Source: a virus. Taken from it: a stretch of 64,000 nucleotides of DNA. Made by a program: the position numbers and the translations under genes. The notes beneath the pieces were generated by a model. The model was not told the DNA's origin. It saw only the letters and a list, made by a program, of their open reading frames with translations, and searched no databases. The first letter of the stretch is position 1, and each line of letters begins with the position of its first letter. Of this stretch, positions 1 to 64,000 are shown piece after piece. The stretch is from the IMG/VR virus record IMGVR_UViG_3300045988_183727. One strand, written 5' to 3'.

Positions 1-3000
1 GAACCTATCAAGGCAGCACACGATTATATCTGGGACATGATTAACCAGCAGGCACAGATTCCAAGTTTCGCTGTTGGCAGACCTACTCAGACATATAACG
101 ATTTCGAGTTGGTATGGGACGGCACTTCTTGGTCGTTGACAAGAACCGACACCAACAGAGTCCTGAGAAATTTTGACGACTTCGAGTTCAGCCTGCCCGG
201 TGTGAGCACCTTCCAGAGTGGAAACAATCTTACGATTACAGCCACGCCGGAAGCCGCTAAGAGTATGTTGAACGGCATTGTATCGTACCCCACCGAGGGC
301 AATGTGATTGACCCTGATAGCGTCAACGCTTACCTTCTCGTCGCGGGTGGCAGCAAGCAGGATTGCGTTGCTCTTAACGGCACCCCCGACCCTGTTACTG
401 CCTACGTCCGCGCCAAGGTCACAAAGACTACCGGCGATTTGAACATTGCCAAGACCTCCGAGGATGGCAAGGTAGGCGGCGTGAGTTTCACGGTCACGGG
501 CCCCAACGGTTACAGCAAGACTGTGACCACTGGTGCAAACGGTAAGATTGCCATTACCGATTTGCAGCCCGGTACTTATACCGTAACGGAGAATACACCC
601 GACAATTACATCCCGACGCAGCCCCAGTCCGTAAACATCGCAATCGGCGATTTTAAGACGGTGAACTTCAGCAACGTGCTGAAGAAGGGCGCCGTAAAGG
701 TGACTAAGACCTCAGAGGATGGTCAGATTGCTGGTCACACCTTCCGGCTGTCCGGCACTTCCGCAGCAGGTACGGCTGTCAATATGACGGCTGTTACGGA
801 TGCCAACGGCGTGGCTACCTTCAATAATGTTCCTGTGGGCAACAACTATAAGCTGGAGGAAATCAACACCGCAGCGAAGTATGTTGTTCCTGCGGTGCAG
901 GCTGGCGTGGTGGTTGAGTACAACACCAGCACCCCCGCTCAGTTTGAGAACAAGCTGGCTCGCGGCAATCTGAAAATCACGAAGACCTCCGAGGATGGCT
1001 TCGTGGCAGGCATGACCTTCCGGCTGACCGGTACGTCTATCTCCGGTGCAGCAGTCAATGAAACTGCTTCTACCGACGAGAACGGTGTCGTCATGTTCAG
1101 AGAAATCCTTATCGGTAATAACTATACCGTACAGGAAATCAACACCGCCGAGCGGTACGTTGTTCCCGCTGTCCAGAGCAATGTGACCGTCACGCTCAAC
1201 AACACCACCAGCTTGAACTTCCATAATAAGCTGGCTCGCGGCGCCGTTGAGGTTAAGAAGACCTCCGAGGACGGCAAGGTCGCTGGTATCACGTTCCGCC
1301 TGTCCGGTACTGCTATCAACGGCGAGACGGTGGATATGACCGCCGTGACCAATGACGCCGGAGTTGCCACCTTCAACAACGTTCTGATTGGCAATAACTA
1401 CAGCGTTGAGGAAGTGAACACGGCTGCCAAGTATATCGTTCCCGCTGTGACAAACGGCGTGAAGGTTACTCTGGATAACACCACCCCCGTGAATGTCTAC
1501 AACAAGCTCAAGCGCGGCGACCTGCGCGTTACCAAGACCTCTGAGGACGGCATGGTCGAGGGCATCACCTTCCGGCTGCATGGCACTGCCATCTCCGGCG
1601 ATGCTGTTGACCTGACTGCTACCACCAACGCTGACGGTATTGCCATCTTCAAGGATGTCCTGATTGGCGACAACTACACGCTGGAGGAAGTCGATACGGC
1701 GGTGAAGTATGTTATTCCTGCCGTGCAGACAGGTCTCGTTGTGGAGTTCCAGAAAGTTACCGACACCGCTGTGACTAACGTACTGAAGAAGTGGAAGGTC
1801 ACTGTGGAAAAGACGGACGCCGAGACTGGCAACATCCCTCGCGGCGATGGTGTCTTTGAGGGTGCTGTGTACGGTCTCTATAAGGGTGACGAACTGGTGA
1901 AGGAGTACGTTATCGGCAGTGATGGCAAGTTCACCACTGACGAGTACATCTGCGGCTATGATTACACCATCCGTGAAATCAAGGCGCCCACTGGCTATCA
2001 GATTGATGAGGGCGTGTATCGCGTTGGCGCCGAGCCGGAGAACTACCGTATCGAACACAACGTTGCTCCCCAGATTACCTCTGTCGAGGTCATCAATCGC
2101 GGCACATTCGCCATCACCAAGTTCATCTCCGACGGAACCTCCGGTCCCGCTAAGTTCGAGGGCGGTGCAGAGTTCAAGTATTGGCTGCAGTCCGCCGGCT
2201 CTTACGAGAACGCTAAGGATGACGAGCGCGGTATCCTGACGACCAACGACTTGGGTTACAGCGGCAAGTCTATCGAGCTGCCCTACGGCACCTATGTGGT
2301 GCATCAGACCAAGGCCGGCGATAAGGGTGCGGGGCTCGCGCCTGAGTTCACCGTTCTGGTTGGCGAGGTTGACCACGACCATCACGACTTGGCTGTCAAC
2401 AACGGACCTATTACCGCGTATCTGCGCGTTGTGAAGGTCGATGAGCTTGACGGCGAGGTCATTCCTTGGGGTGGTGCAAAGTTCCAGATTTACGACCCTG
2501 ACGGGAACAAGGTGTCCCAGAAGGTCACTTACCCCACGGTAACTTATATTGATACATTCGAGACAAATGATGAGGGTTATTTTGTGACCCCGCTGGTTCT
2601 GCCTTACGGCGAGAACTATCATCTGGTCGAAATCGTACCCCCGAAGGGTTATGAGCTGATGGATACCCCGATTACCTTCAGCGTTACGCCCGATACCATT
2701 TCTTTGGATGCCGAGACCGGTCTGGTGACTGTGAATATCATCGCCGAGGACGAGGCGGTGACTCCCAAGGTCAAGACTACTGCAACCGACAAGGAAGGCA
2801 ACAAGGAAATCGTTCCGGCCACCACCGTCACTATCGTCGATAAGGTGGAATGCACCGACGTTATCCCCAACAAGACCTATACGGTCGAGGGATATCTGGT
2901 GGTTAAGTCCACCGGCGAGCCTCTGCTGGACGCCGAGGGTAATCGCATTACCGCCTCTAAGACCTTCAAGGCTGAGGCCGACTTCACTGGCTTTGTGGAG

Positions 3001-4800
3001 CTGGAGTTCACCTTTGATGCGTCTCTGCTGGGTGGCGAGTCCATCGTTGTTTTCGAGGACCTGAAGCGCGGAAACCGTGTCGTTGCTACCCATGCTGACA
3101 TCAACGATGTTGACCAGACCGTTGTAATCCTGAACCCCAAGATTGGCACCACGGCCAAGAACGCTGTTGGCGGTAAGGAGTTCATGCCTCTGGCTGATGT
3201 GATTCTGGTGGATACCATCTCCTACGAGAATATGCCCGTGGGTAAGGAGTTCATCGCTATCGGTACGCTGATGGATAAGGCCACCGGCAAGCCTGTTACC
3301 GATGCCAACGGCGACCCCGTCACCTCTTACAAGGTGTTCACTCCCGAAGCTGCCACTGGTACGGTGGATGTGAAGTTCGTCTTTGACGCTTCTAAGCTGG
3401 CCGGCAAGTCTCTGGTGGTATTCGAGCGTGTGTATCTGGGTAACGAGATTGTTCCCGGCGACTCCAATAAACCCGTGTTTGTGAGTCACGAGGATATCAA
3501 CGATGAGGGGCAGACCGTCACCATCGGCGTTCCCGAAATCGGTACAAAGGCCGTGAACAACGCCACCAACGGCAAGACCCTCGACCCCGAATCCCGCGCT
3601 GAAATCAAGGATACCGTGTCCTATAAGGGCCTGATTGCTGGAGAGAAGTACACTGTCTCCGGTAAGCTGATGAACAAGGCCACCAACGAGCCCCTGAAGG
3701 ATAAGGACGGAAAGGAAATTACCTCCTCCGTTACCTTCACCGCTGAGGCGTCCGATGGCACCGTTGACGTGTTCTTCGTGCTCGATGCATCTCTGCTGCG
3801 TGGCCAGTCTATCGTTGTATTCGAGTCCCTGCAGTACAAGGACATTGAAATCGCAGTTCATGCCGACATCAACGATGTTGACCAGACTGTGACTGTCAAC
3901 AGCCCTGAAATCAAGACCACCGCTAAGAACGCTGCTGATGGCAAGAAGGAATTCTGGGCCTACAGCAAGGTCGAGCTGGTCGATACCGTGTCCTATAAGG
4001 GCCTGATTGCCGGCAATAAGTACACCGTAATCGGTAAGCTGATGGACAAGGCGACAGGTGAGCCTGTTCTGGGCCGCAACAACAAGGAAATCACCGCCAC
4101 TACCGAGTTCGAGGCCAAATCCTCTGACGGTACTGTGGATGTGAGTTTCGTGTTCGATGCATCCATTCTGGGCGGTAAGACGCTGGTCGTGTTCGAGACC
4201 CTGACCCGCAATGGCACTACGGTCGCAACTCACGCCGACATCAACGATGTTGACCAGACTGTGACCATCAAGCGCATCCCGACCTATTCCGGTCCGAGCA
4301 TTTCCACCACCGCTACCTTCGATGGCAAGGAGAAGAAGAACTCCGTTGCTGGTAAGAACGTAAAAATCGTGGACACCGTCAACTATACCGGCCTGACTGT
4401 GGGCAAGACCTACGTACTGGTTGGTACGCTGATGGATAAGGATTCCGGTGTTGCCCTCAAGGACAATAAGGGTAATCTGGTAACTGCTACTACGACCTTT
4501 ACGCCCAAGTCCTCCAACGGTGCTGTGAATGTTACGTTCAAGTTCGACGCATCCAAGCTGAAGGACCATGCGCTCGTGGTGTTCGAGACTCTGTATGAGG
4601 GTCGTGCTGAGGCGGGTAATGTCATTGCTACCCACAACGACCTGATGGACGGTGCTCAGACGGTGTATTTCCGCGACAGTGTCCAGACTGGCGATGAGGG
4701 CATCGGCCTGTGGGCCATGCTGGGTACGTTCAGTGCCATTGCTTGCTGCGGCACTGCGGTGTTCATGTTCCGCCGCAAGAAGGAGTATGGCGCCGAGTAA
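1..4800 (+). CDS. VaFE-repeat surface-anchored adhesin with SpaA/Cna-B-type isopeptide domains; 5' end lies outside the window
   Basis: The open frame runs upstream of the ORF-track start (37) to position 1, and there is no signal peptide, so the N-terminus is outside the window. It has 5 tandem KTSEDG...TFRL-type Cna-B/SpaA-like domains, then 4 repeats with TAKN...VVFE...HADINDVDQTV motifs (the VaFE signature). The C-terminus is SVQTGDEG, a hydrophobic segment, then RRKKEYGAE, which is a sortase sorting signal. Confidence 0.8.
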   Translation, partial: EPIKAAHDYIWDMINQQAQIPSFAVGRPTQTYNDFELVWDGTSWSLTRTDTNRVLRNFDDFEFSLPGVSTFQSGNNLTITATPEAAKSMLNGIVSYPTEGNVIDPDSVNAYLLVAGGSKQDCVALNGTPDPVTAYVRAKVTKTTGDLNIAKTSEDGKVGGVSFTVTGPNGYSKTVTTGANGKIAITDLQPGTYTVTENTPDNYIPTQPQSVNIAIGDFKTVNFSNVLKKGAVKVTKTSEDGQIAGHTFRLSGTSAAGTAVNMTAVTDANGVATFNNVPVGNNYKLEEINTAAKYVVPAVQAGVVVEYNTSTPAQFENKLARGNLKITKTSEDGFVAGMTFRLTGTSISGAAVNETASTDENGVVMFREILIGNNYTVQEINTAERYVVPAVQSNVTVTLNNTTSLNFHNKLARGAVEVKKTSEDGKVAGITFRLSGTAINGETVDMTAVTNDAGVATFNNVLIGNNYSVEEVNTAAKYIVPAVTNGVKVTLDNTTPVNVYNKLKRGDLRVTKTSEDGMVEGITFRLHGTAISGDAVDLTATTNADGIAIFKDVLIGDNYTLEEVDTAVKYVIPAVQTGLVVEFQKVTDTAVTNVLKKWKVTVEKTDAETGNIPRGDGVFEGAVYGLYKGDELVKEYVIGSDGKFTTDEYICGYDYTIREIKAPTGYQIDEGVYRVGAEPENYRIEHNVAPQITSVEVINRGTFAITKFISDGTSGPAKFEGGAEFKYWLQSAGSYENAKDDERGILTTNDLGYSGKSIELPYGTYVVHQTKAGDKGAGLAPEFTVLVGEVDHDHHDLAVNNGPITAYLRVVKVDELDGEVIPWGGAKFQIYDPDGNKVSQKVTYPTVTYIDTFETNDEGYFVTPLVLPYGENYHLVEIVPPKGYELMDTPITFSVTPDTISLDAETGLVTVNIIAEDEAVTPKVKTTATDKEGNKEIVPATTVTIVDKVECTDVIPNKTYTVEGYLVVKSTGEPLLDAEGNRITASKTFKAEADFTGFVELEFTFDASLLGGESIVVFEDLKRGNRVVATHADINDVDQTVVILNPKIGTTAKNAVGGKEFMPLADVILVDTISYENMPVGKEFIAIGTLMDKATGKPVTDANGDPVTSYKVFTPEAATGTVDVKFVFDASKLAGKSLVVFERVYLGNEIVPGDSNKPVFVSHEDINDEGQTVTIGVPEIGTKAVNNATNGKTLDPESRAEIKDTVSYKGLIAGEKYTVSGKLMNKATNEPLKDKDGKEITSSVTFTAEASDGTVDVFFVLDASLLRGQSIVVFESLQYKDIEIAVHADINDVDQTVTVNSPEIKTTAKNAADGKKEFWAYSKVELVDTVSYKGLIAGNKYTVIGKLMDKATGEPVLGRNNKEITATTEFEAKSSDGTVDVSFVFDASILGGKTLVVFETLTRNGTTVATHADINDVDQTVTIKRIPTYSGPSISTTATFDGKEKKNSVAGKNVKIVDTVNYTGLTVGKTYVLVGTLMDKDSGVALKDNKGNLVTATTTFTPKSSNGAVNVTFKFDASKLKDHALVVFETLYEGRAEAGNVIATHNDLMDGAQTVYFRDSVQTGDEGIGLWAMLGTFSAIACCGTAVFMFRRKKEYGAE

Positions 4801-4837
4801 GCAGCTCACCATGTGGTGAGTAAACCCCAAAGTGAAT

Positions 4838-4877
4838 GCAGAGGGCGCAGACCTTGTGCCTGCGCCCTCTGCTTTTA
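4838..4877 (+). terminator. rho-independent terminator after the adhesin gene
   Basis: Stem gcagagggcgcag / ctgcgccctctgc followed by TTTT. Confidence 0.6.
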
Positions 4878-4926
4878 CAAATATAACAGTAGGGGAGAGC
4901 ACCTCCCCGGAAAGAGAGAAAAGGAA

Positions 4927-5235
4927 ATGAAATACTGTAATAATTGTGGCAAAGAGGTCTCTGATAACGCTGTTGTCTGTCCTTTCTGCGGCTGCGCCGT
5001 GGCGAGCAAGAATGTCGAGGTGGACAAGCCTTCTACCGGTCTGAACATCCTGTCGTTCCTCATCCCGCTGGTTGGCCTGATTCTGTACCTGTCGTGGCAG
5101 AATTCGACCCCCATTAAGGCGAAGGCGGTGGGGAAGTGGGCACTGATTGGATTCTGTGTGGCAGTCGGTCTGAGCATCCTTGGCACCATCCTTTCCGGCG
5201 CACTGATTTCCAGTGCTATCGGAGCTCTCTATTAA
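4927..5235 (+). CDS. zinc-ribbon domain membrane protein (103 aa)
   Basis: ATG at 4927 is preceded by the RBS-like ggaaagagagaaaagga. N-terminal CNNCG...CPFCG zinc ribbon followed by 2 TM helices. In-frame inside ORF 4813..5235. Confidence 0.6.
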   Translation: MKYCNNCGKEVSDNAVVCPFCGCAVASKNVEVDKPSTGLNILSFLIPLVGLILYLSWQNSTPIKAKAVGKWALIGFCVAVGLSILGTILSGALISSAIGALY

Positions 5236-5293
5236 GAGTTAAAGAGGAGAAGGGGAAACCCTCTCCTCTTTCGACTTTACAGAAAGGTGAAAA

Positions 5294-6016
5294 ATGGGAA
5301 ATAAAACAAAACAAGACAAGGCGTTGTACGACAACAATGAAAACAAGGTCGAGGATGAAACGAGTGTCCTCCTGCGTTTTTTCGTGCTGGCTGTAGTTGT
5401 TCTCGCTGGAATTTTACTTATCCTTTTGGCCGACTGCTATGGATGGTTTGATTTCTTAGAAAAGCCCATGAATGCGGCAGGTCAGTTCTTGAAGGATAAT
5501 TGGATGAAGGTATGGATAGGGCTTATAATTGTAGCACTTCTGCTTTGTTATCTTTCTTTCGAAATAGGCGGTGCAGTTTTCGCCAAGAAGCGTCGTCTTG
5601 AAATTGAGGCAAATGTAGTGGGAAGTGTTCCAATTTCACGTAAAGACTTTCTGCGTGATTGGGATTCCGCGCCCAGCCGGAGGGGGATGAATGCGTGTTC
5701 CAATGGAGCTTTGTTTGGATATAAATATGTCTTCTGTTCAGGTGTGTATGTGATTGCGGAGGTGGATGAATTGAATCGTTGTCTCAATGCGGTTTTCATT
5801 GGTTCGTCCTCCGTCGGAGCGTGCTGCTCACGGGCGTATGCTCATCTTTCGTGCAAGGCTGCAGCTTCTGTCGCTGTGTGTGACGCTGTTCGGGCAGGAT
5901 GTGAGCTTTATGTTGTGTTCGTTCCGTGTCAAGCAGAGTATGTGAACGAAGTGAAAGGCGCTGTTAAAACATATCTTGAGAGCGCTTCTGAGCTCATAAG
6001 ATTTGAAAATAGGTAG
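5294..6016 (+). CDS. hypothetical membrane protein
   Basis: ORF track. RBS aaaggtgaaaa upstream. Two predicted TM helices and a Cys-rich C-terminal half. Confidence 0.5.
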   Translation: MGNKTKQDKALYDNNENKVEDETSVLLRFFVLAVVVLAGILLILLADCYGWFDFLEKPMNAAGQFLKDNWMKVWIGLIIVALLLCYLSFEIGGAVFAKKRRLEIEANVVGSVPISRKDFLRDWDSAPSRRGMNACSNGALFGYKYVFCSGVYVIAEVDELNRCLNAVFIGSSSVGACCSRAYAHLSCKAAASVAVCDAVRAGCELYVVFVPCQAEYVNEVKGAVKTYLESASELIRFENR

Positions 6017-6125
6017 ACTCTTTATCGCGGATGACTTTTGGGATAAAAAAGTTTTCGCAAAACACGCTGGTTTTCCGACTTCTCACATGGTAGAATAATT
6101 AAAAACAAAGAAGAGGAGTTTTCAA

Positions 6126-7637
6126 ATGCCGATGGATGCCGATTACGCGCTCTTGAAAAAGTGGAGCAACTGGTTCGACCGGAAAAACGGCAGCGGTTAT
6201 GGGCCAGCAAACATATTGCAGCGGAGAACAATGAACACTGCAATCGTAACTGTGAGTACACTGCAAAATATTCCTTTTACTGAGTTATCTTCTTCGCTGT
6301 ACTTCTTTTGTAGTGATATAGATAGCAAGGAGTTCTCTCGTCTGTATGAGTCTCAGGTGGAGTTGGCCGGTGCCAACCCTGACAAGTTTATCAAGGGCCT
6401 TCACAGCTTTTTCAATTCCATGGCCAAGAGAATCAAGAACGAATCCGAATACGCCCTGTTCTTTGATTTTCTCATGGCTGCATCTCGCCTTCTTTTTACC
6501 GCAAAGGAAGAAAAACAATCTAACATCAACATTGATGTGGTGTACTGTTACTTCAGTATCCTCCTTCAGCAGACGGAATACCTGCGTCCCGATAAGTTCG
6601 ACTTAACCAAAGTCGTCTGCGGTTTGAAAACGACCGGCGAACTGTTGGTCATGGAAGATACCTACCCCTTCTTGGATAAGCCTGCTTTTGAGTTGGAGCG
6701 CCGGAATCTTGATGGAAAGGTTCGTTCCCCCATGGAGCTGGATGCTCAAATCAAGGAAATTTATAGCAAGTGGGGATATGGCTACATCCAAAATAAGGAG
6801 GATTTGGAGCGCTACACGCAGGTAGACAGGATTTTTTCCAACCAAATAGCGGGTATGGCTGCGCTCATCAATGAATACACCTTCGACATACTTCCACAGC
6901 ATTGCTTTTCTGCCATCGCAAATAAGTTCTTTTCCGTTGTTGCGCTGCCTCCGATGCTGCCTGATGAGATGCATGAGCTGCTGCGGACGAAACGAAGTTC
7001 AACGCTTCCTGCCAACGGCGCAGTGTTTGAGTTTACAAGCGACAAAGACATTATCCGGAAGGTCTTGCTCAAGGAAACTCTATACGGCGATTCCATCTAT
7101 ATGCTTTACCGTCTGGACACCTGTGAGGGAGACTTGAGCGGGTACTATGATACTAAGACAGGGTTCTTCTTTTCGGTTTTCCTCGATTCAGAGGACAGAG
7201 TCATCTACGGGAACATAAGGCGGCTCGTTTTAACTCTCTACGCCTGTGCCGTAACGCGCAAAGGCCCAAAACTGCTGTCGCAACTAAGCAGCCATGTCAA
7301 GTATCTGTCCCTCGACAATAAGGGCGTCCGGAAATTTGATGAGGTATCCATAAGCTACTACGGTCGCGGAGGACGCCTCAGGAACGCCTACGACGGCGCG
7401 GAAGCGGCAGGGAAGGATGGATACACCCGTAAGGGCGACGAAGCCTATGAGGAGGCTCCCAGAGCCATTCAGGGCTTTATCCGAAAGGTGGGCGAGGGGA
7501 GAACGCCGTCCCGTGAGGCGGTGGAGTACGCGGAGGCTCTTGGGTACTCCCTCGCGCCTGACGAAACCTATGTAAAGCCATTCATCCGTAGAGTTCTTCG
7601 CCTGAAGCAAAAGGAAGCTGAGAACACAAATGGATAA
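6126..7637 (+). CDS. hypothetical protein (503 aa)
   Basis: Long ORF with RBS gaagaggag. Followed by a bidirectional terminator. Confidence 0.6.
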   Translation: MPMDADYALLKKWSNWFDRKNGSGYGPANILQRRTMNTAIVTVSTLQNIPFTELSSSLYFFCSDIDSKEFSRLYESQVELAGANPDKFIKGLHSFFNSMAKRIKNESEYALFFDFLMAASRLLFTAKEEKQSNINIDVVYCYFSILLQQTEYLRPDKFDLTKVVCGLKTTGELLVMEDTYPFLDKPAFELERRNLDGKVRSPMELDAQIKEIYSKWGYGYIQNKEDLERYTQVDRIFSNQIAGMAALINEYTFDILPQHCFSAIANKFFSVVALPPMLPDEMHELLRTKRSSTLPANGAVFEFTSDKDIIRKVLLKETLYGDSIYMLYRLDTCEGDLSGYYDTKTGFFFSVFLDSEDRVIYGNIRRLVLTLYACAVTRKGPKLLSQLSSHVKYLSLDNKGVRKFDEVSISYYGRGGRLRNAYDGAEAAGKDGYTRKGDEAYEEAPRAIQGFIRKVGEGRTPSREAVEYAEALGYSLAPDETYVKPFIRRVLRLKQKEAENTNG

Positions 7638-7641
7638 GCGA

Positions 7642-7708
7642 AAAAGACCGGTGGTGAGCCCATCGGTCTTTTTTTTCAAAAAAGGAAGCAACCCTTGGGC
7701 TGCTTCCT
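7642..7708. terminator. bidirectional terminator pair between convergent genes
   Basis: Hairpin gaccg...cggtc followed by T8, then hairpin ggaagca...tgcttcc. Confidence 0.5.
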
Positions 7709-7766
7709 GAGAAATACTGTAAGTATCGAATATTTAATTTTGAAATGTATTTGTCTTTGCAGGTTG

Positions 7767-8333
7767 CTATGCGTCCAGCTCGTACACGATAAGCCCAATA
7801 CTATCAATAAACTGATAGTGGTTCGCATATTCACGCTGGATGAATTCCTCTCCCTTTGCCCTGCCCCACTTATTCTCATCACAGATATCCGTAATCATGT
7901 CGGACATGGATTCGTAGATACTGGCGATAGGGGTAACAATGACATTTTCGCGCCTAAACAACCACATCCGCAGCACCTCGCGGGGAGAGAAAGCCCGACA
8001 GAGACTCTGCTCTTCGGGGACAAGGTCGTGCGGCGCACGGGTGCCGTAAATTTCGTGCTGCTTCACAAGAGTCTTGAGGCGAAGCTCTGCCATGTCGAGA
8101 AGCCGCTTCGCTGTTTCGGGGTCGTCCCCTCCAAACTCCATAATGGATATCATCACATCCATAAGGGAAAGAGGGTCGTTGACTGCCATTTCTACAGACT
8201 TCCGGACAGCGTCGCTTGTGCTGCCTGTGAATTGGCAAACGTCATCAATGAGGTCGTCATTATCTTTCTTGTTCTGTTTTTCTTCGTTGCTGGTTCCGTG
8301 TTCATAGATTCTACTGTTCTGTTTTCGCTGCAT
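7767..8333 (-). CDS. hypothetical protein (188 aa)
   Basis: Minus-strand ORF in the ORF track, convergent with 6126..7637. Confidence 0.5.
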   Translation of the reverse strand: MQRKQNSRIYEHGTSNEEKQNKKDNDDLIDDVCQFTGSTSDAVRKSVEMAVNDPLSLMDVMISIMEFGGDDPETAKRLLDMAELRLKTLVKQHEIYGTRAPHDLVPEEQSLCRAFSPREVLRMWLFRRENVIVTPIASIYESMSDMITDICDENKWGRAKGEEFIQREYANHYQFIDSIGLIVYELDA

Positions 8334-8839
8334 TTCCCGTGACCTCCTTCTACGCTGCTACTTTTTCCTTTCTTCCTTTGAAAACGATGACAGTGGCGTG
8401 TTTTGTTCGCCATTCGAGATATTGCTCCCGCGTATTGGGCTGGCAAGAGTACATGGAAATAGCGCTGACAAGCCGCTGCTTCTATGCCGCAAAAGTGGAG
8501 TAAGTGCTTCCTGCGGCAGTGAAAGTCGTCTGCCAGCGCTTATGTTCCATATTCAATATCACTCTACCACGATTACATAATTTTGTCAAGTTTACGACTT
8601 GTGAAAATTGGAACAATCATGTCTTTCGTGTTGACATTATTCCTAATATAAGCCGTGTTAATTTGTGGGATGTTACAGTTTCGTGTAACATCTTTTAATC
8701 ATTTGTGAAAGGATTCTGCTCGTTTTTGTGCTAAATGTAGATATTCTTACCAAATTTTACGTTTTTAGGCGTTTTGCTTTTCTCCCTTACGGCTTGAATG
8801 ATTTTGGCGTATGAGCCACCCTTTTTACGCCCTGCGTAC

Positions 8840-8868
8840 TTGACATTATTTTATGTTCGTGCTAATAT
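8840..8868 (+). promoter_or_regulatory. sigma-A-type promoter (TTGACA, 17-nt spacer, TAATAT); member of a conserved promoter family
   Basis: cttgacattattttatgttcgtgctaatat. Near-identical promoters occur at 17260, 47962 and on the minus strand at 47771-47800. Confidence 0.5.
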
Positions 8869-8890
8869 GAAATCGAAGAAATAAGCCCTT

Positions 8891-11206
8891 TTGGGAGCTT
8901 TTAATGCCTGCTGTGAAAGGTCGTGTTTCCACATTAAACTAATACTGGCTGAAAAGAAACAGCTTGGCGATTTGATTGCCCAAGCTATTCCCGGTACAGC
9001 ACATTATGACCGTGGTGCAACCGTGAAAGGTGAATATGTAATCGTCTGTTCGCAAGGACATCTTCTTTCTCTGAAGGAGCCTGAGGACTATGATGTCGCG
9101 TTTGGAAAATGGGAGTTGTCTGCCTTGCCGATTTATTTTCCGAACTGGCAAACAAAGGTGAAAGAGTATAACGGGAGAGGCGTGAATCCCAACGAGCGCG
9201 TTTCGCGCATTGGGGAGCTTTTGAAGCAGTGTTCCTGTGTAATCCACGCAGGAGACCCTGATGAAGAGGGGCAGCTTCTTATTGACGAGCTGCTTCGCTG
9301 GCACGGTTATCGTGGACCCGTTTACCGTTTGGCGACGGGCGACACCTCTATCCCTGCGCTGCAGCGTGCGCTCAATAACCTCAAGGACAACCGTCTCTTT
9401 GAGAACATGGGGTGGTCTGCTTACGCACGGAGCGTTGCCGACCTTATGGTTGGTGTGAATATGAGCCGATATTATTCGCTGGTCAACAATGCTTCGCTGA
9501 CAGTTGGACGTGTGCAGTCTCCTACTCTTGGGCTTGTGGTCGAGCGTGATATGCTTATCGAAAACCACGTAAAAACTAAATACTATGAGGTCTCAGCGAA
9601 GACTTCTATTGAGGGTAAGGTCGTTGAGACGAAGTACAGGCCGAAGAAAGATGACCCGCATCTGACTGATGGGCTTATCTTGGATAGACCTTACGCGGAG
9701 AGCAAGTCTGTGATGATTTCCGGAAAACAGTTCTCAGGGGCTGCCGTTACAAAAAAGATTTCCAAAGAACAACCGCCTTTGCCGTTTGATATGCTGGAAT
9801 TGCAGGGCTACTGTTTGAAGAGTTTCGGCTACAAGCTGGACGACACCATGGAAATCACGCAGTCTTTACGCGATAACTACAACGCCATTACATATAACCG
9901 TACTCAGGTGCGATATCTCCCCGAAAACTACTTTGCGGAAGCTCCTGCCACCTCCCGTACTGTTATCGCAAACATAAACACGGTAGGAAAGGGAAATTTC
10001 AACCCTATTCTTGGTATGGACTTCAAGACGAAGGGGCGGTGCTTCGACGATTCTAAAATTGAAGCGCATTTTGGTATCATTCCTCAAAATGTGAGTCTCG
10101 ACCTCAACAAGATGACGGAGCGGGAACGAAACGTATATCTTGCCATTTGTAAGTATTATCTTATCCAGTTCTTTCCGCCCGCTGAGAAGGAAACAACAAA
10201 GCTGGTTGTCCCGCTGCCGGACGGCGCCACTTTAGAGGCGTCCAGCACTGGTGTGCTGAAACCCGGTTATCTCGTGATGATGCGCGAAGGTGTAGATACG
10301 CCCACAGCGTTGAGTATGATACCCGCCGGCAGTTACGGTGCTTTTGTTTCCGACGCTCAGGTCTTAGAGAAGGAAACAAATCCCCCTCCTCGTTACACAC
10401 AGTACACACTGGCGAAGGATATGAGCCGTATTGCCAAGTATGTTACCGACCCATTCATCAAGAGCACTCTGCTGAAGAAAGATGCCGACGTGGAAGAGAA
10501 TAACGGGGCTATCGGCACCAGCGCAACACGGGACCAGATAATCTCCGGTCTCATTTCAAGAGGGTTCTTGCAGGAAAAGGGGAAGTCCCTTATTTCCACT
10601 CCACTTGGACGCGAGTTGTATCGCATTCTCCCCGATTCCCTTCGTGGACCGGACCTCACCGCCTTGTGGTGGGTCATTCAAGAGGAGATACATGAGGGGA
10701 AGGCGACGCCGGAGAAGCTGGAACAAAACGTTCTGGCTATGCTCAAAGATTTCCTGCAGCAACCGCATCCTAAAGTGGACCCCAACATTGTCCCGACAAG
10801 GAAGGGATTCACGCCGATAGGAGTCTGTCCTCGCTGTGGTGGGAACATCATAGAGGGGAAAATGGGCTTTGGTTGTTCCAACTGGAAGAGTGGATGTAAG
10901 TTTACCATCTGGAAAAAGCCAAAACCGACTCTGTTCCAGCACATCACATTCACAGAGAAGGATGTCAAAAACTTTCTCGCTGGAAAGCCTGTCCATAAGA
11001 CGAAGCTGACCAAGAAGGACGGCGGTACATTTGCGGCAGACCTTGTGATGGATGACAGTCAGCGCAGTGATTGGGGCCCGAACTTTACGCTTCAGTTCAA
11101 CAGCACCAAACCCGCAGGAGCCTCCTCGCGCTCTGGTGGTGGTCGTTCCGGTAGTCGCAGTACGTCGCGTGGTTCTTCGCGGAGTCGGCGCTCTGGACGT
11201 CGGTGA
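8891..11206 (+). CDS. topB: DNA topoisomerase III (type IA)
   Basis: N-terminal KLILAEK motif, TOPRIM motif DPDEEGQ, GRVQSPTL motif, C-terminal zinc ribbon CPRCGG...C..C, and an Arg/Ser-rich tail. The start is uncertain: TTG at 8891 in the ORF track, and there is no in-frame ATG before the conserved N-terminus. Confidence 0.85.
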   Translation: MGAFNACCERSCFHIKLILAEKKQLGDLIAQAIPGTAHYDRGATVKGEYVIVCSQGHLLSLKEPEDYDVAFGKWELSALPIYFPNWQTKVKEYNGRGVNPNERVSRIGELLKQCSCVIHAGDPDEEGQLLIDELLRWHGYRGPVYRLATGDTSIPALQRALNNLKDNRLFENMGWSAYARSVADLMVGVNMSRYYSLVNNASLTVGRVQSPTLGLVVERDMLIENHVKTKYYEVSAKTSIEGKVVETKYRPKKDDPHLTDGLILDRPYAESKSVMISGKQFSGAAVTKKISKEQPPLPFDMLELQGYCLKSFGYKLDDTMEITQSLRDNYNAITYNRTQVRYLPENYFAEAPATSRTVIANINTVGKGNFNPILGMDFKTKGRCFDDSKIEAHFGIIPQNVSLDLNKMTERERNVYLAICKYYLIQFFPPAEKETTKLVVPLPDGATLEASSTGVLKPGYLVMMREGVDTPTALSMIPAGSYGAFVSDAQVLEKETNPPPRYTQYTLAKDMSRIAKYVTDPFIKSTLLKKDADVEENNGAIGTSATRDQIISGLISRGFLQEKGKSLISTPLGRELYRILPDSLRGPDLTALWWVIQEEIHEGKATPEKLEQNVLAMLKDFLQQPHPKVDPNIVPTRKGFTPIGVCPRCGGNIIEGKMGFGCSNWKSGCKFTIWKKPKPTLFQHITFTEKDVKNFLAGKPVHKTKLTKKDGGTFAADLVMDDSQRSDWGPNFTLQFNSTKPAGASSRSGGGRSGSRSTSRGSSRSRRSGRR

Positions 11207-11384
11207 TGGTGCATCATAGTTGACATTTTAACATAGTCTATGGTATAGTACAAGTGTTCTATTTAACAAAGATGTACCAGAACATTTGTTCAAGATGCTT
11301 GTTATTTACCTGTGATTTCCGAGATAAATAACAAGAATCTTGTTATTGTGCTATACCCCGTTCAAAACATTAGGAGGTGAACCA

Positions 11385-11933
11385 TTGGACGGGCGAACCC
11401 ATACTTTTGCCGGATACACGGCAGGATTACTTCTTGTGCAGGCACAAATCTTCGGAGCATTTGGACTTCCGGCGCCGGACGGCATTCTTCCGTGTGTCGG
11501 AATGGTTGGACTGTCCATGGCGGGCTCCCTCGCGCCTGACATAGACCTTCCGCGTAGCAGAGCAGGACGACGCAATAGACCCGTGTCCGCTGCCGTAAAC
11601 GCTCTTTTTGGGCATAGGGGGATTACCCATGCGCCCTTCATTTGGGCGGCGCTGTACGCGGCTTTGAAGCTGCTTTTGGGTGCTGAATGGTTGACCTATA
11701 TCCTTGCGTTTGTTATTGGTGGAGCAACTCATATTTTGCTCGACCTTTTCAATAAAGCCGGCGTTCCTTTGCTTTGGCCGATATCCCATCGCTTCTGGAT
11801 ATTCGGTATAAGGACGGACAGTGCTGCTGGTCACGCATTTTCTTTTGTCTTGGCGTGTGTCGCAGTTCTTTGTACCATCAATTTTTTCTACGAAGCCGGC
11901 GACTACTTAAAGGAGGCGATTTGGTTTGTTTGA
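11385..11933 (+). CDS. YdjM-family membrane-bound metal-dependent hydrolase
   Basis: TTG start 7 nt after aggagg. The N-terminal MDGRTHTFAGY matches the YdjM N-terminus, and the protein has multiple TM helices and His motifs. Confidence 0.65.
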   Translation: MDGRTHTFAGYTAGLLLVQAQIFGAFGLPAPDGILPCVGMVGLSMAGSLAPDIDLPRSRAGRRNRPVSAAVNALFGHRGITHAPFIWAALYAALKLLLGAEWLTYILAFVIGGATHILLDLFNKAGVPLLWPISHRFWIFGIRTDSAAGHAFSFVLACVAVLCTINFFYEAGDYLKEAIWFV

Positions 11934-11976
11934 CGCTACAACAACAAAGTCTGAAAACGCACAATGGGGTGAGCGC

Positions 11977-12636
11977 ATGGCGACATATATTGCGCTGATG
12001 CGGTGGAACGGCTACTCTGTGCAGGAAATTGCTGATACCTTTGGCATTTCCCGGCAGCAGGTGTATCTGCATCTGCAGAAGATTCCTTTTCCTAATGATA
12101 AGGCCAAAAGGTATCCTCGTCCCGCACTGAATGAAGAGCAGGTGAGGGCTGTGGTCGGTTTTTTTGTCGCGAATAAGGACGCGCCCATATCCGCTGCTTC
12201 AGAGACAACGGGCATTCCTGTTGCGGATGTTGTGATGCTTTGCAACAATATCCGTGGCGCTCATTCGTGGTATTTCAGCGAGGGTTATCCTCTCATTGCG
12301 GATTATCTGAACAGGGAGGGAGTTACGCTTGATTATCTGGAACAGATGGCTGGCGTTCAGGGACTCGCACAGTATATTTTTTCCACATACCCCTACAAGG
12401 AGATGCCGAAGGCTCGTGCTGCTGCGGTAGCCGCAGTAATTGACGTTCCCGCAGACAAGCTGATGGAGGTGGCTGTTGCGTCCGGAAATATGGCCACAGG
12501 TGTGGCAACATCGGATGAAATGGCATTGGTCATCGGCTCAGTAACCGGACGCGAAGCGAACTCGCGGCTCTTTTTCCGTGGACGCCGTATCAAACCTTCT
12601 TTCTCTGCAACTGGAGGTGGTTCTTGTGGTGAATAA
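11977..12636 (+). CDS. HTH-domain protein (sigma-70 region-4-like / DNA-binding)
   Basis: ATG at 11977 after ggggtgag. MATYIALMRWNGYSVQEIADTFGISRQQVYLHLQK is a helix-turn-helix motif. Confidence 0.5.
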   Translation: MATYIALMRWNGYSVQEIADTFGISRQQVYLHLQKIPFPNDKAKRYPRPALNEEQVRAVVGFFVANKDAPISAASETTGIPVADVVMLCNNIRGAHSWYFSEGYPLIADYLNREGVTLDYLEQMAGVQGLAQYIFSTYPYKEMPKARAAAVAAVIDVPADKLMEVAVASGNMATGVATSDEMALVIGSVTGREANSRLFFRGRRIKPSFSATGGGSCGE

Positions 12637-12709
12637 ATCTGGACCTGACCTCCAGAGCGATATCGTCGTCGATACTCGCGATTATCCTGAAGCTCTGCAG
12701 CGCCTCACG

Positions 12710-13159
12710 ATGAAGGGCATCTTGATGGCCGGTGCCATTGTGGTTATCCTCATTGCAACGCTTTGCCTGCAGAAGTCCGAATTGAAGGCAATGCTTCCCT
12801 TTGCCGGCGTTATCCTCTTGCTGGCAGGATATGTTGTCTATTCTGCCCTACACTTGCGAACAGAATGGCAGAATGGGGACATCGTGTGTCATATTGCTTT
12901 GTGCCGCTCTGTGCGGTCTCGGTCATGGCCACGGGACAGCAAAGAGGTGGTTTTTGTAACAGGGGAAGACGAAGGTCAAGAGGCCCATGTGTTTAATCTT
13001 CCTGACCGCAAGAACAAAGACCTGTATCCCGGCTTTAAGTACACCATCTATGTTCGTGCAAGAGATAATACGCATCTCTTGGCCTACAAAGAAATCTATG
13101 TGCCTTCCGATGCGAAGGACACCGAAGAAGTCAAGTCGGAGCTTTCTTCAGAAAAGTGA
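12710..13159 (+). CDS. hypothetical membrane protein
   Basis: Internal ATG (MKGILMAG...) with 2 TM helices. The start is ambiguous; the ORF-track frame begins at 12578. Confidence 0.4.
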   Translation: MKGILMAGAIVVILIATLCLQKSELKAMLPFAGVILLLAGYVVYSALHLRTEWQNGDIVCHIALCRSVRSRSWPRDSKEVVFVTGEDEGQEAHVFNLPDRKNKDLYPGFKYTIYVRARDNTHLLAYKEIYVPSDAKDTEEVKSELSSEK

Positions 13160-13226
13160 AAAAAGCCGGCCTACGGGCCGGTTTTTTTGCGTTAAGAAGA
13201 GGCCTTGCCTTGTGGCAAGACCTCTT
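13160..13226. terminator. bidirectional terminator pair
   Basis: aaaaagccggcc tacg ggccggttttttt, then aagaggccttgcc ttgt ggcaagacctctt. Confidence 0.55.
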
Positions 13227-13240
13227 TCGTGTTGTGAAAG

Positions 13241-13687
13241 TTAATTGAAAAAGAAGGGCCTTCCGATTTCTGCATCCTCCTGAGGTTCAGACTCTTCCGG
13301 AGTAAAGCCGTTTTCCGGCGTATTGGCCTCGTTCACAAGGCCATCATCGCTGTCCTCGTCTTCCGTGGCTTCCGCTGCAACAGGGGATACACCCCAGTTG
13401 AGAATAGCCTCATCCTCCTCGGACAGTGCAATACGCTGCCTTTCAGCGGTATCGCGGATTTTCTTGACCATTTTTTCGCGGAAGTTTTTCATGGCGGACT
13501 GGATGCGTGTCGCGGCCTGTTCATCTACAACGATAGCAGGCTTTTTACGGCTTTTTGCCGATACCGTAAAGGCGTTATCCTTTGCAGCGATATCTAACAT
13601 CGTATTGATGTCTGCGACTGCTTTCAGTCCGTCTGAGACCTGCTGGAGTGCCTGCTGCTGCTTGGAATCACTGATAATTGCGGGCAT
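13241..13687 (-). CDS. hypothetical acidic protein
   Basis: ORF track; convergent with the upstream plus-strand gene. Confidence 0.5.
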   Translation of the reverse strand: MPAIISDSKQQQALQQVSDGLKAVADINTMLDIAAKDNAFTVSAKSRKKPAIVVDEQAATRIQSAMKNFREKMVKKIRDTAERQRIALSEEDEAILNWGVSPVAAEATEDEDSDDGLVNEANTPENGFTPEESEPQEDAEIGRPFFFN

Positions 13688-13711
13688 GATTTATCTCTCC
13701 TTTTCTTTTTT

Positions 13712-14398
13712 TTAGTTAGCGGGTGAGGTATCTGTCTCAGTATCGGCGCCTTCAATGACCGCGCTCATATCTGCGAGGTAGTAAACATCCGCTGCCTTGT
13801 CGTAGTTGATGTGTGCGATAAAGCTGCCAAGGTCTTCGCCCGTAGCCTTATCACATACGCGGATTGTCAGCGTTTCATTGCCGTTATATCCATCCACAAG
13901 AATGGAGTCCTGCCACGCAACACCGAATTTGTTTACATCGCGGTAGGTCGCGTCAATTCCCAGCACATCGTCATACCAAGTAAAGGCTGCAATACTGTTG
14001 GTATCCATTGTGTAAAAATCTTGCCGCTTGACCGTTGCGTATTCTTCCGGCATAAAGTATAGGGGATATGTCGTACGCTCACACTTGATATAGAACGCCG
14101 CACCGTTGGGGTCGTTGCAGGTGGGGTTCAAGTAGATGGCGTTGACGCCGGCATCCTTATCGCCCATACCCAGCGTGACCTCATAGCCGGATTCCAGCGT
14201 ACAGCTCAACTTGATGTCGTTGCGGTACTTGCCATCCCCGATATATCCTTGGGAGTCCTCTTCACCGTCGGGGATGGGTTCGGGATTTTCGAGGTTGTAC
14301 TGAGGTTCGCCGGTGTCCTCATCTTTATCTTTCTTTCCACATCCCACAATGGTCAGAGCCATAAGCACGGCCAGAGTCAATGCGATGAACTTCTTCAT
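13712..14398 (-). CDS. lipoprotein (signal peptide with lipobox)
   Basis: N-terminal MKKFIALTLAVLMALTIVGCGKK has a lipobox, IVGC. Confidence 0.65.
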   Translation of the reverse strand: MKKFIALTLAVLMALTIVGCGKKDKDEDTGEPQYNLENPEPIPDGEEDSQGYIGDGKYRNDIKLSCTLESGYEVTLGMGDKDAGVNAIYLNPTCNDPNGAAFYIKCERTTYPLYFMPEEYATVKRQDFYTMDTNSIAAFTWYDDVLGIDATYRDVNKFGVAWQDSILVDGYNGNETLTIRVCDKATGEDLGSFIAHINYDKAADVYYLADMSAVIEGADTETDTSPAN

Positions 14399-14421
14399 AC
14401 GGGATTCCTCCTTACTGATTT

Positions 14422-15915
14422 TTACTGTACGGGGCTTGCGTTCTGAGGTGTGGTATCGCCGCAGAGCACACGGTCTACAAATTGGCAGATGTTGAGCTGT
14501 GCGGCGCGTTCGGGAGTGTTGGCTTCCAGCTCCTCCAGCAGCTCCACGGTCGTAACCGTACCGCTTGTAAGTGTTGCATCTGCACCAGTGACCATGGTCG
14601 CGTCATACACGGTTGCAGCCTTTTCTGTCATGCGGAATCTTACGATGGAGGGAACCATTTTTGCGATGCTAACATGGTTCTTCACATACTGTGTCAACTC
14701 GCCCTGCGGGATTGCTCCCAGCTTGGCATAGACATCAAACAGCAGCGTTCCGTCGGCGTTCAGGAGGTCGCTTACCACCGCATTCAGCTTAATGGTTTCA
14801 TGCCTCCGGTTATGCTCGTCCTTATCGCTGATGGTGTACTCGATAGTGGGGTCATCCGCATAGAGTTCCTCGCGCAACGCGGGGTTGTTGTCGTCCACTG
14901 TGCGATTGATGGTAATGACAGCCTCGCGTCCAAACATGAGGAAGCTGGTATCCGTTTCCCACAGATAATCTCGCACATCTTCCTCATCAGCGGCCAGCCA
15001 AGGGTTGACGGCAACTGATGTTCCTCCTGTGCTGTTTACACTAAACTGGTCGATGCGGAGAATTTGACCGGCGCCGATATATTCAGTCGCGTATTTCCCC
15101 ACCACAGTGGATACCATGTCCACATTACACAGCTTGGAGCCAATGGCCACAGCGCAGTTGTAGACGTCGGCGGGAATGGTTGCTACGGCAAGATTATCCT
15201 TAGAGAACTGCGTTCCCGGCAGTATATCGTCTGTGACCTGAATCACCTGTACGCTATCTCCATGAACGTAGGACGTGGAAACTGTCGTTCCATCAGAACG
15301 CTGGAGCGTCGTGGGGTACTGAAACCCGATAGGTGCAGAGCGGTTGGCCAGCGTGGTGTAGACGCAGAAGACAACAGCGGCACCGGCAATGATAGCTGCA
15401 GCAGGATAAACGACCTTTTTCAGAAACCGCTTCCCTTTACTTACAGGGACCATGCTCGTTCCTGCCGCATCACTTGCGGATACGTTCTTTTCCGCCGGTT
15501 TGCGCTTCTGCTGCTTTTTCTGCTCCTTTTCCCGCAGCCTCTCGGCCTTCAGCCGTTCTTCCTCCTGCCGCTTGAGCTCGCGCCAGTCGGGGGTTTCTGC
15601 CGTGCCTGAGCTGGGCGTGTCGGTGCTGTGAGTGGGGGATTCCGTGCTCCGAGAGGCTTCCTTTTTCTCAGGTGCGGAAGGGGGCGCGTCATCGCCGCCG
15701 TTTGCAGCGGGAACAACGATAGTCGTCTGCTTCTTTGCGCTACCAACGCGGCCAGTCAGCTCTCCGTCCTCCCTGCACTCGTAGAAGCGACTATTGGCGT
15801 CATCGAAATATCCGGTACAGATATTCCCAGCACCCAGCTTAAACTGGCGCTTAGGCAGCTTTTTGATTTGTGCGACTTCCTCAGCAGTGAAAGTCCATGT
15901 GTTATCTCTCGCCAT
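14422..15915 (-). CDS. hypothetical membrane-anchored protein (497 aa)
   Basis: ORF track; charged region then a TM helix (AAIIAGAAVVFCVY). Confidence 0.55.
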   Translation of the reverse strand: MARDNTWTFTAEEVAQIKKLPKRQFKLGAGNICTGYFDDANSRFYECREDGELTGRVGSAKKQTTIVVPAANGGDDAPPSAPEKKEASRSTESPTHSTDTPSSGTAETPDWRELKRQEEERLKAERLREKEQKKQQKRKPAEKNVSASDAAGTSMVPVSKGKRFLKKVVYPAAAIIAGAAVVFCVYTTLANRSAPIGFQYPTTLQRSDGTTVSTSYVHGDSVQVIQVTDDILPGTQFSKDNLAVATIPADVYNCAVAIGSKLCNVDMVSTVVGKYATEYIGAGQILRIDQFSVNSTGGTSVAVNPWLAADEEDVRDYLWETDTSFLMFGREAVITINRTVDDNNPALREELYADDPTIEYTISDKDEHNRRHETIKLNAVVSDLLNADGTLLFDVYAKLGAIPQGELTQYVKNHVSIAKMVPSIVRFRMTEKAATVYDATMVTGADATLTSGTVTTVELLEELEANTPERAAQLNICQFVDRVLCGDTTPQNASPVQ

Positions 15916-15937
15916 AGGGCATCATCTTCCTTTCTGT

Positions 15938-16393
15938 TTAGCCCTCAAATCCCAATGCTTTCATCACCGCTATTGCAGCGATAATTGGGATAATATACAT
16001 AAGAAGTTTTGATGGGCTTGAACTTACATCAGCCTCCGAAAAAACTCTGCCGTTATCGTGGTAAAGAGTGATTTTCAAAGGTGGCATACTATTTGAGGTT
16101 ACAACCTTTTTTGTGTGCAATCCATTAAGCTCATATTCGTATGTGGCTACATAATTTCTTGCACCAGAGCTTTTTTCATAATAACGACATTTTACCTGTG
16201 TTGCAGAAAGCATATGCCCGCTTTCTTTTGCCTTCGCTATTTTTTTCTCGCCGCTCGAAAAAATGATTCCCTTTTTGTATAAAACGATTTCAATAGCAAA
16301 AACAACGATAGCAGTAAAAACTCCTATCCAGACAGCAGGGTCATACGCCAGCAACTGTTCCCACGCTTCTTTGAGTCCAATTTGATTGTTCAT
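15938..16393 (-). CDS. hypothetical small membrane protein
   Basis: ORF track; TM helix. Confidence 0.45.
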   Translation of the reverse strand: MNNQIGLKEAWEQLLAYDPAVWIGVFTAIVVFAIEIVLYKKGIIFSSGEKKIAKAKESGHMLSATQVKCRYYEKSSGARNYVATYEYELNGLHTKKVVTSNSMPPLKITLYHDNGRVFSEADVSSSPSKLLMYIIPIIAAIAVMKALGFEG

Positions 16394-16411
16394 ACAACTC
16401 TCCCAATTCTA

Positions 16412-16843
16412 TCAACCTACAGTCTCATCAGCCTTGGCTGAAACAGGTTTTTTTAAGAATGGGTTCGGTCCGGGAAATTCGCCCTTGTACTCTGTGGCGT
16501 CAAAAGCCAGAATTGCAAGGACGATGAGCTGGAAGAAAATCATCCAAATAAAAAGTTTAGGGGTGTGGTAGCTGGTGCGACCTTGATATTCGACGCCAAG
16601 CATAGGTATGAACTTCACCCATATGATAATCCACATGATGAGGTTTACACCCGGTATGAGCATCAGCCATATATAGCGAAGGTTCCCAAAAACGGAATAG
16701 AATAGGCAAATGATGTTATACACGGGGATAAGCCCCGCCCAAATGGGATACTTGGCCTTTTTAAGAATAAAGGCAAGAAGTATGCAGGTGGCAACGGTTC
16801 GGCCTACAATCCAAAGCAGGCGAAGAGTTTCATAGTGATTCAT
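16412..16843 (-). CDS. hypothetical membrane protein (4 TM)
   Basis: ORF track; strongly hydrophobic. Confidence 0.5.
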   Translation of the reverse strand: MNHYETLRLLWIVGRTVATCILLAFILKKAKYPIWAGLIPVYNIICLFYSVFGNLRYIWLMLIPGVNLIMWIIIWVKFIPMLGVEYQGRTSYHTPKLFIWMIFFQLIVLAILAFDATEYKGEFPGPNPFLKKPVSAKADETVG

Positions 16844-16898
16844 AGTTTTGTCCTTTCAGTGTGGAGGCGTAGTTGATAGCCTCAGTGGGTTTAGTAGG

Positions 16899-17132
16899 TT
16901 AAATGATGCTCGTGAGCCAACCGAGAACAGTGTAGAAGATGTTCGGTACGAGGAAATAGAGTCCGGCCAGAACAGCCAGAATGGTCAATACAACAGACAG
17001 TCCCTTTTTCACTACTTTCCGCGCCGCATACAGTGCGGCAATGAGAATCAGCAGACTCGCGATTTGTGCGGGGGTAAGGGTCAATACCCAAACTTTGATA
17101 CGTTCAAAAATATTGACAAGTTTTTCAAGCAT
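16899..17132 (-). CDS. small membrane protein (77 aa)
   Basis: Internal ATG (MLEKLVNIF...) 7 nt after ggagg on the minus strand; 2 TM helices. Confidence 0.4.
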   Translation of the reverse strand: MLEKLVNIFERIKVWVLTLTPAQIASLLILIAALYAARKVVKKGLSVVLTILAVLAGLYFLVPNIFYTVLGWLTSII

Positions 17133-17259
17133 AAAATACCTCCGTTGGCAGGTTCCCGCCACAGCCACATTCCCTAAAGACCGTGGCGGGACTTGCTTTT
17201 CTACATTTTCTATATTACCATATTCGAACATAATGTCAAGCGAAAAGCACCATGTAGAC

Positions 17260-17288
17260 TTGACATTATTTTATATTCGTGTTATAGT
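17260..17288 (+). promoter_or_regulatory. sigma-A-type promoter of the conserved family
   Basis: cttgacattattttatattcgtgttatagt: TTGACA, 17-nt spacer, TATAGT. Confidence 0.45.
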
Positions 17289-17330
17289 CGAATTACGATA
17301 GAAACATAAAAGACTCGAAAGGAAAGCGTT

Positions 17331-18122
17331 ATGGTAAAGAATAATAACAAGAAAAACAACGGCACGAATGCCTTGCGAGGGCTCCTCGCTTTCCTTGTTG
17401 CCCTTGCTGTGTTTCTCGGAGTAGAGCTCATTCCGCAGCTCACAGAGAACCTTGGCCCCGACAACCATCCGTCGTATACAGAAGCGTCTGACGTCTACGA
17501 GGAGAGTTATAAGAGCTGGTTTTCGTTAGATGACATTGTTCCGTTTGAAGGGGAGCCATATGTCGTTGTAAACGGTAATGTTCCTTTCTTTACAGAAGTT
17601 GATATGACCACAGAGCCGTTCGAATTGTTTTCCGAGTTGGATGACCTTGGACGCTGCGGGACTGCCTACGCAAATGTGTGCCAAGAGCTGATGCCTACGG
17701 AAGAACGAGGGTCTATCGGTTCCGTGAAGCCGTCAGGCTGGCACCTGAACAAATACGACTGCGTGGATGGCAAGTACCTCTACAATCGTTGTCATCTGCT
17801 GGGCTATCAGCTTACAGGCGAGAACGCCAATGTCAAGAACCTCATCACCGGAACTCGCTACCTCAATGTAACTGGTATGCTGCCGTTTGAGAACGAGATT
17901 GCTGATTATGTTCACGAGACAAACAACCACGTTCTGTATCGTGTGACTCCCGTTTTTGAAGGCGACAACCTTGTAGCGAACGGTGTCTTGATGGAAGCCC
18001 TTTCTGTGGAAGATGATACCATTGAGTTCTGTGTGTTTTGCTATAATGTGCAGCCCGGTGTCAAGATTGATTACGGCACCGGCCTCAACTGGGCGGACGC
18101 GGAATACTCCGCTGAAAACTAA
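17331..18122 (+). CDS. membrane-anchored DNA/RNA non-specific endonuclease family protein
   Basis: N-terminal TM helix, then a NRCHLLGYQLTGENANVKNLITG block that resembles the EndA/NucA DRGH region. Confidence 0.6.
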   Translation: MVKNNNKKNNGTNALRGLLAFLVALAVFLGVELIPQLTENLGPDNHPSYTEASDVYEESYKSWFSLDDIVPFEGEPYVVVNGNVPFFTEVDMTTEPFELFSELDDLGRCGTAYANVCQELMPTEERGSIGSVKPSGWHLNKYDCVDGKYLYNRCHLLGYQLTGENANVKNLITGTRYLNVTGMLPFENEIADYVHETNNHVLYRVTPVFEGDNLVANGVLMEALSVEDDTIEFCVFCYNVQPGVKIDYGTGLNWADAEYSAEN

Positions 18123-18149
18123 ATTAGAAAGAATAAAGGAGAAAGAACT

Positions 18150-19586
18150 ATGTTTGACCTGCTCTTTGGGAACAAGGCCGTTCTCGTCCCCGCAATTATC
18201 GTGATTGCGGTCCTCATCATCTGTATTTTGGGGTATATCAAGGCGCCGCCCGATATGGCGTATATCATCTCCGGTCTTCGCAAGAAGCCCAAAATCCTCA
18301 TTGGTCGTGCCGGCGTTCGCGTTCCGTTTCTGGAGCGCGTCGATAAGCTAATTGTCCGTCAGATTTCCGTGGACATCAAATCCGATGGCTACATTCCCAC
18401 ACTGGACTTCATCGGCGTTGATGTGGATGCCGTTGCCAAGGTCCGTGTCAGGACAGATGACGAGGGCATTAAGCTGGCTATGCGGAACTTCCTGAACATC
18501 ACTGATGCCCGTGGCTTTGAGCAGGCGATTTCGGACTCTCTGCAGGGAAACATGAGAGAGATTATCGGGACTATAACGCTCAAGGAAATCTGCAATGACC
18601 GTAAGAAATTCGGTGATGAAATCCAGTCAAAGGCGCAGGTTGACATGAATGCGTTGGGTATCGAGATTATCTCCTGTAATATCCAGCGCGTGACCGACGA
18701 GAAGGGCCTTATCAATGCTCTGGGTCAGGATAATATGAGTCAAATCCAGAAAAATGCTTCTATCGCCAAGGCCGAAGCGGAGCGCGATATCCAGATTGCT
18801 CAGGCGGAGGCGGCTCGTCAGGCGAACGAGGCTCAGGTCGCATCCGATACACAGATTTCTATTCGTAAGACCGAACTGGCCGTGAAGCAGGCCGAGCTGA
18901 AGGAAACCTCCGACATCAAGAAGGCTGCTGCCGATGCTGCCTATAAGATTGAGGAACAGAAGCAGCGCCGGAGCCTCGATATTGCATCTACCGATGCCGA
19001 CATTGCGAAGCGCGAGAAGGAAGCAGAACTGGCAGAGCGTGAAATCACGCTGCAGGAGCGTCGGTTGGATGCTGATATTCGCAAGAAGGCAGATGCCGAT
19101 AAGTACGCTGCCGAAAAGAAGGCCGAAGCAGAGCTGTACGCCCGCAAGCAGGAAGCCGAGGCCAAGCGCTTCGAGCAGGAGCAGATTGCCGAAGGTATCA
19201 AGGCCGTCGGTGCCGCAGAAGCCGAGGCTATCAAGGCCAAGGCTCTGGCCGAAGCGGAAGGTATCGACCGTAAGGCTGAGGCCATGAAAAAGTACGGTGA
19301 AGCCGCAGTGGTCGAGATGATTATGAACGCACTGCCCGAAATTGCCAAGAACGTGGCCGCGCCTCTCACTAATGTGGATTCCATCACCATGTACGGCGAG
19401 GGTAACAGTACGAAGCTGATTGAGGACATCGTTTCTTCTACCACTCAGGTTTCCAACGGTATGCTGAACGGTTTGGGTATCGACCTGCGGAGCCTGCTGG
19501 CCGGCTTTGTCGGAGGCAAGGTCGCAGTTCCCGCATCTGCTCCCAGTGTTGAGCCTACCGCCGTCACTGAGGGCGAAGCCGAGTAA
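18150..19586 (+). CDS. floT: flotillin / SPFH (band-7) domain protein
   Basis: N-terminal TM helix, an SPFH core, then a long Ala/Glu-rich coiled coil, as in FloT/YuaG. Confidence 0.8.
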   Translation: MFDLLFGNKAVLVPAIIVIAVLIICILGYIKAPPDMAYIISGLRKKPKILIGRAGVRVPFLERVDKLIVRQISVDIKSDGYIPTLDFIGVDVDAVAKVRVRTDDEGIKLAMRNFLNITDARGFEQAISDSLQGNMREIIGTITLKEICNDRKKFGDEIQSKAQVDMNALGIEIISCNIQRVTDEKGLINALGQDNMSQIQKNASIAKAEAERDIQIAQAEAARQANEAQVASDTQISIRKTELAVKQAELKETSDIKKAAADAAYKIEEQKQRRSLDIASTDADIAKREKEAELAEREITLQERRLDADIRKKADADKYAAEKKAEAELYARKQEAEAKRFEQEQIAEGIKAVGAAEAEAIKAKALAEAEGIDRKAEAMKKYGEAAVVEMIMNALPEIAKNVAAPLTNVDSITMYGEGNSTKLIEDIVSSTTQVSNGMLNGLGIDLRSLLAGFVGGKVAVPASAPSVEPTAVTEGEAE

Positions 19587-19629
19587 AAACAATTACCCCA
19601 CCGTAGGCACTCCCTGCGGCGGGGAATAC

Positions 19630-19717
19630 GGAGAGGTGGCCGAGTGGTTGAAGGCACCGGTCTTGAAAACCGGCGATGCGAAAGCATCCGTGGGTTTGAA
19701 TCCCACTCTCTCCGCCA
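19630..19717 (+). tRNA. tRNA-Ser(TGA), long variable arm, CCA encoded
   Basis: ggagaggtggccgagtggttgaaggc D-arm, anticodon loop cttgaaa, extra arm, T-arm gtgggtttgaatcccac, acceptor 3' strand tctctcc followed by g then cca. Confidence 0.85.
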
Positions 19718-19728
19718 AAAAAAAACAA

Positions 19729-20053
19729 GTACGGACGGTATAACCGGAATTAACGCCTGTGGAGATGCATGGTCGTCGCGGAAGCAGGAATACTCTGTTG
19801 GCTGGCAATCACGTGAGAGGTGACGACCAGCACCTTGGGGGAACTGAATACCTGTGCTGGGTATACACCACCCAGAAATAGCAGGGTACTATACCACAAG
19901 ATGCCGCACGTTGAATTTGAGTGGCGGTATACACCACCCAGAAAAAAACAGGGTACTATACCATCTCATTGCACACTGGCATATACCCGTTATCGTAAAG
20001 GATATGTCACGGTTAGGGGTATACACCACCCCGAAATAACAGGGTTGTATACC
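19729..20053 (+). repeat. R1: ~130-nt conserved structured core plus 3 degenerate 36-nt GTATAC units; abuts the tRNA-Ser 3' end
   Basis: The core gtacggacggtataaccggaattaacgcctgtggagatgcatggtcgtcg...cctgtgctgg recurs at 20125, 50345, 51812 and 53259. Confidence 0.6.
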
Positions 20054-20098
20054 TCGGTATGACGATTATATCCGAAGGAAGCTCATTATCCAAGGAAA

Positions 20099-20250
20099 GT
20101 GTGCAATGATTGCACACTTAAAGACGTACGGATGGTACAGCCGGAATTTACGCCTGTGGAGACGAACTCCGTCGTAGAAGCAGGAACTTCCCATGGCTGA
20201 ACACCGCGTGAGAGGCGGTACAGCACCGAGGTGAGAGCACCTTGGGGAAC
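20099..20250 (+). repeat. R2: 19-nt perfect palindrome gtgtgcaatgattgcacac plus a diverged core copy
   Basis: The same palindrome precedes R3 at 50304. The core diverges after ggggaac. Confidence 0.5.
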
Positions 20251-20280
20251 AGCTTGAGTATCAAAATCGGTGGAAGGGCG

Positions 20281-20691
20281 ATGATTGTTTGTATGGCTGA
20301 TTACTTCAAAGTCGTATATTCGCGGGAGCTCTCCTCAGAATATGAACCGCGTTACATTGTCATACAGCCCAAGACTGGTGCGGTATTGGATGATGCCCAA
20401 GGTTTCGGCTACACGAGCCGCGAGAAGGCGGCAAAGGCATACACCTACAAGAAGATGCCGCATCCCGAACAGCGGTCTCTGGCGGCCCGCAAACGCCGCG
20501 TTGAGAAGTGGTGTCTGGAACACCTTGATGTGGTAGATGGTTATGCTGACATCTGCTTACAGCATATGAAGGCATCGGGAGATGGACGTATCAGTATGAG
20601 TTCTGCTGTTGTCTCCCGTTATTTGAAGGACTGCGGATACGATAATCTGCCGTTCTCGGCACAGGACTTTATCCGCTACTGTAAAACTTGA
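20281..20691 (+). CDS. hypothetical protein
   Basis: ATG after ggaagggcg; in-frame inside ORF 20242..20691. Confidence 0.45.
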   Translation: MIVCMADYFKVVYSRELSSEYEPRYIVIQPKTGAVLDDAQGFGYTSREKAAKAYTYKKMPHPEQRSLAARKRRVEKWCLEHLDVVDGYADICLQHMKASGDGRISMSSAVVSRYLKDCGYDNLPFSAQDFIRYCKT

Positions 20692-20713
20692 ATTTTGGGC
20701 GAGGTGAAAGGAC

Positions 20714-22903
20714 ATGAAGAACACCATATTGGGGACGGTGCGCTTTAATGACATCGAGGCATACAAGAATGAGTGGGCGGCGAGAAGCCGTGAATGGCGC
20801 TTTGAAAAAGCCCGACAGGAGGAAACCCACATTATCAGGGAGAATGACAGAGACGATGCAACGCTCTTTTCTGGACTCACAGACCTGTCCAGTCTCTCGC
20901 GAGATAATAGTGACACCAATGAGAGATGGTGGCGGAAACGCATTGAGGACTACCTCAAGAACCTTTCTGAGTTCATCGACTACTGTAAGACCTATGAGCA
21001 GCCTGCCAACGTATATAGCATTTATGAGGGCATTGGTATGGTCGTCGGCCTCGGCAGTCGTAGGTTCTTTCTCTACCAGCCGGACTCTCTGGTGGCGGAG
21101 TATGTGCCGGTCAAGGACTATTCCGCAATGTCCGTGGGCGAGATGCGAGCCCTCGCAACGCACGGCGCTTCATCGACGCTGCCGGCATCCGTGCCTGAGT
21201 CTCTATCGGTCTCTCAGGTGCGCGAAGGTCTGTCCGACCGTGAGGCGGAGCTGAACGCCCTCAAAGCCAATATCGAAGATACCAAGAACGGAACCAGTGA
21301 TGAACTCCGCGCCCTCAAGGAAGAGGTCGAGCGTGCCATGGCCGCCTTGGAGAAGAAAAAGGACAAACTGATGGCAGAGCTGTCCGCCAAACGCGAGGCT
21401 CTGGAGGAACAGGTAGAAATGATGAACAATCAGATTTACCTGTTGGAATCTCAGATTTATGCTATCCGCTGCTACATGGGTGAGACAATCAACTTTACCC
21501 GTATCCGCACTGGCCGGAACGCACCGGAAAAGGAGCCGGTTGTCCTGTTCCAGAAGCTCCGTTTTCTCGATGAAGAGATGGGGCGTCTTGCTTCCATTTA
21601 CAACATGAAAGAAAGCAAGCTGAAGTATTTCGAGGAGTTTCTCGCAGCGTCTCCTGTTGCGCTGGATACCTTTGCTCCCAGTGAGAAGTGCGTGGCACTG
21701 GTTCGTCTCAGCAAGACCGGCAAACATTTCTTTGGGCATGAGATGTGGAGCAATATGCTGGACAGCTATAATATCTACCACGGGAACACCATTGGTATCA
21801 TTATCCGAAACGGAGAAAATGTCTATATCGGTTGGACTGACCCGGAGGAAGTCCATGTGACAGATGACTTCATTATGGAAGTAAATCCCAAGGATTTCCG
21901 CGTCAATACGGAGTATATCGGGCAGGAGGATGAATACCAGCGGAAGCAGCGTGTCAAAGAGGAGCGTTCACAGGCGCGAAGTATGGTCGTGGAAATGGTT
22001 TCCAGAATTTTCCTGTTCAATATCCTGCAGGGTGTGGTGGATAGCTCCAACATCCTTTCTCTGCCGGATGGTGTCAAAATCTCCAAGTCCTCCGAATATG
22101 TCGTGTTTTCCATGGCTGACCGCTGGTTGACCGACAACCGTTATGGCAGCTTTGTAGACATCGTGAAGCGATGCAATAAGCCTGATGCAAAGAAAGGTGA
22201 TAGTATCTTGACCGTCCTTTCTTTGACTCCGGGGAGAGAATACAGGTATAGGCCTTACTGGAATGACCGTGGCAGGGGAGACCGCAACCGTACCCATGAC
22301 TGTTCCGTTGATGACTGCGCCATCTATCCCATCAATCTGGTGGAGTATGACGCACCGGAGCAGCGCACCTATTATCTCTTTAATGGCATTCGCTACTCCA
22401 CATATGGCGATGGCAGTAATCTCGGCGATGACGCTGAAATCATCGAAACCGTTATGGAGACTAAGCCGCATTTCTTCGTATCTGTGGAGAAAGGCGAGTC
22501 CATAAACCGCCGTTGGTATGCTGACGAGGGCAAGAAATGCGCCCGTTCCAACTTCGAGGTGTTCCGCGACGAATATATCAACCTCGCTTTTATGAACTCC
22601 GAGTGGCTGACTTACGCCATCAATACCAAGAACCTCGGTGGATGGATTATCGGCGGTAAGTGCGTGGATTACGCCTACGGTATCAAGTACCTGAATGTGG
22701 CACTGCAGCACATCCGCCAGCGCGAGGCATCCGAGAAAGAGCACCTTGACCGCTCTTGCCCCGGCTTTACGGAGAAGTACCCTTCTTGGATGGTAGACCT
22801 GTCAGAATGGAAGCTCGCCGAAGATGTCCATAGCCTCCATTCCCGCAATGTATCGAGATTCTTAAAATGGTTTGCTGAGAAAGCGGAAAGAGGTGAGGTG
22901 TAA
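20714..22903 (+). CDS. hypothetical large protein with a central coiled coil (729 aa)
   Basis: ORF track. RBS ggcgaggtgaaagga. The stop overlaps the next start (TAAATG). Confidence 0.6.
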   Translation: MKNTILGTVRFNDIEAYKNEWAARSREWRFEKARQEETHIIRENDRDDATLFSGLTDLSSLSRDNSDTNERWWRKRIEDYLKNLSEFIDYCKTYEQPANVYSIYEGIGMVVGLGSRRFFLYQPDSLVAEYVPVKDYSAMSVGEMRALATHGASSTLPASVPESLSVSQVREGLSDREAELNALKANIEDTKNGTSDELRALKEEVERAMAALEKKKDKLMAELSAKREALEEQVEMMNNQIYLLESQIYAIRCYMGETINFTRIRTGRNAPEKEPVVLFQKLRFLDEEMGRLASIYNMKESKLKYFEEFLAASPVALDTFAPSEKCVALVRLSKTGKHFFGHEMWSNMLDSYNIYHGNTIGIIIRNGENVYIGWTDPEEVHVTDDFIMEVNPKDFRVNTEYIGQEDEYQRKQRVKEERSQARSMVVEMVSRIFLFNILQGVVDSSNILSLPDGVKISKSSEYVVFSMADRWLTDNRYGSFVDIVKRCNKPDAKKGDSILTVLSLTPGREYRYRPYWNDRGRGDRNRTHDCSVDDCAIYPINLVEYDAPEQRTYYLFNGIRYSTYGDGSNLGDDAEIIETVMETKPHFFVSVEKGESINRRWYADEGKKCARSNFEVFRDEYINLAFMNSEWLTYAINTKNLGGWIIGGKCVDYAYGIKYLNVALQHIRQREASEKEHLDRSCPGFTEKYPSWMVDLSEWKLAEDVHSLHSRNVSRFLKWFAEKAERGEV

Positions 22904-23113
22904 ATGTCTGCGGTAAAGAAGAACAGTTCCGGAATTCTCAAATACGTCGTGTTTTGCAGTGCCTGCGGGCAGACTGCTCCCTTAACTGACAAGGTTGATG
23001 TTGACGGCCATCTTATGTACGATTGGCACCGCCCTTGTCCGCGCTGTGGTAAGGAAGACTGGGCAACTCGCTTCATTGAACCTCTCGGAGCTGCAAAGAA
23101 AACGCAAACTTGA
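22904..23113 (+). CDS. zinc-ribbon small protein, translationally coupled
   Basis: CSACG...CPRCG motifs; the start overlaps the upstream stop. Confidence 0.5.
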   Translation: MSAVKKNSSGILKYVVFCSACGQTAPLTDKVDVDGHLMYDWHRPCPRCGKEDWATRFIEPLGAAKKTQT

Positions 23114-23210
23114 GTTTGCTTATCTCTTTGCTTATTCACCCAATCTCTTAGCTTTTTCCTTGAAATTTAGTTTGGTTTGTCGCAAGTTGGTTGCAACCTT
23201 GAAAAATAAG

Positions 23211-23246
23211 CAAAAAGCACCTCTCAAGAGAGAGGTGCTTTTGTGT
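23211..23246. terminator. bidirectional terminator
   Basis: aaaaagcacctctc aaga gagaggtgctttt. Confidence 0.6.
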
Positions 23247-24620
23247 TTAGAATTTGAGTTGCTCTTCAGTTATTTTTGCGATTTGCGGCAACTTGCGAGC
23301 TTCTTCGGTACGGAGCTGGAACATATCCAGCTCATAATTGCCGAGCCGAACGCGGTCAAGCCCATCAGCGTCTTTGAAAATATCAAAGAGTGCTTTGACG
23401 CGCAGCGCATCCTGCCTATCCCTCCAGTGTTCCGAGATGAAGTCGTAGCCTTCCTTATCGGGGCGGCAGTGATACTCCATCAGAAACAGAGTGATGGGGT
23501 CCGTATCAGGATATGCTTCCTGCAGCATCCTTGCGCTCTCGCCACCGTGGGTATTATCCTCGGAATCGCTACGCCTGCCTGTGTCGTGATACAGTGCAGC
23601 CTCAATCAGAATTTCCTTGTCTTCCAAGTCCAGACCCTTCATATATGCCAGCAGCATACACATGAATAGGACACGGCCAGCGTGAGCCTTTCCATGCAGT
23701 TTGCCTGCCATCTGGAATGGAACGGCGTCATAGTCAGCAGTCTTCTGATAGAGCCAGAAGTCGTCTATCGCACCGTCATCCGCTGCCTCGTTGAGCCAGT
23801 CGATACCATAGAAGGGGAAGTCTTCAACCTCCTTGATGTCATCGGGAGATACAATAACTTCAGCCTCCACGCCTTCGAAATACTCAATGACAGAGGCTTT
23901 TTCGACTGTAGCCCGATATACCTTTGCATGGTCAGACGGAAAGCGCGTGGCGAAGAACACGGCTACGGCAGGGTCCAGCGTCCAAGAGAACGCTTCCTCC
24001 AGACTTGCGCTTTCATCGCCGGTGCCACGGTAAACCGTCAGTGTGTCAGGATACTTCCTGAGCCCCTTCTCCGTTGCCTGAACCTGTTCCGGCGTTTTCA
24101 TGCTTTTGAGCTTCAGTATACCATCCCGTCCGAGTGCGGAGCATCCGTAATCGGAAAAGGGGTAGACATTGTAGAACAGTTTGTAAGCACCATCAAAGCC
24201 CTCATCAACGAGTTTCTTCAGATACTCTATCCGCATCCGGTCGTTGAGTGCCGTGATGATGAAGTTACAGTTGCCGGAGGCAATTTTCTCCTTCAGTTGC
24301 TCAACAGCCCCTCGGATTTCAGGCGTTTTATCTTCACCGTCGGCTGCCATTGTAAGACTGTTGCAGGGGAATATGACCTTATCCTTATCCCAGTAATAAA
24401 ACGGGGTAAAGCCGCAGCCGTAGTAGAGGTTCTCAATGATGTCGTCGGTTAGATGAAACTTCTTCCGCAGTTCATCGGCTGTATAGGGCGCCATATATCC
24501 GTTCCGACTGGCAACTGCCTTTGATTTCTCTGATGTGACAGATGTAACAGGGAGGAGGTTGTTGAACGATTCAACATTGCGGGACTTCATCACCACATCA
24601 GTGATGTTCATACTTCTCAA
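23247..24620 (-). CDS. HD-domain phosphohydrolase fusion protein
   Basis: C-terminal H...HD...D motifs (HGKAHAGRV ... LYHDTGR ... DADGLDR); N-terminal half of unknown function. Confidence 0.6.
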   Translation of the reverse strand: MRSMNITDVVMKSRNVESFNNLLPVTSVTSEKSKAVASRNGYMAPYTADELRKKFHLTDDIIENLYYGCGFTPFYYWDKDKVIFPCNSLTMAADGEDKTPEIRGAVEQLKEKIASGNCNFIITALNDRMRIEYLKKLVDEGFDGAYKLFYNVYPFSDYGCSALGRDGILKLKSMKTPEQVQATEKGLRKYPDTLTVYRGTGDESASLEEAFSWTLDPAVAVFFATRFPSDHAKVYRATVEKASVIEYFEGVEAEVIVSPDDIKEVEDFPFYGIDWLNEAADDGAIDDFWLYQKTADYDAVPFQMAGKLHGKAHAGRVLFMCMLLAYMKGLDLEDKEILIEAALYHDTGRRSDSEDNTHGGESARMLQEAYPDTDPITLFLMEYHCRPDKEGYDFISEHWRDRQDALRVKALFDIFKDADGLDRVRLGNYELDMFQLRTEEARKLPQIAKITEEQLKF

Positions 24621-24807
24621 TCTCCTTCAATAATTTTTCTATCACATCGGCAGCATCCGCTTCAATGTCGTTGATGTTACAGGCACCGTCCACATCACGG
24701 TACTTGCACCGCTTATCGCCGCAGCCAAGGTTGTCTTCAGCGTCCGTGCCGTAGCAGCGGAGCTTCTTGATAACTCTCAGCGCATCGCTTTTCAGCTTTG
24801 CAGTCAT
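24598..24807 (-). CDS. hypothetical small Cys-containing protein
   Basis: ORF track; overlaps the downstream gene start. Confidence 0.35.
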   Translation of the reverse strand: MTAKLKSDALRVIKKLRCYGTDAEDNLGCGDKRCKYRDVDGACNINDIEADAADVIEKLLKEIEKYEHH

Positions 24808-24895
24808 TATGTTTTCTCCTTTCTACGGGTTCTTTTTGCATATCATTATATATTCTTATATGCAGAAACTCAACTCCTTTCTGCAGCAAACAGAA

Positions 24896-25132
24896 TCAAA
24901 GGGTCTCATCGGCAATGACTTCCTTGGAAACCGTGTTATTCCACATCCGCACACTCTTCCTGATACTGCTGGCATAGATTTTTGTGCCGGCATAGGTCTT
25001 CAGGTTTGCGTGGAACGGAAACCCCTTTTTGCAACTCTGACATACAGCCTTACAATCGGGCTTGCCACAGTGGGAATACAGCTTGATTTTGCCACCACAC
25101 ACGGGGCAGGGAGCAATGTAACCTAAATCCAT
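24896..25132 (-). CDS. zinc-ribbon small protein
   Basis: CPVCGG...HCGKPDC...CQSC motifs; the start is either MDLGY or the upstream MKGDNAM. Confidence 0.45.
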   Translation of the reverse strand: MDLGYIAPCPVCGGKIKLYSHCGKPDCKAVCQSCKKGFPFHANLKTYAGTKIYASSIRKSVRMWNNTVSKEVIADETL

Positions 25133-25186
25133 AGCATTATCTCCTTTCAAAGAGAGCCACCCCGAAAGGTGGCTCTTTAATTGTTG

Positions 25187-27409
25187 TTAGACCTTCAACC
25201 GCTTCTTGACGATTTTGACCATTGCCTTGGGGAAGGTGGACAGGTCAGTAATGTCAAGGAACTGGTCGCCGTAAATCTTCTTGAGGTACTCTTTGTCGTC
25301 GCCAATAGCTGCTGCGACAATCTCAACACCGCGCCGGCGATTGCGGGCTACGATGTCTTTGATGTCCTTCGCCGCAGAATCTCCACCATAGGAATCATCA
25401 TTCGGCTTACCATCCGAAATGATAATGAGGAGCTTCGTGCGCTCAGGTCTCGCATTCAGCAGGTTCGCAACGACCTCCAGTGCTGCACCGTCACGGTTAC
25501 AGCCGCCAGTGGAGAGCTTGGCAAGACGGTACTTGTCACGCTTACCGGCCTTCAGGAAGTCTGTGTAGACGAACAGGTTGACCCTACCATGCATGGTCAC
25601 ATTGTGACCGTACACAGCGACAGGAACATGAACACGCTCTGCAAAGTCATGCAGGAGCATGGTAGCCTTCATAGCGGCGCCCATGCGCTGTCCGTACATC
25701 GAGCCAGACTGGTCAACCAGCACGGAAACTGCCATATCGGGCAGGTCCTGCGGCAACTTTGTGTCGCTGAAGAACCGGCAATCCGGACGCCACATTTCGC
25801 TTGCAACGATATCTCTACCGTACATTCGGTTTCTGCGGACATCGCCGTCCTGCAGGTCCTTCAACTCCTGCTGCATCAACTTTGCCAGACGCTTGGAATA
25901 CTGCGACACATCCTCCATCATTTCACCGTAGAGCTTGATGTTGGAAGGTGTTACTTCAACCTCGCGTTTGACGTCGATGCTATGGCCCTTGTGCGTAGAG
26001 CTACGGTCCATGATGTCAACATCAGCGATGATTTGAGACTTCAAATCCTGCTCCATCTGTGCTTCGGCCATGTTTCCGGCAACGGAGGAAATAATGGTCT
26101 GCAGGACATTCGCCAACATACTGTCGGCTTGCTCCTGCTTTCCGTTTTTATCCTGTCCATCGCCGCTCTTGCCGGCCACAGCAGCGGGGATGTTGCCCTT
26201 ATTGGCATCATTCCCGCCGGAACCACTACCGCTGTCGTTTTTCTTACCCTTCTTCTTGTCGGCAGACTGGGCATCCTTGGTAGCTTGCTTGGCTACGTTG
26301 GATGCCTTCTGGTTCTGAGGCATCTGAGAACCACCTCCATTCTGTGCGCCCTGAGCAATTTGCTGGAGCACCTGCTGAATGGCATTGGCGCTGGGCTGGG
26401 AGATACCTCCGCCGCCCTGCTGGTTCTGACTGCCTTGACCACCGCTGGAAGCGGGCTGTCCTTGCTGCCCGCCCTGACCGTTCTGGTCGGAGCCGGACTG
26501 CTGACCTTGCCCCTGCTGGCCTTGGCCTGCCTGAGAGCTCTGCTGCTTGTCACACTTCTCAATCGCGTCCTTAATGTAAGGCCACATAAAGAGAAGCATC
26601 ACATTGATTTGGGAATACAGCTCCTTCGGGTTATCCGTGTTGGTGGCAAGCTCAATGGTCTGCGAGATGTCTGTCAGCTTTTTGGCGTACTCATTGGTAT
26701 AGAGCGTCTGCTCATCCGCAACGAGAATTTCACCAAATCGTGCGAACTGGAGAACGAGGCTTGTCATAATAGACAGCGGCTCCTTCTTGTTGTTCGTATA
26801 GCCTTCCAGCGTGTGAAGCTGCCCCTGAAGGGAAGATGCTGCCATCTCAATACCACGAGCGACAATGCCGCCGTAGTAGTCGCTCATACGTTCCTCGTCG
26901 TGTGCGTCGATGATGCAGTTGACGAGTTCGTCTCGCAGCGACTTGAACACCTTGCGGTATTCAGGATGCTTCAGCGCCTCCTTCATCTCATCCAGCTCTG
27001 TCTCATCGTCCGGTTCAGGCATCCGTCCATAGAGTGTGCCGTTCTCTTCCAGTTCCTTGTCTGCCAGCGCATCGGCGCGAAAGTCGTGGAATCGGATGTG
27101 GGCCAACTCGTGATAGACAATACCCATGACCGTTGCGAATCGGGAGGAGGGGAGCTTATACCATGTGATGACACTGTTTGCCGTATTCTGACAAAGACTA
27201 TTCCCGTCAGTACAGGCGGTGATGTCGGATTTGGGGTTATGCATCAGAGAAACGGAGATGTGCTTGTCAAGGTCTTTCGTCATCGAATCGACCGTTGCCT
27301 GCACATGACTCCGAAACGCTTCACTGGTGTAGATGTCAGCATCTGTGAGTTTTTCGCTCATTTCCTTGGCGCCTACGCGGATTTGCCTCCAGATAGATTT
27401 CTGGTCCAT
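25187..27409 (-). CDS. vWA-domain protein with an N-terminal HExxH metallopeptidase-like domain
   Basis: HELAH motif, a Gln/Gly-rich linker, and the vWA MIDAS motif VLVDQSGSM. Confidence 0.75.
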   Translation of the reverse strand: MDQKSIWRQIRVGAKEMSEKLTDADIYTSEAFRSHVQATVDSMTKDLDKHISVSLMHNPKSDITACTDGNSLCQNTANSVITWYKLPSSRFATVMGIVYHELAHIRFHDFRADALADKELEENGTLYGRMPEPDDETELDEMKEALKHPEYRKVFKSLRDELVNCIIDAHDEERMSDYYGGIVARGIEMAASSLQGQLHTLEGYTNNKKEPLSIMTSLVLQFARFGEILVADEQTLYTNEYAKKLTDISQTIELATNTDNPKELYSQINVMLLFMWPYIKDAIEKCDKQQSSQAGQGQQGQGQQSGSDQNGQGGQQGQPASSGGQGSQNQQGGGGISQPSANAIQQVLQQIAQGAQNGGGSQMPQNQKASNVAKQATKDAQSADKKKGKKNDSGSGSGGNDANKGNIPAAVAGKSGDGQDKNGKQEQADSMLANVLQTIISSVAGNMAEAQMEQDLKSQIIADVDIMDRSSTHKGHSIDVKREVEVTPSNIKLYGEMMEDVSQYSKRLAKLMQQELKDLQDGDVRRNRMYGRDIVASEMWRPDCRFFSDTKLPQDLPDMAVSVLVDQSGSMYGQRMGAAMKATMLLHDFAERVHVPVAVYGHNVTMHGRVNLFVYTDFLKAGKRDKYRLAKLSTGGCNRDGAALEVVANLLNARPERTKLLIIISDGKPNDDSYGGDSAAKDIKDIVARNRRRGVEIVAAAIGDDKEYLKKIYGDQFLDITDLSTFPKAMVKIVKKRLKV

Positions 27410-27426
27410 GCGTCAACTCTCCTTTC

Positions 27427-27846
27427 TTACTTTTTCCGGTTCTTGAAAATTTCAACGGTAAATTCAAGGCAGAAGTCTGCCACCTGCAGGCGGTCGGTGG
27501 AATCTCCGGTAAAAATCGGACTGATTCCGTTTGCTGCCGCCATCCGGTTAATGACATTGCAGCTATTGCAAGCAACGTCATGGTAGCATTTACGGAGCCT
27601 GTCGATGGTCTGCAATGCGTCGCGGAGGTCTTCGCCCTCAAGACGGTTGTGAGCAATGATGATGCGGGTCTCACCCATATCAACTGTGTTCACATAGTCG
27701 AGGAAGGCAGAGCATCGCTCTTCAAGGCTCTCAAGCAGCTTATCTGCATTGGGAATACCCTTCTTGACGCATTCGCCGACCTTGGCGCAGAGCGCGTTGT
27801 AATTTTCACGATTGAAAAAGTTGATGTTGTTATAGTTCTGAGTCAT
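27427..27846 (-). CDS. hypothetical protein
   Basis: ATG (MTQNYNN) 8 nt after aaaggagaaaaaaa on the minus strand. Confidence 0.45.
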   Translation of the reverse strand: MTQNYNNINFFNRENYNALCAKVGECVKKGIPNADKLLESLEERCSAFLDYVNTVDMGETRIIIAHNRLEGEDLRDALQTIDRLRKCYHDVACNSCNVINRMAAANGISPIFTGDSTDRLQVADFCLEFTVEIFKNRKK

Positions 27847-27922
27847 GGTGTTTTTTTCTCCTTTCTTTCTTATCCGAAAAGAAAGAAAAGAGGCACCATG
27901 CCTCTTTTCTCCTTTCGGACCC

Positions 27923-29788
27923 TTATGCCACCTTGCTGATGACTTGTGCTGCGTTGGAACGAATTTCGTTCTGTTCAACGGGGTCGTTCGTGCATTTCGA
28001 GATGAGGCACGTGTCAATATACTTTTCAAGATTCGCCAGATAGCGGTCATCACACTGCACGCAGCACACGAGGGATTCGAGCTCACAGATGGTGCAAGAA
28101 CCCTCGGTGATTTCCTTGTCCGCACAGTAGCTGCGAATCTGCTCGTACACATCGTAGAGCGCGTACAGGGTTCTGTCATCGCGACTCCAGCCGGTGTTGT
28201 ATTTGATGCGCTCCAGCATGGCTTTCTTCTCGATTTCCGTACTGTCGAAAATCATGCGGCAGCGACGGAGAACCGACTGGTCAATGGGACGGCAGGAAGC
28301 ATATCCGACGTTATCTGTGAATACCACAACGGCGTCCTTCTGCCGATAGGTAAATCCACCATCTACCAGAGGAATCATAGCTCCCGGCAAATCGTACTGG
28401 TTCAGCGCGACCATAACACCGGAATCCTTGATTCGGCTGACCTCCTGAATCTCGCAGATGTATCCGCGAGAAACAGCCTTCACAAAAGCGGATTCAACCA
28501 CTTTCACGGGGGAAGTGCAGCCGGCACGTGCAACCAACAGCTCGGAATACTTTGCAAAGCACTCCTCGGAGGTAATGCCCGTGCCATCTTCTCCTGTCAT
28601 GTTGTTCCACGCGGATTCGGGGTCGAAGGAAATTTCCTCAAAGGAGGGGAGTTCTCCTCGTGCCGCATCCACAGGATTGCAGGGAACGAACTCGGAAATC
28701 AAGTCCTTTGCCAACATATCAGTATGACAGGTCAGCTCCAAACGGGGGGTGTGCAGGATGCACGCCAACACCTTCGTACCGGTAGACTTGCCGTAACCGG
28801 TAATGCCGCGCCACAGGAAGTTGCGGAACGGAACGCGCATATTAGACGTTGCGACGATTTTATCTGCGATTTCGATTACCTCCGGCTGGACCTTGAAGTC
28901 GTCGTCAAAGGTGGGAATCAGCAGTTCTTCGTCTTGCGTCCACGTATGTGTTTTTGTCCATGCAGCATATCTGAGTTTGGCATCCTTCACGGTCATGCTC
29001 TTTTCAGACGAGCCGGTGCTTGAGGCCATGGTTCCACCGATAATGGTCGGGGAGCCAACGATGACGGTGCCATTAAAGGCTCCACTGTTTACCTTCTGCC
29101 GGGTCAGGGTATCCAGATTGCCGTTCTGGATGTTGAGAGGGATTTTTCCGTCTTCACAACCGTAGTAGAGAATGTCGCTGAATGTGTAGAGGAAGTCTCT
29201 TGCATCAGGAATCTCATCCATATGGTTGCCCCAGTCGGCGGGGTACTTGGCACTCAGGTCAAGGATGTCCGTCTGTACCTGCTTGAGCTCCACATTGTTT
29301 GCGACAACAGCCAGTTCAGGTGCGCCGTAATACGTTGCGAGGGTGAACGGGGTCATCGCAAGGAGAGCACCGCTCAGGTCGAGAGTGTCCGACTCCGAGC
29401 CAATAGACGGGGTTCCCGCCCACTGTCCGGAAGGTGCCGCTGACGCAGCCGCCAGCTTACCTACTGCCGGCGCATTCGTTTGAATGACCGTCTTGTAGGT
29501 GAAAAGATACGTCCTCGATTCCGTGGCGTCTCGATATTCCGCGCTCCACAGGTTATCAGAAACCTGCAAAAGAGCGTAGTCATCGACAAAATTGGGAATT
29601 CCCAGATACGCCAAAAGAGCTCTGGTCGCATAGTTGTGAAGGGTAGAATACCCCTTTGCAGAGGGGCGCTTGGGAGCACTCCATTTGGACACCGTACTTG
29701 TGTTTCTATTGGGAAGCGAGTTCAGCCCGTACGGAAGGGTGCTGATATCGAACCCTTTCTTCCCTCGGAAGAGTACACAGTTTGCCAT
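27923..29788 (-). CDS. AAA+ ATPase (MoxR/CbbQ-like AAA_5 family), partner of the vWA protein
   Basis: Walker A motif GITGYGKSTG. First gene of its operon, downstream of cassette A. Confidence 0.7.
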   Translation of the reverse strand: MANCVLFRGKKGFDISTLPYGLNSLPNRNTSTVSKWSAPKRPSAKGYSTLHNYATRALLAYLGIPNFVDDYALLQVSDNLWSAEYRDATESRTYLFTYKTVIQTNAPAVGKLAAASAAPSGQWAGTPSIGSESDTLDLSGALLAMTPFTLATYYGAPELAVVANNVELKQVQTDILDLSAKYPADWGNHMDEIPDARDFLYTFSDILYYGCEDGKIPLNIQNGNLDTLTRQKVNSGAFNGTVIVGSPTIIGGTMASSTGSSEKSMTVKDAKLRYAAWTKTHTWTQDEELLIPTFDDDFKVQPEVIEIADKIVATSNMRVPFRNFLWRGITGYGKSTGTKVLACILHTPRLELTCHTDMLAKDLISEFVPCNPVDAARGELPSFEEISFDPESAWNNMTGEDGTGITSEECFAKYSELLVARAGCTSPVKVVESAFVKAVSRGYICEIQEVSRIKDSGVMVALNQYDLPGAMIPLVDGGFTYRQKDAVVVFTDNVGYASCRPIDQSVLRRCRMIFDSTEIEKKAMLERIKYNTGWSRDDRTLYALYDVYEQIRSYCADKEITEGSCTICELESLVCCVQCDDRYLANLEKYIDTCLISKCTNDPVEQNEIRSNAAQVISKVA

Positions 29789-29844
29789 GATGTTTTCTCC
29801 TTTCTCCCAGCCTGTGATAAGGACTTACGGGAAACCAAAATAAA

Positions 29845-30036
29845 ATGTATATATAGAAAAAGACAATCACTGCCCGAAAAGGGAAGTGATTGTCTGAATT
29901 TATGATGTGACTTGAAAAACGGAGATAAAACTCCTTATAAAAATATCTTCGTAATTATACTATTATACTACCACGTTTCGCTATTTTGTCAACAGCAGCA
30001 ACGTAAAAAAAGAAGCTCCCGAAGGAGCTTCTTTTG
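29845..30036 (-). promoter_or_regulatory. cassette A: upstream-operon terminator + promoter + GGAGAYAARNCTCC palindrome + leader hairpin with U-run
   Basis: Terminator 30005-30035; -35 tgtcaa 29987-29992; palindrome 29921-29934; leader hairpin gacaatcact...agtgattgtc 29857-29898. Confidence 0.55.
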
Positions 30037-30061
30037 AAATTTAGTTTTTTTTATCTTGCTT

Positions 30062-30693
30062 TTAGCATTCCCTTTTAACCATGCGCTCCTGATACTCCTT
30101 CAGAACCCTTTGGCCGCACCCATCAGCGTCGTTGCGATAATCCAAGGAAAACGCTGCGAAGGCGTCTCGCAGTACGGCGGCGCTTCTGGAAATGGTCTGG
30201 AGCAGTTCATCTTCCTGATGGCTCATTGCGGAGAGCGTGTTGTCGAAATCATCATGGTACTGAGCCGTCCAAGCGGTCGTAAATGTACCATCATCATCCC
30301 AAATCCACAAAGGGTCATTATGCTGCCCTTTTGCCTTGTAGAGTATATCCGTGCAATGTGACACATGGACGATATACTCGCACAGCGCAAAGTACAACTC
30401 GTGGTACGCTTTGATGGATTTCTGCTTACTCTCACAGTCGCTGTGGAACAGAATACCGGAAATCAGGAGATGGGCGTAGTTCTGTTCAACGAAGCCGTAT
30501 AACTCAGCCAGTTCGCGCTTCCGCAGAACCAGTTCCGCCGCGTCTTGCGGCAGGTCAGACAGCTTCGGACGAACCTGTAAGGACGCACCCATCCCGACGA
30601 TTGCGGCAATGGCTTCAGCCGCTTTCTCATAGCGGTTGATATACAGAATGGTCTCTCTTATCTTCGGTATAACAAAATGGCGAATGTCGGAAG
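30062..30693 (-). CDS. hypothetical protein
   Basis: Internal ATG (MLDTSDIRHF) 8 nt after aaggaggg. The longer ORF-track frame would overlap the upstream gene. Confidence 0.5.
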
Positions 30694-30728
30694 TATCCAG
30701 CATTTTCGTTTGTCCCTCCTTTCGTGGC

Positions 30729-31775
30729 TTAAATGGCGCAAGTAAATGTGTCATTGCAGCCAGACTTTTCCGTCTCTTTTTCCCATGCCTCAGTAATCTT
30801 GTTGCTGGGAGCGCCGGATGCCTTCTTCCATACAATAGCATCACCGCTGACTTCCAGCGCATCATCGCAAAAGACAAGCGAATTAAAGGTATGCTCGTCT
30901 TCATAGAGTGCCAAATGCATCGGGTTCAGCATGACTGCGCCTTCCGTCAGCAGCATACGGGCCCAGAGCTGGTATTCAAGCGACCAGCGGGACGTTTCTG
31001 TCGGCAGGTCGCCATACAGCTCGTCCAGCTTTCGCAGGATGGAGGCGCAAATCACGCAGCCTGCGGGAGTTCCGTGATGCGTACCGAGATACGGCAGCTT
31101 GGCGAAGAATAGGGGACTCTCAGCATACTCGTCTTCCGCATAGGCGTAAAACGTTAGCTCCATGTCCGCTGCTGCGAAGAACCGGTCGGGAAGGATATCC
31201 TTCACTTTACAGTTGCTCCAGACAACATCATCCGAAAGGAATCTGAAGCCAAGAGGCTCCGTCCTATCAGGTGTGAGGTACTTCCGTGCCATATGTCGGA
31301 CGAGGGCAACGAAACCCAGCTCATGCCGCAGCGTCGGCACATCGTCAAAGATTCTGTGAATGTTTGCCCACAGCTTCTCTTCGCTTCGTTCCACGCACTC
31401 GAAAAAGAGTTTGCAGGACGACCCGTGTGTGAAAGCGACACTCAGGGTCACGAGCCAAGGTGCGAAATCATCAGGCTTCAGAACATACTCTTTCTGCCCA
31501 GTACAGGCGACCGGCACAAACCAACCACCCGCACGAGCTTCGCTATACGAAGCGTCCTCCGCAGCATAGGCGGTTGTTCTGAAGGCATCGTCGGTGTCCT
31601 TATCAGGAATATCAATGGCATCGCCCTTGCAGATATACTTGAAGGGGACATACATTTCCACCTCTCTAATGCCGTCGCCATCTGCATCATCCGTATCACG
31701 GCAGTAACGCACGATATGGACCAATACGTTCTCGTCGCAATGCAGCTTTCGCTTGTTCGAAATCAGATTATCCAT
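30729..31775 (-). CDS. hypothetical protein, paralog of 31793..32830
   Basis: Start MDNLISNK after aaaggagaaaac. Shared motifs ELTF.AY...SPLFFAKLP.LG...YGDLP...LEYQLWARMLL.EGAVMLNP. Confidence 0.55.
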   Translation of the reverse strand: MDNLISNKRKLHCDENVLVHIVRYCRDTDDADGDGIREVEMYVPFKYICKGDAIDIPDKDTDDAFRTTAYAAEDASYSEARAGGWFVPVACTGQKEYVLKPDDFAPWLVTLSVAFTHGSSCKLFFECVERSEEKLWANIHRIFDDVPTLRHELGFVALVRHMARKYLTPDRTEPLGFRFLSDDVVWSNCKVKDILPDRFFAAADMELTFYAYAEDEYAESPLFFAKLPYLGTHHGTPAGCVICASILRKLDELYGDLPTETSRWSLEYQLWARMLLTEGAVMLNPMHLALYEDEHTFNSLVFCDDALEVSGDAIVWKKASGAPSNKITEAWEKETEKSGCNDTFTCAI

Positions 31776-31792
31776 GTTTTCTCCTTTCAACG

Positions 31793-32830
31793 TCAGCCAG
31801 TTACGATGCAGGTAAAAGCCTCATCGCCGGACTCACTCATGTCATTCTCCCACGCCTCGGCGATTACGCTGATAGGTGTTTTGACAGCCTTTGCCCACGC
31901 AATACCGTCACCGCTGTCTTTCAGCATTTTATTACCGAAAGCCAGCGTTTTGAATTCGTAGGCGCAGTCGGGGAGGTCGAGGTGCTTCGGATTCAGCATG
32001 ACCGCACCTTCTGCCAGCAGCATACGAGCCCAAAGCTGATACTCCAGAGCCCATTTTGTTGTGTCTTCAGGCAGGTCGCCGTACATCTCATCCAGCTTCT
32101 GCAGCAGTTCTGCGATTGCAGCACGTCCCTCAGGCTTGTTGTACCGTTCGCCCAAATCGGGCAGTTTGGCAAAGAACAGGGGGGACGCTGAATACTCGCC
32201 GTCGGAATAGGCGAAGAACGTCAGCTCCATGGCAGGGGAATTGAAGAACTTCTCAGAGAGAATGTCCTTCACACCGCACTGGGTGAAGTTTACGCTGTCC
32301 GAAATGAGGCGGAAGCCGAACTGCTCCGTCCACTCGCGGGTAAGGTCTCTCTTCGCCATGGCCGCAACCGTGTCAGAATGCCGCCCGCAGGTGTTTTCCG
32401 GAGCCACACGCGGCTCGAATCTCGCCCGCATATTGTTGACGATAGCTTCAGTATCGTTGAGGACACTCTCAAAAAGCAGCCGGCAGCCGCGCCAATCTCC
32501 TTCGTCGGTGACGGAAAGGCTGATGATATAGGGCGCAAAATCTGCAGGATGGAGAATCAATACCGTCTTGCCAGCATCCTCAGTGACCTTAACAGACCAG
32601 CCGCACTCATTCCCGTATCGCTCGTCCTTCTCGAAAGAAGCATTTGTGAGAACGGAAAAGTGCAGTTCGTGACCGTCGCTGAAGACGCTCACAGAATCGC
32701 TCTTGCGGATGTCCTTGAAAGGAACGAATGTGGTCTCGAATCTGTCGTGCTTAGGGTTGTTGCGGGAGACCTTAACCAGCGTGTTCTCGTCGCAGAAAGC
32801 TGCGGCGGCTTTGATAGATACATTGTTCAT
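31793..32830 (-). CDS. hypothetical protein, tandem paralog
   Basis: Start MNNVSIK after aaaggagaaaaat. Confidence 0.55.
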   Translation of the reverse strand: MNNVSIKAAAAFCDENTLVKVSRNNPKHDRFETTFVPFKDIRKSDSVSVFSDGHELHFSVLTNASFEKDERYGNECGWSVKVTEDAGKTVLILHPADFAPYIISLSVTDEGDWRGCRLLFESVLNDTEAIVNNMRARFEPRVAPENTCGRHSDTVAAMAKRDLTREWTEQFGFRLISDSVNFTQCGVKDILSEKFFNSPAMELTFFAYSDGEYSASPLFFAKLPDLGERYNKPEGRAAIAELLQKLDEMYGDLPEDTTKWALEYQLWARMLLAEGAVMLNPKHLDLPDCAYEFKTLAFGNKMLKDSGDGIAWAKAVKTPISVIAEAWENDMSESGDEAFTCIVTG

Positions 32831-32895
32831 ATTTTTCTCCTTTCTTTTTTGGGAAAGCAGGGGAGAGGCAGAGTGCCTCTCCCGCTGGCTTTGAT

Positions 32896-33063
32896 TTAAC
32901 CGGTTATGACCGCCACAATAACCAAAACAATGGTGAGCGCAATAGTACCAAAGGCAGCCGGAAGCATTTCTGGCTGGTCTGATTTTTTTGCGGCTATGAC
33001 TGAGACGACCATTGCGGCGATGATGAGAACGACATAGGCTATAAACAAGGGGTTCGTCAGCAT
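32896..33063 (-). CDS. small membrane protein (55 aa)
   Basis: ATG after ggagaagg; 2 TM helices. Confidence 0.35.
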   Translation of the reverse strand: MLTNPLFIAYVVLIIAAMVVSVIAAKKSDQPEMLPAAFGTIALTIVLVIVAVITG

Positions 33064-33083
33064 TTTGAACACGTCCTTCTCCG

Positions 33084-33245
33084 TTAATACCACCGAACAA
33101 GTGCGAACAGTTCCACCATAATAACGCCCACAGAAACGCTGCAGACGATTGGCGGCAAGAGGTCCTGTGTGTCCAGTCTCCTTATGCCAAGGAATATGCC
33201 GCACATCACGAGAATGGTCAGAGCGAAGTAAAGAATAATCGACAT
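33084..33245 (-). CDS. small membrane protein (53 aa)
   Basis: ATG after ggtggag; hydrophobic. Confidence 0.35.
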   Translation of the reverse strand: MSIILYFALTILVMCGIFLGIRRLDTQDLLPPIVCSVSVGVIMVELFALVRWY

Positions 33246-33250
33246 TAGAG

Positions 33251-33893
33251 TTACTCCACCTCGCTCTTTTCCAGCTCGGAAAGGTTGTCGCATTCAAATC
33301 CGCAGGTCATGCAGTGATATGGACCGTAGGGGTCAGACGACTCGTAGATGTTAGATTCGATTTCGTCGTTGATATTTCCGAGGAAATCTCCCGTTTCGAT
33401 GTCAACCAACACATCAATGTGGAGGACCTGATGACCAGAGAAAGATACGCCACCACAGTTGGGGCAGCAGCGGGTATACACCTTCTGCTCCCGCTCTGAT
33501 GCACCAGATTCGATGTCTTCAAACGCTTCGGCGAGTGTGAGAAGCATCTCATTGATTTCCTTGGCGTCCTCGACAAGCACTGACAGTTTCGGAACGCCTG
33601 ACGTGCCCTTTACGGAAGCCTCCGCAAACAGAGCGACGTGCTCGTCAACGTCGAAGTCCTCGTAGACGCGGCGCACAGCAGCGGCTACTCCATCGCCGAA
33701 ATCATCGTCGGCGTACAGGTCGAAGGAGTAGTCCTCGCCGGCAGGCGACCCCTGTCTGAACGTGAACACACCACAGACCTTGTCCTCGTCGATGACCCAG
33801 CCCAACGCTTCTGCCTTTTCGCGGTAGTTGGCCGGAAGCAGGTCAGGAACACTGGTCTGGACCTCCGCAGCGTTTTTTTGGTTATTCTCCATG
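33251..33893 (-). CDS. hypothetical protein with a C-terminal zinc ribbon
   Basis: Start MENNQKN after aaaggagaaaatc; CCPNCGG...C..C motifs. Confidence 0.5.
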
Positions 33894-33914
33894 ATTTTCT
33901 CCTTTCTTTTTTCG

Positions 33915-34694
33915 TTAGGCTTCGGCGCCGAACACCTTTTTGCAGATAGAGTGAATAGCCACGAACTGTTCCTGAAGCTGTGCCGGCACAAGGGAGATGG
34001 AGAGACCGGCATCACGCCATACACTATGGCCTGCGAATGCTTTGTCCCACAGTTCTCCACGTTCGTGCTGGGCCTCCAAGAGCCTCTCATAGCGTTCTTC
34101 TTCCGTCTTTGCAGCGCCAATGTACTGCCGTGTGTACTCGTTGAAGTCTGAAATATTCATCTCCGTCTGGTCGGTGTACTCAAAGCGGGGATATTGGGAG
34201 TCGATGAAAGGGGCCGCTTCTCTGGTGAGATTGAACCCTTTCATGTAGGTACTGCCATTATCGCCCCTGAGGAACAGCAGTGACGCCTGCCAATCACGGG
34301 AGACGATTTCGTAGATTTCAGTGATAACGTCGAGCAGATTTCTCTTCTGCTCTACTGTCAATGAAATCTTCCGTTTCTGCGCCTCCTTCTGCAGAATCTG
34401 TTCCGCAGAGCTTTTGGCGCTATCCGTCATCGTAAAAGACGGCGTCCAGTCGTACATCAGAACACACTTATGGACGACGTTTGCGGCGATTGAAGCAAAA
34501 ACAGGTCTGAGCTCCTCAATATCCTCTACAGACTTCTTGGCGAAGATGATGGCGAGCTGGCAGAAATCGAGCGAGTTGTAGACAGCGTCCACAAAGGACT
34601 TCTGCTGCACTTCCCGAATCTCACTGCCGAGCTTGACCAACTCCCCGATGTCGGTAGAGTTGATGCGCCAAGCATCAAAGATTTTTGTGCTCAT
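33915..34694 (-). CDS. hypothetical protein
   Basis: Start MSTKIF overlaps the upstream stop (ATGA). Confidence 0.5.
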   Translation of the reverse strand: MSTKIFDAWRINSTDIGELVKLGSEIREVQQKSFVDAVYNSLDFCQLAIIFAKKSVEDIEELRPVFASIAANVVHKCVLMYDWTPSFTMTDSAKSSAEQILQKEAQKRKISLTVEQKRNLLDVITEIYEIVSRDWQASLLFLRGDNGSTYMKGFNLTREAAPFIDSQYPRFEYTDQTEMNISDFNEYTRQYIGAAKTEEERYERLLEAQHERGELWDKAFAGHSVWRDAGLSISLVPAQLQEQFVAIHSICKKVFGAEA

Positions 34695-35059
34695 TTCAGG
34701 CACCCGCCTTCCTTGAGAATGTCCATGACCTTCTCCAACACGGTCAACGGGGCGTTGAAGCCGAAGTCGCCAACGGCTCTGCGAAGAGCCATGAGCAATT
34801 CCGCCTGCCGGTGATAGTCCTTGGCAGCCTGTTCCGTCTGATACAGCCGGTAATCTGTACTCCAGTACATGGAGTTTTGCTGGAAGTAGGGATTTCTGTT
34901 CGCATCTTCGGAAGGAGCCTTGTAGTATCGACAGTCTCTATTGTCTGTCAGCCACTTGGTTCCAACCTTGACCGTGACCTCATCCACCACCTTTCCGTGC
35001 CGCCGTTCGGCATTACTACCGATAATAGGTACGCGGTAGAGTCTCATCTCAGTGGCCAT
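34691..35059 (-). CDS. hypothetical protein, paralog of 35049..35501
   Basis: ORF track; about 80 percent identical N-terminal region. Confidence 0.5.
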   Translation of the reverse strand: MATEMRLYRVPIIGSNAERRHGKVVDEVTVKVGTKWLTDNRDCRYYKAPSEDANRNPYFQQNSMYWSTDYRLYQTEQAAKDYHRQAELLMALRRAVGDFGFNAPLTVLEKVMDILKEGGCLK

Positions 35060-35501
35060 TGTTCTTACTCCTTTCTTCGTCTGTCAGCCCACCATCCACA
35101 GCCATGTCCATCAGCGTATTGAAGACGCTGGTGAGACGCTGTGCGAACGGGGTGTATTTCAGCGTATCCATGACCTTCTCCAGCACAGGCAGGGGAGCGT
35201 TGAAGCCGAAATTGCTCACCGCCCTGCAAAGCGCCACACGCAGTTCCGCTTGCCGAAGGTAATCCTTGGCGGTCTGCTCTGTCTGATACAGTCGGTAGTC
35301 CATGCAGTACATGGTGTTGAGCTGGAAGTAAAGGTTTCGGTTTGCGTCCTCAAGCGGCACCTTGTAGTAGCGACGACCGTTATCGTCCGTCAGCCACTTG
35401 GTTCCGACCTTGACTGTGACCTCATCCACCACTTTTCCACGCTGCCTCTCGGCATTGCTGCCGACAACCGTTACGCGGTAAAGTCTCATCTCAACAGCCA
35501 T
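35049..35501 (-). CDS. hypothetical protein, tandem paralog
   Basis: ORF track; its C-terminal 40 aa are duplicated in 35491..35700. Confidence 0.5.
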   Translation of the reverse strand: MAVEMRLYRVTVVGSNAERQRGKVVDEVTVKVGTKWLTDDNGRRYYKVPLEDANRNLYFQLNTMYCMDYRLYQTEQTAKDYLRQAELRVALCRAVSNFGFNAPLPVLEKVMDTLKYTPFAQRLTSVFNTLMDMAVDGGLTDEERSKNNGH

Positions 35502-35700
35502 TGTTCTTGCTCCTTTCTTCGTCCGTCAGCCCGCCATCCACAGCCATGTCCATCAGTGTATTGATGACGCTGGTTAGACGCTGTGCGAACGGGGTGTAGG
35601 GGTTCGACAACTCACTGCGGCGCTCCATCAGAATCGCCATAGCAAACTTAGCGTCATTGACGCTCTTCAGCTCTTCGATTGTCCAGCGATGCTTACTCAT
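35491..35700 (-). CDS. hypothetical small protein
   Basis: ORF track; carries a copy of the YTPFAQRLTSV.NTLMDMAVDGGLTDEERSKNNG segment. Confidence 0.4.
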   Translation of the reverse strand: MSKHRWTIEELKSVNDAKFAMAILMERRSELSNPYTPFAQRLTSVINTLMDMAVDGGLTDEERSKNNGC

Positions 35701-36005
35701 GCTCTTTCACCCCCTTCCATAACAGGCCGGTCGGCATAAGCCGACTGCAACGCGAACTCCATAGCGGAGATGACCTGTGCGATTGAGGGCGTAGGCTTAC
35801 TCAAATCGCGGGCATATCCGCACCTGTCGTTCAGGTGGGTAGTCAGGGTGTCCCTGACCTTTCCCTGTATTCCCGTTATTTCCAGCAGCCGCCTCAGAGC
35901 GTCGTTGACGTCTTTTGCGGGCAACTTCTTGCGGGGGTGGAACAACAACTCGTTCCGATACTGAGACAATGTGCTGTCAATAAAGTGCAGCGAAGATGTA
36001 TCCAT
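35697..36005 (-). CDS. hypothetical protein
   Basis: ORF track. Confidence 0.45.
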   Translation of the reverse strand: MDTSSLHFIDSTLSQYRNELLFHPRKKLPAKDVNDALRRLLEITGIQGKVRDTLTTHLNDRCGYARDLSKPTPSIAQVISAMEFALQSAYADRPVMEGGERA

Positions 36006-36020
36006 TTTATTCTCCTTTCT

Positions 36021-36197
36021 CTAAATCTGCTTGTAAGGCCCAAGTGTGATAGACAGGTTGTAGATATAATTACCACAACGCACACATTCGTCGTTCTTTC
36101 CCCACAAGCCGCTTGCTTTCATACCGCGCACGCTGCCTGTATAATGGATAGACGGGTGTGTATCGCACTCGTGCTGGGTAAGCTCCTTTTGTTTCAT
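36021..36197 (-). CDS. 58-aa Cys/His small protein, first gene downstream of cassette B
   Basis: ATG after gaaaggagtaaacgc on the minus strand; C.THPS.H...C..C motifs. Not in the ORF track because it is under 60 aa. Confidence 0.35.
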   Translation of the reverse strand: MKQKELTQHECDTHPSIHYTGSVRGMKASGLWGKNDECVRCGNYIYNLSITLGPYKQI

Positions 36198-36227
36198 GCG
36201 TTTACTCCTTTCGTTTTTACTTGTTCT

Positions 36228-36414
36228 GAATATATAAAAAGACAGTCGTTCCCAAATGAGAACAACTGTCTTGAATATGATGATGTGACTGAAAACGGAG
36301 ATAAATCTCCTTATAAAAATATCTTCGTAATTATACTACTATACTACCACAATTCTTTATAATGTCAACGGAAACGGTACAAAAAAAGAAGCCCCCGAAA
36401 GAGCTTCTTTTTAA
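36228..36414 (-). promoter_or_regulatory. cassette B: terminator + promoter + palindrome + leader hairpin with U-run
   Basis: Terminator 36381-36412; -35 tgtcaa 36363-36368; ggagataaatctcc 36297-36310; hairpin 36236-36274. Confidence 0.55.
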
Positions 36415-36421
36415 GTTAAGG

Positions 36422-36925
36422 TTATTCGTTCTTTGCAGTCTTATCGGCGATACCATCGAAGATGTTGCCAACAACACGGATTTCGGTGCCGAGCAGCTTA
36501 CAAAACGGAACAAAATGTCCGTTGTCGTAAGCCTCGTCCATCAGCTCTGCTGCCGTTTTTGTTTTCAAAGACTCACTAACCAGCAGGCCAAAAGAACCAT
36601 TTCGGAACACAACCGTGTTCTCGTTGAAGAGAGGAGTGGGGCGGAATCCTTCAAAGGTCTCCACGATGTCTCCTTCGAACACCTTTGCGCCGTCCTTGTC
36701 GATGATGCCGGTGTACTGCGTTACGGTATCCGCGTAGACACCGCAAACGTCGCGGCTTTCAGCCGTGTCGGACAAGTACGTGTAGATGATGGCGAAGTCC
36801 TTCGGGCTATTATGGGGACGTGCGGCGCCCCCGTAGACCCAAATTCCCGGCAGGGGTGCTCCGGTTGCCATGCGAACTTTCTCGCCATGCCGCCGAACCT
36901 GACCACGAAACAGGATTTCTTTCAT
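36422..36925 (-). CDS. YopX-family phage protein
   Basis: N-terminal MKEILFRGQ matches the characteristic YopX start. Confidence 0.7.
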   Translation of the reverse strand: MKEILFRGQVRRHGEKVRMATGAPLPGIWVYGGAARPHNSPKDFAIIYTYLSDTAESRDVCGVYADTVTQYTGIIDKDGAKVFEGDIVETFEGFRPTPLFNENTVVFRNGSFGLLVSESLKTKTAAELMDEAYDNGHFVPFCKLLGTEIRVVGNIFDGIADKTAKNE

Positions 36926-36946
36926 TGTTTTTTTCTCCTTTCATTT

Positions 36947-37246
36947 TCAATGCAGTCCGTGGAGCTTTTTCCACTGGGCCTTGTCCATCCAAGGTCCGTC
37001 AAAGCTGTCGTCCACACACTCTGTTCTGAGACAGTTAGGGCAGACGAGACAGTCCACAGCCCGCCGGACACGACCGGTCTTGAACCGCACACCATGTTGG
37101 ATGATTTCTTCCTCCTCCACGAAGTAGCTCGGTTCAAGCTCGCAGCCACAGGTGCCGCAGATGCCAAACGGGTTTGCATTGGACTCGTAGGTGCCGTTCT
37201 GTTTTTGGATATTCTCCTGAATCACTGCATGGTAATCCGTCGCCAT
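36947..37246 (-). CDS. zinc-finger small protein
   Basis: CGTCGC...CLVCPNC motifs. Confidence 0.5.
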   Translation of the reverse strand: MATDYHAVIQENIQKQNGTYESNANPFGICGTCGCELEPSYFVEEEEIIQHGVRFKTGRVRRAVDCLVCPNCLRTECVDDSFDGPWMDKAQWKKLHGLH

Positions 37247-37983
37247 CAGAACTTCACCTCCTCAAATTCAATGACCCATACCCACGGGTTTCCGGCCCAC
37301 TTTGACAGGGCCTTGTGTTCGGGAATCGTGCTGTCCCACAGCTCGATAAACTTCTCCTGAAGGGACATGGTGTTCTCGCCGGAGGTACTGTCACAGGTGA
37401 TGCCCTCCTTAGTGAAGTCCTCGTCCTTCATGTCATTCAAATGTTCCAACCGCACATCCGTCACACGCAGGAAAATGCGTGCCGCCTCTTTGGGCATATG
37501 AATGGACGGTGTCCAGTGAATGAGGGAACTCACCTCAGGGGAGTTTTTCAAATCCTCATCCGAATAATCGGCCTTATAGAGCCAGCGGTTCTCGGCGCAG
37601 GCACAGGTCGTTTCGCGAACATACAGGACGTCTCCCTTGTCAAACGGAGCACAGAAGCTGCGAATGACGGTGTTCTCATCAGCGAAAGCGGCCACGAGAC
37701 GTCCGTCTCCGTCGCGATACAGTCCATCCACTTTCTTTCCCGCGAAGTGAAACGCACCACGGCGTGTTACCATCTTGCGCCCCTCGCGGATGGCACGTAC
37801 CATCTCGCCGTTGAACAGGATAGGCTTCGGCTTCTTGTCCTTGAAGATGTCGGGGTCAAAATGGATGCCGGCTTTCTCGCGCAGTTCCTTGCAACGAGAG
37901 CCACGATAGATGTCTGTGTCGCACTCTTTGACAGGACAATGTGAGAGGCAGATTCGCCGCTCATAAGGTTCCTTTCTGGGCAT
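37246..37983 (-). CDS. ASCH-domain protein
   Basis: KPILFNGEMVRAIREGRKMVTRR resembles the ASCH/PUA-like N-terminal motif. Confidence 0.55.
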   Translation of the reverse strand: MPRKEPYERRICLSHCPVKECDTDIYRGSRCKELREKAGIHFDPDIFKDKKPKPILFNGEMVRAIREGRKMVTRRGAFHFAGKKVDGLYRDGDGRLVAAFADENTVIRSFCAPFDKGDVLYVRETTCACAENRWLYKADYSDEDLKNSPEVSSLIHWTPSIHMPKEAARIFLRVTDVRLEHLNDMKDEDFTKEGITCDSTSGENTMSLQEKFIELWDSTIPEHKALSKWAGNPWVWVIEFEEVKF

Positions 37984-38011
37984 ATGTTTTTTCTCCTTTC
38001 TTTTCCGGGGG

Positions 38012-38464
38012 TCACTCGTATTCCTGACAACAAAGGTCGTAGACCTTATGCAGCGCAGCTAACGCCGCCTCAGGAATATCCTGAGTGTCCATATCAAACC
38101 ATTCGCCGAGCAATCCGGTAACATCTCCAAGAAACAGGAACTCGTCGAACACTTCCGACGGCGTACCGGAACCTTTTTTGCTTACCTTGCGCCGCTTATG
38201 TGGTGCAGTTCCGCGACAGGCATCCAGTGCGTCCTGCAGGAGCGATATCGCACCCTTGGGAATTTCACCGGTATCCATTTTCAGCCAATTCGCCAGAGTC
38301 TCGATAACATCATCGAGGAACACATAATTGCACTCGCAGATAATTCTCGCCATCTGCAAGTGTCGAATTGCGTCCGTTGGGATGTCGTTAATGTCACACT
38401 CGGTGAGTTGTCTCTTCAGGTTCTTTACAACCTCATCGCGGGACAAAACCTTGTTTCTTCCCAT
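38012..38464 (-). CDS. hypothetical protein with an internal duplication
   Basis: ORF track; two similar segments, LANWLKMDTGEIP... and LLGEWFDMDTQDIP.... Confidence 0.5.
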   Translation of the reverse strand: MGRNKVLSRDEVVKNLKRQLTECDINDIPTDAIRHLQMARIICECNYVFLDDVIETLANWLKMDTGEIPKGAISLLQDALDACRGTAPHKRRKVSKKGSGTPSEVFDEFLFLGDVTGLLGEWFDMDTQDIPEAALAALHKVYDLCCQEYE

Positions 38465-38491
38465 GTTGTCTCCTTTCTTTTTTTGCGGATT

Positions 38492-39043
38492 TCAACTGCT
38501 CTGCCTCAGCGTATCAGGCACGGCACCGAAGCTCTGCGCGGCTGGGTAGGCGGGAGGGAAGGGGATAGCCCCTCCTCTCGCTACCTGAGCCACCACGAGG
38601 GTGCTAATGCCGCCAGAGGGCGTTTTGTATTGCTGAACGCTTGGCGTGTAGAGAAACCCATCTACCGCTTGTCTCACGGTCATTGTGGGGTATTTTGGCG
38701 CCCGCCAACGATGCTCCTTAGAATAGTAGATTTCCCTGACCCGACACGTTGCAACTGTGACGGGAATGAGGGGATTGTCTACCGTATGTTCACACACGAT
38801 GGCGATAGATGTCTTTCCAATTCTGGAAGCATCCTCCACCATGCGCTGGAGCGCGAGTCTCTGACCATAAGGCATTGCGGCATTACGATGCTTCACCTCA
38901 AAGAAAACATACCCCTTGTCGTGATACTCAATGAGTCCGTCGATGTCGGTAGGATAACAGTTACCCTTGTTTTCAATAGTCATGCCCGTGAAGCTGACGA
39001 GCTGTTTCATCCTTGCGGGAAATCTAATGTAGTCCTTCCTCAC
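38492..39043 (-). CDS. hypothetical protein
   Basis: GTG start 6 nt after aaaggagg; avoids overlap with the upstream gene. Confidence 0.45.
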   Translation of the reverse strand: MRKDYIRFPARMKQLVSFTGMTIENKGNCYPTDIDGLIEYHDKGYVFFEVKHRNAAMPYGQRLALQRMVEDASRIGKTSIAIVCEHTVDNPLIPVTVATCRVREIYYSKEHRWRAPKYPTMTVRQAVDGFLYTPSVQQYKTPSGGISTLVVAQVARGGAIPFPPAYPAAQSFGAVPDTLRQSS

Positions 39044-39071
39044 GGGAGCCTCCTTTCTGCAGGCATCCCCC

Positions 39072-39404
39072 TCAGCGGGGGATGCCTTTGCCGTTTTTGA
39101 GCATGGAAATGACTTTTGCGGCCAAGAAATCGTCGGCCACAAACTGGTTATAGCCGTTTTTCAGACCGTTGCTGGAGAAATCCTCTGTGTCCTTGGCATA
39201 GCGGCACATGGATTTGTCGGAAATAGGTCCATAGCAAGAGTGCTCGGTGGTTACATAGACGCAACTCTCTCTGCAAGTCACGAAGCCAGAGCAGCCGCGC
39301 TTCTGTCCGTTGACTGTGATGTTCTTCAGGTGCGTGGTAATGTCCATGCCCATCTGTTCTGCCAAAGAGGTAAGTCCGTTTTTCAGCTTTACAGAAAGCA
39401 ACAT
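39072..39404 (-). CDS. hypothetical protein
   Basis: ATG (MLLSVK) after aaaggcgg; a hairpin overlaps its stop. Confidence 0.45.
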   Translation of the reverse strand: MLLSVKLKNGLTSLAEQMGMDITTHLKNITVNGQKRGCSGFVTCRESCVYVTTEHSCYGPISDKSMCRYAKDTEDFSSNGLKNGYNQFVADDFLAAKVISMLKNGKGIPR

Positions 39405-39406
39405 TC

Positions 39407-40159
39407 TTACACCGCCTTTCTTTCTACCCAGACATCGCCCAACTTGGCGCACTCGCCGTGGTAAGGGCAGTCGTGATAGGTTTCGCAACCCTCATCAACG
39501 AAGGTCTGGCAGGTGCCACAGTCCAAATTGTGATGCAGAAGACGCTGGATAACATCCCGCGCATTTTCGGTCTCTACCGCGAGGTAGGAAAAAGCTCTCG
39601 CCTTGACGCTTGCATCGTACTCATCCGTGTAGTAGAGGGAAGACGCACAGAGAACCTTTGCGCCGAACACACGGCGGCACTCCTCATCGGAGAGCATTTC
39701 ACCGGCAAACGGGAAAAGACCGCGTCTGCCTCTGAGCTGGTTGCTGACGTGTGTGTGCGCGTTCTTTGCCAACTTAACGCCCTCACGAGCCTCATCCAGT
39801 GTGTCGAAGGACAACGCACACACATCCACAAGAGAACCTTCGCCGATAGGGGAGTGGTTCACAAAAAGCATCGCGTATCTTCTGCTGGGAAGGGTTGCAG
39901 TTCTCGCTGCATCCTCGCCTTCGAGACACACGTAACGCGCCACTTTGTCGTCCCACACATACTTCTCACAGGAGGTGCAGGTGTTCTCTGCCTTATCACA
40001 TCCGGATTTCGACGCAACGACCTTCAGCTCGGCTGCTTTTTTTTCTGCCTCGCACTTATCCACAGCGGCAAAGCACACTTTTCGTCCCTTTTCCTCATCG
40101 AAACGATAGTGCTCACATAACGCACAGGAACCAGCAGGCTTTTCACAGATATATGCCAT
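39407..40159 (-). CDS. Cys-rich hypothetical protein
   Basis: ATG (MAYICEKP) after ggagaaaaat; many CxxC pairs. First gene downstream of cassette C. Confidence 0.5.
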   Translation of the reverse strand: MAYICEKPAGSCALCEHYRFDEEKGRKVCFAAVDKCEAEKKAAELKVVASKSGCDKAENTCTSCEKYVWDDKVARYVCLEGEDAARTATLPSRRYAMLFVNHSPIGEGSLVDVCALSFDTLDEAREGVKLAKNAHTHVSNQLRGRRGLFPFAGEMLSDEECRRVFGAKVLCASSLYYTDEYDASVKARAFSYLAVETENARDVIQRLLHHNLDCGTCQTFVDEGCETYHDCPYHGECAKLGDVWVERKAV

Positions 40160-40214
40160 ATTTTTCTCCTTTCTCCCAGCCTGTGTTAAGGTCTTATGGG
40201 AACAAAAATGTAGT

Positions 40215-40402
40215 GAATATATAAAAAGACAGTCGTTCTCAAAAGAGAACAACTGTCTTGAATGTGATGATGTGACTGAAAACGGAGACAAAGCTCCTTA
40301 TAAAAATATCTTCGTAATTATACTACTATACTACCACATTTCCTTATAATGTCAACGGTTTCGACGCAAAAGAAAAGAGCCGCACAGCGGCTCTTTTCTT
40401 TA
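40215..40402 (-). promoter_or_regulatory. cassette C: terminator + promoter + palindrome + leader hairpin
   Basis: Terminator 40367-40402; -35 40350-40355; ggagacaaagctcc 40284-40297; hairpin 40224-40262. Confidence 0.55.
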
Positions 40403-40412
40403 GGCTTGTTGT

Positions 40413-41372
40413 TCACGCTTCTACGTAAACTGGTTTAAGATACTGTGCGCTGAGAAATTTGCCTCGCAAGGAAGAAATCTTTGCCTCAGCGTCTTTCTCA
40501 CTGATAAACCTCTGAGCATCATCCACGGAGGACGTGTACTGGAGGTTGTTCTTCACGGATTTCTTCACATACTTCCCTGCGTATGCCTTTTCCGTACACA
40601 TAACGACATAGGGCCGAGGCGCCGTCATCTTGCGCGTTACGGTCTTGAACTCAAGTCCCATTACGCTGATAACCTCTCCCATTGCTGCCGTAGCTGCTTC
40701 CGCAGACGGGTAGTGAATGGCATCTCTGACATCCTTTGTGAAATGCACAGTTATTCTTCCAATCACATTATCAAATGCACGCACATAGCCCGCGTTGCGC
40801 TTTTGAACTACAAGCGGACCCTTTACATCCCGCGCTCTGGCAGGTCGCAGGCGCTCGCCGCGCTGTGTTCCGCTGAACGACATGAAGATGTAGTGGTCCT
40901 TGTGTTCTTTTACCAGTTCCCGTGCCTCATCCAGCCAGACTTCCAGCTCATCCGTTGTTCTGACATACCTCCACAGCAGATGGTCGCCGGACGTATAGGG
41001 CATCAGCCCTACATTCAGGTCGTTGACGCCGGGATTGGCGGCGAGGATGTCCTCCAGCGTGGCGGCATCCTTTGCGGCGCGAGCAAACCATTTCCGTGCC
41101 TGAGAGCAAGTGACCCACTTGCTGTTCATCTTCCAGCACTCATCATCGGTGTCGGGGAAGGTGGTATTCACCTTCGCCACAAATTCGTCCTCAGGAAGTT
41201 CCAGAAGATTGATTCCTCCCAGCAAGAACCAGTGGCGCTCGCGAACCTCTCGCGGCTTGAAATTCCTGTCGTAGATGAACTCGGAGCAGTTGTTGCTGCC
41301 ACCCAAGGCAAGGGGAATGATACCACGAGTTGTCTTGATGAAAGAGCGGGCATCAATGATAGTGTATCCCAT
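40413..41372 (-). CDS. hypothetical protein (320 aa)
   Basis: ATG (MGYTIIDARS) after gaaaggagatgtaaaa. Confidence 0.5.
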   Translation of the reverse strand: MGYTIIDARSFIKTTRGIIPLALGGSNNCSEFIYDRNFKPREVRERHWFLLGGINLLELPEDEFVAKVNTTFPDTDDECWKMNSKWVTCSQARKWFARAAKDAATLEDILAANPGVNDLNVGLMPYTSGDHLLWRYVRTTDELEVWLDEARELVKEHKDHYIFMSFSGTQRGERLRPARARDVKGPLVVQKRNAGYVRAFDNVIGRITVHFTKDVRDAIHYPSAEAATAAMGEVISVMGLEFKTVTRKMTAPRPYVVMCTEKAYAGKYVKKSVKNNLQYTSSVDDAQRFISEKDAEAKISSLRGKFLSAQYLKPVYVEA

Positions 41373-41388
41373 TTTTACATCTCCTTTC

Positions 41389-41658
41389 TTACATCTCGCC
41401 ATCCTCGGCAGCGGTTATAATACCGAATCTGAGGTTGTTGTTGATGTCGTAGATACTTAATCCGCTATCAAAGTCCTTGCGGAGCTGCGTCGCAGCGGCC
41501 TCTACGGAGTCTTCGCCGTACTCAAACGTCTCGGACTCGACGCAGGTTGCCACAAGCTCCTTCAGCTTTGCGCGGGAAGTCGTCGCAGAAACCAGACGCA
41601 TAGAGTCTGTTGCTTTCCAAGCGTCACAGGCAAACACGATGAAGATAGGATTACTCAT
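41389..41658 (-). CDS. hypothetical protein (89 aa)
   Basis: ATG (MSNPIFIV) after gaaaggagcaagccgaaa. Confidence 0.4.
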   Translation of the reverse strand: MSNPIFIVFACDAWKATDSMRLVSATTSRAKLKELVATCVESETFEYGEDSVEAAATQLRKDFDSGLSIYDINNNLRFGIITAAEDGEM

Positions 41659-42229
41659 TTTCGGCTTGCTCCTTTCTTCTTCCAACGGTGGCTGCGGGGT
41701 ACGGTGTGGCCCGCTTGTTGTTGCTGTCCATGATTCGCATAACATGGACAAGCATCTCGGAATATGCCCTGTGCATGGTTTCATACCGCGCACGCCATGT
41801 ATTATCATCATTGTCGTTCACGCGAGCACTCAGCCCCATGCTGTAGTACAGCGCGGCGTCGATGTCTACCAGCTCCGCTTCAGTCAGGTGGCAGATATAG
41901 GCTCCCAGCTCATTGACAGAAACTGCCATCGGCTGCTCGCACAGTGCTGTGCTGGGGCGGCTCGTGCTCGTGATGAGTACATGGGAGGGCTGCTGCATCT
42001 TTGGAGATGATGTCGTAAATACGACCTCCACTACACTGCTGTAGCGGTTCAGGTCATCCGAAGATACAACGATTGCGGGACGATGCCCTCTGATAACAGA
42101 GCTATTGGAAGGATGTCCGTCTTTATCGCGGAACTGGCTTCCTTCCGGGGCCCAAGGGGAAAAGATTTCGATTTCTTTCGCATTGACCCAAAAAACATCG
42201 CCCCTGCGGATGTTTCCATTTCTACCCAT
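41651..42229 (-). CDS. PemK/MazF-family toxin-like endoribonuclease with a C-terminal extension
   Basis: RGDVFWVN...RGHRPAIVVSSDDLNRYSSVVEVVFTTS matches the MazF/PemK core. Confidence 0.6.
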   Translation of the reverse strand: MGRNGNIRRGDVFWVNAKEIEIFSPWAPEGSQFRDKDGHPSNSSVIRGHRPAIVVSSDDLNRYSSVVEVVFTTSSPKMQQPSHVLITSTSRPSTALCEQPMAVSVNELGAYICHLTEAELVDIDAALYYSMGLSARVNDNDDNTWRARYETMHRAYSEMLVHVMRIMDSNNKRATPYPAATVGRRKEQAENE

Positions 42230-42437
42230 AGATTCTTGTCTCCTTTCCTTCAGAATTGGTTACACACGACGGAATGCCGAAAAAAGACAGAACCGCTTTA
42301 AGCGGCTCTGTCTCCATGCAGTCGATATGACACTGTTTGTTTTCGTAGGGTGCCTCGACAAATTCTTCGCCAACCTCAATGGGTTCGTGGCAAATGCAGC
42401 ATTCGCCGGCGTAACGAATTTCCTTTTTTGCTTTCAC
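42222..42437 (-). CDS. zinc-finger small protein (possible antitoxin partner)
   Basis: Overlaps the mazF-like start by 8 nt; CCICHE...CHIDC motifs. Confidence 0.4.
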   Translation of the reverse strand: MKAKKEIRYAGECCICHEPIEVGEEFVEAPYENKQCHIDCMETEPLKAVLSFFGIPSCVTNSEGKETRIYG

Positions 42438-42458
42438 AATGAATTTACTCCTTTCTTT

Positions 42459-42662
42459 TCAAAGTTGCCGAGACAGTGTTACGGCTGCCTGCTGGCGTCG
42501 TCTTTCGCAGTTTCTTCGCTGCACTTCGATAGCTTCGCGAGCCTCCGCAATACACTGCTTCGCACGCCTATCCTGTTCAGAAGAGAAAGATGCGTAGCGC
42601 TCAGAGTAGACGGAATCCATACGCTCGGCTCTCTCAATTAACTCATACAGCGGTGTAGACAT
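42459..42662 (-). CDS. hypothetical small protein
   Basis: ORF track. Confidence 0.35.
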   Translation of the reverse strand: MSTPLYELIERAERMDSVYSERYASFSSEQDRRAKQCIAEAREAIEVQRRNCERRRQQAAVTLSRQL

Positions 42663-42678
42663 AGCTTCTCCTCCTCGT

Positions 42679-42951
42679 TTATTGAATGTTCATGCCTACG
42701 GCGCGAGGACCTTCTTTGGACCAAGTTTCCTTGAGCCAGTGATAGGTGATTGTGCTATCTTCGGGACTCTTGTCTGGGTAGCAGGGAAGGTATGCTGCGG
42801 AGTACAAGTCTCTGCACTGACTGAAGTACACATGATTCCAGTCAGCCCACACATCACCAAGAGAACGGATAGCTCGCTTGAACGACCGAAAGCTCTGTGG
42901 CGTGTGAACTACGATGGCATTTGCTCCGTTCCACTTTCCATTCCACATCAT
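42679..42951 (-). CDS. hypothetical protein
   Basis: ORF track. Confidence 0.4.
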   Translation of the reverse strand: MMWNGKWNGANAIVVHTPQSFRSFKRAIRSLGDVWADWNHVYFSQCRDLYSAAYLPCYPDKSPEDSTITYHWLKETWSKEGPRAVGMNIQ

Positions 42952-43217
42952 TGCACTTCACCTCCCTGATACGTCGGGCGGCTGCGTCTGTTACGGAACG
43001 GAGGCATCACCGGTGCGGTGTAGCTGGTCAGCTCACCCGTCATTTTGACAGGCACACACTGGAGCAATCCGCGCTGTTTTCGATACTGGTGAGCCAAGTT
43101 GTTGCGAGCCTGTTTCTCAGAAACCGCCATAGTCGTCCCGCCCCACTTATTTGTGGTAATGTCGTCATAGACACGAACGGGTCCGAGATAGCTGAAAACC
43201 ATTTTTGCCTGTGCCAT
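42948..43217 (-). CDS. hypothetical protein, first gene downstream of cassette D
   Basis: ORF track; RBS ggagaaaacac. Confidence 0.4.
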   Translation of the reverse strand: MAQAKMVFSYLGPVRVYDDITTNKWGGTTMAVSEKQARNNLAHQYRKQRGLLQCVPVKMTGELTSYTAPVMPPFRNRRSRPTYQGGEVQ

Positions 43218-43249
43218 TGTGTTTTCTCCTTTCTTATTGTGTTGTAATG

Positions 43250-43440
43250 TAAAAAAATATATAAAAAGACAGCTATCCCTGTCTTGGGATAACTGTCTTG
43301 AATACTTGGTGTGACTGGAAGCGGAGATAAGTCTCCTTATAAAAATATCTTCGTAATTATACTATTATACTACCACAATTATTTATAATGTCAACAATGG
43401 CAGAGAAAAAAGAGGCGGCTTTCGCCTGCCTCTTTTTTTA
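43250..43440 (-). promoter_or_regulatory. cassette D: terminator + promoter + palindrome + leader hairpin
   Basis: Terminator 43405-43439; -35 43389-43394; ggagataagtctcc 43323-43336; hairpin 43264-43300. Confidence 0.55.
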
Positions 43441-44610
43441 CCTTATTTCCTCGGAGTATTGTGCCATCCAGCAGTCGCAAAGGGCTTCCGCTACGACCTC
43501 ACTTCTATCGTTATCGTCAGAAATCATCAGGATTGAAGAAAGGGCTGACCGCATACCTTCATCGAGCGTAAACTCCCTCTCGTTTCCACTTTTATCTGGG
43601 ACATTTGTTCGAGCAAGCAGCGTCGAATATTTCGTATAATCGGGGGAAATGAAATAGTCCACAGCCGTGTCGAGTCCAATACTCAGCATCATAAGATTGC
43701 CGGTCGTTCCCATTGGTTCTTTCTTTCCGGACTTCTTCTCCGGTCTCATAAGAGTTCCGTTCTTGTCAAAGAATATTGCCCTATCTGACTTTTCAAATGT
43801 GTCTACAGGAACGCTAAAGCATCTGATTGCCATGTTCTTAAAAGGAGCACTGGCGTCTTCGCCGAACAGTGAGGAAGCATTACAGCAGTCATTTTCCATC
43901 TTCTCGTTAAGCCGCTTTATATAAAGCTCCTGAAAATCAATGGGAGCACCTGCGCTGTCCGCGTATACGTAGTTTTCTGGCTTTTTGCCGTCTGCCGTTT
44001 CCCTTACCATGTACTGCTCGTACTGCTTGCACATTTCTTTAATCTTAACTTGTATCCGCAAGGAATCGGAAAACGGAACTGCTGAGATTTGGGAGAAAAG
44101 GGAGGAGTAGTTGTGAGGGAGGTGGATGGGCGCACACTCATCTCCGAATAAGACTTTTTCGCAGGACTTGTCAAGGAAAAAGTATGAGGTTTTGTAAAGA
44201 CCTTCAACAGACGCATAAAACCCTTCAGGCAGCCGTCGCGTCTGCTTGCCGTCTGCTGGAGGCGAAATGCGTAACTCAAACGGGCCCACAGAGGTAAGCG
44301 CACCGTCCTCAGGCTCCTTGAGGCGCGACATTTTAGTTGCGTCCATGCCGATTTCTGCGCCAATTTGCTTCACATTCCATTCTCCATAGACACGTGGCAT
44401 TTTGGTAATGGCAAACAGCTCTTCGTACACTCTCGCGGAAACAAGCCTGCGTACCAAAGTGAGCTCATCGCTGAATTCGGCATATATTCCGAGCATTTCC
44501 TTGTAATTCAATTTTTCCGACTTCTCGGCGGAAGAGAACCGCGTATTGAGTTTTGTCGCCCATTTATTGCAGTCGATATATGCGTTGACTGCACTATCCT
44601 TTTTTCTCAT
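43438..44610 (-). CDS. hypothetical protein (390 aa)
   Basis: ORF track. Confidence 0.55.
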   Translation of the reverse strand: MRKKDSAVNAYIDCNKWATKLNTRFSSAEKSEKLNYKEMLGIYAEFSDELTLVRRLVSARVYEELFAITKMPRVYGEWNVKQIGAEIGMDATKMSRLKEPEDGALTSVGPFELRISPPADGKQTRRLPEGFYASVEGLYKTSYFFLDKSCEKVLFGDECAPIHLPHNYSSLFSQISAVPFSDSLRIQVKIKEMCKQYEQYMVRETADGKKPENYVYADSAGAPIDFQELYIKRLNEKMENDCCNASSLFGEDASAPFKNMAIRCFSVPVDTFEKSDRAIFFDKNGTLMRPEKKSGKKEPMGTTGNLMMLSIGLDTAVDYFISPDYTKYSTLLARTNVPDKSGNEREFTLDEGMRSALSSILMISDDNDRSEVVAEALCDCWMAQYSEEIR

Positions 44611-45575
44611 TTGTTTTCCTCCTTAAAGTGTTCAAGTCTTTCGGAAAACTTTTGCAGCGCTTTTCTAAACTCAATTTTGCAGGTGGTTGACATGAAATAA
44701 TAGGCGGAAACAATATCTTCTGTCGTAGAGTTTTTCGCATAAAGTCGCATTGTGCTTGGCATCCCCATGAGCCAGTGTAAAGAGACGCCAAAGGCAGCCG
44801 CTATATGCGGCAGAATTCTTTCGTTGCTTGTGGAGCAGGAGGGTCTCACCAACATGATATTCGCCAACTCGTGAATGACATCCTTTTGTTTATCATCTAA
44901 TTCAAAATTGCCTTTTCCGGACTGAATCAATTCATCCAAATCGAGAATATCCTGTCGCTTAAATGAACATCTGTGGGAAAAAACGTACTGTACTCGCGCA
45001 GAAGGGCGCAGCAATAAGCTGCGTTTTTTATCATCCCAGAATTGATGTATCCACATCGTATCAATCATGCCGAGAGCGGACTCTCTTATGCATCCGTCTC
45101 TTATCGTTTCTGGAAAGCTATCTACAAGATTATAGACTTCTTGAACATCTGGCGGTAGGCTGCTGAAAGCTGGAAAGTTTTTATCTCCGAATCGAATCAT
45201 TTCCTCGTAAGATATGTCCAACTCGGCAAGAATCCGAAAAACGATTTGCCAGTTAAATCCCTGCCAGCCTATAAATCGCTGTGTTTCTCCGTTTGTAACG
45301 GGAGTTTTATCAAATAAAAGGGCTGGCAGCTTTTCTTCTGGACAATTAAGCTGTTCGGCTAACCGCAGCTTTTTCATTTCTGCCCTGTATGGCGTGGTGT
45401 CTGTGATAATGTTGTTTACTCTTGCCATGTTGCCTGCATCCTCCGCAATTCTTAATTTGCGGAGGAGCAGGACTATAGAGGTATAGACAGTTGTTGAGAC
45501 GTTTTCTCCGTACCTTATATCGTCTCCAGCTCGTGCCGGCTTTGTAGGATTTGTTCTTTTATAAATAGCACTCAT
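44607..45575 (-). CDS. hypothetical protein (322 aa)
   Basis: ORF track; overlaps its neighbours by 4 nt. Confidence 0.55.
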   Translation of the reverse strand: MSAIYKRTNPTKPARAGDDIRYGENVSTTVYTSIVLLLRKLRIAEDAGNMARVNNIITDTTPYRAEMKKLRLAEQLNCPEEKLPALLFDKTPVTNGETQRFIGWQGFNWQIVFRILAELDISYEEMIRFGDKNFPAFSSLPPDVQEVYNLVDSFPETIRDGCIRESALGMIDTMWIHQFWDDKKRSLLLRPSARVQYVFSHRCSFKRQDILDLDELIQSGKGNFELDDKQKDVIHELANIMLVRPSCSTSNERILPHIAAAFGVSLHWLMGMPSTMRLYAKNSTTEDIVSAYYFMSTTCKIEFRKALQKFSERLEHFKEENK

Positions 45576-47647
45576 TTTCTTGATGCCTCCTTTGCGGTAT
45601 TGTCGGTCTCCTGACCTCCCGCGATTATGGAATCGACCATTTTGCAGGAACCTTTTCCTCTGTTCAAAAGTGTCTTTGCGTCCTCCTTTGCCTGTTCGTA
45701 CTCAGCGGGGTATGCCATCATAAGGGTCATATATCGGTTCCATCCGGATTGTTCTGTGCCGAGGAAATCTCCGGCACCTCTAATGCGGAGGTCCGCCTCT
45801 GCAATTTCAAACCCGTTATTGGTCTGTACCATGGCGTTCAGTCTCTCCATCGCAGCCGGCGTGGGCGACGCGCCTGCTTCCAGCACACAATAGGACTGTA
45901 CGCTGCTCCGCCCTACACGCCCTCTCAACTGGTGCAGACTGGAAAGCCCGAAACGGTCCGCGTTTACAATGACCATCATTGTCGCGGTAGGGACATTTAC
46001 GCCAACCTCCACAACGGTTGTACTGACAAGCACATCTACTTGACCATCCTTGAATCGCGAGAGAATGTCCTCCGTTTCTGTCTTTCCCATCTTGCCTGTT
46101 ACTGTTTCGATGCGGACGCCATACGGCTCCAGAACAGAACGGTATTCTGCGCTGACCTCCTCGACAGACTGTACGCCTTCCAGTTTTTCGCTTCTATCAA
46201 TAAGCGGACAGACAACATAGGTTTGATACCCCTTTTGTTTCTGCAGCAGAATGAAGCGAAAGATTTTTTCTTTACTTGTGGCAATACCGGTAATAACTGG
46301 AAGACGTCCGTCCGGCATCGTTTTAATGGTGTGGAGCTGCACGGTATCCCCATAAATTACCTGAGCCAGACTGCGGGGGATGGGGGTGGCAGACATAGTA
46401 ATAGAATGAACACCGCCTGAAGCCTTTTCGATGAGCGCTGTACGCTGGTCAACGCCAAACTTGTGTTCCTCATCCGTTACGGTTAAGGCGAGATTTTTAT
46501 ACTCCACATCTTCTCCAATGATGGACTGTGTTCCAACAATGAGCTGTGCCTTGCCTTCCTTGATGGCGGCCAAGGCTTTTTTCTTTTCGCTCGTCTTCAA
46601 ATCGCTGCCAAGCCAAACAACACTTACGTCAAACGGTTCCGCCAGAGCAGAGAGGTCCTCGTAGTGCTGACGCGCCAACACCAGCGTTGGAGCCATCACC
46701 GCTGCCTGATACCCATTCTCAGCCATGGTCATCATAAGGCAAAAGGCAACGATGCTCTTTCCACAACCGACATCACCCTGCACAAGCGCGTTGATGCGAT
46801 GCCCGTCTGCTGCAAATTGAGTCATGCTCTCAATCGCGTCCATCTGGTCTTTTGTGAGAGAATAGGGCAGGGACTTCTTAATCTTTTCAATCCAGCCGTT
46901 TGTTTTGACGGAGAATTGGCTACCTTTAGAAATCTTTCGTGCGGCCCATTCGTTAGCCATAGCAAAATATACGAGGTCTTCCTGAAGGAGTCGGGATTGA
47001 CCATCCTTAATATCCTGCTCGGAAACGGGGAAGTGCAGCTTCTTGAGTGAAGTCCAAAGGCTTGAAAGACCTTTTTTGTCGAGGAAATCATTGGGAAGCG
47101 TTTCAATAAGTCCGATAGTTCTGTCGGAAGCCTCCTGAATCTTTTCTCTCAGGTAGGCATCGCTCACGCCTCCGATTTGAGCGTACACAGGACGAATGCC
47201 CGGTGCCTGCCCATAGGCAGGCTCGAAAATCTCCGGTGCCGTCATGGTGTAGTTGTTGTATTTCTCGCTGTATCCGACCTTTCCAGCCACATAAACCTCC
47301 TGCCCTGTGCAAGTGGAAATCTTGCGGAAGAGGTAGTTTTGCCGGAACCATGTAATAACGAGTTTTTCTCCGCTTGGAAGCACCGTGCAGTGTGCGATAA
47401 TCATAGGGACATGAGAGGAAGTCTGCACATAAGAACCCTTATAGCGCAGTTCTTGGCCGAAGGACTTCACTTCGTCTACACGTACAAGACAAGCCTGCTC
47501 CGCACCATCTATGAGATGCGTTGCAAGCTGCCGGTAGTCCTTATAGCTTTTTGGGATATAACGCAGAAGGTCTTCTGCTGAGTGGATACCTTTTTTCTCG
47601 AAACGCTTTTCCTTTTGTGCGTTTACTCCAATGACGGATAGCTTCAT
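45572..47647 (-). CDS. recG: ATP-dependent DNA helicase RecG
   Basis: Walker A GDVGCGKS, DEEHKFGVDQR, RGRVGRS. Start MKLSVIG after ggaggtgag. Confidence 0.85.
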   Translation of the reverse strand: MKLSVIGVNAQKEKRFEKKGIHSAEDLLRYIPKSYKDYRQLATHLIDGAEQACLVRVDEVKSFGQELRYKGSYVQTSSHVPMIIAHCTVLPSGEKLVITWFRQNYLFRKISTCTGQEVYVAGKVGYSEKYNNYTMTAPEIFEPAYGQAPGIRPVYAQIGGVSDAYLREKIQEASDRTIGLIETLPNDFLDKKGLSSLWTSLKKLHFPVSEQDIKDGQSRLLQEDLVYFAMANEWAARKISKGSQFSVKTNGWIEKIKKSLPYSLTKDQMDAIESMTQFAADGHRINALVQGDVGCGKSIVAFCLMMTMAENGYQAAVMAPTLVLARQHYEDLSALAEPFDVSVVWLGSDLKTSEKKKALAAIKEGKAQLIVGTQSIIGEDVEYKNLALTVTDEEHKFGVDQRTALIEKASGGVHSITMSATPIPRSLAQVIYGDTVQLHTIKTMPDGRLPVITGIATSKEKIFRFILLQKQKGYQTYVVCPLIDRSEKLEGVQSVEEVSAEYRSVLEPYGVRIETVTGKMGKTETEDILSRFKDGQVDVLVSTTVVEVGVNVPTATMMVIVNADRFGLSSLHQLRGRVGRSSVQSYCVLEAGASPTPAAMERLNAMVQTNNGFEIAEADLRIRGAGDFLGTEQSGWNRYMTLMMAYPAEYEQAKEDAKTLLNRGKGSCKMVDSIIAGGQETDNTAKEASRK

Positions 47648-47770
47648 ATATGTTCTCACCTCCGTGTGGTGGGAAAATGTTAGGGTGTCGGGGTGCTTTT
47701 CGTGAACTACTCGGCAATAAATCACCGAGGATTCTTGCTTACTTCTTATAAAGAGGGCTTACACACCCTT

Positions 47771-47800
47771 ATTATAAACACGAACATAAAATTTTGTCAA
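47771..47800 (-). promoter_or_regulatory. minus-strand promoter of the conserved family, upstream of recG
   Basis: On the minus strand: cttgacaaaattttatgttcgtgtttataat. Confidence 0.4.
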
Positions 47801-47961
47801 GTGTGTTAGAGAGAAAATTTACTGGATGTCAACCTTTTTTCTTTTGCATATTCGTTATTATTGCCAACTATTTTTCCGTAAAATACAGCTTGCTTTAGTT
47901 TGCGCGGCACGCTTTGCGGCGTATAAACTCGCGGTATAGCTTTTTTTTCTGATAATTAGAC

Positions 47962-47990
47962 TTGACATTTTTATATGTTCGTGTTAGTAT
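47962..47990 (+). promoter_or_regulatory. promoter of the conserved family
   Basis: cttgacatttttatatgttcgtgttagtat. Confidence 0.45.
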
Positions 47991-47996
47991 AACAGC

Positions 47997-48107
47997 GTGG
48001 ACAGGGCAAGAAAGGCTCGTTCGAAGGGCTCGTGCCTAAAATGACAATATTCTTGCGATTGTAAGAATAAGCGCCTAAATTGCCCGTCCCGTTTTCTTCT
48101 TTCTTTA
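47997..48107 (+). ncRNA. candidate ~110-nt structured small RNA (promoter to U-tract)
   Basis: The closing stem ggacagggcaa / ttgcccgtcc encloses internal hairpins and is followed by cgttttcttctttcttt. No credible ORF. Confidence 0.35.
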
Positions 48108-48484
48108 ATTACACTCATAAGCACAATAAAGTCAGCTCCCTGAGGGAAGTGTGCGGGAGTTGCTTCGACTTTCGCGTTGTTCTCCATGCGGGGAGGTTCT
48201 GGCGGTTCGAGTCCGCACGACGCGCCTTCTGTTTTCGCTGCTTCTATCTTCACCTCCGTCTTTTTAACGAGCAGCGGACACAGAAACATCTCTCAATATG
48301 ATAGCGTAGCATAACTGGTAATGCCGTACCTCTCTCACAGGTAACGATATGTTGGTTCAACTCCAGCCGCTATTGCCAGCCGGCGTTCTACCCACCCCGC
48401 CGACATCAACTCTCTTCGGCGCTGGCGGCCTCCGTGCAGACGGGATTACACGTGATAAGCGGAGGCTGCCAGCACCACCAAAAT

Positions 48485-48560
48485 GCTGGTGTAGCTCAGT
48501 AGGCAGAGCGGCGCACTCGTAACGCGCAGGTCGTGGGTTCGACCCCCACCGTCAGCTCCA
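48485..48560 (+). tRNA. tRNA-Thr(CGT), CCA encoded
   Basis: Cloverleaf with anticodon loop ctCGTaa and T-loop ttcgacc. Confidence 0.85.
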
Positions 48561-48652
48561 TTCCATACTCATTCTCCTTCAAGTGAAGCCCCCGTGTAAC
48601 AGGTCTTTTGAAAAGTGCTTTCAGCCTCGTTGTGCGGGGGCTTCACGACTAT

Positions 48653-48728
48653 GCTGATGTAGCTCAGTTGGCAGAGCGGCGGATTTGTAAACCGCAGGTC
48701 GGGGGTTCAAGGCCCTCCATCAGCTCCA
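48653..48728 (+). tRNA. tRNA-Thr(TGT), CCA encoded
   Basis: Cloverleaf with anticodon loop ttTGTaa and T-loop ttcaagg. Confidence 0.85.
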
Positions 48729-48763
48729 TTAAAACCATGTGCTTTTGTGGTGTTTTTATATGC

Positions 48764-48840
48764 GCGGATGTCGTCTAATTTGGTGAGACACCAGCCTTCC
48801 AAGCTGGTCATTGCGGGTTCGAGTCCCGTCGTCCGCTCCA
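48764..48840 (+). tRNA. tRNA-Gly(TCC), CCA encoded
   Basis: Perfect anticodon stem ccagc/gctgg, loop ctTCCaa, T-loop ttcgagt. Confidence 0.85.
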
Positions 48841-48841
48841 A

Positions 48842-48867
48842 GGACACCGTAAAGTGTGTCCTTTTTT
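48842..48867 (+). terminator. terminator after the tRNA cluster
   Basis: ggacac cgtaaagt gtgtcc tttttt. Confidence 0.55.
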
Positions 48868-49229
48868 CTTTATCTGCTTATTTGTCCTGTGTTTTTCGGA
48901 CAACATCGGTGAGCGCAAAAGTCGCCTGAAGCGTGAGAAGCGAGCTGCCTGCATCTGTTTTGCGGGCGGTGGCGTGATAAGGGTGAAACTCTGCGCTTTC
49001 AGTAGCCGTAAGCAGGTGAGCAAAAGTCTCTGCGAACGCCTGCATGGTTCGCGGGACAAGGGAAGCCGGAAAAATAAGTAAACGCGGGCCGAGCGCAGAG
49101 GTTGTTGGCGTATTCCAGACGTGGGTGCTGCCTTTTATGCTGTGCTTGTTTGCGTGGGGTCCGGTGTTCTCGCAGTCTGGATGGTTGCTGCGAGAGGTGC
49201 CAAAACTTATTGCGAAAGGACGGAGTTCT

Positions 49230-50288
49230 ATGCCAACTACATTTCAAGCGTTTAAGTATCGCATTTACCCGACTGATGAGCAGGTCGAAATCATTGAAAA
49301 GACTTTCAAGTGCTGCCGGTTTGTGTGGAACCATTTCCTTGAGCGAACCTCCAAAATCTATGACCGTCGGCAGGAAAAGATGACGACCTTCGACTGTATG
49401 AAGGTTCTCACGGAGATGCGGGAGCGCTGGCCTTGGCTTGCGGACTGCGGCTGTACGGCAGAGAGATATGCCATCATTGATTTGTTTGAGGCGCGAAAGG
49501 CGTTCTTCCGCCGCATTAAAGCGGGGGAGAAGCCCGGTTATCCCAAATTTAAGGGCGCGTCCCATCCGACACAGAGTTTTACGACCGCTGGTACTATCTA
49601 TGTGACGGACGATTACATTCAGGTTCCGTTTGGAGGACAGTATCAGAAAATCAACAAGCTCAGGCGAGGGACGGGGCGCCCCATCGAAGGGTCTCCCCGC
49701 GAGGTCACTATTTCTCGGTCTGCTACCGGAAAATACTGGGCATCTGTCTGCTGTAAAGTAGAGCGAGACACGCTGCCTATTGTGGACGGCGAGGTGGGAA
49801 TCAGTCTCGGCCTGAAGGAGTTGGCTATTGACAGCAACGGCGTTCACTATGAGAACCCGAAGCATCTGAGCAAGTCTGCAAAGCGGTTGGCACGTGAGCA
49901 GCGGCGTCTATCCCGCAAGAAGAAGGGCTCTGTCAACTACGAGAAGCAGCGGCGCAAGGTAGCCGGCGTCCATGAGCATATTGCCAATCAGCGCAATGAC
50001 TACCGGCATAAAATCAGCCGTGAACTTGTCAACGCAAACCAGCTTATTGCCGTTGAGAAGGTGGCCGTTAAGCCCTTAGTTGAGGGCAATGAGCAGGCTA
50101 AAAGCATCCTCGATGCCGGCTGGTCTGAACTTACCGGTATGATAAAGTATAAGGCGGACTGGGCTGGACGCACTCTGGTGGACGTAGATACCGCCACCGT
50201 AGCACCGGAAGCCAAGCATGATGAGGCACTGGCACAGGTCGTGCTGTCCGAAGGTCAGCGCATGGCTTCCGAGCAGAAGCCTGCCTAA
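49230..50288 (+). CDS. TnpB-like (IS605 OrfB family) protein, probably nuclease-dead and C-terminally truncated
   Basis: N-terminal FKYRIYPTDEQ. RuvC-I reads GISLGLKELAIDSNG, so Ser replaces the catalytic Asp. RuvC-II IAVEKV. ILDAGWSELTGMIKYKADWAGRTLVDVD. There is no zinc finger or RuvC-III; an unrelated 30-aa tail follows. Confidence 0.75.
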   Translation: MPTTFQAFKYRIYPTDEQVEIIEKTFKCCRFVWNHFLERTSKIYDRRQEKMTTFDCMKVLTEMRERWPWLADCGCTAERYAIIDLFEARKAFFRRIKAGEKPGYPKFKGASHPTQSFTTAGTIYVTDDYIQVPFGGQYQKINKLRRGTGRPIEGSPREVTISRSATGKYWASVCCKVERDTLPIVDGEVGISLGLKELAIDSNGVHYENPKHLSKSAKRLAREQRRLSRKKKGSVNYEKQRRKVAGVHEHIANQRNDYRHKISRELVNANQLIAVEKVAVKPLVEGNEQAKSILDAGWSELTGMIKYKADWAGRTLVDVDTATVAPEAKHDEALAQVVLSEGQRMASEQKPA

Positions 50289-50303
50289 AGCCGAGCGAGG
50301 AAA

Positions 50304-50563
50304 GTGTGCAATGATTGCACACATTGCCAAGGAAATAAAAACGAGTACGGACGGTATAGCCGGAATTAACGCCTGTGGAGATGCATGGTCGTCGTGGAAG
50401 CAGGAATACTCTGTTGGCTGGTAGTCACGTGAGAGGTGGCACCAGCGCTTTGGGGAACTGAATACCTGTGCTGGGTATACACCACCCGGAAATAACAGGG
50501 TTGTATACCAATTCATGGCGTCTCCTTTTGGTATACACCACCCGGAAATAACAGGGTTTTACC
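50304..50563 (+). repeat. R3: palindrome gtgtgcaatgattgcacac + ~130-nt core + 2 GTATAC units, directly downstream of the TnpB-like gene
   Basis: Palindrome 50304-50322; core 50345-50474. Confidence 0.6.
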
Positions 50564-50663
50564 ATTCGTAATTATAGTTCTTCCCTCCGCTGTGTGGAGC
50601 GTTTTGTCGAAATGACAAAACATTCCTCTTAAATTCTTAAAAACAAGAAAGGAAATAAAGAAT

Positions 50664-51242
50664 ATGGAACCTTCTATCAACAGAACTCTCACCGTCAGCG
50701 TCGTCAGCTATGGCGTCGTATCTGTCGTCAATGGAGTCATCAACGTTGACAACCAGAACCCCATCGAGTTTCCCGCCGTGCTGGACGAGGCATCCGCTGC
50801 CAAGCTGCTGAAGAGCAGATACGGCGGCAAGCTGTTCCCCGTGGATGCAAATATCGTCGTGTCTTCCATCCGGCATGAGAAGTGGAAGTTCTCTATGGAC
50901 CTGAGCCAGTTCGTCGCTACCGCTGCCCGCAGCCGTGTGGACGGCACCGCATCCGAGGCCGACGATGCCCCCGCAGAGGACATCCCCGCCACTGAACCTG
51001 CTGTTCCCGCGCCTGAGACGACTCCCGCTGCTTCTCCTACTATCCCCATGCCTCTGGTCTCTGAGCCTGAGGAGGATTTTGCGCCTGCTACTCCCGAAGC
51101 GCCTGCTCCCACCGGTGGTTTCGCTCCTGAGACTCCCACTCCTGCACCTGATGCTCCCGCCAAGGAAGTTCCCTATGGTGGTAACTTCAATTTCCCCTCT
51201 GACTTCGGTGGCGACTTCGGTTCCGGCTTTTTCGGCGGTTAA
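50664..51242 (+). CDS. hypothetical Pro/Ala-rich protein
   Basis: ORF track; RBS aaggaaataaagaat. Confidence 0.5.
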   Translation: MEPSINRTLTVSVVSYGVVSVVNGVINVDNQNPIEFPAVLDEASAAKLLKSRYGGKLFPVDANIVVSSIRHEKWKFSMDLSQFVATAARSRVDGTASEADDAPAEDIPATEPAVPAPETTPAASPTIPMPLVSEPEEDFAPATPEAPAPTGGFAPETPTPAPDAPAKEVPYGGNFNFPSDFGGDFGSGFFGG

Positions 51243-51248
51243 TAACCG

Positions 51249-51416
51249 ATGGATGTCGTGAACGTTGGACGTGGATGCCTTGATTGCATCAATAAGGAAA
51301 CTCCGACGAATAAAGAACCCTGTAAGAGCTGTTCCCGCTGGAATAGGTGGGAACCTGACGAAAAGTGTAAGGAAAAGATGGCGGTCAAAGCCGCACGTGA
51401 AAGGACGAAGAAATGA
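51249..51416 (+). CDS. 55-aa zinc-finger mini-protein
   Basis: C..C...C..C motifs. The stop overlaps the next ATG (ATGA). Not in the ORF track. Confidence 0.35.
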   Translation: MDVVNVGRGCLDCINKETPTNKEPCKSCSRWNRWEPDEKCKEKMAVKAARERTKK

Positions 51417-51730
51417 GCAACACCAATACACCTGAAAAGCCCGTCGTCGTATTCATCAGTAATGACCACGATACCGTCATTGGTGTGATGGTCATTAAGA
51501 ACGACGATGAAAACCTGCAGAACAATCTCGAAATCATTGAGAAAAACTGGGTTGCTGCTCGTAACGAGTTGCTCCAGCGGGCTCGTGAGGACGATAGCAT
51601 TGAAGCAGACGAGGACGAGCTTCACATCGCATTCATCGCACACGAGTTGGGGATGTTCGACGAGCCCTATGAGACTATCGACATCTCCGGCGTTTACTCC
51701 GTCTCCAATGGGAATGTGGACCGCATCTAA
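51413..51730 (+). CDS. hypothetical acidic protein
   Basis: ORF track. Confidence 0.45.
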   Translation: MSNTNTPEKPVVVFISNDHDTVIGVMVIKNDDENLQNNLEIIEKNWVAARNELLQRAREDDSIEADEDELHIAFIAHELGMFDEPYETIDISGVYSVSNGNVDRI

Positions 51731-51753
51731 GTTGGTCTTGGCAGCAGACACAC

Positions 51754-51792
51754 AGCGGCGCAGGCCCTACTCCGGCGGCTGCGCCGCTTTTC
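51754..51792 (+). terminator. rho-independent terminator
   Basis: agcggcgcag ... ctgcgccgct tttt. Confidence 0.5.
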
Positions 51793-51811
51793 GCTAAATA
51801 CCTAAAAGCAA

Positions 51812-52155
51812 GTACGGACGGTATAACCGGAATTAACGCCTGTGGAGATGCATGGTCATCGTGGAAGCAGGAATGCTCTGTTAGCTGGTTTTCATGTGAG
51901 AGATGATGCCAGCAGCTAAGGGAACTGAATATGCCTGTGTTGGGTGTATGAGGCCCTGAAATGACAGGGGTGTATACCATATAATCTGTCGCTTGAGGAG
52001 ACAGGCGTATAGAGCCCAGAAATAACAGGGTTGTATACCCCTTAACCGCGCTCCAACTTTCAATCCTAAGGTGTATAAGGGCCTGAAATAACGGGGTGAT
52101 ACCTCAGTTATTCCTTTTAGGTACATAACGGGCTAAAACAACAGGGTAGTGTACC
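51812..52155 (+). repeat. R4: core + 4 GTATAC units
   Basis: The core carries compensatory substitutions in its terminal stem (ccagca/tgttgg). Confidence 0.6.
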
Positions 52156-52221
52156 AGATTATATATGATATGGGTGTAGGTATTCGTTTAGGACAACTTG
52201 AAGTTGAAAGGAGGTCTCTGG

Positions 52222-52743
52222 ATGGCCTCAAAAAAGATATATAGTTCCCCTGAACTCTATGAGGACAAGTTGGTGCGCGTAATGGCGCGGCTTGGTATCG
52301 AAGAAGGCGACTACAACTACGACTGGAGTCGTCAGGAGTGTTGGGTTGAGTTCAGGTACAAGGGTGAGCTTTACCGCTTCTCCCATAGCGTGAAGAACGC
52401 CCAAGAGCACGGCATCTCCCTGCAGTACGGCTCCGATGCCTTCGCACAGGTCGTGCTTTCTTTGGAAGACCTCGCCCGTATGGTCGAACGTGGCATCTAC
52501 GACCTGTCCACATGGGTGGCCGGAATGAGAGCTCTGCCGGAGCGCTCAAAGTCCTTGGATGCCTGTTTCATTGCTCTCGGCTTTGTAGAGCCGCCCACAT
52601 CCAAAGAAGAAATCACACTCCACTACCGCCGGTTGGCGAAGGTGTATCACCCTGATGCCGGTGGCGATAGCTCCTCATTTGATGCGCTGTCTAACAACTA
52701 TGCGAAATGTATGGAGATTTTCGAGGAGGTTGCCAACAAATAA
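52222..52743 (+). CDS. J-domain (DnaJ-like) protein
   Basis: HPD motif in LAKVYHPDAGGD; RBS gaaaggagg. Confidence 0.65.
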   Translation: MASKKIYSSPELYEDKLVRVMARLGIEEGDYNYDWSRQECWVEFRYKGELYRFSHSVKNAQEHGISLQYGSDAFAQVVLSLEDLARMVERGIYDLSTWVAGMRALPERSKSLDACFIALGFVEPPTSKEEITLHYRRLAKVYHPDAGGDSSSFDALSNNYAKCMEIFEEVANK

Positions 52744-53252
52744 TGTATATGTCTCAGAAAGAGTTCAACGCTATGATGAAGAAAAACCCCCGCCTCCGTG
52801 TTCACGGTGCAAATAACAATACCCGCGAACATCGCTCCAAAGCGAATAAGGCGGCAAAATATAGAAATGTAAAGGTCTACGAGTATGCCGATGGGCTGGC
52901 TTTTTTCGGTAAGCCCCGCAATAATGGTGAAATCCCTATCGCTGTCTTTGACAGCAAGAAGGAGTACCACCGCTGGAAAGAGCTTCAGATTTTGGAGCGC
53001 GGCGGACATATCCACGACCTTCGCCGGCAGGTGCCTTTGACCATCATTACCGAGTTCGAGTATCGTGGTCAGAAGGTCTCCGGTATTACTTACAAAGCCG
53101 ACGCCGTCTATGTGCGCGACGGCAAGTGTGTGGTAGAGGACGTGAAGCCCTTCGATACCACAACGCAGAAGTATCGAACTACAAAGGATTTCAACCTCAA
53201 GTGGAAGCTGCTCAAGGCTGAATATCCTACTTGGTCTTTTGAAATCTATTAA
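52743..53252 (+). CDS. DUF1064-like phage protein
   Basis: FDSKKEYHRWKELQILERGG block; the start overlaps the upstream stop (TAATG). Confidence 0.55.
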   Translation: MYMSQKEFNAMMKKNPRLRVHGANNNTREHRSKANKAAKYRNVKVYEYADGLAFFGKPRNNGEIPIAVFDSKKEYHRWKELQILERGGHIHDLRRQVPLTIITEFEYRGQKVSGITYKADAVYVRDGKCVVEDVKPFDTTTQKYRTTKDFNLKWKLLKAEYPTWSFEIY

Positions 53253-53258
53253 AAACGA

Positions 53259-53533
53259 GTACGGATGGTATAACCGGAATTAACGCCTGTGGAGATGCAT
53301 GGTCGTCGTGGAAGCAGGAATACTCTGTTGGCTGGTAATCATGTGAGAGATGATACCGGCACCTTTGGGGAACTGAATATGCCTGTGTCGGGTATATAGA
53401 ACCCTGAAACGACAGGGTTGTGTATCACAGAATAACTGCGGCAGCGGCATATATGGCTCTGAAACAACAGGGTTGTATACCGCATAAAAAAGGCTATGGT
53501 GTGTAATACCCTGAAATAACAAGGTTGTGTACC
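53259..53533 (+). repeat. R5: core + 3 GTATAC units
   Basis: Terminal stem ccggca/tgtcgg, compensatory relative to R1. Confidence 0.6.
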
Positions 53534-53714
53534 CCATAACATATTGTTTCTGAAAGTGGTGGACGGCAAGTGGAAAATCTGAGCAACATCCGGTGGCGAG
53601 TTCATCTGTAAGACCTGCTACGGTGGAGGGAGCGGTATTTTCCTTGCCTACTTCGACCTCGTGCAGTGAGTGATTGCAGGGCTTTCGACGGTTCCGCAAA
53701 TTTGTTCGTTCCAA

Positions 53715-53797
53715 GAACTTGACAAAATATCGAATTATAGTAGTATAGAATTATAAGGAAGGACAGTCTAACACAGACTGTCCTTCCGCTTTTTTAT
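53715..53797 (+). promoter_or_regulatory. cassette E (plus strand): promoter + leader hairpin with U-run
   Basis: ttgaca 53719-53724; tagtagtatagaattataagga is shared with cassettes A-D; hairpin aggacagtct aacac agactgtcct followed by gctttttt. Confidence 0.45.
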
Positions 53798-53820
53798 GCT
53801 CAGAAAGGGGATGACAATTT

Positions 53821-54615
53821 TTGGGAAACACAAGCAAAAAGCACGTAAAATGGGGGATTTTCAAGACTGCACTTTTTACGTTCCTGTTCGTCGCAGTATC
53901 CGTTTTCTACTTTCTCTCCACCAACGTGACACTCGCACAGGCCGAAGAACGCTCGAACCACGAATCACCTCCTGCAGCAGAGGTTGCCGCCCAGATGGAC
54001 GACACCAAGCTGTCAGAAGAAGCGCAGCAAGATGTTTTGGTGCTGAAGGAAGGAATCCTCGACCCGCTTTCCGACATCACGGAAGCAGAGAACTCTGAAG
54101 ATGACCCCGACGCCGTGGAGGAAGTACAGGAAGTCGTTCCGACAGTCTGTTCCTACTGCGGCTCTGAGAACCATAGTTCCTCAATCTGTGCAAAGAGGTC
54201 TATCGCCAATGGTGCCTATGGGCGCTGGGTGATTCCGTCTGTTGGCTGTAATGTAGCGGCCTACTCGTGTAACTGGGATGCAGACCAATCCTATGTTCAG
54301 GAAATTACTGACAGTTCCGACAGTGCAGCTTTCTTGACTTGCGGCGGCGTTGGTGTTCTTGCGGACCACAATAACCAAGGTTTCTGTGGACTTTCCAATA
54401 TTTCTGTTGGCGCAAAAGCCTACATGGATTTTGGTGATGGTGCAACTTACTACGAGTGCTATCAGGTTGAATATGGACACAATACCGGCGAAAAGATGCT
54501 CGATGGAAATGGAAACATAATGAGCTACAGCAACTATTCTTCCGGCACCGTGATTTGCTACACCTGCCTTGACCACTGGACCAACATTTACATCACTTAC
54601 TGGACGCCGGTATAA
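53821..54615 (+). CDS. secreted/membrane-anchored sortase-fold-like protein, paralog 1
   Basis: TTG start after aaagggga. Signal/TM helix, an acidic linker, and a C-terminal domain with CSYCGS..H, IPSVG, ADHNNQGF and TVICYTC (a TLxTC-like motif). Confidence 0.5.
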   Translation: MGNTSKKHVKWGIFKTALFTFLFVAVSVFYFLSTNVTLAQAEERSNHESPPAAEVAAQMDDTKLSEEAQQDVLVLKEGILDPLSDITEAENSEDDPDAVEEVQEVVPTVCSYCGSENHSSSICAKRSIANGAYGRWVIPSVGCNVAAYSCNWDADQSYVQEITDSSDSAAFLTCGGVGVLADHNNQGFCGLSNISVGAKAYMDFGDGATYYECYQVEYGHNTGEKMLDGNGNIMSYSNYSSGTVICYTCLDHWTNIYITYWTPV

Positions 54616-54654
54616 GCGCCAGACACCCACTCTACTCTAAGAAAGGACAAAACC

Positions 54655-55455
54655 GTGAAAACGAAATTCAAAATCCCTCGGTGGGCACTCTTCACCGTTA
54701 TCATTCTGTCCTTTATCGGTGGTCTCTTTGCCATCTCCATGCTGCCTGCTTTCGCATCACGTGAAAGCTCTCCGCCTTTGGCAGTAGCAGAAGCCGCGCA
54801 GAACGAGGAAAAGGACGCAAATTCTGATGCTCAGACTCCCGAAGCAAACGAGACATCCGATGAGCATGGAAGCACTGAAACTCCCGTAGAGGACGAGCCT
54901 CAGGCAGACGATGCTGTCGTCGTTGAAGTGACTCCCTCCGAAGAGCCTGTTCAGGAAACTCCAACCACCTGTTCCTACTGCGGCAGCGTAGAACACACCA
55001 AAGACTACTGTGCCGTCCGTGCCGTGGACAATGGCGCCATTGGACGGCTCCGGATTCCCTCTGTCGGTGTTGACGTGGCTGTTTACGACGTCACTTGGTA
55101 CTCTCTGCAGCACACCACCGAAGGCGATAACTACGCGCAGGCCGTTACAGATGCATGGGACAGCGCCGCACAAATCGTCTATCTCGGCCAGACCGTTATT
55201 GGCGACCATAATAATCAGGGCTTCTCCGCCATCAACAACTGTGCCGAGGGCACTTACTCCTACATCGACATAGGCGACTCTGTCCTGACCTATGTTTGTA
55301 CCGGCATCCAGCATGGTCGCAACCCCGGTGGCTATCTTACCGGAGCCGATGGCGATAGCATCTATACCTCTTACTTCAATCCCAATGGTCTGACGCTGTA
55401 TACCTGTCTCGACCACAACTTCAATGTTGCCCTTGTGACATTCCAGCCTGCTTAG
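54655..55455 (+). CDS. sortase-fold-like protein, paralog 2
   Basis: Same architecture; GDHNNQGF and TLYTC motifs. Confidence 0.55.
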   Translation: MKTKFKIPRWALFTVIILSFIGGLFAISMLPAFASRESSPPLAVAEAAQNEEKDANSDAQTPEANETSDEHGSTETPVEDEPQADDAVVVEVTPSEEPVQETPTTCSYCGSVEHTKDYCAVRAVDNGAIGRLRIPSVGVDVAVYDVTWYSLQHTTEGDNYAQAVTDAWDSAAQIVYLGQTVIGDHNNQGFSAINNCAEGTYSYIDIGDSVLTYVCTGIQHGRNPGGYLTGADGDSIYTSYFNPNGLTLYTCLDHNFNVALVTFQPA

Positions 55456-55489
55456 GCTATTTAAGATTTGATGTGGGAAACCCACAAAA

Positions 55490-55659
55490 AGTCTTATAGC
55501 CACAGCCACACCGACGTGTGTAAGTCTTCTCTCAGGTAGAGGCGACGGATGCACCTGCGGGTTTTCCCAGCTCGCAGCTCTGCCAAGCATACGCCGAGGT
55601 AAGGGAGACATTACCGCCTCCTCCGGAGGCGAGACACTACTGAAAGGAGATGAGCGCAC
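55490..55659 (+). ncRNA. putative IscB omegaRNA / HEARO RNA region
   Basis: 170-nt non-coding, GC-rich, hairpin-dense sequence between the left inverted repeat and the iscB start. Confidence 0.45.
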
Positions 55660-57144
55660 ATGACGATGGTCTATGTGCAAAATAAAGACGGTAAACCTTT
55701 GATGCCGACAACTCGCTATTGTTATGTGCGCCTTCTCCTGAAGGAGAAGAAAGCACGAGTTGTTTGCACTACCCCGTTTACCATCCAGTTGAACTATGAT
55801 ACCCCAGACATCACCCAAGACTTGATTCTTGGCATCGACCCCGGCAGAACGAACATTGGTGTCGCTGTCGTCAAGGAGGACGGCCAATGCGTGTTCTCCG
55901 CACATCTGGAGACGCGCAATAAGGACGTACCTCTTCTGATGCAGAAGCGTGCCGGTTTCCGTAAGCAGCATCGCACGTTGGACCGGCGCCGCAAGCGCCA
56001 GCGTCGTGCGAAGGCTGCTGGGACCACCGTTGCCGGGGGTTCTGTCGAGAGATTGCTCCCCGGCTATGAGAAGCCCATTGTGTGCCACCATATCCGCAAT
56101 AAGGAGGCGCGGTTCAATAACCGTAGCCGCCCTGTGGGATGGTTGACACCTACAGCAAATCACCTGCTGCAAACCCACATCAACCTGATTGCAAAGGTTG
56201 CGAAGTTCTTACCTATCACGAAAGTGGTGGTGGAGCTGAACCGCTTTGCATTCATGGCGATGGATAATCCCAATATCCGTCGGTGGGAGTACCAGCAGGG
56301 GCCGTTGTACGGACTGGGTTCCGTGGAGGATGCGGTGTACGCACAGCAGGATGGACATTGCCTGTTCTGCAAGAAGCCCATTGACCATTACCATCATGTT
56401 GTTCCACGCCACAAGGGTGGAAGTGAGACGCTGGCTAACCGGTGTGGGCTTTGTGCGAAGCATCACGACCTCGTCCATAAGGACAAGGCGTGGGCGGATA
56501 AGCTGGTCACACGCAAGGAAGGTATGAATAAAAAGTACCACGCCTTGAGTGTTCTGAACCAGATTATCCCGCATCTCATGGAGTATCTCGGAGGCGAGAC
56601 TCTCTACGATGTCTATGCCACGGATGGTAAGTCCACCAAGGGCTTCCGCGTTGCCAAGAACGTGCCGAAAGAACATTACACGGATGCCTACTGTATCGCC
56701 TGTTCCATTTTGGATGCGAATACGAAGGTCTCCACACCTGCCGAACCCTTTAAGCTGAAGCAGTTCCGTCGGCACGACCGGCAATCCTGCATCCGCCAAA
56801 TGGTTGACCGGAAGTACCTTCTGGATGGCAAGGTCGTTGCAGCAAACCGGCATAAGGCCATTGAGCAAAAGTCCGATAGCCTGCAGGAGTTCCGTGAGGC
56901 TTACGGCGATGCTGCGGTATCGCAGCTCACCGTGAAACCTCACTCGCCCCAGTACAAGGACATGACTCGTATCATGCCGGGGGCGGTGATGGATTTCGGT
57001 GGCGCTGTCGGGATTCTTCAGGGGTCGGAAGGCTTCCATAACGGCAAGCCGGACTACTATAAATCTACGAAAGGAGAACGGGTTTTAACGAGGAGATGTG
57101 CGCTTCTCGCACAGAACGCAGGCATGGTTTTCATTCCCGCCTGA
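55660..57144 (+). CDS. iscB: IscB RNA-guided endonuclease (HNH + split RuvC), apparently intact
   Basis: PLMP motif (KPLMPTTRY), Ruv[11 protein letters not shown], Arg-rich bridge, HNH motifs (C..C...HH..N..C..C..H), RuvC-II VVVELN, RuvC-III HYTDAY. Confidence 0.85.
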
Positions 57145-57199
57145 AAACAAAGTTTTGTGGGTTTCCCACATCAAATCTTAAATATCCGGTGCAGCTTTA

Positions 57200-57973
57200 A
57201 TGAAAACAAAGAAAATTTCCCGCCGCGCCGTTACGCTGGCTGCCTTTTTGCTGGTAAGTGCATCATCTTTACATATGGCTTGTGCAGAGGCTTCGGTGCC
57301 TTTCGATTACTTTACTGATGACCTCTCTGTGTCCACTGACGCCGTTGCGAAGGAAGATAAATACCGGCCTCCTGAGTGGTTCACAAAAGAAAATGTTGTA
57401 AGTGAAGTGGACTCAGACACGCCTCCGGGGGAGACTCCTACCCCTGCGGGCGAACCTTCTGTGGCGACCCCCGTGCCTGAGCCCGCACCGGAAACCGCAG
57501 CAGCCTGCAGCTATTGCGGCAGCGCAGGGCACTCGCAGAATAGGTGTGCCGTTTACGCTGTCGAACAGCGAGGTGCCGTTGGGCGTTGGTCTATCCCTTC
57601 TATTGGAATAGATGTCGCTTGCTTCACCTATGTGCTTGGAAGCGATTCCTTCGAGTACGGACAGGCAATTTGTGACGCTGCCGATAGTGCCGGCTACAGT
57701 GCGTATGGGAGCCAGTATCTCATTGCAGACCACAACTATCAGGGCTTTTCTGCCATAGCCAACTGCGCGGTCGGTGCGGTGGGATATATGGATTACGGAA
57801 ACAGTCGAACAGAATATGTTTGTACTGGGGTGGAGTATGGGCACAATGAAGGCACGGAACTGACTGATAATGACGGAAACGATGTTGCGTACAACAACAG
57901 TGGAGGAATTACCCTTTACACCTGTTACAACGGCTGGCAAAACGTCGTCATAGCGTATTTTACTCCGGTTTAA
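57200..57973 (+). CDS. sortase-fold-like protein, paralog 3
   Basis: ADHNYQGF and TLYTC motifs. Confidence 0.55.
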   Translation: MKTKKISRRAVTLAAFLLVSASSLHMACAEASVPFDYFTDDLSVSTDAVAKEDKYRPPEWFTKENVVSEVDSDTPPGETPTPAGEPSVATPVPEPAPETAAACSYCGSAGHSQNRCAVYAVEQRGAVGRWSIPSIGIDVACFTYVLGSDSFEYGQAICDAADSAGYSAYGSQYLIADHNYQGFSAIANCAVGAVGYMDYGNSRTEYVCTGVEYGHNEGTELTDNDGNDVAYNNSGGITLYTCYNGWQNVVIAYFTPV

Positions 57974-58057
57974 CCGCTGGCCGCTGATGCTGAAGGATAT
58001 TTGAGGTTGGTTGTGCGGCGGCGCATCCAATCTTACATATCCCAGTTCTGAAAGGAA

Positions 58058-58255
58058 ATGATAAAAATGGCACGTCCCGTTGAAACCATAGACCCCAAGT
58101 TAGAAACGAGCAGATATATAACTGTTGATGGGGAGTATGAAGAACGAGAATCCTTTGCCGGAATGGTTTACAGCGACTCTTTACTGCAATCATTCTTCAG
58201 GAGGACTTGGAAGCGGCTTGAAGACGCCGCAAATGCCCATCAGGATACTCCCTGA
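58058..58255 (+). CDS. hypothetical small protein
   Basis: ORF track; RBS gaaaggaa. Confidence 0.35.
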   Translation: MIKMARPVETIDPKLETSRYITVDGEYEERESFAGMVYSDSLLQSFFRRTWKRLEDAANAHQDTP

Positions 58256-58359
58256 TGGGCATTTTTCCCAAGAACTTACGACTTGTCATTTTTTTATGTG
58301 GGTTGTATAATATAGGTGAACGTCTTTGCAGAGGGCGTAACTTATAGGAAAGGGGACTT

Positions 58360-59937
58360 ATGCCTACAGAAAGAAAGAAGAAAACAACAAAAGAAGAAAA
58401 CGCAAAAAATAACTCAACAAAAAACACAATAAAAAAACCAAGAAACTCAACAAGTAACACGAAAAGCAAGAAAGAAAGCAAGTCTCTTTTGGGGTTAAAG
58501 GACCTGATGGAAGATACGTCTCCAGAAAAAGTCGTCGGCTGTTATGTTCGTGTATCTACCGATGCACAGGCGGAGCAGGGATATTCTATACCTGACCAAA
58601 CAGCCAAATTGCAGGCCTTTTGTACCGTAAAAGGCTGGGAGAACGCGAAATTCTACACGGACCCCGGATTCAGCGGCAGCAACTTAAATCGACCGGCAAT
58701 GCAGGAAATGATATCCGATGCGATGGAAGGGAAGCTGAAGGCGGTTGTCGTCTTCAAGCTGGACCGTCTCTCCAGAAGTCAGAAGGATACTCTTTATTTA
58801 ATTGAGGATGTGTTTCTTCCGAACGAAGTGGATTTTGTAAGCATTTCCGAGGCCCTTGACACTACCACTCCATATGGACGAGCGATGATAGGTATTTTGA
58901 GCGTCTTCGCCCAGTTGGAACGCGAGAATATCTATATGCGAACCCGTATTGGAATGATGGGTCGTGTAAGCGCGGGGTATTGGCGTGGCGGCGGAAACGT
59001 TCCGTTTGGCTATGATTATGACAAGACAAGCAAATCCCTTATCCCAAATGCTGACGCGCCAAAAGTGCCACAGGCTTACGACCTCTACATCAAGGGCTAT
59101 AGTTGCCAGAAAATTGCGGATATGCTCGGACTAAGTAGCGAACAGCTCGTGAGGAATATTCTCACCAAGCGCACATATTGCGGCTACATCAACTACAAAG
59201 GCAAAGACTACAAGGGTTTCCACGAGCCTTTGATTGATGAAGAGCGGTTCATGCTCGTGGCTGCAGAAATGGAACGCCGTGGGAAGGAAAACCTCGCAGT
59301 CTGCGGCAACAATAAATATTATCTTCTTACCGGGCTTGTTTTCTGCGGAGATTGTGGCGCCAGAATGCGGTACATGAAGTGGGGGAAGTATATCCGTATC
59401 GTCTGCTACTCGCACACGTGTAAAAAGAACATGGTTAAGGACCCCGATTGTCCAAACAAGGGCGTTCGCGCAGATGAACTTGAGAAGGTTGTTATCTCAA
59501 AACTTTTTGACATTGGTACTGACATTTCTCTCGACGATTTTGACGACACCCACGTGCCTGCAAGTGCAGCAGAAATCCTGACGAACCGGATAGATGAGCT
59601 GAAGGAGTCTCTCAGGCGCCTATATGGGCTCTATGCCGACATCGGAGACCCCATGGTGTACGAGCGCATTGAGGATGTGCGAGGACAGCTCCACGTATTG
59701 CAGAGACAGCTTGCAAGCGAGGAAACGCAGAAACTCAAGGAAGAGCACATCAACTACGTCCGTGAGAAAATTCAGACTATTGGAGACCTCTGGCCCCATC
59801 TTACTCCTATGGAGCGCCAAACTCTTGTTCGTGATTGTGTTGAGAAGGTTATTTTGCATCACAACGGACGTGTTGAGGTTTACTACACTTTCCATACTGA
59901 GAAAGATAGTAAAATTCTCAAAAGGAAAGGCGCATAA
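58360..59937 (+). CDS. large serine recombinase (phage integrase type)
   Basis: YVRVSTDAQ with the catalytic Ser, KLDRLSRS, a recombinase domain and a C-terminal zinc ribbon. The Lys-rich 49-aa N-terminal extension may not be translated; an alternative ATG lies at 58507. Confidence 0.8.
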   Translation: MPTERKKKTTKEENAKNNSTKNTIKKPRNSTSNTKSKKESKSLLGLKDLMEDTSPEKVVGCYVRVSTDAQAEQGYSIPDQTAKLQAFCTVKGWENAKFYTDPGFSGSNLNRPAMQEMISDAMEGKLKAVVVFKLDRLSRSQKDTLYLIEDVFLPNEVDFVSISEALDTTTPYGRAMIGILSVFAQLERENIYMRTRIGMMGRVSAGYWRGGGNVPFGYDYDKTSKSLIPNADAPKVPQAYDLYIKGYSCQKIADMLGLSSEQLVRNILTKRTYCGYINYKGKDYKGFHEPLIDEERFMLVAAEMERRGKENLAVCGNNKYYLLTGLVFCGDCGARMRYMKWGKYIRIVCYSHTCKKNMVKDPDCPNKGVRADELEKVVISKLFDIGTDISLDDFDDTHVPASAAEILTNRIDELKESLRRLYGLYADIGDPMVYERIEDVRGQLHVLQRQLASEETQKLKEEHINYVREKIQTIGDLWPHLTPMERQTLVRDCVEKVILHHNGRVEVYYTFHTEKDSKILKRKGA

Positions 59938-59944
59938 AAATTAG

Positions 59945-59976
59945 AAACGCGCCTCTTCTGAGGCGCGTTTGCTTTT
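59945..59976 (+). terminator. rho-independent terminator
   Basis: aaacgcgcctc ttctg aggcgcgttt gctttt. Confidence 0.5.
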
Positions 59977-60094
59977 CTAAAAACTAAAATCCAATTCCAG
60001 CAAAAGGGTCGTTTTTTCTCCTTTCCAACACTATGCCGATGGTGTTGTGAAGATGAAAAAACTCTGAGGCTGGTATTCCGAGGAGCGTGTTTTC

Positions 60095-61186
60095 GTGAAA
60101 ACCAAACTCTACCTCCTACAAAACGAAGCATTTGACGTAATTCTTGATTATTTCAAGAACAATTCTAACTCATGTTCTATGAGCGACGACCTCTGCCTTG
60201 CTTTGAAAAAATTGGAGGAAATCAAGCAAAATAACCAGTCCCTTACGTGGAAGCAGCTCGGTATAATTGCTTCTGTTGAGAGCTACCTCGCAAACAGTGG
60301 AGGTAAACCTCTAACGAGGCAAAGTTTCCTTGAAAACCATTCACTTCCGTCTGCGGACGTTTTTAAGAACTCGTTCGATAAGACATCTTTCAAATGGCTA
60401 TTGGAAAGATATCCTTATCATACGAAAAAATCTTCCACAGATTTAATTTATGGTGGAAAGGCGTATGACGATGTGGATGAAGTAAAGGATGCTTTTATAA
60501 AAGAGTATTACAGAATAAGGCCTGCAACGCAGCACGAGTTCAACTCAAAGAAAAGTAAAACTATCCCATACTGGGAGTCCTTAGCCGCACGATTTGGCGT
60601 TGTGTCATGGATAGCCCTTATCGACCTCTTGGAGCTGCCGAGGTACAACAAGCGTGGTGACAATCCACTGAGAGTTATAGAAACTAATTTGTGCATAACG
60701 GACGATAGGGTGTCCTTCGCAGGGAGGAAAAGACCTCATGTGTTTAGACGAACATTTTGGACAAAAGAGCTTATTCGTCAGCGTGTCGAAGGGTTCATTA
60801 TTCAAAATGGACGTATCCCAAGCAGGGAAGACCTCCTTGGCACCCCTGAGTTGCCTTCGCCGGAGACATTCAATAATGTTGTGAAGATGAATTGGCGGCT
60901 TTGGATTAAAGAAACATTTCCTGACTGTGTTCCCGATAACTGGCGATATGACCTGTTATCCAGCAAGAAAATAGACAAAAAGAAGTGGCTGGAACTATTC
61001 AAAAAGGAATACAAGAGAATTAAGCCGTCAACGGGCAATCAATACAATCAGCAACGCACTCAAGGAACGCCAACATGGAACACAATCGCAAAACTCATAG
61101 GAGAAAGCGAACACAAATGGAGCAACATGAAAAAGGTTGCAGGGGTAGAGGATGTTCCCATTTCCAGCAAAAAGCCGTCCACGTAA
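60095..61186 (+). CDS. hypothetical protein (GTG start)
   Basis: ORF track; followed by the hairpin aaaaagaccaccgtaaggtggtctttttttt. Confidence 0.5.
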   Translation: MKTKLYLLQNEAFDVILDYFKNNSNSCSMSDDLCLALKKLEEIKQNNQSLTWKQLGIIASVESYLANSGGKPLTRQSFLENHSLPSADVFKNSFDKTSFKWLLERYPYHTKKSSTDLIYGGKAYDDVDEVKDAFIKEYYRIRPATQHEFNSKKSKTIPYWESLAARFGVVSWIALIDLLELPRYNKRGDNPLRVIETNLCITDDRVSFAGRKRPHVFRRTFWTKELIRQRVEGFIIQNGRIPSREDLLGTPELPSPETFNNVVKMNWRLWIKETFPDCVPDNWRYDLLSSKKIDKKKWLELFKKEYKRIKPSTGNQYNQQRTQGTPTWNTIAKLIGESEHKWSNMKKVAGVEDVPISSKKPST

Positions 61187-61230
61187 AAAAAGACCACCGT
61201 AAGGTGGTCTTTTTTTTGTATTTTGTGGTT

Positions 61231-61782
61231 CTAAATTGACTCGTCCTCCGTCTCATCCAAACGTTTGATGCGTTGAAAGCCATTTGCAGAGACCTTCTTT
61301 CGACTGCCATCTGCTCTATGGAAAAAATCGCCGATAATAATGCCTTCTTCAACGTATCGTTTTGAACTGGGATGGTTTCGAGTTCCGCCCCACACCAAGA
61401 AAGAACAAAGCCATCTTTCAGGAACGGTTCGGTTGTTCTTCACCTGAGACTGTTCCTTCCTGCATTTTTCAACGTCCTCATTGATTCTCTTGTCTGTAAG
61501 AGAAGCAAGATAATCAATATCTAAAGAGTAGAAGTCGGTTCCGTTGAAATACTTGCTCGTATGGTGCCATGACGCATACTGCAGAACCTTTGTCCGCAAG
61601 AAAGAAAGCGGGGCCTGCTTGAGCTTTTCAATGTTGCATTGAAGAGACAGCGTTCCGTTCAAAATCTCGGCCTCGATTGCGTTCAGTATGGCTGCTTTCG
61701 TCCACTTTGAACGCGGTTTTTCGCCGGATTCATAAGCATCCACAGCGTTGTTGCTCATCGAGTAGCCGGAATACCCGGCCAT
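61231..61782 (-). CDS. hypothetical protein
   Basis: ORF track. Confidence 0.5.
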   Translation of the reverse strand: MAGYSGYSMSNNAVDAYESGEKPRSKWTKAAILNAIEAEILNGTLSLQCNIEKLKQAPLSFLRTKVLQYASWHHTSKYFNGTDFYSLDIDYLASLTDKRINEDVEKCRKEQSQVKNNRTVPERWLCSFLVWGGTRNHPSSKRYVEEGIIIGDFFHRADGSRKKVSANGFQRIKRLDETEDESI

Positions 61783-62717
61783 TACACATTCCCTCCGTCA
61801 TCGGAGATACCCTGCAGAAGCAGGTTCTCGTCGATATATGTAGCTGTTTCATCTGCGCGATGCAGAAGAAAAGCCAGAGGATAGCGCGTAAAGGCCGCTG
61901 AGGTATTCTTATCTGTGGAATACTCTCCCATGTGGAAACGGATTGCAAAAGCCTCCGGCATCGTCAGGCGAATATAGCGTTCTGCAAGAAACACAGATTT
62001 ATCGCCGTGGCTGCCGAACGGGAGCTTCTCGTCATAGGAAATCCAAGGCACCTTCTTCCACTGTCCGGTTTTGGGGTCCTTCACATTTCTGCTGTCCCAT
62101 TTATAGAAATCGGCCTTGCAGATATCGTGAAGAAGTGCGGAGATGGCAATGCTATCATTGACCATCTTCCTCTCCCCCTCGGAAAGCGTCTTTCCATTCC
62201 GCTCAATTTCCGTGAAGTATGTGTCGTTCAGACGCATAAATACGTTGACTGAGTGGTCCAGAAGCCCGCCGCAGTAGCTTGAGTGATACTTAGCACTTGC
62301 GGGCGCCGTGAAGAAATCCGTCTTCTCCAGCAGCCACAGCACAAGGTCTCTGATGCCTTTGCGTCCCGTACTGACAAGTGCGCCAATGAACGCGATGGCT
62401 TTAGATTCATACTCCTTATCGGGAGTTGTGCCGGCAGGGTCCTCTACCGTAGGGCGGTAGTCCCCGCCGTGCGCCGTGTACTTTGCGAGCGCCTGAGCTG
62501 CTGCCCATTTAATGAAGTCTTCCAATCTGTCGGGGTCGCCATTGTTAGACTGCTCGACAGTGCGGGAGAAGGCGTCATAGTCATCGAGGGCAGCTTGGCA
62601 GACGTCATCGTGACAAGCTCCCTTTTCAAACTGTCCGGAAATAGCTATCAACGCAGCTTCAGCACGCTCGTGCAGCTTTTGAATCCTCTCGAATTCAGGG
62701 GGGTAGTTGTAACCCAT
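61782..62717 (-). CDS. HD-domain hydrolase-like protein
   Basis: KYHSSYCGGLLDHS and ALLHDICK motifs. Confidence 0.5.
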   Translation of the reverse strand: MGYNYPPEFERIQKLHERAEAALIAISGQFEKGACHDDVCQAALDDYDAFSRTVEQSNNGDPDRLEDFIKWAAAQALAKYTAHGGDYRPTVEDPAGTTPDKEYESKAIAFIGALVSTGRKGIRDLVLWLLEKTDFFTAPASAKYHSSYCGGLLDHSVNVFMRLNDTYFTEIERNGKTLSEGERKMVNDSIAISALLHDICKADFYKWDSRNVKDPKTGQWKKVPWISYDEKLPFGSHGDKSVFLAERYIRLTMPEAFAIRFHMGEYSTDKNTSAAFTRYPLAFLLHRADETATYIDENLLLQGISDDGGNV

Positions 62718-62719
62718 AG

Positions 62720-63259
62720 TTATTCTCCTTTCTTGATGAAGTCCTCAGCCCTGATAGTACCGGAAGTCCATGCGCTTGTAGGGAAGCTGATTTCGGGGAC
62801 TCTCTCCAGCATAGCATCCCTCAAAGCGTCTCTATAACGCTCGAAATGCCGTTTCTGGAAGCCGAGAATTCTTTCGTCATACTTTACTTCCTTCTGAAGA
62901 AGTTCAACGGCAAGAGAGTTCTCGTTGTCCTCGACCGCGATGGCGAAAAGCTCGTTTTCCATAATCACCCGCTGTGTTCTGGAAACCCACTTTTCGCCCA
63001 ACACAGGCGTCATGCTGCGGAAGCGGTGTCCCAGTGTATCAACGATACACTCCAACACATCGGCCTCCTCATTCATAGAGCCCTCCTCATCGAATAGCCA
63101 CCGGCAGGTGTCCAGTTCAAAGTAGGGGATGTCGTTCAGCAGACGAACTTCCGGTTCCTCTTTATAGGGCTCATCTTCTCGATAGACATGAAGGAAGCTG
63201 TTGGAAATGTAGTAGACGGCCTCGTAAGGTCCATGAACAGAAACATTACCTTTGCCCAT
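62720..63259 (-). CDS. hypothetical protein
   Basis: ORF track; RBS aaaggagaaacga. Confidence 0.5.
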   Translation of the reverse strand: MGKGNVSVHGPYEAVYYISNSFLHVYREDEPYKEEPEVRLLNDIPYFELDTCRWLFDEEGSMNEEADVLECIVDTLGHRFRSMTPVLGEKWVSRTQRVIMENELFAIAVEDNENSLAVELLQKEVKYDERILGFQKRHFERYRDALRDAMLERVPEISFPTSAWTSGTIRAEDFIKKGE

Positions 63260-63291
63260 GATTCGTTTCTCCTTTCTTTTTTTGCGACCTT

Positions 63292-63483
63292 TCAGGTGCG
63301 GCTGACGGTGTGGAGCTTCTGCTCCAGCAGCTCTGCCTTCTCACGGGTCGCTCCACAGGTACACATCTGCGGACAAACAAGAGGGTCGTAGTAGTCCTCG
63401 TTCTTCTCAGGGAAGAATGGCTTTCCGCCCTCATTTACACGCACCACATTAGGGCGCGGGCAGTTGTGACAGGGGTTATACAT
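63292..63483 (-). CDS. zinc-finger small protein
   Basis: CHNC...CPQMCTC motifs. Confidence 0.4.
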   Translation of the reverse strand: MYNPCHNCPRPNVVRVNEGGKPFFPEKNEDYYDPLVCPQMCTCGATREKAELLEQKLHTVSRT

Positions 63484-63498
63484 CTGTAGGTTCTCCTT

Positions 63499-63789
63499 TC
63501 AAATGAGTGTTTTGTGGCGTCCTGTTTCTTTGCGAAAGCGCAAAATACTGAAGTATGCATCAGCAGGGTGCTGTGGCAAATCAGCAACTGCCTTAAACAC
63601 CTCATCAATGCAATGTACGGCGAGTTCACGCTCACGAAGCAGGAAAGAAAGCATCTCCGCTGCGGCCAGCAGTTCAGTGCTGCCGGAGGCAGCACCGGAC
63701 CGCTGAAGGCGGACGACCATTGATTTTACGTCTTCGCTTGGAATGTAGGTCTTTTCCATGTCGTCCTCCACCGCAATTACGGTCTCCAC
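63499..63789 (-). CDS. hypothetical protein
   Basis: ORF track. Confidence 0.4.
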   Translation of the reverse strand: METVIAVEDDMEKTYIPSEDVKSMVVRLQRSGAASGSTELLAAAEMLSFLLRERELAVHCIDEVFKAVADLPQHPADAYFSILRFRKETGRHKTLI

Positions 63790-63992
63790 GGTGAATTGTG
63801 GAGTTCTTCATTGATTTGCTTTATTGTTTTTTCCTGCCACCGGTTGACGTGCTTCGTCCTTGTGAGATTAAGCTCACCAACCTTGTGAAGAGTGATACCA
63901 ACTGAGCCAAAGTGCAGCCACGTACCCTCGGAAACGGATACTGTGCAGCCTTTTTTCGCACCCTTCAGCCGCTTCTTCACCGACGCGACCAT
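63777..63992 (-). CDS. hypothetical small protein near the window edge
   Basis: ORF track. Confidence 0.3.
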   Translation of the reverse strand: MVASVKKRLKGAKKGCTVSVSEGTWLHFGSVGITLHKVGELNLTRTKHVNRWQEKTIKQINEELHNSPWRP

Positions 63993-64000
63993 TGCTTGCG

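Follow-up and report, generated by a model that had tools for sequence, protein, structure and literature searches.

A repeated cassette of terminator, promoter and leader hairpin, best read as the control region shared by the operons of one regulon in a large, integrating mobile element

At PR′-qut-tR′ of phage λ, the Q protein loads on RNA polymerase at a sigma-dependent pause that arises from a -10-like hexamer. In IncN plasmids, the CUP repeats are repeated operators at establishment promoters and allow a transient de-repression. To our knowledge, sigma-dependent pausing is well documented chiefly for E. coli and the lambdoid phages but not for Firmicutes, and promoter-proximal control of the Q/N type is essentially uncharacterised in Gram-positive bacteria. 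Other mobile elements repeat a control sequence at many places. The PeSL cassettes of T4-like phages are terminator/promoter motifs that are repeated intergenically and serve as homologous recombination points for indels (PMC2839356, PMC4122927). In SPβ, about 10 promoter regions share SPBRE, a 15-bp operator of the master repressor MrpR (PMC10516654), and the establishment promoters of the Reg576 regulon on plasmid p576 share repeated operators and are transiently de-repressed (PMC6294495). The conAn site of pLS20 (PMC8191782) and the canT site of Tn916 (PMC11658703) provide RNA-based or bipartite processive antitermination in Gram-positive conjugative elements; they are single sites that head one long operon and comprise structured regions of 260-600 bp. 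The ConAn1 protein of pLS20, encoded beside the structured conAn2 region, carries PF17362 (PMC8191782).

The window, that is, the whole stretch of 64,000 nucleotides analysed here (IMG/VR virus record IMGVR_UViG_3300045988_183727), contains a four-copy repeat family on the minus strand, found by a repeat search at 29846-30011, 36222-36387, 40209-40374 and 43248-43413. The original prediction had placed four copies of a terminator-promoter-leader cassette there, and the repeat search, the alignment and a covariance model agree on them. The 20-mer core TGGTAGTATARTAGTATAAT had four matches in the window compared with 0.00 expected from 100 shuffles. The covariance model, derived from related copies, returned exactly four full copies in the window, all on the minus strand (29857-29961, 36236-36337, 40223-40324 and 43263-43363; 105-121 bits). 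All of the parts that had been quoted were recovered, namely, the upstream hairpin with its T-run, TTGACA, TGgTAGTAT, the GTAGTATARTAGTATAAT stretch 3' of the -10, the GGAG..CTCC hairpin, the CAGTCAC.. linker, and the long hairpin followed by U5.

The cassette measures roughly 200 bases. Its second copy, c2, lies on the minus strand (36195-36412), where it begins with the upstream terminator and ends with the ATG that opens the first gene, and it had the highest score of the covariance model (121 bits). Like every cassette, it starts with a strong hairpin and T-run that end the previous operon, here AAAAAGAAGC..GCTTCTTTTT plus the T-run (36383-36412), and the sequence of this terminator varies from copy to copy. 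Next come the -35 hexamer TTGACA (36363-36368), an invariant 16-nt spacer and the extended -10, TGG-TAGTAT (36341-36349). A second hexamer, TATAAT (36330-36335), lies five variable nucleotides 3' of the -10 and is followed by the near-invariant initial transcribed stretch TACGAAGATATTTTTATAA (36311-36329). The leader continues with the small hairpin P1 (36297-36310), GGAGA-TTTA-TCTCC, which includes the GGAG of an AAGGAG motif and precedes GTTTTC, and with the non-coding linker GTTTTCAGTCACATCATCATATTCAA (36271-36296). It closes with P2 (36236-36270), an intrinsic-terminator-like hairpin of 13-15 bp with U5. The ribosome-binding site AGGAG and the ATG of the first gene of the operon are located at 36195-36209.

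The other three full copies, also on the minus strand, have the same arrangement. Copy c1 (29786-30035; promoter 29965-29992, P1 29921-29934, P2 and U-run 29857-29894) heads an AAA_5/DUF3232/VWA operon and carries a further module, P3 (TTCCCGTAAGTCCTTATCACAGGCTGGGAG, 29804-29833, minus strand), directly 5' of the ribosome-binding site. Copy c3 (40157-40401; promoter 40328-40355, P1 40284-40297, P2 and U-run 40223-40257) also has a P3 module (40173-40202, minus strand), and copy c4 (43215-43439; promoter 43367-43394, P1 43323-43336, P2 and U-run 43263-43297) heads an operon with a MazF-like gene. As had been predicted, the cassettes split the minus-strand block into five operons, but the claim that all five have an identical leader was overstated, since only four have the full leader. 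The fifth operon (47725-43438), encoding a RecG-like helicase and proteins of 322 and 390 aa, is preceded by a different promoter without the cassette leader, a perfect TTGACA-18-TATAAT (47771-47800, minus strand). The shortened plus-strand copy reported previously is real (c5, 53719-53790) and was kept in three related contigs, but it comprises only the promoter, TTGACA-16-TAGTAT-AGAAT-TATAAG, and a 12-bp hairpin, GGAAGGACAGTC/GACTGTCCTTCC, with U6. In this copy the hairpin stands directly 3' of the second hexamer TATAAG, and P1 and the linker are absent.

Parsing of the promoter across the family was anchored on the downstream small hairpin P1, so that the promoter could not bias the sample. 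TTGACA, exactly 16 nt and TGG-TAGTAT (TAATAT once) were present in 83 of 83 parsed distinct cassettes, and thus, of the 16-17-nt spacer proposed before, 16 nt is correct and 17 nt is not. The first hexamer, with TG upstream and the correct spacing, is the -10, and the whole is predicted to be a strong promoter of the sigma-A type with an extended -10. The five nucleotides between the -10 and the second hexamer occurred in eight forms; the second hexamer itself was TATAAT in all 83, and TATGAT was found at this place in two further real copies. By its position at the predicted start site, the second TATAAT would cover approximately -1 to +5, and it is a candidate sigma-dependent pause element or operator part. 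One feature of the qut type is present, a -10-like hexamer in the initial transcribed region, which would be a candidate pause element; its invariance at the start site favours a Q-like route. The most change-resistant part of the cassette, TGGTAGTAT-N5-TATAATTACGAAGNTAT, consists of the DNA that surrounds the start site, a region on which repressors and factors loaded at the start act.

P2 is located approximately 65 nt downstream of the predicted 5' end and consists of 13-15 bp with a conserved base, GACAG/CUGUC, and a variable interior; U5-8 and TATATAT come next. In form it is an intrinsic terminator, for which a stable stem of at least five pairs including G-C, a short loop and a U-run starting 0-2 nt from the stem are required, and the U-run (U5-8) directly follows P2 in 115 of 115 aligned copies. 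The leader hairpins of c2, c3 and c4 were at the top of a terminator scan of the window, with 14-15 pairs. The P2 of c1 has an interior mismatch and was absent from the list of that scan; it folds as a hairpin with U5. The whole leader folds at about -27 to -32 kcal/mol.

The original prediction that the long hairpin covaries was confirmed on 61 distinct sequences, in which 97.3% of the cells pair and nine of 13 pairs show changes on both sides. The observed values of pairing and compensation were matched by 0 of 500 shuffles, and sliding the 3' partners by 1-3 columns left pairing at only 42-65%. In the model-based alignment, which was fitted to the structure and thereby favours pairing, 97.5% of the cells at 18 pairs were paired compared with 88.7% in shuffles, and 10 of the 18 pairs had double changes. 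The result of RNAalifold, based on a MAFFT alignment of 45 sequences, agrees: only P2 was recovered, with 14 pairs, eight of which had compensatory double changes. Moreover, orthologues of the divergent paralogue in the two clades have several differences in the stem and keep its pairing (GAGACUGUUAUC/GAUAGCGGUCUC versus GAGACCAUCAUC/GAUGAUGGUCUC). The alternative of a protein operator, with arms conserved in sequence across a wider set, was checked on the 61 distinct copies and does not describe them. Because the arms change in sequence yet stay complementary, P2 is selected as RNA (or single-strand) pairing and not as a protein operator.

When the 61 leaders were folded after truncation before the 3' arm of P2, no consistent alternative antiterminator fold was found; the 5' arm was fully free in 19 of the 61, and only 3 nt of it were paired in 22. 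With no competing fold for its 5' arm, P2 is predicted to form by default. The terminator form proposed from the first inspection stands, P2 always being accompanied by a U-run. Searching the whole window against Rfam at the gathering score returned tRNAs and no family on the cassette, and searching two cassettes at E ≤ 10 returned only sub-threshold terminator-like matches. A classical attenuator or riboswitch was rejected, as the leader has no mutually exclusive fold, no Rfam aptamer match and no ORF. A leader peptide was rejected as well: the start codon is absent, and the indels in the linker are not multiples of three.

The leader is A/U-rich, and its 5' part, TACGAAG(A/C)TATTTTTATAA(A), shows almost no variation, the most divergent paralogue included. 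AAGGAG lies approximately 25 nt from the predicted 5' end and is not followed by a start codon. P1, a GGAGA-loop-TCTCC hairpin followed by GUUUU, partly sequesters the GGAG of this motif, and the statement that the small hairpin includes it was thus correct. Covariation in P1 is weak: of its five pairs, three are invariant and only the fifth has a compensatory change, from A-U to C-G in three distinct sequences. An extended P1 (GAAGAU/GUUUUC), suggested by single-sequence folding, was discarded because variants break the pairing without compensation. The linker of 25-30 nt (..AGTCAC..ATTCAA) is judged to be non-coding because it has no start codon and differs between copies by indels of 1-2 nt. 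Downstream of P2, most copies (c1 and c3 in the window) carry P3, UUCCC-RUAAGNCC-loop-AGGC-N-GGGAG, directly 5' of the ribosome-binding site GAAAGGAGA. The outer stem of P3 covaries (CCC/GGG, GUGC/GCAC and GUCUU/AAGAC) around a conserved RUAAGUCC, and a reading of P3 as a K-turn, made by eye, was dropped, the G·A/A·G pairs not being in place. Since P3 is conserved downstream of P2, read-through transcripts are also expected to be under selection.

An exact 41-mer from the cassette matched 71 stretches of IMG/VR contigs. Clade B, with a ..GTAGTATAGAATTATAATTACGAAGCTATTTTTATAAAGGAGATTATCTCC.. variant, was found with looser patterns; the pattern TTGACA-N13-15-TGGTAGTATA gave many chance matches but exposed this clade. 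An 18-mer scan of genome contigs was too loose a query, with 120 of 120 returned loci being chance matches without a cassette, and megablast of 15 kb of the block against phage and plasmid collections gave no match. From IMG/VR loci, 185 copies were collected, 96 of which were unique, and the covariance-model search aligned 115 copies (61 distinct). The search in related elements that had been suggested was therefore productive: the better-covered contigs (130-192 kb) have 9-13 copies each, which share the same strand and are dispersed across more than 100 kb, and each copy is directly upstream of an operon without another promoter. We know of no description of 9-13 operons that each carry the same promoter-proximal terminator leader.

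Within one genome, conservation is near-total from the -35 to about +50; the linker and the interior of P2 are less conserved, and a second rise is seen at CUGUC-U-run-TATATAT. Between clades, DNA identity is 60-62% in the flanking genes of the 322-aa and 390-aa proteins, 80% in the orthologous cassette and 87% in its -14..+47 part, and the first approximately 50 transcribed nucleotides are near-identical in all copies and both clades. Gene conversion among the copies could be a partial cause of the high conservation of promoter and leader. Identical copies of the 390-aa protein beside c4 were found on 978 contigs (1646 blocks) of public assemblies; therefore, the element is very common.

The cassettes are also places of rearrangement. 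In contig NODE_32 (ERZ1310032), the whole c3 operon is missing (eight genes, window about 36415-40214), and the single cassette at the deletion site combines the spacer of c3 with the leader and downstream gene of c2. A similar hybrid was seen in one IMG/VR contig, in which a c3-type promoter, spacer and P1 are joined to a c2-type downstream leader and gene. Being near-identical in sequence, the cassettes recombine, and they are sites at which whole operons are added or removed. Whatever the mechanism of their control, they explain whole-operon swapping in these elements.

The homology of the window to two long metagenome contigs ends at 60034, 97 nt past the stop codon of a gene for a large serine recombinase (58360-59937). 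Beyond this junction, those contigs contain a truncated sigma-70 region-2 ORF and then a class I tRNA synthetase, holA and comEC. Because a truncated sigma ORF and chromosomal genes follow the recombinase, the element integrates into a sigma-factor gene, an integration that we liken to that of SPβ and the skin element. In NODE_32, the element ends are approximately 163 kb apart (about 61.3-224.1 kb, from coordinate offsets), and the window looks like the joined (circular) form of the element.

Gene inspection covered about 60 kb of the ~163-kb element. Its viral filing in IMG/VR, five tRNA genes, YopX, DUF1064, YqaJ and SSB point to a phage. In favour of a conjugative element are a topoisomerase III that is characteristic of conjugative plasmids, sortase-like genes, a large adhesin whose domains are repeated, and a DUF3854 primase-like gene. 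The parts of the element that were read contained no genes for capsid, tail or type IV secretion, and the features thus point both ways as to its class. The genes behind the cassettes encode mostly small proteins of no recognised family. Those that could be recognised encode SSB, a primase-like protein, a YhcG nuclease, a MazF-like toxin, YopX and an AAA/VWA pair, and judging by this content the cassette-driven genes appear to be an early or establishment type of set.

A controlling factor was searched for in the same sequences. No antiterminator domain was found among approximately 70 window ORFs compared with Pfam (30 of them also with PHROGs), and the precomputed Pfam matches of neighbouring genes include no antiterminator and no Q family. 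PF17362, the ConAn1 domain, occurred in none of the ORFs scanned. A repressor candidate likewise did not emerge from comparing the window ORFs with Pfam and PHROGs or from the precomputed Pfam matches of the neighbours. PDB sequence searches with the 322-aa, 390-aa, 236-aa HTH and 101-aa ORFs returned nothing relevant, and homologue searches with the 322-aa and 390-aa proteins found only 3-6 relatives, all of them hypothetical.

The best reading of the cassette is that the operons of one regulon share it as their control region, in a large mobile element that integrates. As to how it might work, we tentatively prefer a default-on leader terminator with factor-dependent read-through, to which we assign slightly less than an even chance. 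Host RNA polymerase would start at all cassette promoters together, probably once the invariant -14..+17 stretch is vacated by a repressor that the element encodes, in the way of SPBRE in SPβ; by this analogy, the promoters probably also carry a common operator. Polymerase would stop at P2 by default and release a leader RNA of approximately 100 nt, and full-length mRNA would need a factor that acts in trans, with its gene at another place in the element or in the host genome. This factor might modify the polymerase near the start, with the TATAAT at -1..+5 serving as a sigma-dependent pause as at λ PR′, or it might bind the conserved linker and the stem base and block P2 locally. The attenuator would then be a second lock on toxic or early genes.

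We place a local or terminator-selective mechanism, or no read-through at all, somewhat above a fully processive one because a strong terminator closes each operon and a fresh promoter opens the next. A processive mechanism of the Q/N type at the cassettes is possible. The module-wide processive antitermination of the Q or put type put forward in the original prediction was not borne out by the search above, no known antiterminator domain being present in the ~70 ORFs, and the 5' leader is unstructured, unlike put, EAR and conAn2. Copy c5 counts against the preferred reading, since a leader-RNA-dependent factor could not act at a copy that has no leader. We give a rather low probability to the conjecture that one factor, loaded at the start-site region (in this case the TATAAT pause element, the conserved leader and P1), releases all 9-13 default-terminated operons, or else that the ~100-nt leader is a functional multi-copy small RNA.

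The same structure might also be a passive one. In this explanation, which we regard as unlikely, although it deserves serious attention, P2 would be a constitutive, leaky attenuator that dampens a very strong promoter and, together with the operon-end terminator, shields the operon from read-through; regulation would come only from a repressor on -14..+17, with no dedicated antiterminator. Two terminators do bracket every cassette, neither an antiterminator gene or RNA motif nor an alternative fold was found in the ORFs and leaders searched, c5 is a promoter and hairpin alone, and a terminator serves as an insulator in Tn916 (PMC11658703). However, a stem of 13-15 bp with U5-8 is predicted to be efficient, which would leave very little expression of the genes behind it, the conservation of P3 suggests a role for the read-through mRNA, and the near-invariance of 50 transcribed nucleotides including P1 is left unexplained. 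Alternatively, the leader might act mainly on mRNA stability or processing, with AAGGAG as a stabiliser of the STAB-SD type, P2 as a protective or RNase III-type structure, and termination of minor importance. Such 5' SD-like stabilisers are known in Bacillus from the cryIIIA STAB-SD and the phage SP82 leader, and the invariant AAGGAG about 25 nt from the predicted 5' end, without a start codon and in an A/U-rich leader, would be in keeping with one. We nevertheless consider this improbable: a stabiliser does not need the U-run that follows P2 in all 115 aligned copies, P1 partly sequesters the GGAG, and P2 lies about 65 nt from the 5' end rather than at it.

Two further explanations take the transcript or the promoter in another sense. 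The terminated leader of approximately 100 nt might itself be the product, a trans-acting small RNA made from 9-13 strong promoters, for example a decoy for a host factor or the ribosome. The near-identity of the 5' 50 nt in all copies and both clades is what such an RNA would display, as are a strong promoter with a terminator-form hairpin and a hairpin that pairs an SD-like with an anti-SD-like sequence. The probability is nonetheless small, since every copy heads an operon without another promoter, P3 and the ribosome-binding site belong to the same transcript, c5 does not have the conserved RNA part, and there is no known target. Finally, the co-directional operons and the establishment-type genes (SSB, a primase-like gene and a toxin, with topoisomerase III nearby) would be consistent with a single-strand promoter of the Frpo/ssi type in a conjugative leading region, active on the incoming strand. 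This candidate was rejected and is in our view very improbable, because no inverted repeat spans the -35 and -10 boxes and the sequence is a normal double-strand promoter with 16-nt spacing.

Should the leader terminator prove to be regulated, approximately 10 operons of mostly uncharacterised early or establishment genes in a very common element would be gated by one factor. In that case, a fusion of the leader to a reporter would be a handle for a new antiterminator or RNA-binding regulator in Gram-positive bacteria. The covariance model itself provides a signature of sequence and structure with which the regulon can be annotated in metagenomes.

Compared with the systems described above, the cassette appears to work like a PeSL and resembles both the regulon of the SPBRE type and λ PR′-tR′. 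Like the PeSLs, it is a composite terminator/promoter repeated at the borders of gene blocks mostly of no known function, and indel junctions between relatives fall inside the motif, as in the deletion of the c3 operon. It differs from them in having no sequence relation, in the host group, the promoter here being of the Gram-positive type, and in its conserved leader of ~100 nt with its own downstream terminator, which is not described for PeSLs. Furthermore, TTGACA-16-TGnTAGTAT does not match the T4 early-promoter consensus, and the element is of another kind, with a serine recombinase and a topoisomerase III and with no T4-like genes in the parts read. SPβ is likewise a large element with a serine recombinase and many promoters that share a conserved element; here, the conserved part comprises approximately 80 bp plus an RNA hairpin, the scans returned no MrpR-like protein, and the binding of a repressor is a prediction. 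With λ PR′-tR′ the cassette shares a strong promoter, a -10-like hexamer in the initial transcribed region and a terminator shortly downstream that would give a short leader RNA if the polymerase is not modified, whereas λ has one such promoter compared with 9-13 here, the host here is of the Firmicute type, and no Q-family protein was found among the ORFs scanned. The likeness to N/nut is only in outline, in that the conserved single-stranded stretch and P1 recall boxA-boxB, RNA that in N/nut is bound by a small arginine-rich protein of a type not recognisable from its sequence. As in conAn and canT, a Gram-positive mobile element pairs terminators with a leader-encoded element, by which its own transcripts alone would read on. 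The leader here, however, is approximately 100 nt long with only the 5-bp P1 hairpin upstream of the terminator, and the extended structure of put, EAR, conAn2 and canT is absent from it. The Reg576 and CUP systems differ in relying on DNA operators only, without a conserved leader terminator. Because there is no sequence relation, no known antiterminator domain in the ORFs scanned and no extended leader structure, the cassette is judged to be a member of none of these families, and it would combine the repeated composite terminator/promoter of the PeSLs with the shared promoter element of SPβ and the promoter-proximal terminator of λ PR′-tR′.

Comparison with related contigs showed that the operons headed by the cassette, a repeated terminator-promoter-leader unit, can be lost as whole blocks. 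Specifically, the entire c3 operon, comprising eight genes including YopX, was missing from contig NODE_32 (window 36415-40214 versus L358 14257-14401). Because the deletion junction falls within a hybrid cassette, the sequences indicate that this operon was lost by cassette-to-cassette recombination. Copy number also varied among related contigs for the tandem paralogous small proteins (34691-35059 and 35049-35501, minus strand; repeats D4/D11, 34713-35598), one of which showed a weak, sub-threshold match to a phage ProQ C-terminal-like domain.

The most divergent cassette paralogue was found at four loci (L091 2531-2635, L314 474-578, L079 2862-2966 and L176 9090-9195), upstream of a gene whose product begins MNNGYY. 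In this paralogue, the small leader hairpin P1 is GGAGC/GCTCC, the stems of P2 (the terminator-like leader hairpin) and P3 (the module before the ribosome-binding site) are wholly different, and TGGTAGTAT-N5-TATAATTACGAAGNTAT is kept unaltered, which helps delimit the minimal conserved core of the cassette. A stem base identical to that of P2 recurs in a terminator-like hairpin, GACAGAGCCGC-TTAAA-GCGGTTCTGTC plus U6, at 42280-42312 (minus strand). This hairpin lies within a 71-aa CxxC ORF, immediately upstream of a MazF-like toxin gene (41651-42229), and may be an internal attenuator before that gene.

Conservation also extends to a second type of promoter, with the sequence TTGACATT.TTT.ATGTTCGTG.TA.TAT, located at 8840-8868 and 47962-47990 (plus strand), preceding the topoisomerase III gene and, at the other site, a tRNA cluster. 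The leader cassette is absent at both sites, and this promoter type may mark a separate expression class. Between the 47962 promoter and the downstream tRNA-Glu lies a stretch of ~300 nt (47990-48300, plus strand), in which ARAGORN and Rfam made zero calls. Its sole long ORF looks spurious, and a tRNA T-arm-like GGTTCGAGTCC occurs around 48205-48215.

Comparison with integrated copies revealed an attP-like junction at 59937-60095 (L361 12668-12964), with the homology break at 60034. Here, the integrated copies on long contigs run into a truncated sigma-70 region-2 ORF and chromosomal genes; therefore, the cassette-bearing mobile element inserts into a sigma-factor gene, beside its own serine recombinase gene (58360-59937).

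Additionally, a conserved unit of ~145 nt occurs in four plus-strand copies (19718-19862, 50334-50476, 51801-51945 and 53248-53393). The four window copies fold well (consensus -34.6 kcal/mol; 35 pairs, one with a compensatory change), and each is followed by 2-4 palindromic repeats, for example, at 50474-50571, 51943-52161 and 53391-53539, forming small arrays of the 36-42 nt palindrome GGTATACACCACCCGGAAATAACAGGGTTGTATACC. One copy adjoins a tRNA-Ser, and one lies 48 nt beyond a TnpB gene (49044-50288). Rfam returned no match to the unit, which may be the omega-RNA or debris from the transposon ends of an IS200/IS605 element, or an RNA of no known kind.

What the first reader, a model, noticed from the sequence alone, without database searches (positions are those of the whole stretch)
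47997..48107. Strong promoter driving a ~110-nt hairpin-rich RNA that ends in a U-tract: sRNA candidate
A family-type promoter (TTGACA, 17 nt, TAGTAT) is followed by a long-range stem ggacagggcaa / ttgcccgtcc that encloses two internal hairpins and a GGCTCG direct repeat, then cgttttcttctttcttt. It has no ORF and sits between recG and the tRNA cluster. It could be a standalone sRNA or a leader or attenuator for the downstream tRNA operon.
Basis: seen in the sequence. Interest (0 to 1): 0.5.

Follow-up and report, generated by a model that had tools for sequence, protein, structure and literature searches.

The report
Structured leader of mobile-element tRNA operon
The hairpin-rich stretch is real, but it is not a self-contained small RNA ending at a U-tract: it is the variable first domain of a longer conserved non-coding leader (closed 5' stem domain, pyrimidine tract, pseudoknot) that heads a tRNA operon on a human-gut mobile element and matches no described RNA family.

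Summary
The 95-nt domain folds far better than shuffles (z -3.7 to -5.2).

Relatives change the interpretation. I found the same locus in four lineages of a human-gut mobile element: W (this window), X, Z1 and Z2. All four have:
- a consensus promoter divergent from recG;
- a 5'-terminal closing stem whose sequence differs completely between lineages, around an insert of variable size;
- an accessible pyrimidine tract;
- a conserved linker;
- a hairpin whose loop pairs back to the linker, forming an H-type pseudoknot (13 pairs, 99% paired, 5 compensatory).

The "stem plus U-tract" is not a conserved terminator. In Z1, 12 non-U-rich bases separate stem and tract. In Z2 the stem is almost all A-U. 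The tRNAs have no promoter of their own, and the only canonical terminator follows tRNA-Gly.

The element is therefore the 5' domain of a ~170-nt leader. A covariation-supported tRNA-like element downstream could release that leader by RNase P cleavage.

No Rfam family matches. Function is inferred: most likely 5' protection and processing. A trans-acting anti-ribosome-binding-site role for the pyrimidine tract is the interesting alternative. Interest is moderate to low.

The parts
47962..47990 (+). Sigma-70/sigma-A type promoter: TTGACA, 17 nt, TAGTAT, with TG upstream of the -10. Predicted start near G47997.
   Evidence: 10/12 match. The hexamers are invariant in W and X. The equivalent TTGACA-17-TATTAT promoter (11/12) is at the same place in Z2 and Z1.
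47771..47800 (-). Divergent recG promoter: TTGACA, 18 nt, TATAAT (12/12).
   Evidence: The same 12/12 promoter is present in L153 and L159.
47997..48091 (+). The finding itself: a 5'-terminal closed domain. Closing stem P1 (47999-48009 with 48080-48089), short stem P2 (48013-48016 with 48073-48076), hairpin P3 (~48017-48044), hairpin P4 (48048-48069).
   Evidence: MFE -37.3, z -5.2. Every lineage closes its 5' end with a P1 stem of unrelated sequence. P4 and P3 are replaced by different hairpins at the same positions in X1, X2 and X3. The interior is only about 50% identical between W and X.
48092..48106 (+). Pyrimidine tract UUUUCUUCUUUCUUU. Invariant in W and X, with related tracts in Z1 and Z2. 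Predicted single-stranded.
   Evidence: Unpaired probability 0.65-0.90 in all lineages. With G-U pairs allowed it is complementary in phase to the element's stereotyped ribosome-binding site AGAAAGGAGAAAA.
48107..48132 (+). Conserved single-stranded linker (A.ACUC..AAGC.C ... A.AA). It contains the 5' strand of the pseudoknot, GCACA, at 48121-48125.
   Evidence: Alignment A4; pair counts.
48133..48162 (+). Hairpin B: an 8-bp stem (48133-48140 with 48155-48162) and a conserved 14-nt loop UGAGGGAAGUGUGC. The last five loop bases (48150-48154) pair with the linker, giving an H-type pseudoknot.
   Evidence: Stem: 100% paired, 3 of 8 pairs with compensatory changes. Stem plus pseudoknot: 13 pairs, 99% paired, 5 compensatory; slid controls are 22-57% paired.
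48173..48224 (+). tRNA-like element C without a D arm. Acceptor-like stem (48173-48179 with 48218-48224), a hairpin (48180-48195) and a T arm with loop UUCGAGU (48201-48217). Candidate RNase P site that would release the leader.
   Evidence: 17 pairs, 96% paired, 5 compensatory. Not called by ARAGORN or the Rfam tRNA model. Z1 has a fuller tRNA-like gene here. Two contigs carry a TnpB insertion inside it.
48229..48283 (+). Long stem D (48229-48242 with 48270-48283) with a pyrimidine-rich loop. It is the last module before the first tRNA.
   Evidence: The stem is kept in X with a different sequence.
48300..48840 (+). Co-transcribed tRNA genes: an atypical Glu(CUC), Thr(CGU), Thr(UGU) and Gly(UCC), separated by structured spacers.
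   Evidence: The same set is present in X.
48840..48873 (+). The only canonical intrinsic terminator on this strand, directly after tRNA-Gly.
   Evidence: 8-bp stem, tail TTTTTTCTTTAT.

Best explanation
The 110-nt element is the 5'-terminal closed stem-loop domain of a longer (~170-nt) conserved non-coding leader. The leader is transcribed from a consensus promoter that diverges from recG in a small family of human-gut, probably Oscillospiraceae-associated, mobile elements.

The conserved module runs in this order: 5' closing stem P1 around a variable insert, an accessible pyrimidine tract, a conserved linker, and hairpin B, whose loop pairs back to the linker as an H-type pseudoknot.

In this window the module is the 5' external transcribed spacer of an operon of tRNA-like and tRNA genes. 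RNA polymerase reads through the "U-tract" and stops at 48840-48873.

Most likely role of the finding itself: a 5' protective and insulating structure. Because the first nucleotides are held in a helix, 5'-end-dependent decay (RNase J1 or RNase Y type in Firmicutes) would be hindered, and the downstream modules would fold independently. RNase P-type cleavage at the tRNA-like element (48173) would release a ~176-nt leader RNA.

Shown here: the promoter, the folds, their conservation and covariation, the absence of a conserved terminator, and the absence of any known family. Inferred: transcription itself, the processing step, and the stabilising role.
For: - Promoter conserved in four lineages.
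- P1 closure in every lineage with unrelated sequences: GGACAGGGCAA/UUGCCCGUCC, GGA.AGGG/CCCU.UCC, CGGCGAGCAG/CUGCUUCGCCG, AAUAUAGAAU/AUUCUAUAUU.
- Domain z-scores of -5.2, -3.7, -2.1, -1.4, -2.25, -2.4 and -4.4.
- More closing pairs than in shuffles: the fraction of shuffles reaching the observed count is 0.004, 0.07, 0.022, 0.068 and <0.002.
- One P1 pair goes from G-C (W2) through A.C (W1) to A-U (X).
- Pseudoknot and hairpin B: 99% paired, 5 of 13 pairs compensatory.
- tRNA-like C: 96% paired, 5 of 17 pairs compensatory.
- Only one canonical plus-strand terminator, after tRNA-Gly. There is no usable promoter between 48107 and 48300, because the sole candidate would start inside the tRNA.
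- One copy per element.
- The P1 5' strand starts 1-9 nt from the predicted transcript start in all lineages.
Against: - There are no expression data, so the transcript ends are predicted only.
- The domain boundaries in Z1 and Z2 were chosen after the stems had been seen, which flatters the shuffle tests.
- The X-lineage domains are only marginally more stable than shuffles (z -1.4 to -2.25).
- A purely protective role does not explain why the first 14 nt are invariant between W and X while their pairing partner changed.
- It also does not explain why the pyrimidine tract and the pseudoknot loop are conserved in sequence.
- In Z2 the module precedes an HU gene rather than tRNAs, so "tRNA leader" describes only some lineages.
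Confidence: 0.5

Rival explanations
1. The leader is a trans-acting regulatory RNA. It would be freed by RNase P-type cleavage at the tRNA-like element, or by leaky termination at hairpin B in Z1 and Z2. Its accessible pyrimidine tract would pair with the purine-rich ribosome-binding sites of the element's own genes, or of host genes, and reduce their translation. In effect it would be a weakened copy of the 16S rRNA 3' tail. The 5' domain and the pseudoknot would serve as protective end structures.
For: - The tract is invariant in W and X while its flanks diverge.
- It is predicted unpaired in all lineages.
- With G-U pairs allowed it matches 15 of 15 positions at 8 window sites. Six of these are ribosome-binding sites of minus-strand genes (27854, 29793, 32833, 33895, 37989, 40162).
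- The positions of its three C residues rank 2nd of 455 possible arrangements.
- The stereotyped site AGAAAGGAGAAAA occurs at 10 or more gene starts.
- The Z1 and Z2 tracts have the same relation to their own ribosome-binding sites.
- The layout (5' stem, single-stranded seed, structured 3' end) resembles Firmicute sRNAs with pyrimidine-rich seeds; this comparison is from general knowledge.
- Hairpin B is followed by UUUU(U) in Z1 and Z2.
Against: - Any CU-rich tract complements AG-rich ribosome-binding sites, so specificity is weak.
- The pairing relies on G-U wobbles exactly at the Shine-Dalgarno core.
- No covariation between tract and targets can be shown.
- No transcript or processing data exist.
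- The exact 16-nt complement at 58370-58385 lies in Lys codons of a recombinase and may be a low-complexity coincidence.
Confidence: 0.25
2. One reading: P1 together with the U-rich run is an intrinsic terminator or attenuator. It would yield a ~110-nt RNA and limit read-through into the tRNAs.
For: In W, a GC-rich 10-bp stem ends 2 nt before UUUUCUUC. X keeps a weaker stem followed by G and UUUU. Attenuators in long leaders are documented in Gram-positive conjugative plasmids (PMC13401043).
Against: - The "loop" is a 70-nt branched insert, and the terminator scan does not call this site.
- In Z1 the sequence UAUUCCAUAUAA separates the stem from the tract. In Z2 the stem is almost entirely A-U.
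- The tract is conserved over 15 nt, far more than a U-tail needs.
- The tRNAs depend on read-through.
- No alternative local terminator or antiterminator pairing of the pLS20 zipper type is present.
Confidence: 0.1
3. The leader modifies RNA polymerase or recruits Nus factors, giving processive antitermination. It would work like the rrn boxB-boxA-boxC leader, phage HK022 put RNA, or conAn2 of pLS20, so that the untranslated, hairpin-rich operon is transcribed to its end.
For: It sits immediately downstream of a strong promoter at the head of a long untranslated, highly structured operon. It has a hairpin followed by a U/C-rich block, UUCUUUAAUUAC, with a loose resemblance to boxA. Antitermination leaders are widespread in Gram-positive mobile elements (PMC8191782).
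Against: - The rrn leaders of two Oscillospiraceae (L210, L211) carry a different boxA-like block, ACCUUGUAAAUUAAACAACG, and share no similarity with this leader.
- The boxA-like resemblance is not kept in X, Z1 or Z2.
- The operon is only ~900 nt long, with no internal canonical terminators to bypass.
Confidence: 0.08
4. The conservation inside the element acts at the DNA level: a second tandem promoter (ATGACA/TTGACA ... AAGAAT/TATAAA) or a regulator binding site. On this view the RNA fold is incidental.
For: (A/T)TGACA is conserved between W and X. The scan calls ATGACA-16-AAGAAT at 48041-48068 with 9/12. The first 14 transcribed nucleotides are invariant while their pairing partner varies.
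Against: - In X the best -10-like hexamer is 19 nt from TTGACA and is degenerate in X2 (TGTAAA).
- Z1 and Z2 lack this block altogether yet keep the closing stem.
- Hairpins are replaced by different hairpins at the same positions.
Confidence: 0.05

Closest known systems
Transcribed spacers of tRNA and rRNA operons that persist as functional RNAs, such as the E. coli 3'ETS-leuZ sponge (from general knowledge, not tested here)
   Same: A non-coding segment co-transcribed with tRNAs from the operon promoter. It could be released by tRNA-processing enzymes and might act after release.
   Different: This one is a 5' leader with a conserved pseudoknot and a closed 5' domain. It sits on a mobile element. 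One lineage (Z2) has the module in front of an HU gene with no tRNAs. No sequence relationship exists.
5'-terminal stabiliser stem-loops of Firmicute transcripts, such as the aprE and ermC leaders (from general knowledge)
   Same: A helix that engages the first few nucleotides of the transcript, conserved as a structure rather than as a sequence.
   Different: Here the helix closes a large and variable insert (28-75 nt, a three-way junction in W and X). It is followed by further conserved modules.
Small stable RNAs (species 1 and 2) of the phage T4 tRNA gene cluster (from general knowledge)
   Same: Structured non-tRNA RNAs, partly tRNA-like, encoded within a mobile element's tRNA operon and matured with the tRNAs.
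   Different: There is no sequence or structural similarity. The element here does not look like a phage: 10 large ORFs have no PHROG hit.
Zipper-type attenuator cATT and the conAn antitermination leader of pLS20-family conjugative plasmids (PMC13401043, PMC8191782)
   Same: A long structured leader behind a strong promoter on a Gram-positive mobile element, with long-range pairing between leader segments.
   Different: cATT needs a local intrinsic terminator whose strands can instead extend a central stem. No such local terminator exists here. The cargo is tRNAs or HU, not a conjugation operon.
Pyrimidine-rich-seed sRNAs of Firmicutes, such as RoxS/RsaE (from general knowledge)
   Same: An accessible pyrimidine-rich tract between structured modules, complementary to Shine-Dalgarno regions.
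   Different: The tract is U-rich and lacks CCC motifs. There is no canonical terminator of its own. No Rfam match was found.

Membership tests
Any Rfam 15 family | Covariance-model match at or near the family's gathering score | tested here: not met
   At gathering thresholds only tRNAs were found in the window. E<=10 scans of 47700-49100 and of 47985-48180 gave only noise, at most 13 bits against eukaryotic snoRNA models.
Intrinsic (Rho-independent) terminator | A compact GC-rich hairpin with a short loop | tested here: not met
   The stem encloses a 70-nt branched insert, and the scan does not call it. In Z2 the stem is AAUAUAGAAU/AUUCUAUAUU.
Intrinsic (Rho-independent) terminator | A U-tract immediately 3' of the stem, conserved in relatives | tested here: not met
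   Met in W and X. In Z1, 12 non-U-rich bases intervene.
Stand-alone sRNA gene | Own promoter | tested here: met
   Consensus promoter conserved in four lineages.
Stand-alone sRNA gene | Own 3' end, and downstream genes with an independent promoter | tested here: not met
   There is no canonical terminator before 48840 and no usable promoter for the tRNAs. Hairpin B followed by UUUU(U) in Z1 and Z2 is a possible weak terminator only.
5' leader (external transcribed spacer) of a tRNA operon | Lies between the operon's only promoter and the first tRNA, on the same strand, with no intervening terminator | tested here: met
   The same arrangement is present in X.
5' leader (external transcribed spacer) of a tRNA operon | Removed by RNase P and other processing enzymes | not testable with these tools
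   The covariation-supported acceptor and T-arm mimic at 48173-48224 is a plausible substrate, but no cleavage data exist.
rrn-type antitermination leader (boxB-boxA-boxC) | A boxA sequence matching that of the host lineage | tested here: not met
   Oscillospiraceae rrn leaders carry ACCUUGUAAAUUAAACAACG. The leader here has no counterpart conserved across its lineages.
Zipper-type attenuator (cATT of pLS20) | A local intrinsic terminator whose 5' strand can instead pair with an upstream segment to extend a central long stem | tested here: not met
   No local terminator hairpin lies next to the tract. Family definition taken from PMC13401043.
tRNA, tRNA-Sec or tmRNA (for element C and hairpin B) | Called by ARAGORN or by the Rfam tRNA-clan models | tested here: not met
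   (lowered thresholds, intron and mitochondrial modes). GGAAGUG-type hits in genomes turned out to be genuine tRNA-Sec genes unrelated to this locus.
Protein-coding leader peptide | A conserved reading frame with a ribosome-binding site | tested here: not met
   The 7-9-codon frame starting at (A/T)TGACA has no Shine-Dalgarno sequence and differs in length and sequence between lineages. Longer ORFs are broken by indels in X.

The most novel reading that the evidence does not exclude
The conserved module (closed 5' domain, pyrimidine tract, pseudoknot) is a previously undescribed class of mobile-element regulatory RNA. After release from the tRNA precursor, its pyrimidine tract would act as a weakened mimic of the 16S rRNA 3' tail. 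It would pair with the element's unusually stereotyped ribosome-binding sites (AGAAAGGAGAAAA) and so adjust translation of whole operons of the element.
Probability: 0.2. Interest if true: 0.6.

Novelty: new member of a known kind. Interest (0 to 1): 0.33.

Why it matters
If the reading holds, it adds a covariation-supported, unclassified RNA motif: a pseudoknotted hairpin with a closed 5' domain and a pyrimidine tract. The motif occurs on a prevalent human-gut mobile element; its RecG clusters have more than 1,000 member sequences.

It also shows tRNA operons on such elements carrying elaborate leaders and tRNA-like processing signals.

The practical lesson for the scan is that a long-range stem followed by a U-rich run need not be a terminator. 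Here comparison with relatives moved the functional core about 30-60 nt downstream of the flagged interval.

Only the anti-ribosome-binding-site idea would be of wider interest, and it is untested.

Tried and rejected
- **Phage and plasmid collections.** INPHARED had no match, near or distant. PLSDB matched only the tRNAs.
- **Species genomes.** The RecG scan of GTDB genomes found nothing.
- **DNA pattern scans.**
  - CGTGGACNGGGCAAG gave mostly chance hits.
  - The hairpin-B plus T-loop pattern and the linker plus hairpin-B pattern in IMG/VR returned only W and X contigs.
  - The metagenome scan returned only W and X plus 4 chance hits.
  - The genome scan returned ordinary tRNAs, tRNA-Sec genes and chance matches, none related to this locus.
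- **RecG relatives at 55-57% identity.** These sit in RNaseH-RecJ-RecG operons without the module.
- **Homologues of the two genes downstream of recG.** These gave only X sublineages.
- **MAFFT-based consensus folding of the finding across W and X.** It recovered only the outer stem, because the inner hairpins are not alignable by sequence. My first attempt used wrong coordinates.
- **c-di-GMP-II riboswitch.** I recalled a resemblance (ACAGGGCAA, CCUAAA). No covariance-model signal appeared, and both motifs are absent from Z1 and Z2.
- **tmRNA, tRNA-Sec and D-armless tRNA readings of 48130-48230.** Rejected.
- **Leader peptide and longer ORFs.** Rejected.
- **Pairing of the pyrimidine tract with the hairpin-B loop GAGGGAAG.** Possible in all lineages, but it needs two or three G-U pairs and has a mismatch in Z1. 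There is no covariation, so it stays open.
- **GGCTCG repeat.** Not conserved.

Full report
**Observation**

- The promoter is TTGACA (47962-47967), a 17-nt spacer, and TAGTAT (47985-47990) with a TG just upstream. The scan scores it 10/12. The region holds 6 promoter-like sites against 1.6 expected.
- From the predicted start, G47997, the RNA folds into a closing stem: GGACAGGGCAA (47999-48009) with UUGCCCGUCC (48080-48089).
- The stem encloses a 4-bp stem and two hairpins.
- MFE is -37.3 kcal/mol. z is -3.99 with the tail and -5.2 for the 95-nt domain alone.
- CG and then UUUUCUUCUUUCUUU (48092-48106) follow.
- The GGCTCG repeat is not conserved even among near-identical variants.
- The ORFs that overlap mechanically are broken by indels in relatives.

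**Where it comes from**

- recG (45572-47647, minus strand) has no close relative in one-genome-per-species GTDB.
- It does occur at 87-100% identity on 23 IMG/VR contigs of up to 192 kb and on human-gut metagenome contigs.
- Ten large ORFs have no PHROG hit.
- Pfam shows a TQ-ester/SpaA adhesin, a topoisomerase, a flotillin, a VWA protein, TnpB, an IscB-like RRXRR protein and a large serine recombinase.
- The tRNA-Thr genes are closest to those of Oscillospiraceae and related Clostridia.
- I therefore treat this as a large mobile element of gut Clostridia. It may not be a phage.

**Operon context**

- On the plus strand the only canonical terminator between 47000 and 49500 follows tRNA-Gly, at 48840-48863.
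- Between 48107 and the first tRNA (48300) the only promoter-like site is CGGACA-16-TATGAT at 48275-48302. It would start transcription inside the tRNA.
- The tRNAs therefore depend on the 47962 promoter, and transcription must pass the "U-tract".

**Relatives**

Two lineages came from IMG/VR: W (this window, 14 sequence variants) and X (RecG 87% identical; sublineages X1 to X3).

A profile search then found the same locus in the 67%-RecG relatives. These are Z1 (L159) and Z2 (L153-L158), taken from Logan assemblies.

All four lineages keep the divergent promoter pair:
- recG: TTGACA-18-TATAAT, 12/12.
- Leader: TTGACA-17-TA(G/T)TAT, 10-11/12.

**The flagged element across lineages**

The interior of the 5' domain is poorly conserved, about 50% identical between W and X. 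In Z1 and Z2 it is replaced by shorter, unrelated sequence.

What is kept is the closure. In every lineage the first 1-9 nt of the predicted transcript begin a helix with the segment just before the pyrimidine tract:
- W: GGACAGGGCAA / UUGCCCGUCC
- X: GGA.AGGG / CCCU.UCC
- Z1: CGGCGAGCAG / CUGCUUCGCCG
- Z2: AAUAUAGAAU / AUUCUAUAUU

| Lineage | Domain z-score | Fraction of shuffles reaching the observed closing-pair count |
|---|---|---|
| W1 | -5.2 | 0.004 |
| W2 | -3.7 | not run |
| X1 | -2.1 | 0.07 |
| X2 | -1.4 | not run |
| X3 | -2.25 | 0.022 |
| Z1 | -2.4 | 0.068 |
| Z2 | -4.4 | <0.002 |

I chose the Z1 and Z2 domain boundaries after seeing the stems, so those shuffle tests are flattered.

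Within W and X one closing pair runs from G-C through A.C to A-U. The two inner hairpins are replaced by different hairpins at the same positions in X1, X2 and X3.

So the finding is a genuine structural domain, but its defining property is a closed 5' end, not its sequence.

**Why it is not a conserved terminator**

- W has a GC-rich stem 2 nt from UUUU. X has a weaker version of the same arrangement.
- Z1 has UAUUCCAUAUAA between stem and tract.
- The Z2 stem is almost entirely A-U.
- The tract is conserved over 12-15 nt, and conservation continues beyond it.

**The conserved core lies downstream of the flagged interval**

Alignment A4 shows four blocks shared by W, X, Z1 and Z2:
- the pyrimidine tract;
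- a linker, A.ACUC..AAGC.C...A.AA;
- an 8-bp hairpin B (48133-48140 with 48155-48162);
- a conserved 14-nt loop, (U/A)GAGGGAAG(U/C)G(U/C)GC.

The hairpin stem is 100% paired, with 3 compensatory pairs.

The last five loop bases pair with the linker:
- W: GCACA / UGUGC
- X: GCGCA / UGCGC
- Z: GCACG / CGUGC

For stem plus pseudoknot, 13 pairs are 99% paired and 5 are compensatory. Slid controls are 22-57% paired. This is an H-type pseudoknot. The pseudoknot helix directly abuts the 3' strand of the hairpin-B stem in sequence.

No Rfam family matches any part of the leader, even at E<=10 on a 196-nt query.

**Further downstream**

- At 48173-48224 is a tRNA-like element without a D arm. It has an acceptor-like stem, a hairpin and a T arm with a GGUUCGAGUCC loop.
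- It is 96% paired with 5 compensatory pairs, but neither ARAGORN nor the Rfam tRNA model calls it.
- Z1 has a fuller tRNA-like gene at this place.
- Z2 has none. There the module is followed by an HU gene.
- The acceptor and T-arm mimic is a plausible RNase P substrate. Cleavage would release a ~176-nt leader (47997-48172). This step is inferred.

**The pyrimidine tract**

- It is predicted unpaired in all lineages, 0.65-0.90 against a whole-RNA mean of 0.41-0.48.
- TTTTCTCCTTTCTTT-like sequences recur on the plus strand at the starts of minus-strand genes: 13 matches within 2 mismatches against 0.28 expected.
- This reflects a stereotyped ribosome-binding site, AGAAAGGAGAAAA, at 10 or more genes.
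- With G-U pairs allowed, the tract pairs over all 15 nt with 8 window sites. Six of these are such ribosome-binding sites.
- The positions of its three C residues rank 2nd of 455 arrangements.
- The tract thus resembles the antisense of the element's ribosome-binding site, and from general knowledge the Firmicute 16S 3' tail, with C-to-U changes at the Shine-Dalgarno core.
- This supports, but does not prove, a trans-acting anti-ribosome-binding-site role. CU-rich and AG-rich low-complexity sequences match each other easily.

**Other readings tested**

- Oscillospiraceae rrn leaders (L210, L211) have a different boxA-like block and share no similarity with this leader. An rrn-type antitermination leader is therefore unlikely.
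- The pLS20 zipper attenuator needs a local terminator, and none is present here.
- A tandem promoter inside the element scores 9/12 in W. In X the homologous -10-like hexamer lies 19 nt from TTGACA and is degenerate in X2, and the block is absent from Z1 and Z2.

**Verdict**

- The element is the variable 5' domain of a ~170-nt conserved, unclassified leader module.
- In this window it serves as the 5' external transcribed spacer of a tRNA operon on a gut mobile element.
- My best mechanistic reading is 5'-end protection and folding insulation, with release by tRNA-type processing (confidence about 0.5).
- The anti-ribosome-binding-site sRNA reading comes next (about 0.25).
- A terminator or attenuator is unlikely as a family feature (about 0.1).

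Noticed in passing
L015 8075-9446 and L008 (window-equivalent ~48200): Two otherwise W-type contigs carry a ~1.38-kb TnpB-only insertion inside the tRNA-like element, between its hairpin and T arm. GGTTCTGG flanks it on both sides. The tRNA-like element is therefore either dispensable or a preferred target.
   Followed up: partly
window 48300-48378: The first tRNA, Glu(CUC), is atypical. It scores 43 bits against ~60 for its neighbours, is 79 nt long, and has an extra base before the anticodon stem and a long variable region. It is conserved with the same anticodon loop, CUCUCAC, in lineage X.
   Followed up: partly
window 48421-48473 and 48583-48646: The tRNA spacers contain long perfect stems of 14 bp and 12 bp, preceded by pyrimidine-rich runs such as CAUUCUCCUUCAA. 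Lineage X keeps stems at the same places with different sequences.
   Followed up: partly
window 27409-43236, minus-strand gene starts: At least ten genes share an unusually long stereotyped ribosome-binding site, AGAAAGGAGAAAA. The 15-mer AAAGAAAGGAGAAAA is identical at four of them.
   Followed up: partly
window 58370-58385: The exact 16-nt complement of the leader's pyrimidine tract lies in the Lys-rich N-terminal codons of a large serine recombinase (58360-59937). It could be a target or a low-complexity coincidence.
   Followed up: no
window 49044-50288 and 55660-57144: A TnpB (OrfB_IS605) gene lies directly downstream of the tRNA operon, on the same strand. This placement is kept in X and Z1. 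An IscB-like RRXRR protein lies 6 kb further on. Their guide RNAs were not examined.
   Followed up: no
L010 8990-9260 (minus strand); L205 1972-2060; L209 727-815: Lineage X has an extra ~330 nt between stem D and tRNA-Glu, with a further tRNA-like gene. ARAGORN calls an 89-nt tRNA-Trp(cca) in L205 and L209 but nothing in L010.
   Followed up: no
L153 1142-1760 (minus strand): In lineage Z2 the same promoter, closed 5' domain, pyrimidine tract and pseudoknot precede an HU-family DNA-binding protein gene, with no tRNA or tRNA-like element. Hairpin B is followed there by UUUUU, so it could be a leaky terminator.
   Followed up: partly
whole window; IMG/VR contigs L001-L023: IMG/VR lists these contigs as viral. 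However, ten large ORFs have no PHROG hit, and the recognisable genes look more like a conjugative or integrative element or a large plasmid: a TQ-ester/SpaA adhesin (37-4800), a topoisomerase (8891-11206), a flotillin and a VWA protein.
   Followed up: partly
window 8839-8868: This is the only other copy of the extended promoter, CTTGACATT...TTCGTGCTAATAT, upstream of the topoisomerase gene. It is not followed by a similar leader.
   Followed up: yes

Follow-up and report, generated by a model that had tools for sequence, protein, structure and literature searches.

A probably nuclease-dead TnpB-like protein and omegaRNA-led repeat-spacer arrays on a large human-gut mobile element

Introduction

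What does a TnpB-like protein do once the first Asp of its RuvC nuclease site has been replaced? The question is raised by a gene at 49230-50288 in a 64,000-nt stretch of viral DNA (IMG/VR record IMGVR_UViG_3300045988_183727), which we call the window. A first-pass annotation, made from the letters and their open reading frames, had described the gene as a possible TldR-like exapted TnpB, with a decaying insertion sequence as the alternative. Here we describe the protein, the selection acting on it, the RNA modules that follow it and their likely targets, and weigh what the locus may do.

Results

The gene encodes a TnpB-like protein with an altered RuvC site

The gene at 49230-50288 (+ strand) encodes a 352-aa protein with the N-terminal residues MPTTFQAFKYRIYPTDEQ. 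Pfam (OrfB_IS605, 3e-25; HTH_OrfB_IS605, 1.6e-17), NCBIfam (guided_TnpB, 7e-75) and a PDB sequence search (ISDra2 TnpB, 1.9e-49 over residues 6-322) agreed that it is TnpB-like, as had been proposed. The AF2 model (pLDDT 89.4) had ISDra2 TnpB 8exa as its top fold match in Foldseek (TM 0.83/0.86), so that the protein carries the HTH_OrfB N-terminus, the OrfB_IS605/RuvC core and the fold of TnpB. Its nearest relatives are 370-aa TnpBs with ~50% identity.

Alignment confirmed a RuvC-I motif of VGISLG, in which S192 takes the place of a nearly invariant Asp that ~60 relatives carry. The other catalytic columns keep Glu276 and Asp331, giving S192/E276/D331; the D-E-D triad of RuvC is therefore not intact, and Ser stands at the RuvC-I position in all orthologues. 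The reading frame had been noted to end about 30 aa after the LVDVD block, and we measured 32 aa. This had been taken for a C-terminal truncation that removed both the zinc finger and RuvC-III. The zinc finger is indeed absent, and the Pfam TNB/zinc-finger model covered just 24 residues with a score below the cut-off. However, alignment with full-length relatives revealed an internal loss instead, an in-frame deletion of ~28 aa containing the CxxC...CxxC zinc finger (TNB). In the last 24 aa (KHDEALAQVVLSEGQRM...), a counterpart of the RuvC-III helix DRDENAAKNILxEGLRM is still recognisable by alignment; it is degenerate and has lost the NAAxN motif, but it retains D331. The in-frame deletion also ruled out the idea that the zinc finger and RuvC-III lie in another frame downstream. 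The downstream strings 'VCNDC' and 'DGIAGINA', considered as a TnpB C-terminus, are actually part of the palindrome and of the RNA module described below.

Mutation of the RuvC-I Asp inactivates TnpB and Cas12, as is established for RuvC-fold nucleases. Because Ser replaces this residue and the zinc-finger/TNB segment is missing, target binding without cleavage would be expected; since E276 and D331 remain and a single catalytic residue is changed, some activity is possible.

The gene is maintained by selection at a fixed position

The gene was intact in 25 of 25 viral and 17 of 17 metagenome orthologues, all of which encode 350-352 aa with GISLG and have no frameshift or stop. Comparison of the two clades gave a dN/dS of 0.07-0.09 at dS 1.0-1.2, and both have maintained the Ser at RuvC-I across dS ~1. 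The dN/dS comparison that had been suggested for telling selection from decay thus came out on the side of purifying selection, not of a pseudogene. The inactivating type of RuvC change and the loss of the zinc finger, here internal, are accordingly found together under selection, as in TldRs.

The identical 352-aa protein occurs on >400 contigs. The gene is single-copy and in fixed synteny, always behind a tRNA-Glu/Thr/Thr/Gly cluster (48300-48840 in the window). There is no Y1 transposase (TnpA) gene near it, and the variable insertion sites, transposon ends and TnpA partner of a mobile TnpB were not seen. An intact tnpB at this position in related genomes had been named as a sign of a broken insertion sequence; in L155, an intact 372-aa TnpB adjoins the dead gene without replacing it. 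Together, these results indicate that the 352-aa protein is probably a nuclease-dead, exapted TnpB and not a decaying IS copy. We found no close orthologue in GTDB species genomes, and megablast of 49000-54000 against GenBank phages and PLSDB returned nothing. In a second dead clade, the gene of one member (P0026, in L102) is accompanied by a scaffold and no array, and another member (P0022) was not found in IMG/VR.

A scaffold homologous to omegaRNA follows the gene

A structured RNA module (R3) and a perfect 19-nt palindrome had been noticed just 3' of the gene, and both were recovered. R3a, on the + strand at 50341-50474 (its start also placed at 50336), scored 155 bits with covariance model R1 and begins 53 nt from the end of the gene, the position expected of a TnpB omegaRNA. 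The module is not peculiar to the 3' end of this gene, as had been assumed: the covariance model located five copies in the window, at 19725, 20122, 50341, 51808 and 53255. The scaffold is ~136 nt long, and each copy shares 86-97% identity with the reference copy, whether from the same clade or the other, despite saturated synonymous sites. Compensatory changes were found in 21 of 36 pairs, and 93.9% of cells were paired, compared with 36-46% in slid controls.

We then ran the covariance model, built from R3 copies only, on full-length tnpB loci. It gave full-length, same-strand matches just 3' of full-length tnpB in L044, L046, L039 (two sites), L004, L008, L137 and L123, and after the gene of the second dead clade in L102. 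Judged by these sequence and structure matches, R3 shares ancestry with the omegaRNA scaffolds that accompany full-length relatives of the protein, which bears out the earlier suggestion that the module occupies the omegaRNA position. Rfam at gathering thresholds detected only tRNAs in the window, with no known family for R3. A role of R3 as a tracrRNA with an anti-repeat was rejected, the energy of the R3:repeat duplex being no better than in shuffled controls. In clade B, R3-like fragments are present upstream of the effector gene too.

The palindrome (GTGTGCAATGATTGCACAC, 50304-50322) is the core of a 25-nt palindrome, is conserved in both clades and has an expected chance occurrence of 0.02. 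It had been treated as a feature of the guide-RNA site; we found that it recurs element-wide, with 89 occurrences in the loci analysed. It is probably a protein-binding or operator site and probably not part of the guide RNA. A second copy at 20099-20117 is followed by a diverged, array-less R3 (20122-20269, + strand, 81 bits) that lies directly upstream of an ORF starting near 20293.

R3 leads repeat-spacer arrays that turn over

The earlier annotation had seen hairpins in the RNA following the gene and had not recognised a repeat-spacer array. These hairpins are 36-nt repeats that alternate with unique spacers, of which (n = 112) 64 are exactly 30 nt long and 81 are within 29-31 nt. R3 lies directly upstream in 187 of 193 arrays. 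The window holds four R3-array modules, one of them fused to a tRNA-Ser, besides the fifth R3 copy without an array, and five to eight or more such modules occur in related genomes. As in type V systems, a single RuvC-family effector is linked to repeats and unique spacers of constant size, a linkage seen in every locus analysed.

Array a (50474-50565, + strand) consists of a repeat at 50474-50509, a 20-nt spacer at 50510-50529 (AATTCATGGCGTCTCCTTTT) and a degenerate terminal repeat at 50530-50565; in relatives, 0 to 5 or more spacers occupy this position. A terminator-like hairpin with a T-run behind tRNA-Gly (48840-48863, + strand) is the likely upstream boundary of the effector transcription unit, and two terminator-like hairpins (50585-50621, + strand) close the unit of effector gene, R3a and array a. 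The next module (51808-52155, + strand) comprises R3b (51808-51943) and array b, with four diverged repeats and spacers of 25, 30 and 14 nt, to which some relatives add one 30-nt spacer. It is followed by R3c (53255-53391) and array c (53255-53533 as a whole, + strand), with three diverged repeats and spacers of 19 and 16 nt. Having degenerate repeats and truncated spacers, arrays b and c may be inactive. In the fourth module (19630-20053, + strand), a tRNA-Ser (19630-19717) is fused to R3d (19725-19860) and array d (19860-20053), a layout also present in clade B (L078). In L030-33, a distance of 1.8 kb separates the effector gene from the first array.

Spacer number and identity vary among near-identical elements, which share spacers at the trailer end and have unique ones next to R3. 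This pattern suggests that spacers are gained at the R3-proximal end. The 36-nt repeat resembles the omegaRNA 3' end (shuffle p 0.005-0.03), taken as the last ~37 nt of the ancestral omegaRNA. Within IMG/VR it is limited to contigs of the effector's family, and the contigs that bear it are all among the effector-gene matches except contig 183715; GenBank phages and PLSDB contain no 28-nt match. For repeat-spacer units without a fused R3, complementarity to R3 did not exceed that of shuffled controls, which makes the loading route of those units puzzling. One array in L116 contains a fragment of an R3-like scaffold.

Matched spacers point to integration and excision genes of other elements

Matches were found for 4 of the 112 spacers, all in gut phage-like contigs, as expected of spacers of foreign origin. 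The matched sites are a serine integrase gene, a xis-like gene, the 5' region of that xis-like gene and a tyrosine integrase gene. An array d spacer (19989-20017) matches the serine-integrase genes of other gut viral contigs; the 30/30 match to such a gene was seen in five contigs. MT839899.1 bears a serine-integrase protospacer. The phage-like contig MT835962.1 is matched by spacers at 29/30, 27/30 and 23/30 positions within 1.3 kb of its xis/int module, and the mismatches of the 23/30 match fall at every third base. This target also bears an R3-like scaffold of its own, ~70 nt from a protospacer. All four matches are in the sense orientation, and their flanks, only four sets, gave no TAM/PAM consensus.

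In 1.6 Mb of related loci, no spacer matched sequence outside the arrays and no promoter target was found. A search of PLSDB gave no match, GenBank phages gave nothing beyond the matches in integrase and xis genes, and exact IMG/VR scans with three further spacers returned the arrays themselves only. L100 was rejected as a target of spacer CTTCGTCAATGA... (18/30).

The carrier is a large gut element

The locus is carried by a widespread, large mobile element of the human gut, 180-300 kb in size. A large serine recombinase gene (58360-59937), ~8 kb downstream of the effector gene, reads as the element's integrase. A RecG-like helicase gene adjoins the effector locus, and the element also encodes an Endonuclease_NS_2 protein. 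PADLOC and Pfam detected no cas1, cas2 or cas4 among the 60 ORFs of the window, and PHROGs and Pfam searches with the large ORFs gave no call of phage, plasmid or ICE. Active TnpB and IscB insertion sequences move within related elements. IscB was considered as the user of the arrays and rejected: it is a mobile IS near OgeuIscB, is missing from most related loci and occupies another site in L154.

Discussion

A TnpB-derived, type V-like reading of the locus

The homology, the selection, the structure and turnover of the arrays and the spacer matches observed here lead us to read the locus as a minimal CRISPR system of type V-like design that arose from TnpB, probably cannot cut DNA and is directed against rival integrative elements; we put the probability of this reading at roughly 0.6. 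From these data we infer the loss of cleavage, DNA binding, silencing and the use of the arrays by the 352-aa protein.

The protein would keep the TnpB fold and RNA-binding core and would bind its targets without cleaving them. Guides would be supplied by the modules, each beginning with the R3 scaffold and continuing with hairpin repeats and ~30-nt spacers. One terminator-bounded unit would cover the effector gene together with R3a and array a, the remaining modules being scattered over the element and the tRNA-Ser module probably co-transcribed with its tRNA. On double-stranded DNA, the ribonucleoprotein would open an R-loop in which the guide pairs with the template strand, and it would block transcription, by analogy with Cas12m, TldR and type IV systems. 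The predicted outcome is that competing integrative phages and elements have the genes for their integration and excision silenced. As the window contains no cas1, cas2 or cas4, the precise acquisition of 30-nt spacers lacks an explanation.

A tentative extension, which we consider rather unlikely, is that the locus preserves, in a living element, an intermediate stage at which CRISPR arises from the guide RNA of a transposon. The intact omegaRNA scaffold would serve as the leader of the array, acting in cis for the first guide, and the repeats would be duplicated scaffold 3' ends. Without Cas1-Cas2, 30-nt guides might be gained by scaffold-mediated recombination or by 'guide capture' from rivals that bear the scaffold. 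Capture would fit both the R3-like scaffold ~70 nt from the protospacer in MT835962.1 and the scaffold fragment in the L116 array. Many modules across the gut element, one of them matured through a tRNA, would then jointly silence the integrases and excisionases of competitors.

Alternative explanations

The arrays could instead serve a CRISPR-Cas system of the host, as hijacking mini-arrays or RNA anti-CRISPR decoys, with the TnpB-like protein being, for example, an RNA-binding regulator or processing factor. Viruses are known to carry mini-arrays and single-repeat decoys built from host repeats (PMC11656645), class 2 systems often have a 36-nt/30-nt geometry, and the spacers are precisely 30 nt long though the window has no adaptation genes. 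We nevertheless judge this explanation unlikely, since the leader of nearly all arrays is a scaffold of the omegaRNA type, akin to those found with the protein's closest TnpB relatives, and since the repeat resembles the omegaRNA 3' end and, within IMG/VR, is confined to the effector's family.

It is quite unlikely, in our estimate, that a dead TnpB of the TldR type represses a particular host or element promoter with one fixed R3 guide, the arrays being incidental. Spacers turn over between near-identical elements at a set length of 30 nt, each genome has five to eight or more modules, the matched spacers lead to foreign int/xis genes and not to promoters in the related sequence, and no conserved accessory partner like fliC or oppF lies near the effector gene. 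The dead-type RuvC-I site, the lost zinc finger, the scaffold 3' of the gene and carriage on a mobile element, like that of fliC-TldRs, speak for such a repressor, as do the near fixation of arrays b and c across relatives, the array-less R3 that abuts the 5' end of a gene, and the second dead clade with its scaffold and no array. Of the original TldR-like proposal, we retain an exapted and probably dead protein; multi-guide arrays, their turnover and spacers that match other mobile elements depart from it.

The effector might still act as a nuclease, through an active or altered S-E-D site or by recruiting the element's nuclease or helicase, and rival DNA would then be cut rather than silenced. 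This is improbable given that the Asp lost here is required for TnpB and Cas12 activity, as is established for the RuvC fold, that the zinc-finger/TNB segment is gone and the NAAxN motif degraded, and that both clades have kept the Ser. The retained E276 and D331 favour activity, as do the RecG-like helicase beside the locus and the Endonuclease_NS_2 protein; some rearranged RuvC sites may remain active (Altae-Tran et al., PMC10691335).

Finally, a decaying IS remnant or pseudogene, with R3 and the hairpins as dead transposon ends or MITE-like debris, might be suspected from the active TnpB and IscB insertion sequences in related elements and the R3-like fragments upstream of the gene in clade B, but it is very improbable and already contradicted by the low dN/dS, the orthologues without frameshift or stop, the fixed synteny, the conservation and covariation of R3, and the regular spacer lengths.

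Significance and comparison with known systems

If the type V-like reading is true, the 352-aa protein would be among the smallest CRISPR-associated effectors known, and the locus would represent a very recent, legible transition from TnpB to CRISPR, in which the omegaRNA leader and its 3' end in the repeats can still be recognised. The origin of arrays from omegaRNAs and guide acquisition without Cas1-Cas2 would become directly testable. RNA-guided silencing between elements, as in Cas12m and type IV systems, would extend to an abundant human-gut element (>400 contigs), and the seeming bias towards the integration and excision genes of rivals would add a new tactic to the competition between elements. 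A compact, naturally dead, programmable multi-guide DNA binder would also be of practical interest.

TldRs (TnpB-like nuclease-dead repressors) act through about one guide, 9-16 nt long, that is directed at a host promoter, and they are accompanied by an accessory gene, fliC or oppF (Wiegand et al., bioRxiv 10.1101/2023.11.30.569447; Xiao et al. 2026, 10.64898/2026.09.22.753285). The locus shares with them a RuvC site that is probably inactivated, the missing zinc finger and immobility; like them, it resides on a mobile element or phage and retains a scaffold of the omegaRNA type downstream of the gene. By analogy, DNA binding without cutting may be presumed for the 352-aa protein. The locus differs in lacking the combination of a single scaffold, a short promoter guide and an accessory gene, and has instead arrays whose ~30-nt spacers turn over, multiple modules in each genome and foreign int/xis targets. 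Moreover, one catalytic residue is changed in the 352-aa protein, so that the two-mutation screen of bioRxiv 10.1101/2023.11.30.569447 would miss it.

Like TranC and V-U systems, the locus appears to belong to a TnpB lineage recently associated with CRISPR, with the array downstream where the omegaRNA sits and repeats that appear derived from the omegaRNA 3' end. LaTranC matched residues 241-320 only (E 1e-11), with 19% identity in the fold alignment, and TranCs are active nucleases, whereas the 352-aa protein is probably dead. V-U24 is described as CRISPR-associated, with a RuvC-I site that departs from the canonical form and a partner protein of the HTH type (Altae-Tran et al. 2023, PMC10691335). 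Compared by description only, the RuvC-I site and the CRISPR association fit; an HTH-protein partner of the V-U24 type was not seen among the annotated neighbours of the effector gene.

Viral mini-arrays and type IV systems are likewise arrays on mobile elements, without adaptation genes and aimed at related or competing elements (PMC11656645). Mini-arrays borrow the repeats and effectors of the host, whereas the element described here appears to bring its own effector and scaffold; type IV effectors are multi-subunit, whereas this one is apparently a single protein.

Cas12m (type V-M) is RuvC-inactivated and occurs on plasmids and prophages, with an array but without adaptation genes; it obstructs transcription and so keeps competing elements silent (PMC11656645; PMC10691335). 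The 352-aa protein falls outside the Cas12m clade and is only distantly similar to it in Foldseek (E 5e-9, 11% identity, TM 0.50-0.69). Cas12m has ~600 aa, whereas the protein here is ~50% identical to ordinary TnpBs and has a complete omegaRNA-like scaffold as array leader. The two nevertheless resemble each other in combining an effector whose RuvC site is inactivated, probably so in the 352-aa protein, with a mobile carrier and an array, and no adaptation genes were found in the window.

Repeat-spacer arrays and their scaffold

By comparing the position directly 3′ of the TnpB-like effector gene across relatives, we found that the hairpins behind R3, the structured module noted there in the first-pass annotation, are a repeat-spacer array. 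The unit consists of R3 and, behind it, a 36-nt repeat, GGTATACACCACCCGGAAATAACAGGGTTGTATACC, that takes turns with unique segments. R3 lay directly upstream of 187 of 193 arrays, and five others were cut by a locus end. Among the 112 unique spacers from all loci, 64 were exactly 30 nt and 81 were 29-31 nt long. Within IMG/VR the repeat was confined to contigs of this element family, whose 180-190 kb genomes carry 5 to 8 or more separate repeat sites. At the position of array a, directly behind the effector gene, spacers numbered none (L036), one (window and L034), two (L023) or five (L029, and also L022 and L024, where the final two are short). Trailer-end spacers, such as AATGGCTCGTTCGGAATTT and CCGGATGGGACGCGAGTAAGCCTCTATG, were common to relatives, and those adjacent to R3 were unique to each relative, as expected if gain occurs at the leader end. 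Among both repeats and spacers, the older ones were degenerate or shortened. No cas1, cas2 or cas4 was found among 60 ORFs of the 64-kb window.

The R3 module behind the effector gene is 129 nt long (50336-50464). Further copies are found in the window at 51803, 53250 and 19721 (right after tRNA-Ser), and a diverged copy without an array at 20122. R3 copies were 86-97% identical to the reference copy both within and between the two effector clades, despite saturation of synonymous sites in the effector gene. The pattern GCCTGTGGAG..GAAGCAGGAAT..GTGAGAG was common to R3 and the sequence 3′ of the closest full-length TnpB genes (P0005, P0006 and P0010; ~50% identical and likewise in phage-like or mobile-element contexts). 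A covariance model trained on 20 R3 copies alone gave full-length same-strand matches directly 3′ of tnpB in L039 (two sites, E 4e-6 and 0.0037), L044 (0.0025), L046 (0.011), L004 (0.037), L008 (0.09), L137 and L123, and also matched the L102 scaffold (2383-2514; E 1.7e-7) that follows a second dead clade. In the match alignment, which was fitted to the model, 93.9% of cells paired, compared with 36-46% with slid partners, and 21 of 36 pairs showed compensatory changes. Given these matches 3′ of tnpB genes, together with the pairing and compensatory changes, R3 is an omegaRNA-type scaffold. The 3′-terminal ~37 nt of the L042 and L046 omegaRNAs were similar to the repeat (shuffle p 0.005 and 0.03, respectively). 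Complementarity between R3 and repeat was no greater than in shuffled controls. It is unlikely that the arrays serve a Cas system of the host or act as decoys, given their omegaRNA-type leader and, within IMG/VR, the exclusive linkage.

The effector gene, its R3 copy and array a lie between terminator-like hairpins at 48840-48863 and 50585-50621. In both clades a tRNA-Ser(TGA) is fused to an R3 scaffold and array starting 3-8 nt after it (window 19630-19860; L078 2831-3050), suggesting that they are co-transcribed and that the scaffold 5′ end is matured by RNase Z/P. The 119-kb IMG/VR contig 3300045988_183715 (L058, L065, L075) contains R3-array modules and gave no TnpB-like gene match by peptide patterns; it may lack the gene or carry a diverged one, or such patterns may simply have overlooked it.

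The second dead TnpB clade (P0022, P0026; L102 1387-2349) is independent and truncated, with 320 aa, no C-terminus and VTIRRDD where GIDxG is expected. Its scaffold is followed by a terminator-like hairpin without an array, a TldR-like layout. The palindrome AAAGTGTGCAAT[G/C]ATTGCACACTTT occurs in the window at 20099-20117 and 50304-50322 and at 89 sites in related loci, often 14-17 nt 5′ of R3 and elsewhere too; it is probably an operator for some regulator.

Spacer matches in foreign integration and excision genes

Neither PLSDB nor, outside the arrays, 1.6 Mb of sequence from related loci contained a match to any spacer. Four spacers had matches in other elements. The window spacer at 19989-20017 matched 30/30 in a large serine recombinase gene of GenBank MT839899.1 (human faeces), and this protospacer was also present in four further IMG/VR contigs, whose flanks differ. 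Within 1.3 kb, MT835962.1 was matched by three spacers that come from separate arrays and genomes: in the 5′ region of a xis-like HTH gene (27/30), within that gene (29/30) and in the adjacent tyrosine integrase gene (23/30, with a mismatch every third base). In all four matches the spacer was sense-strand sequence, and the guide would therefore pair with the template strand. The protospacer 5′ flanks (GGCTACT/GGCTACC/GGGAACG, TGTATTG, AATTGCG and CTTTGGG) had no TAM consensus. Together, omegaRNA-derived scaffolds lead dynamic arrays, some spacers of which match foreign int/xis genes.

The TldR-like role put forward in the first-pass annotation was borne out as regards a TnpB that is probably dead. 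A repressor with a single guide is quite unlikely in view of the array turnover and foreign targets, although such a role could still fall to the almost fixed arrays b (within 51808..52155) and c (within 53255..53533), or to the R3 copy at 20122, which has no array.

MT835962.1 (L100) itself carries a stand-alone R3-like scaffold at 2823-2932 (covariance model E 1e-9), ~70 nt 5′ of one protospacer, and a 38-nt array "spacer" in L116 (~5913) matches this scaffold at 29/38. Recombination that captures guides may explain this, or rivals may have the same kind of system.

A probably dead TnpB under selection

The effector gene (49230..50288, + strand) encodes 352 aa with the N-terminus MPTTFQAFKYRIYPTDEQ. 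It matched Pfam HTH_OrfB_IS605 (1.6e-17) and OrfB_IS605 (3e-25), NCBIfam RNA-guided TnpB family protein (7e-75) and, in a PDB sequence search, ISDra2 TnpB over residues 6-322 (1.9e-49); the TNB/zinc-finger model aligned over no more than its first 24 positions, under the cut-off. The AlphaFold2 model was confident (pLDDT 89.4, pTM 0.80), with ISDra2 TnpB 8exa as closest structure (TM 0.83/0.86, E 8e-27). Alignments with ~60 relatives placed S192 of the RuvC-I motif VGISLG in a column of near-invariant D, confirming the serine, and showed that E276 (RuvC-II) is retained. The supposed C-terminal truncation proved to be an internal deletion, with a degenerate remnant of RuvC-III behind it: the CxxC...CxxC zinc finger is gone by an in-frame loss of ~28 residues, and the last 24 residues (KHDEALAQVVLSEGQRM...) align to the RuvC-III helix DRDENAAKNILxEGLRM, with D331 in the catalytic column and the NAAxN motif gone. 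We give little credence to an effector that is still active or that recruits a nuclease.

Close homologues of 350-352 aa (87-100% identity) were found on 25 IMG/VR contigs (<=191 kb), with others on 17 human-gut metagenome contigs; the exact protein is recorded on >400 contigs, the longest of 308,797 bp. GTDB species-representative genomes held no close relative. All orthologues had GISLG and an intact ORF, dN/dS between the two clades was 0.07-0.09 at dS 1.0-1.2 (Nei-Gojobori), and the gene order RecG-like helicase, tRNA-Glu/Thr/Thr/Gly, effector gene was fixed. This selection analysis contradicts the earlier alternative of a decaying IS remnant, or pseudogene, which is now hardly tenable. 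Nor does an intact tnpB replace the dead gene: in L155 an inserted full-length TnpB of 372 aa, complete with TNB domain (5652-6770), separates the RecG-like gene from the dead gene, and because it coexists with the latter that scenario does not apply. The effector thus has a TnpB fold, is under selection, carries S-E-D in the catalytic columns and lacks the zinc finger.

P0003 (348 aa; L103 6001-7047) is identical to the active P0011-type TnpB at residues ~52-170 and matches the dead gene elsewhere, and from its sequence looks like a recombinant of the two. In clade B an R3-like remnant lies between tRNA-Gly and the effector start codon (L027 9893-9988, L030 9894-9988, L028 4260-4308); none was detected at the corresponding window position.

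The element

The window encodes a 1587-aa SpaA/TQ-ester pilin-like protein, two sortase-like genes, a topoisomerase, a MazF toxin and a large serine recombinase (37-4800, 8891-11206, 54655-55455, 57200-57973 and 58360-59937), as well as an SPFH protein, and had no capsid, portal or terminase match over its 64 kb. This cargo looks more like that of a conjugative/integrative element than of a classical phage. The "viral" label is the IMG/VR assignment only, and the element may be a large phage, phage-plasmid or conjugative element of a human-gut Firmicute.

An intact 494-aa IscB (55660-57144, + strand) is very close to OgeuIscB (PDB 7xht E 1e-196; RRXRR 2e-49; NCBIfam guided_IscB). It is missing from most related loci and lies at another site in L154 (10428-11897), behaving as a mobile IS. 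Its upstream non-coding region (~55460-55650) gave no Rfam call for an omegaRNA (HEARO) at the gathering threshold.

Proposed mechanism and known systems

The RuvC-I Asp is essential in RuvC-type nucleases. Because of this, and because the TNB module is lost, we propose that the effector would bind R3/array RNAs and form R-loops on double-stranded DNA without cutting. The effector would thereby block transcription of the genes with which rivals integrate and excise, after the manner of Cas12m and type IV systems (PMC11656645) and TldR (10.1101/2023.11.30.569447).

With Cas12m (V-M) and type IV the system would share, by analogy, silencing between elements, and with TldR it shares a TnpB that is probably dead. 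The effector falls outside the Cas12m clade (11% identity, a distant fold match), and the system falls outside the characterised TldR clades, being neither single-guide nor accompanied by a partner gene. Altae-Tran et al. (PMC10691335) list V-U24, a group whose RuvC-I site is non-canonical, and the effector family may be catalogued already, though uncharacterised. Conceptually, the system keeps company with the TnpB-to-Cas12 intermediates (TranC and the V-U groups).
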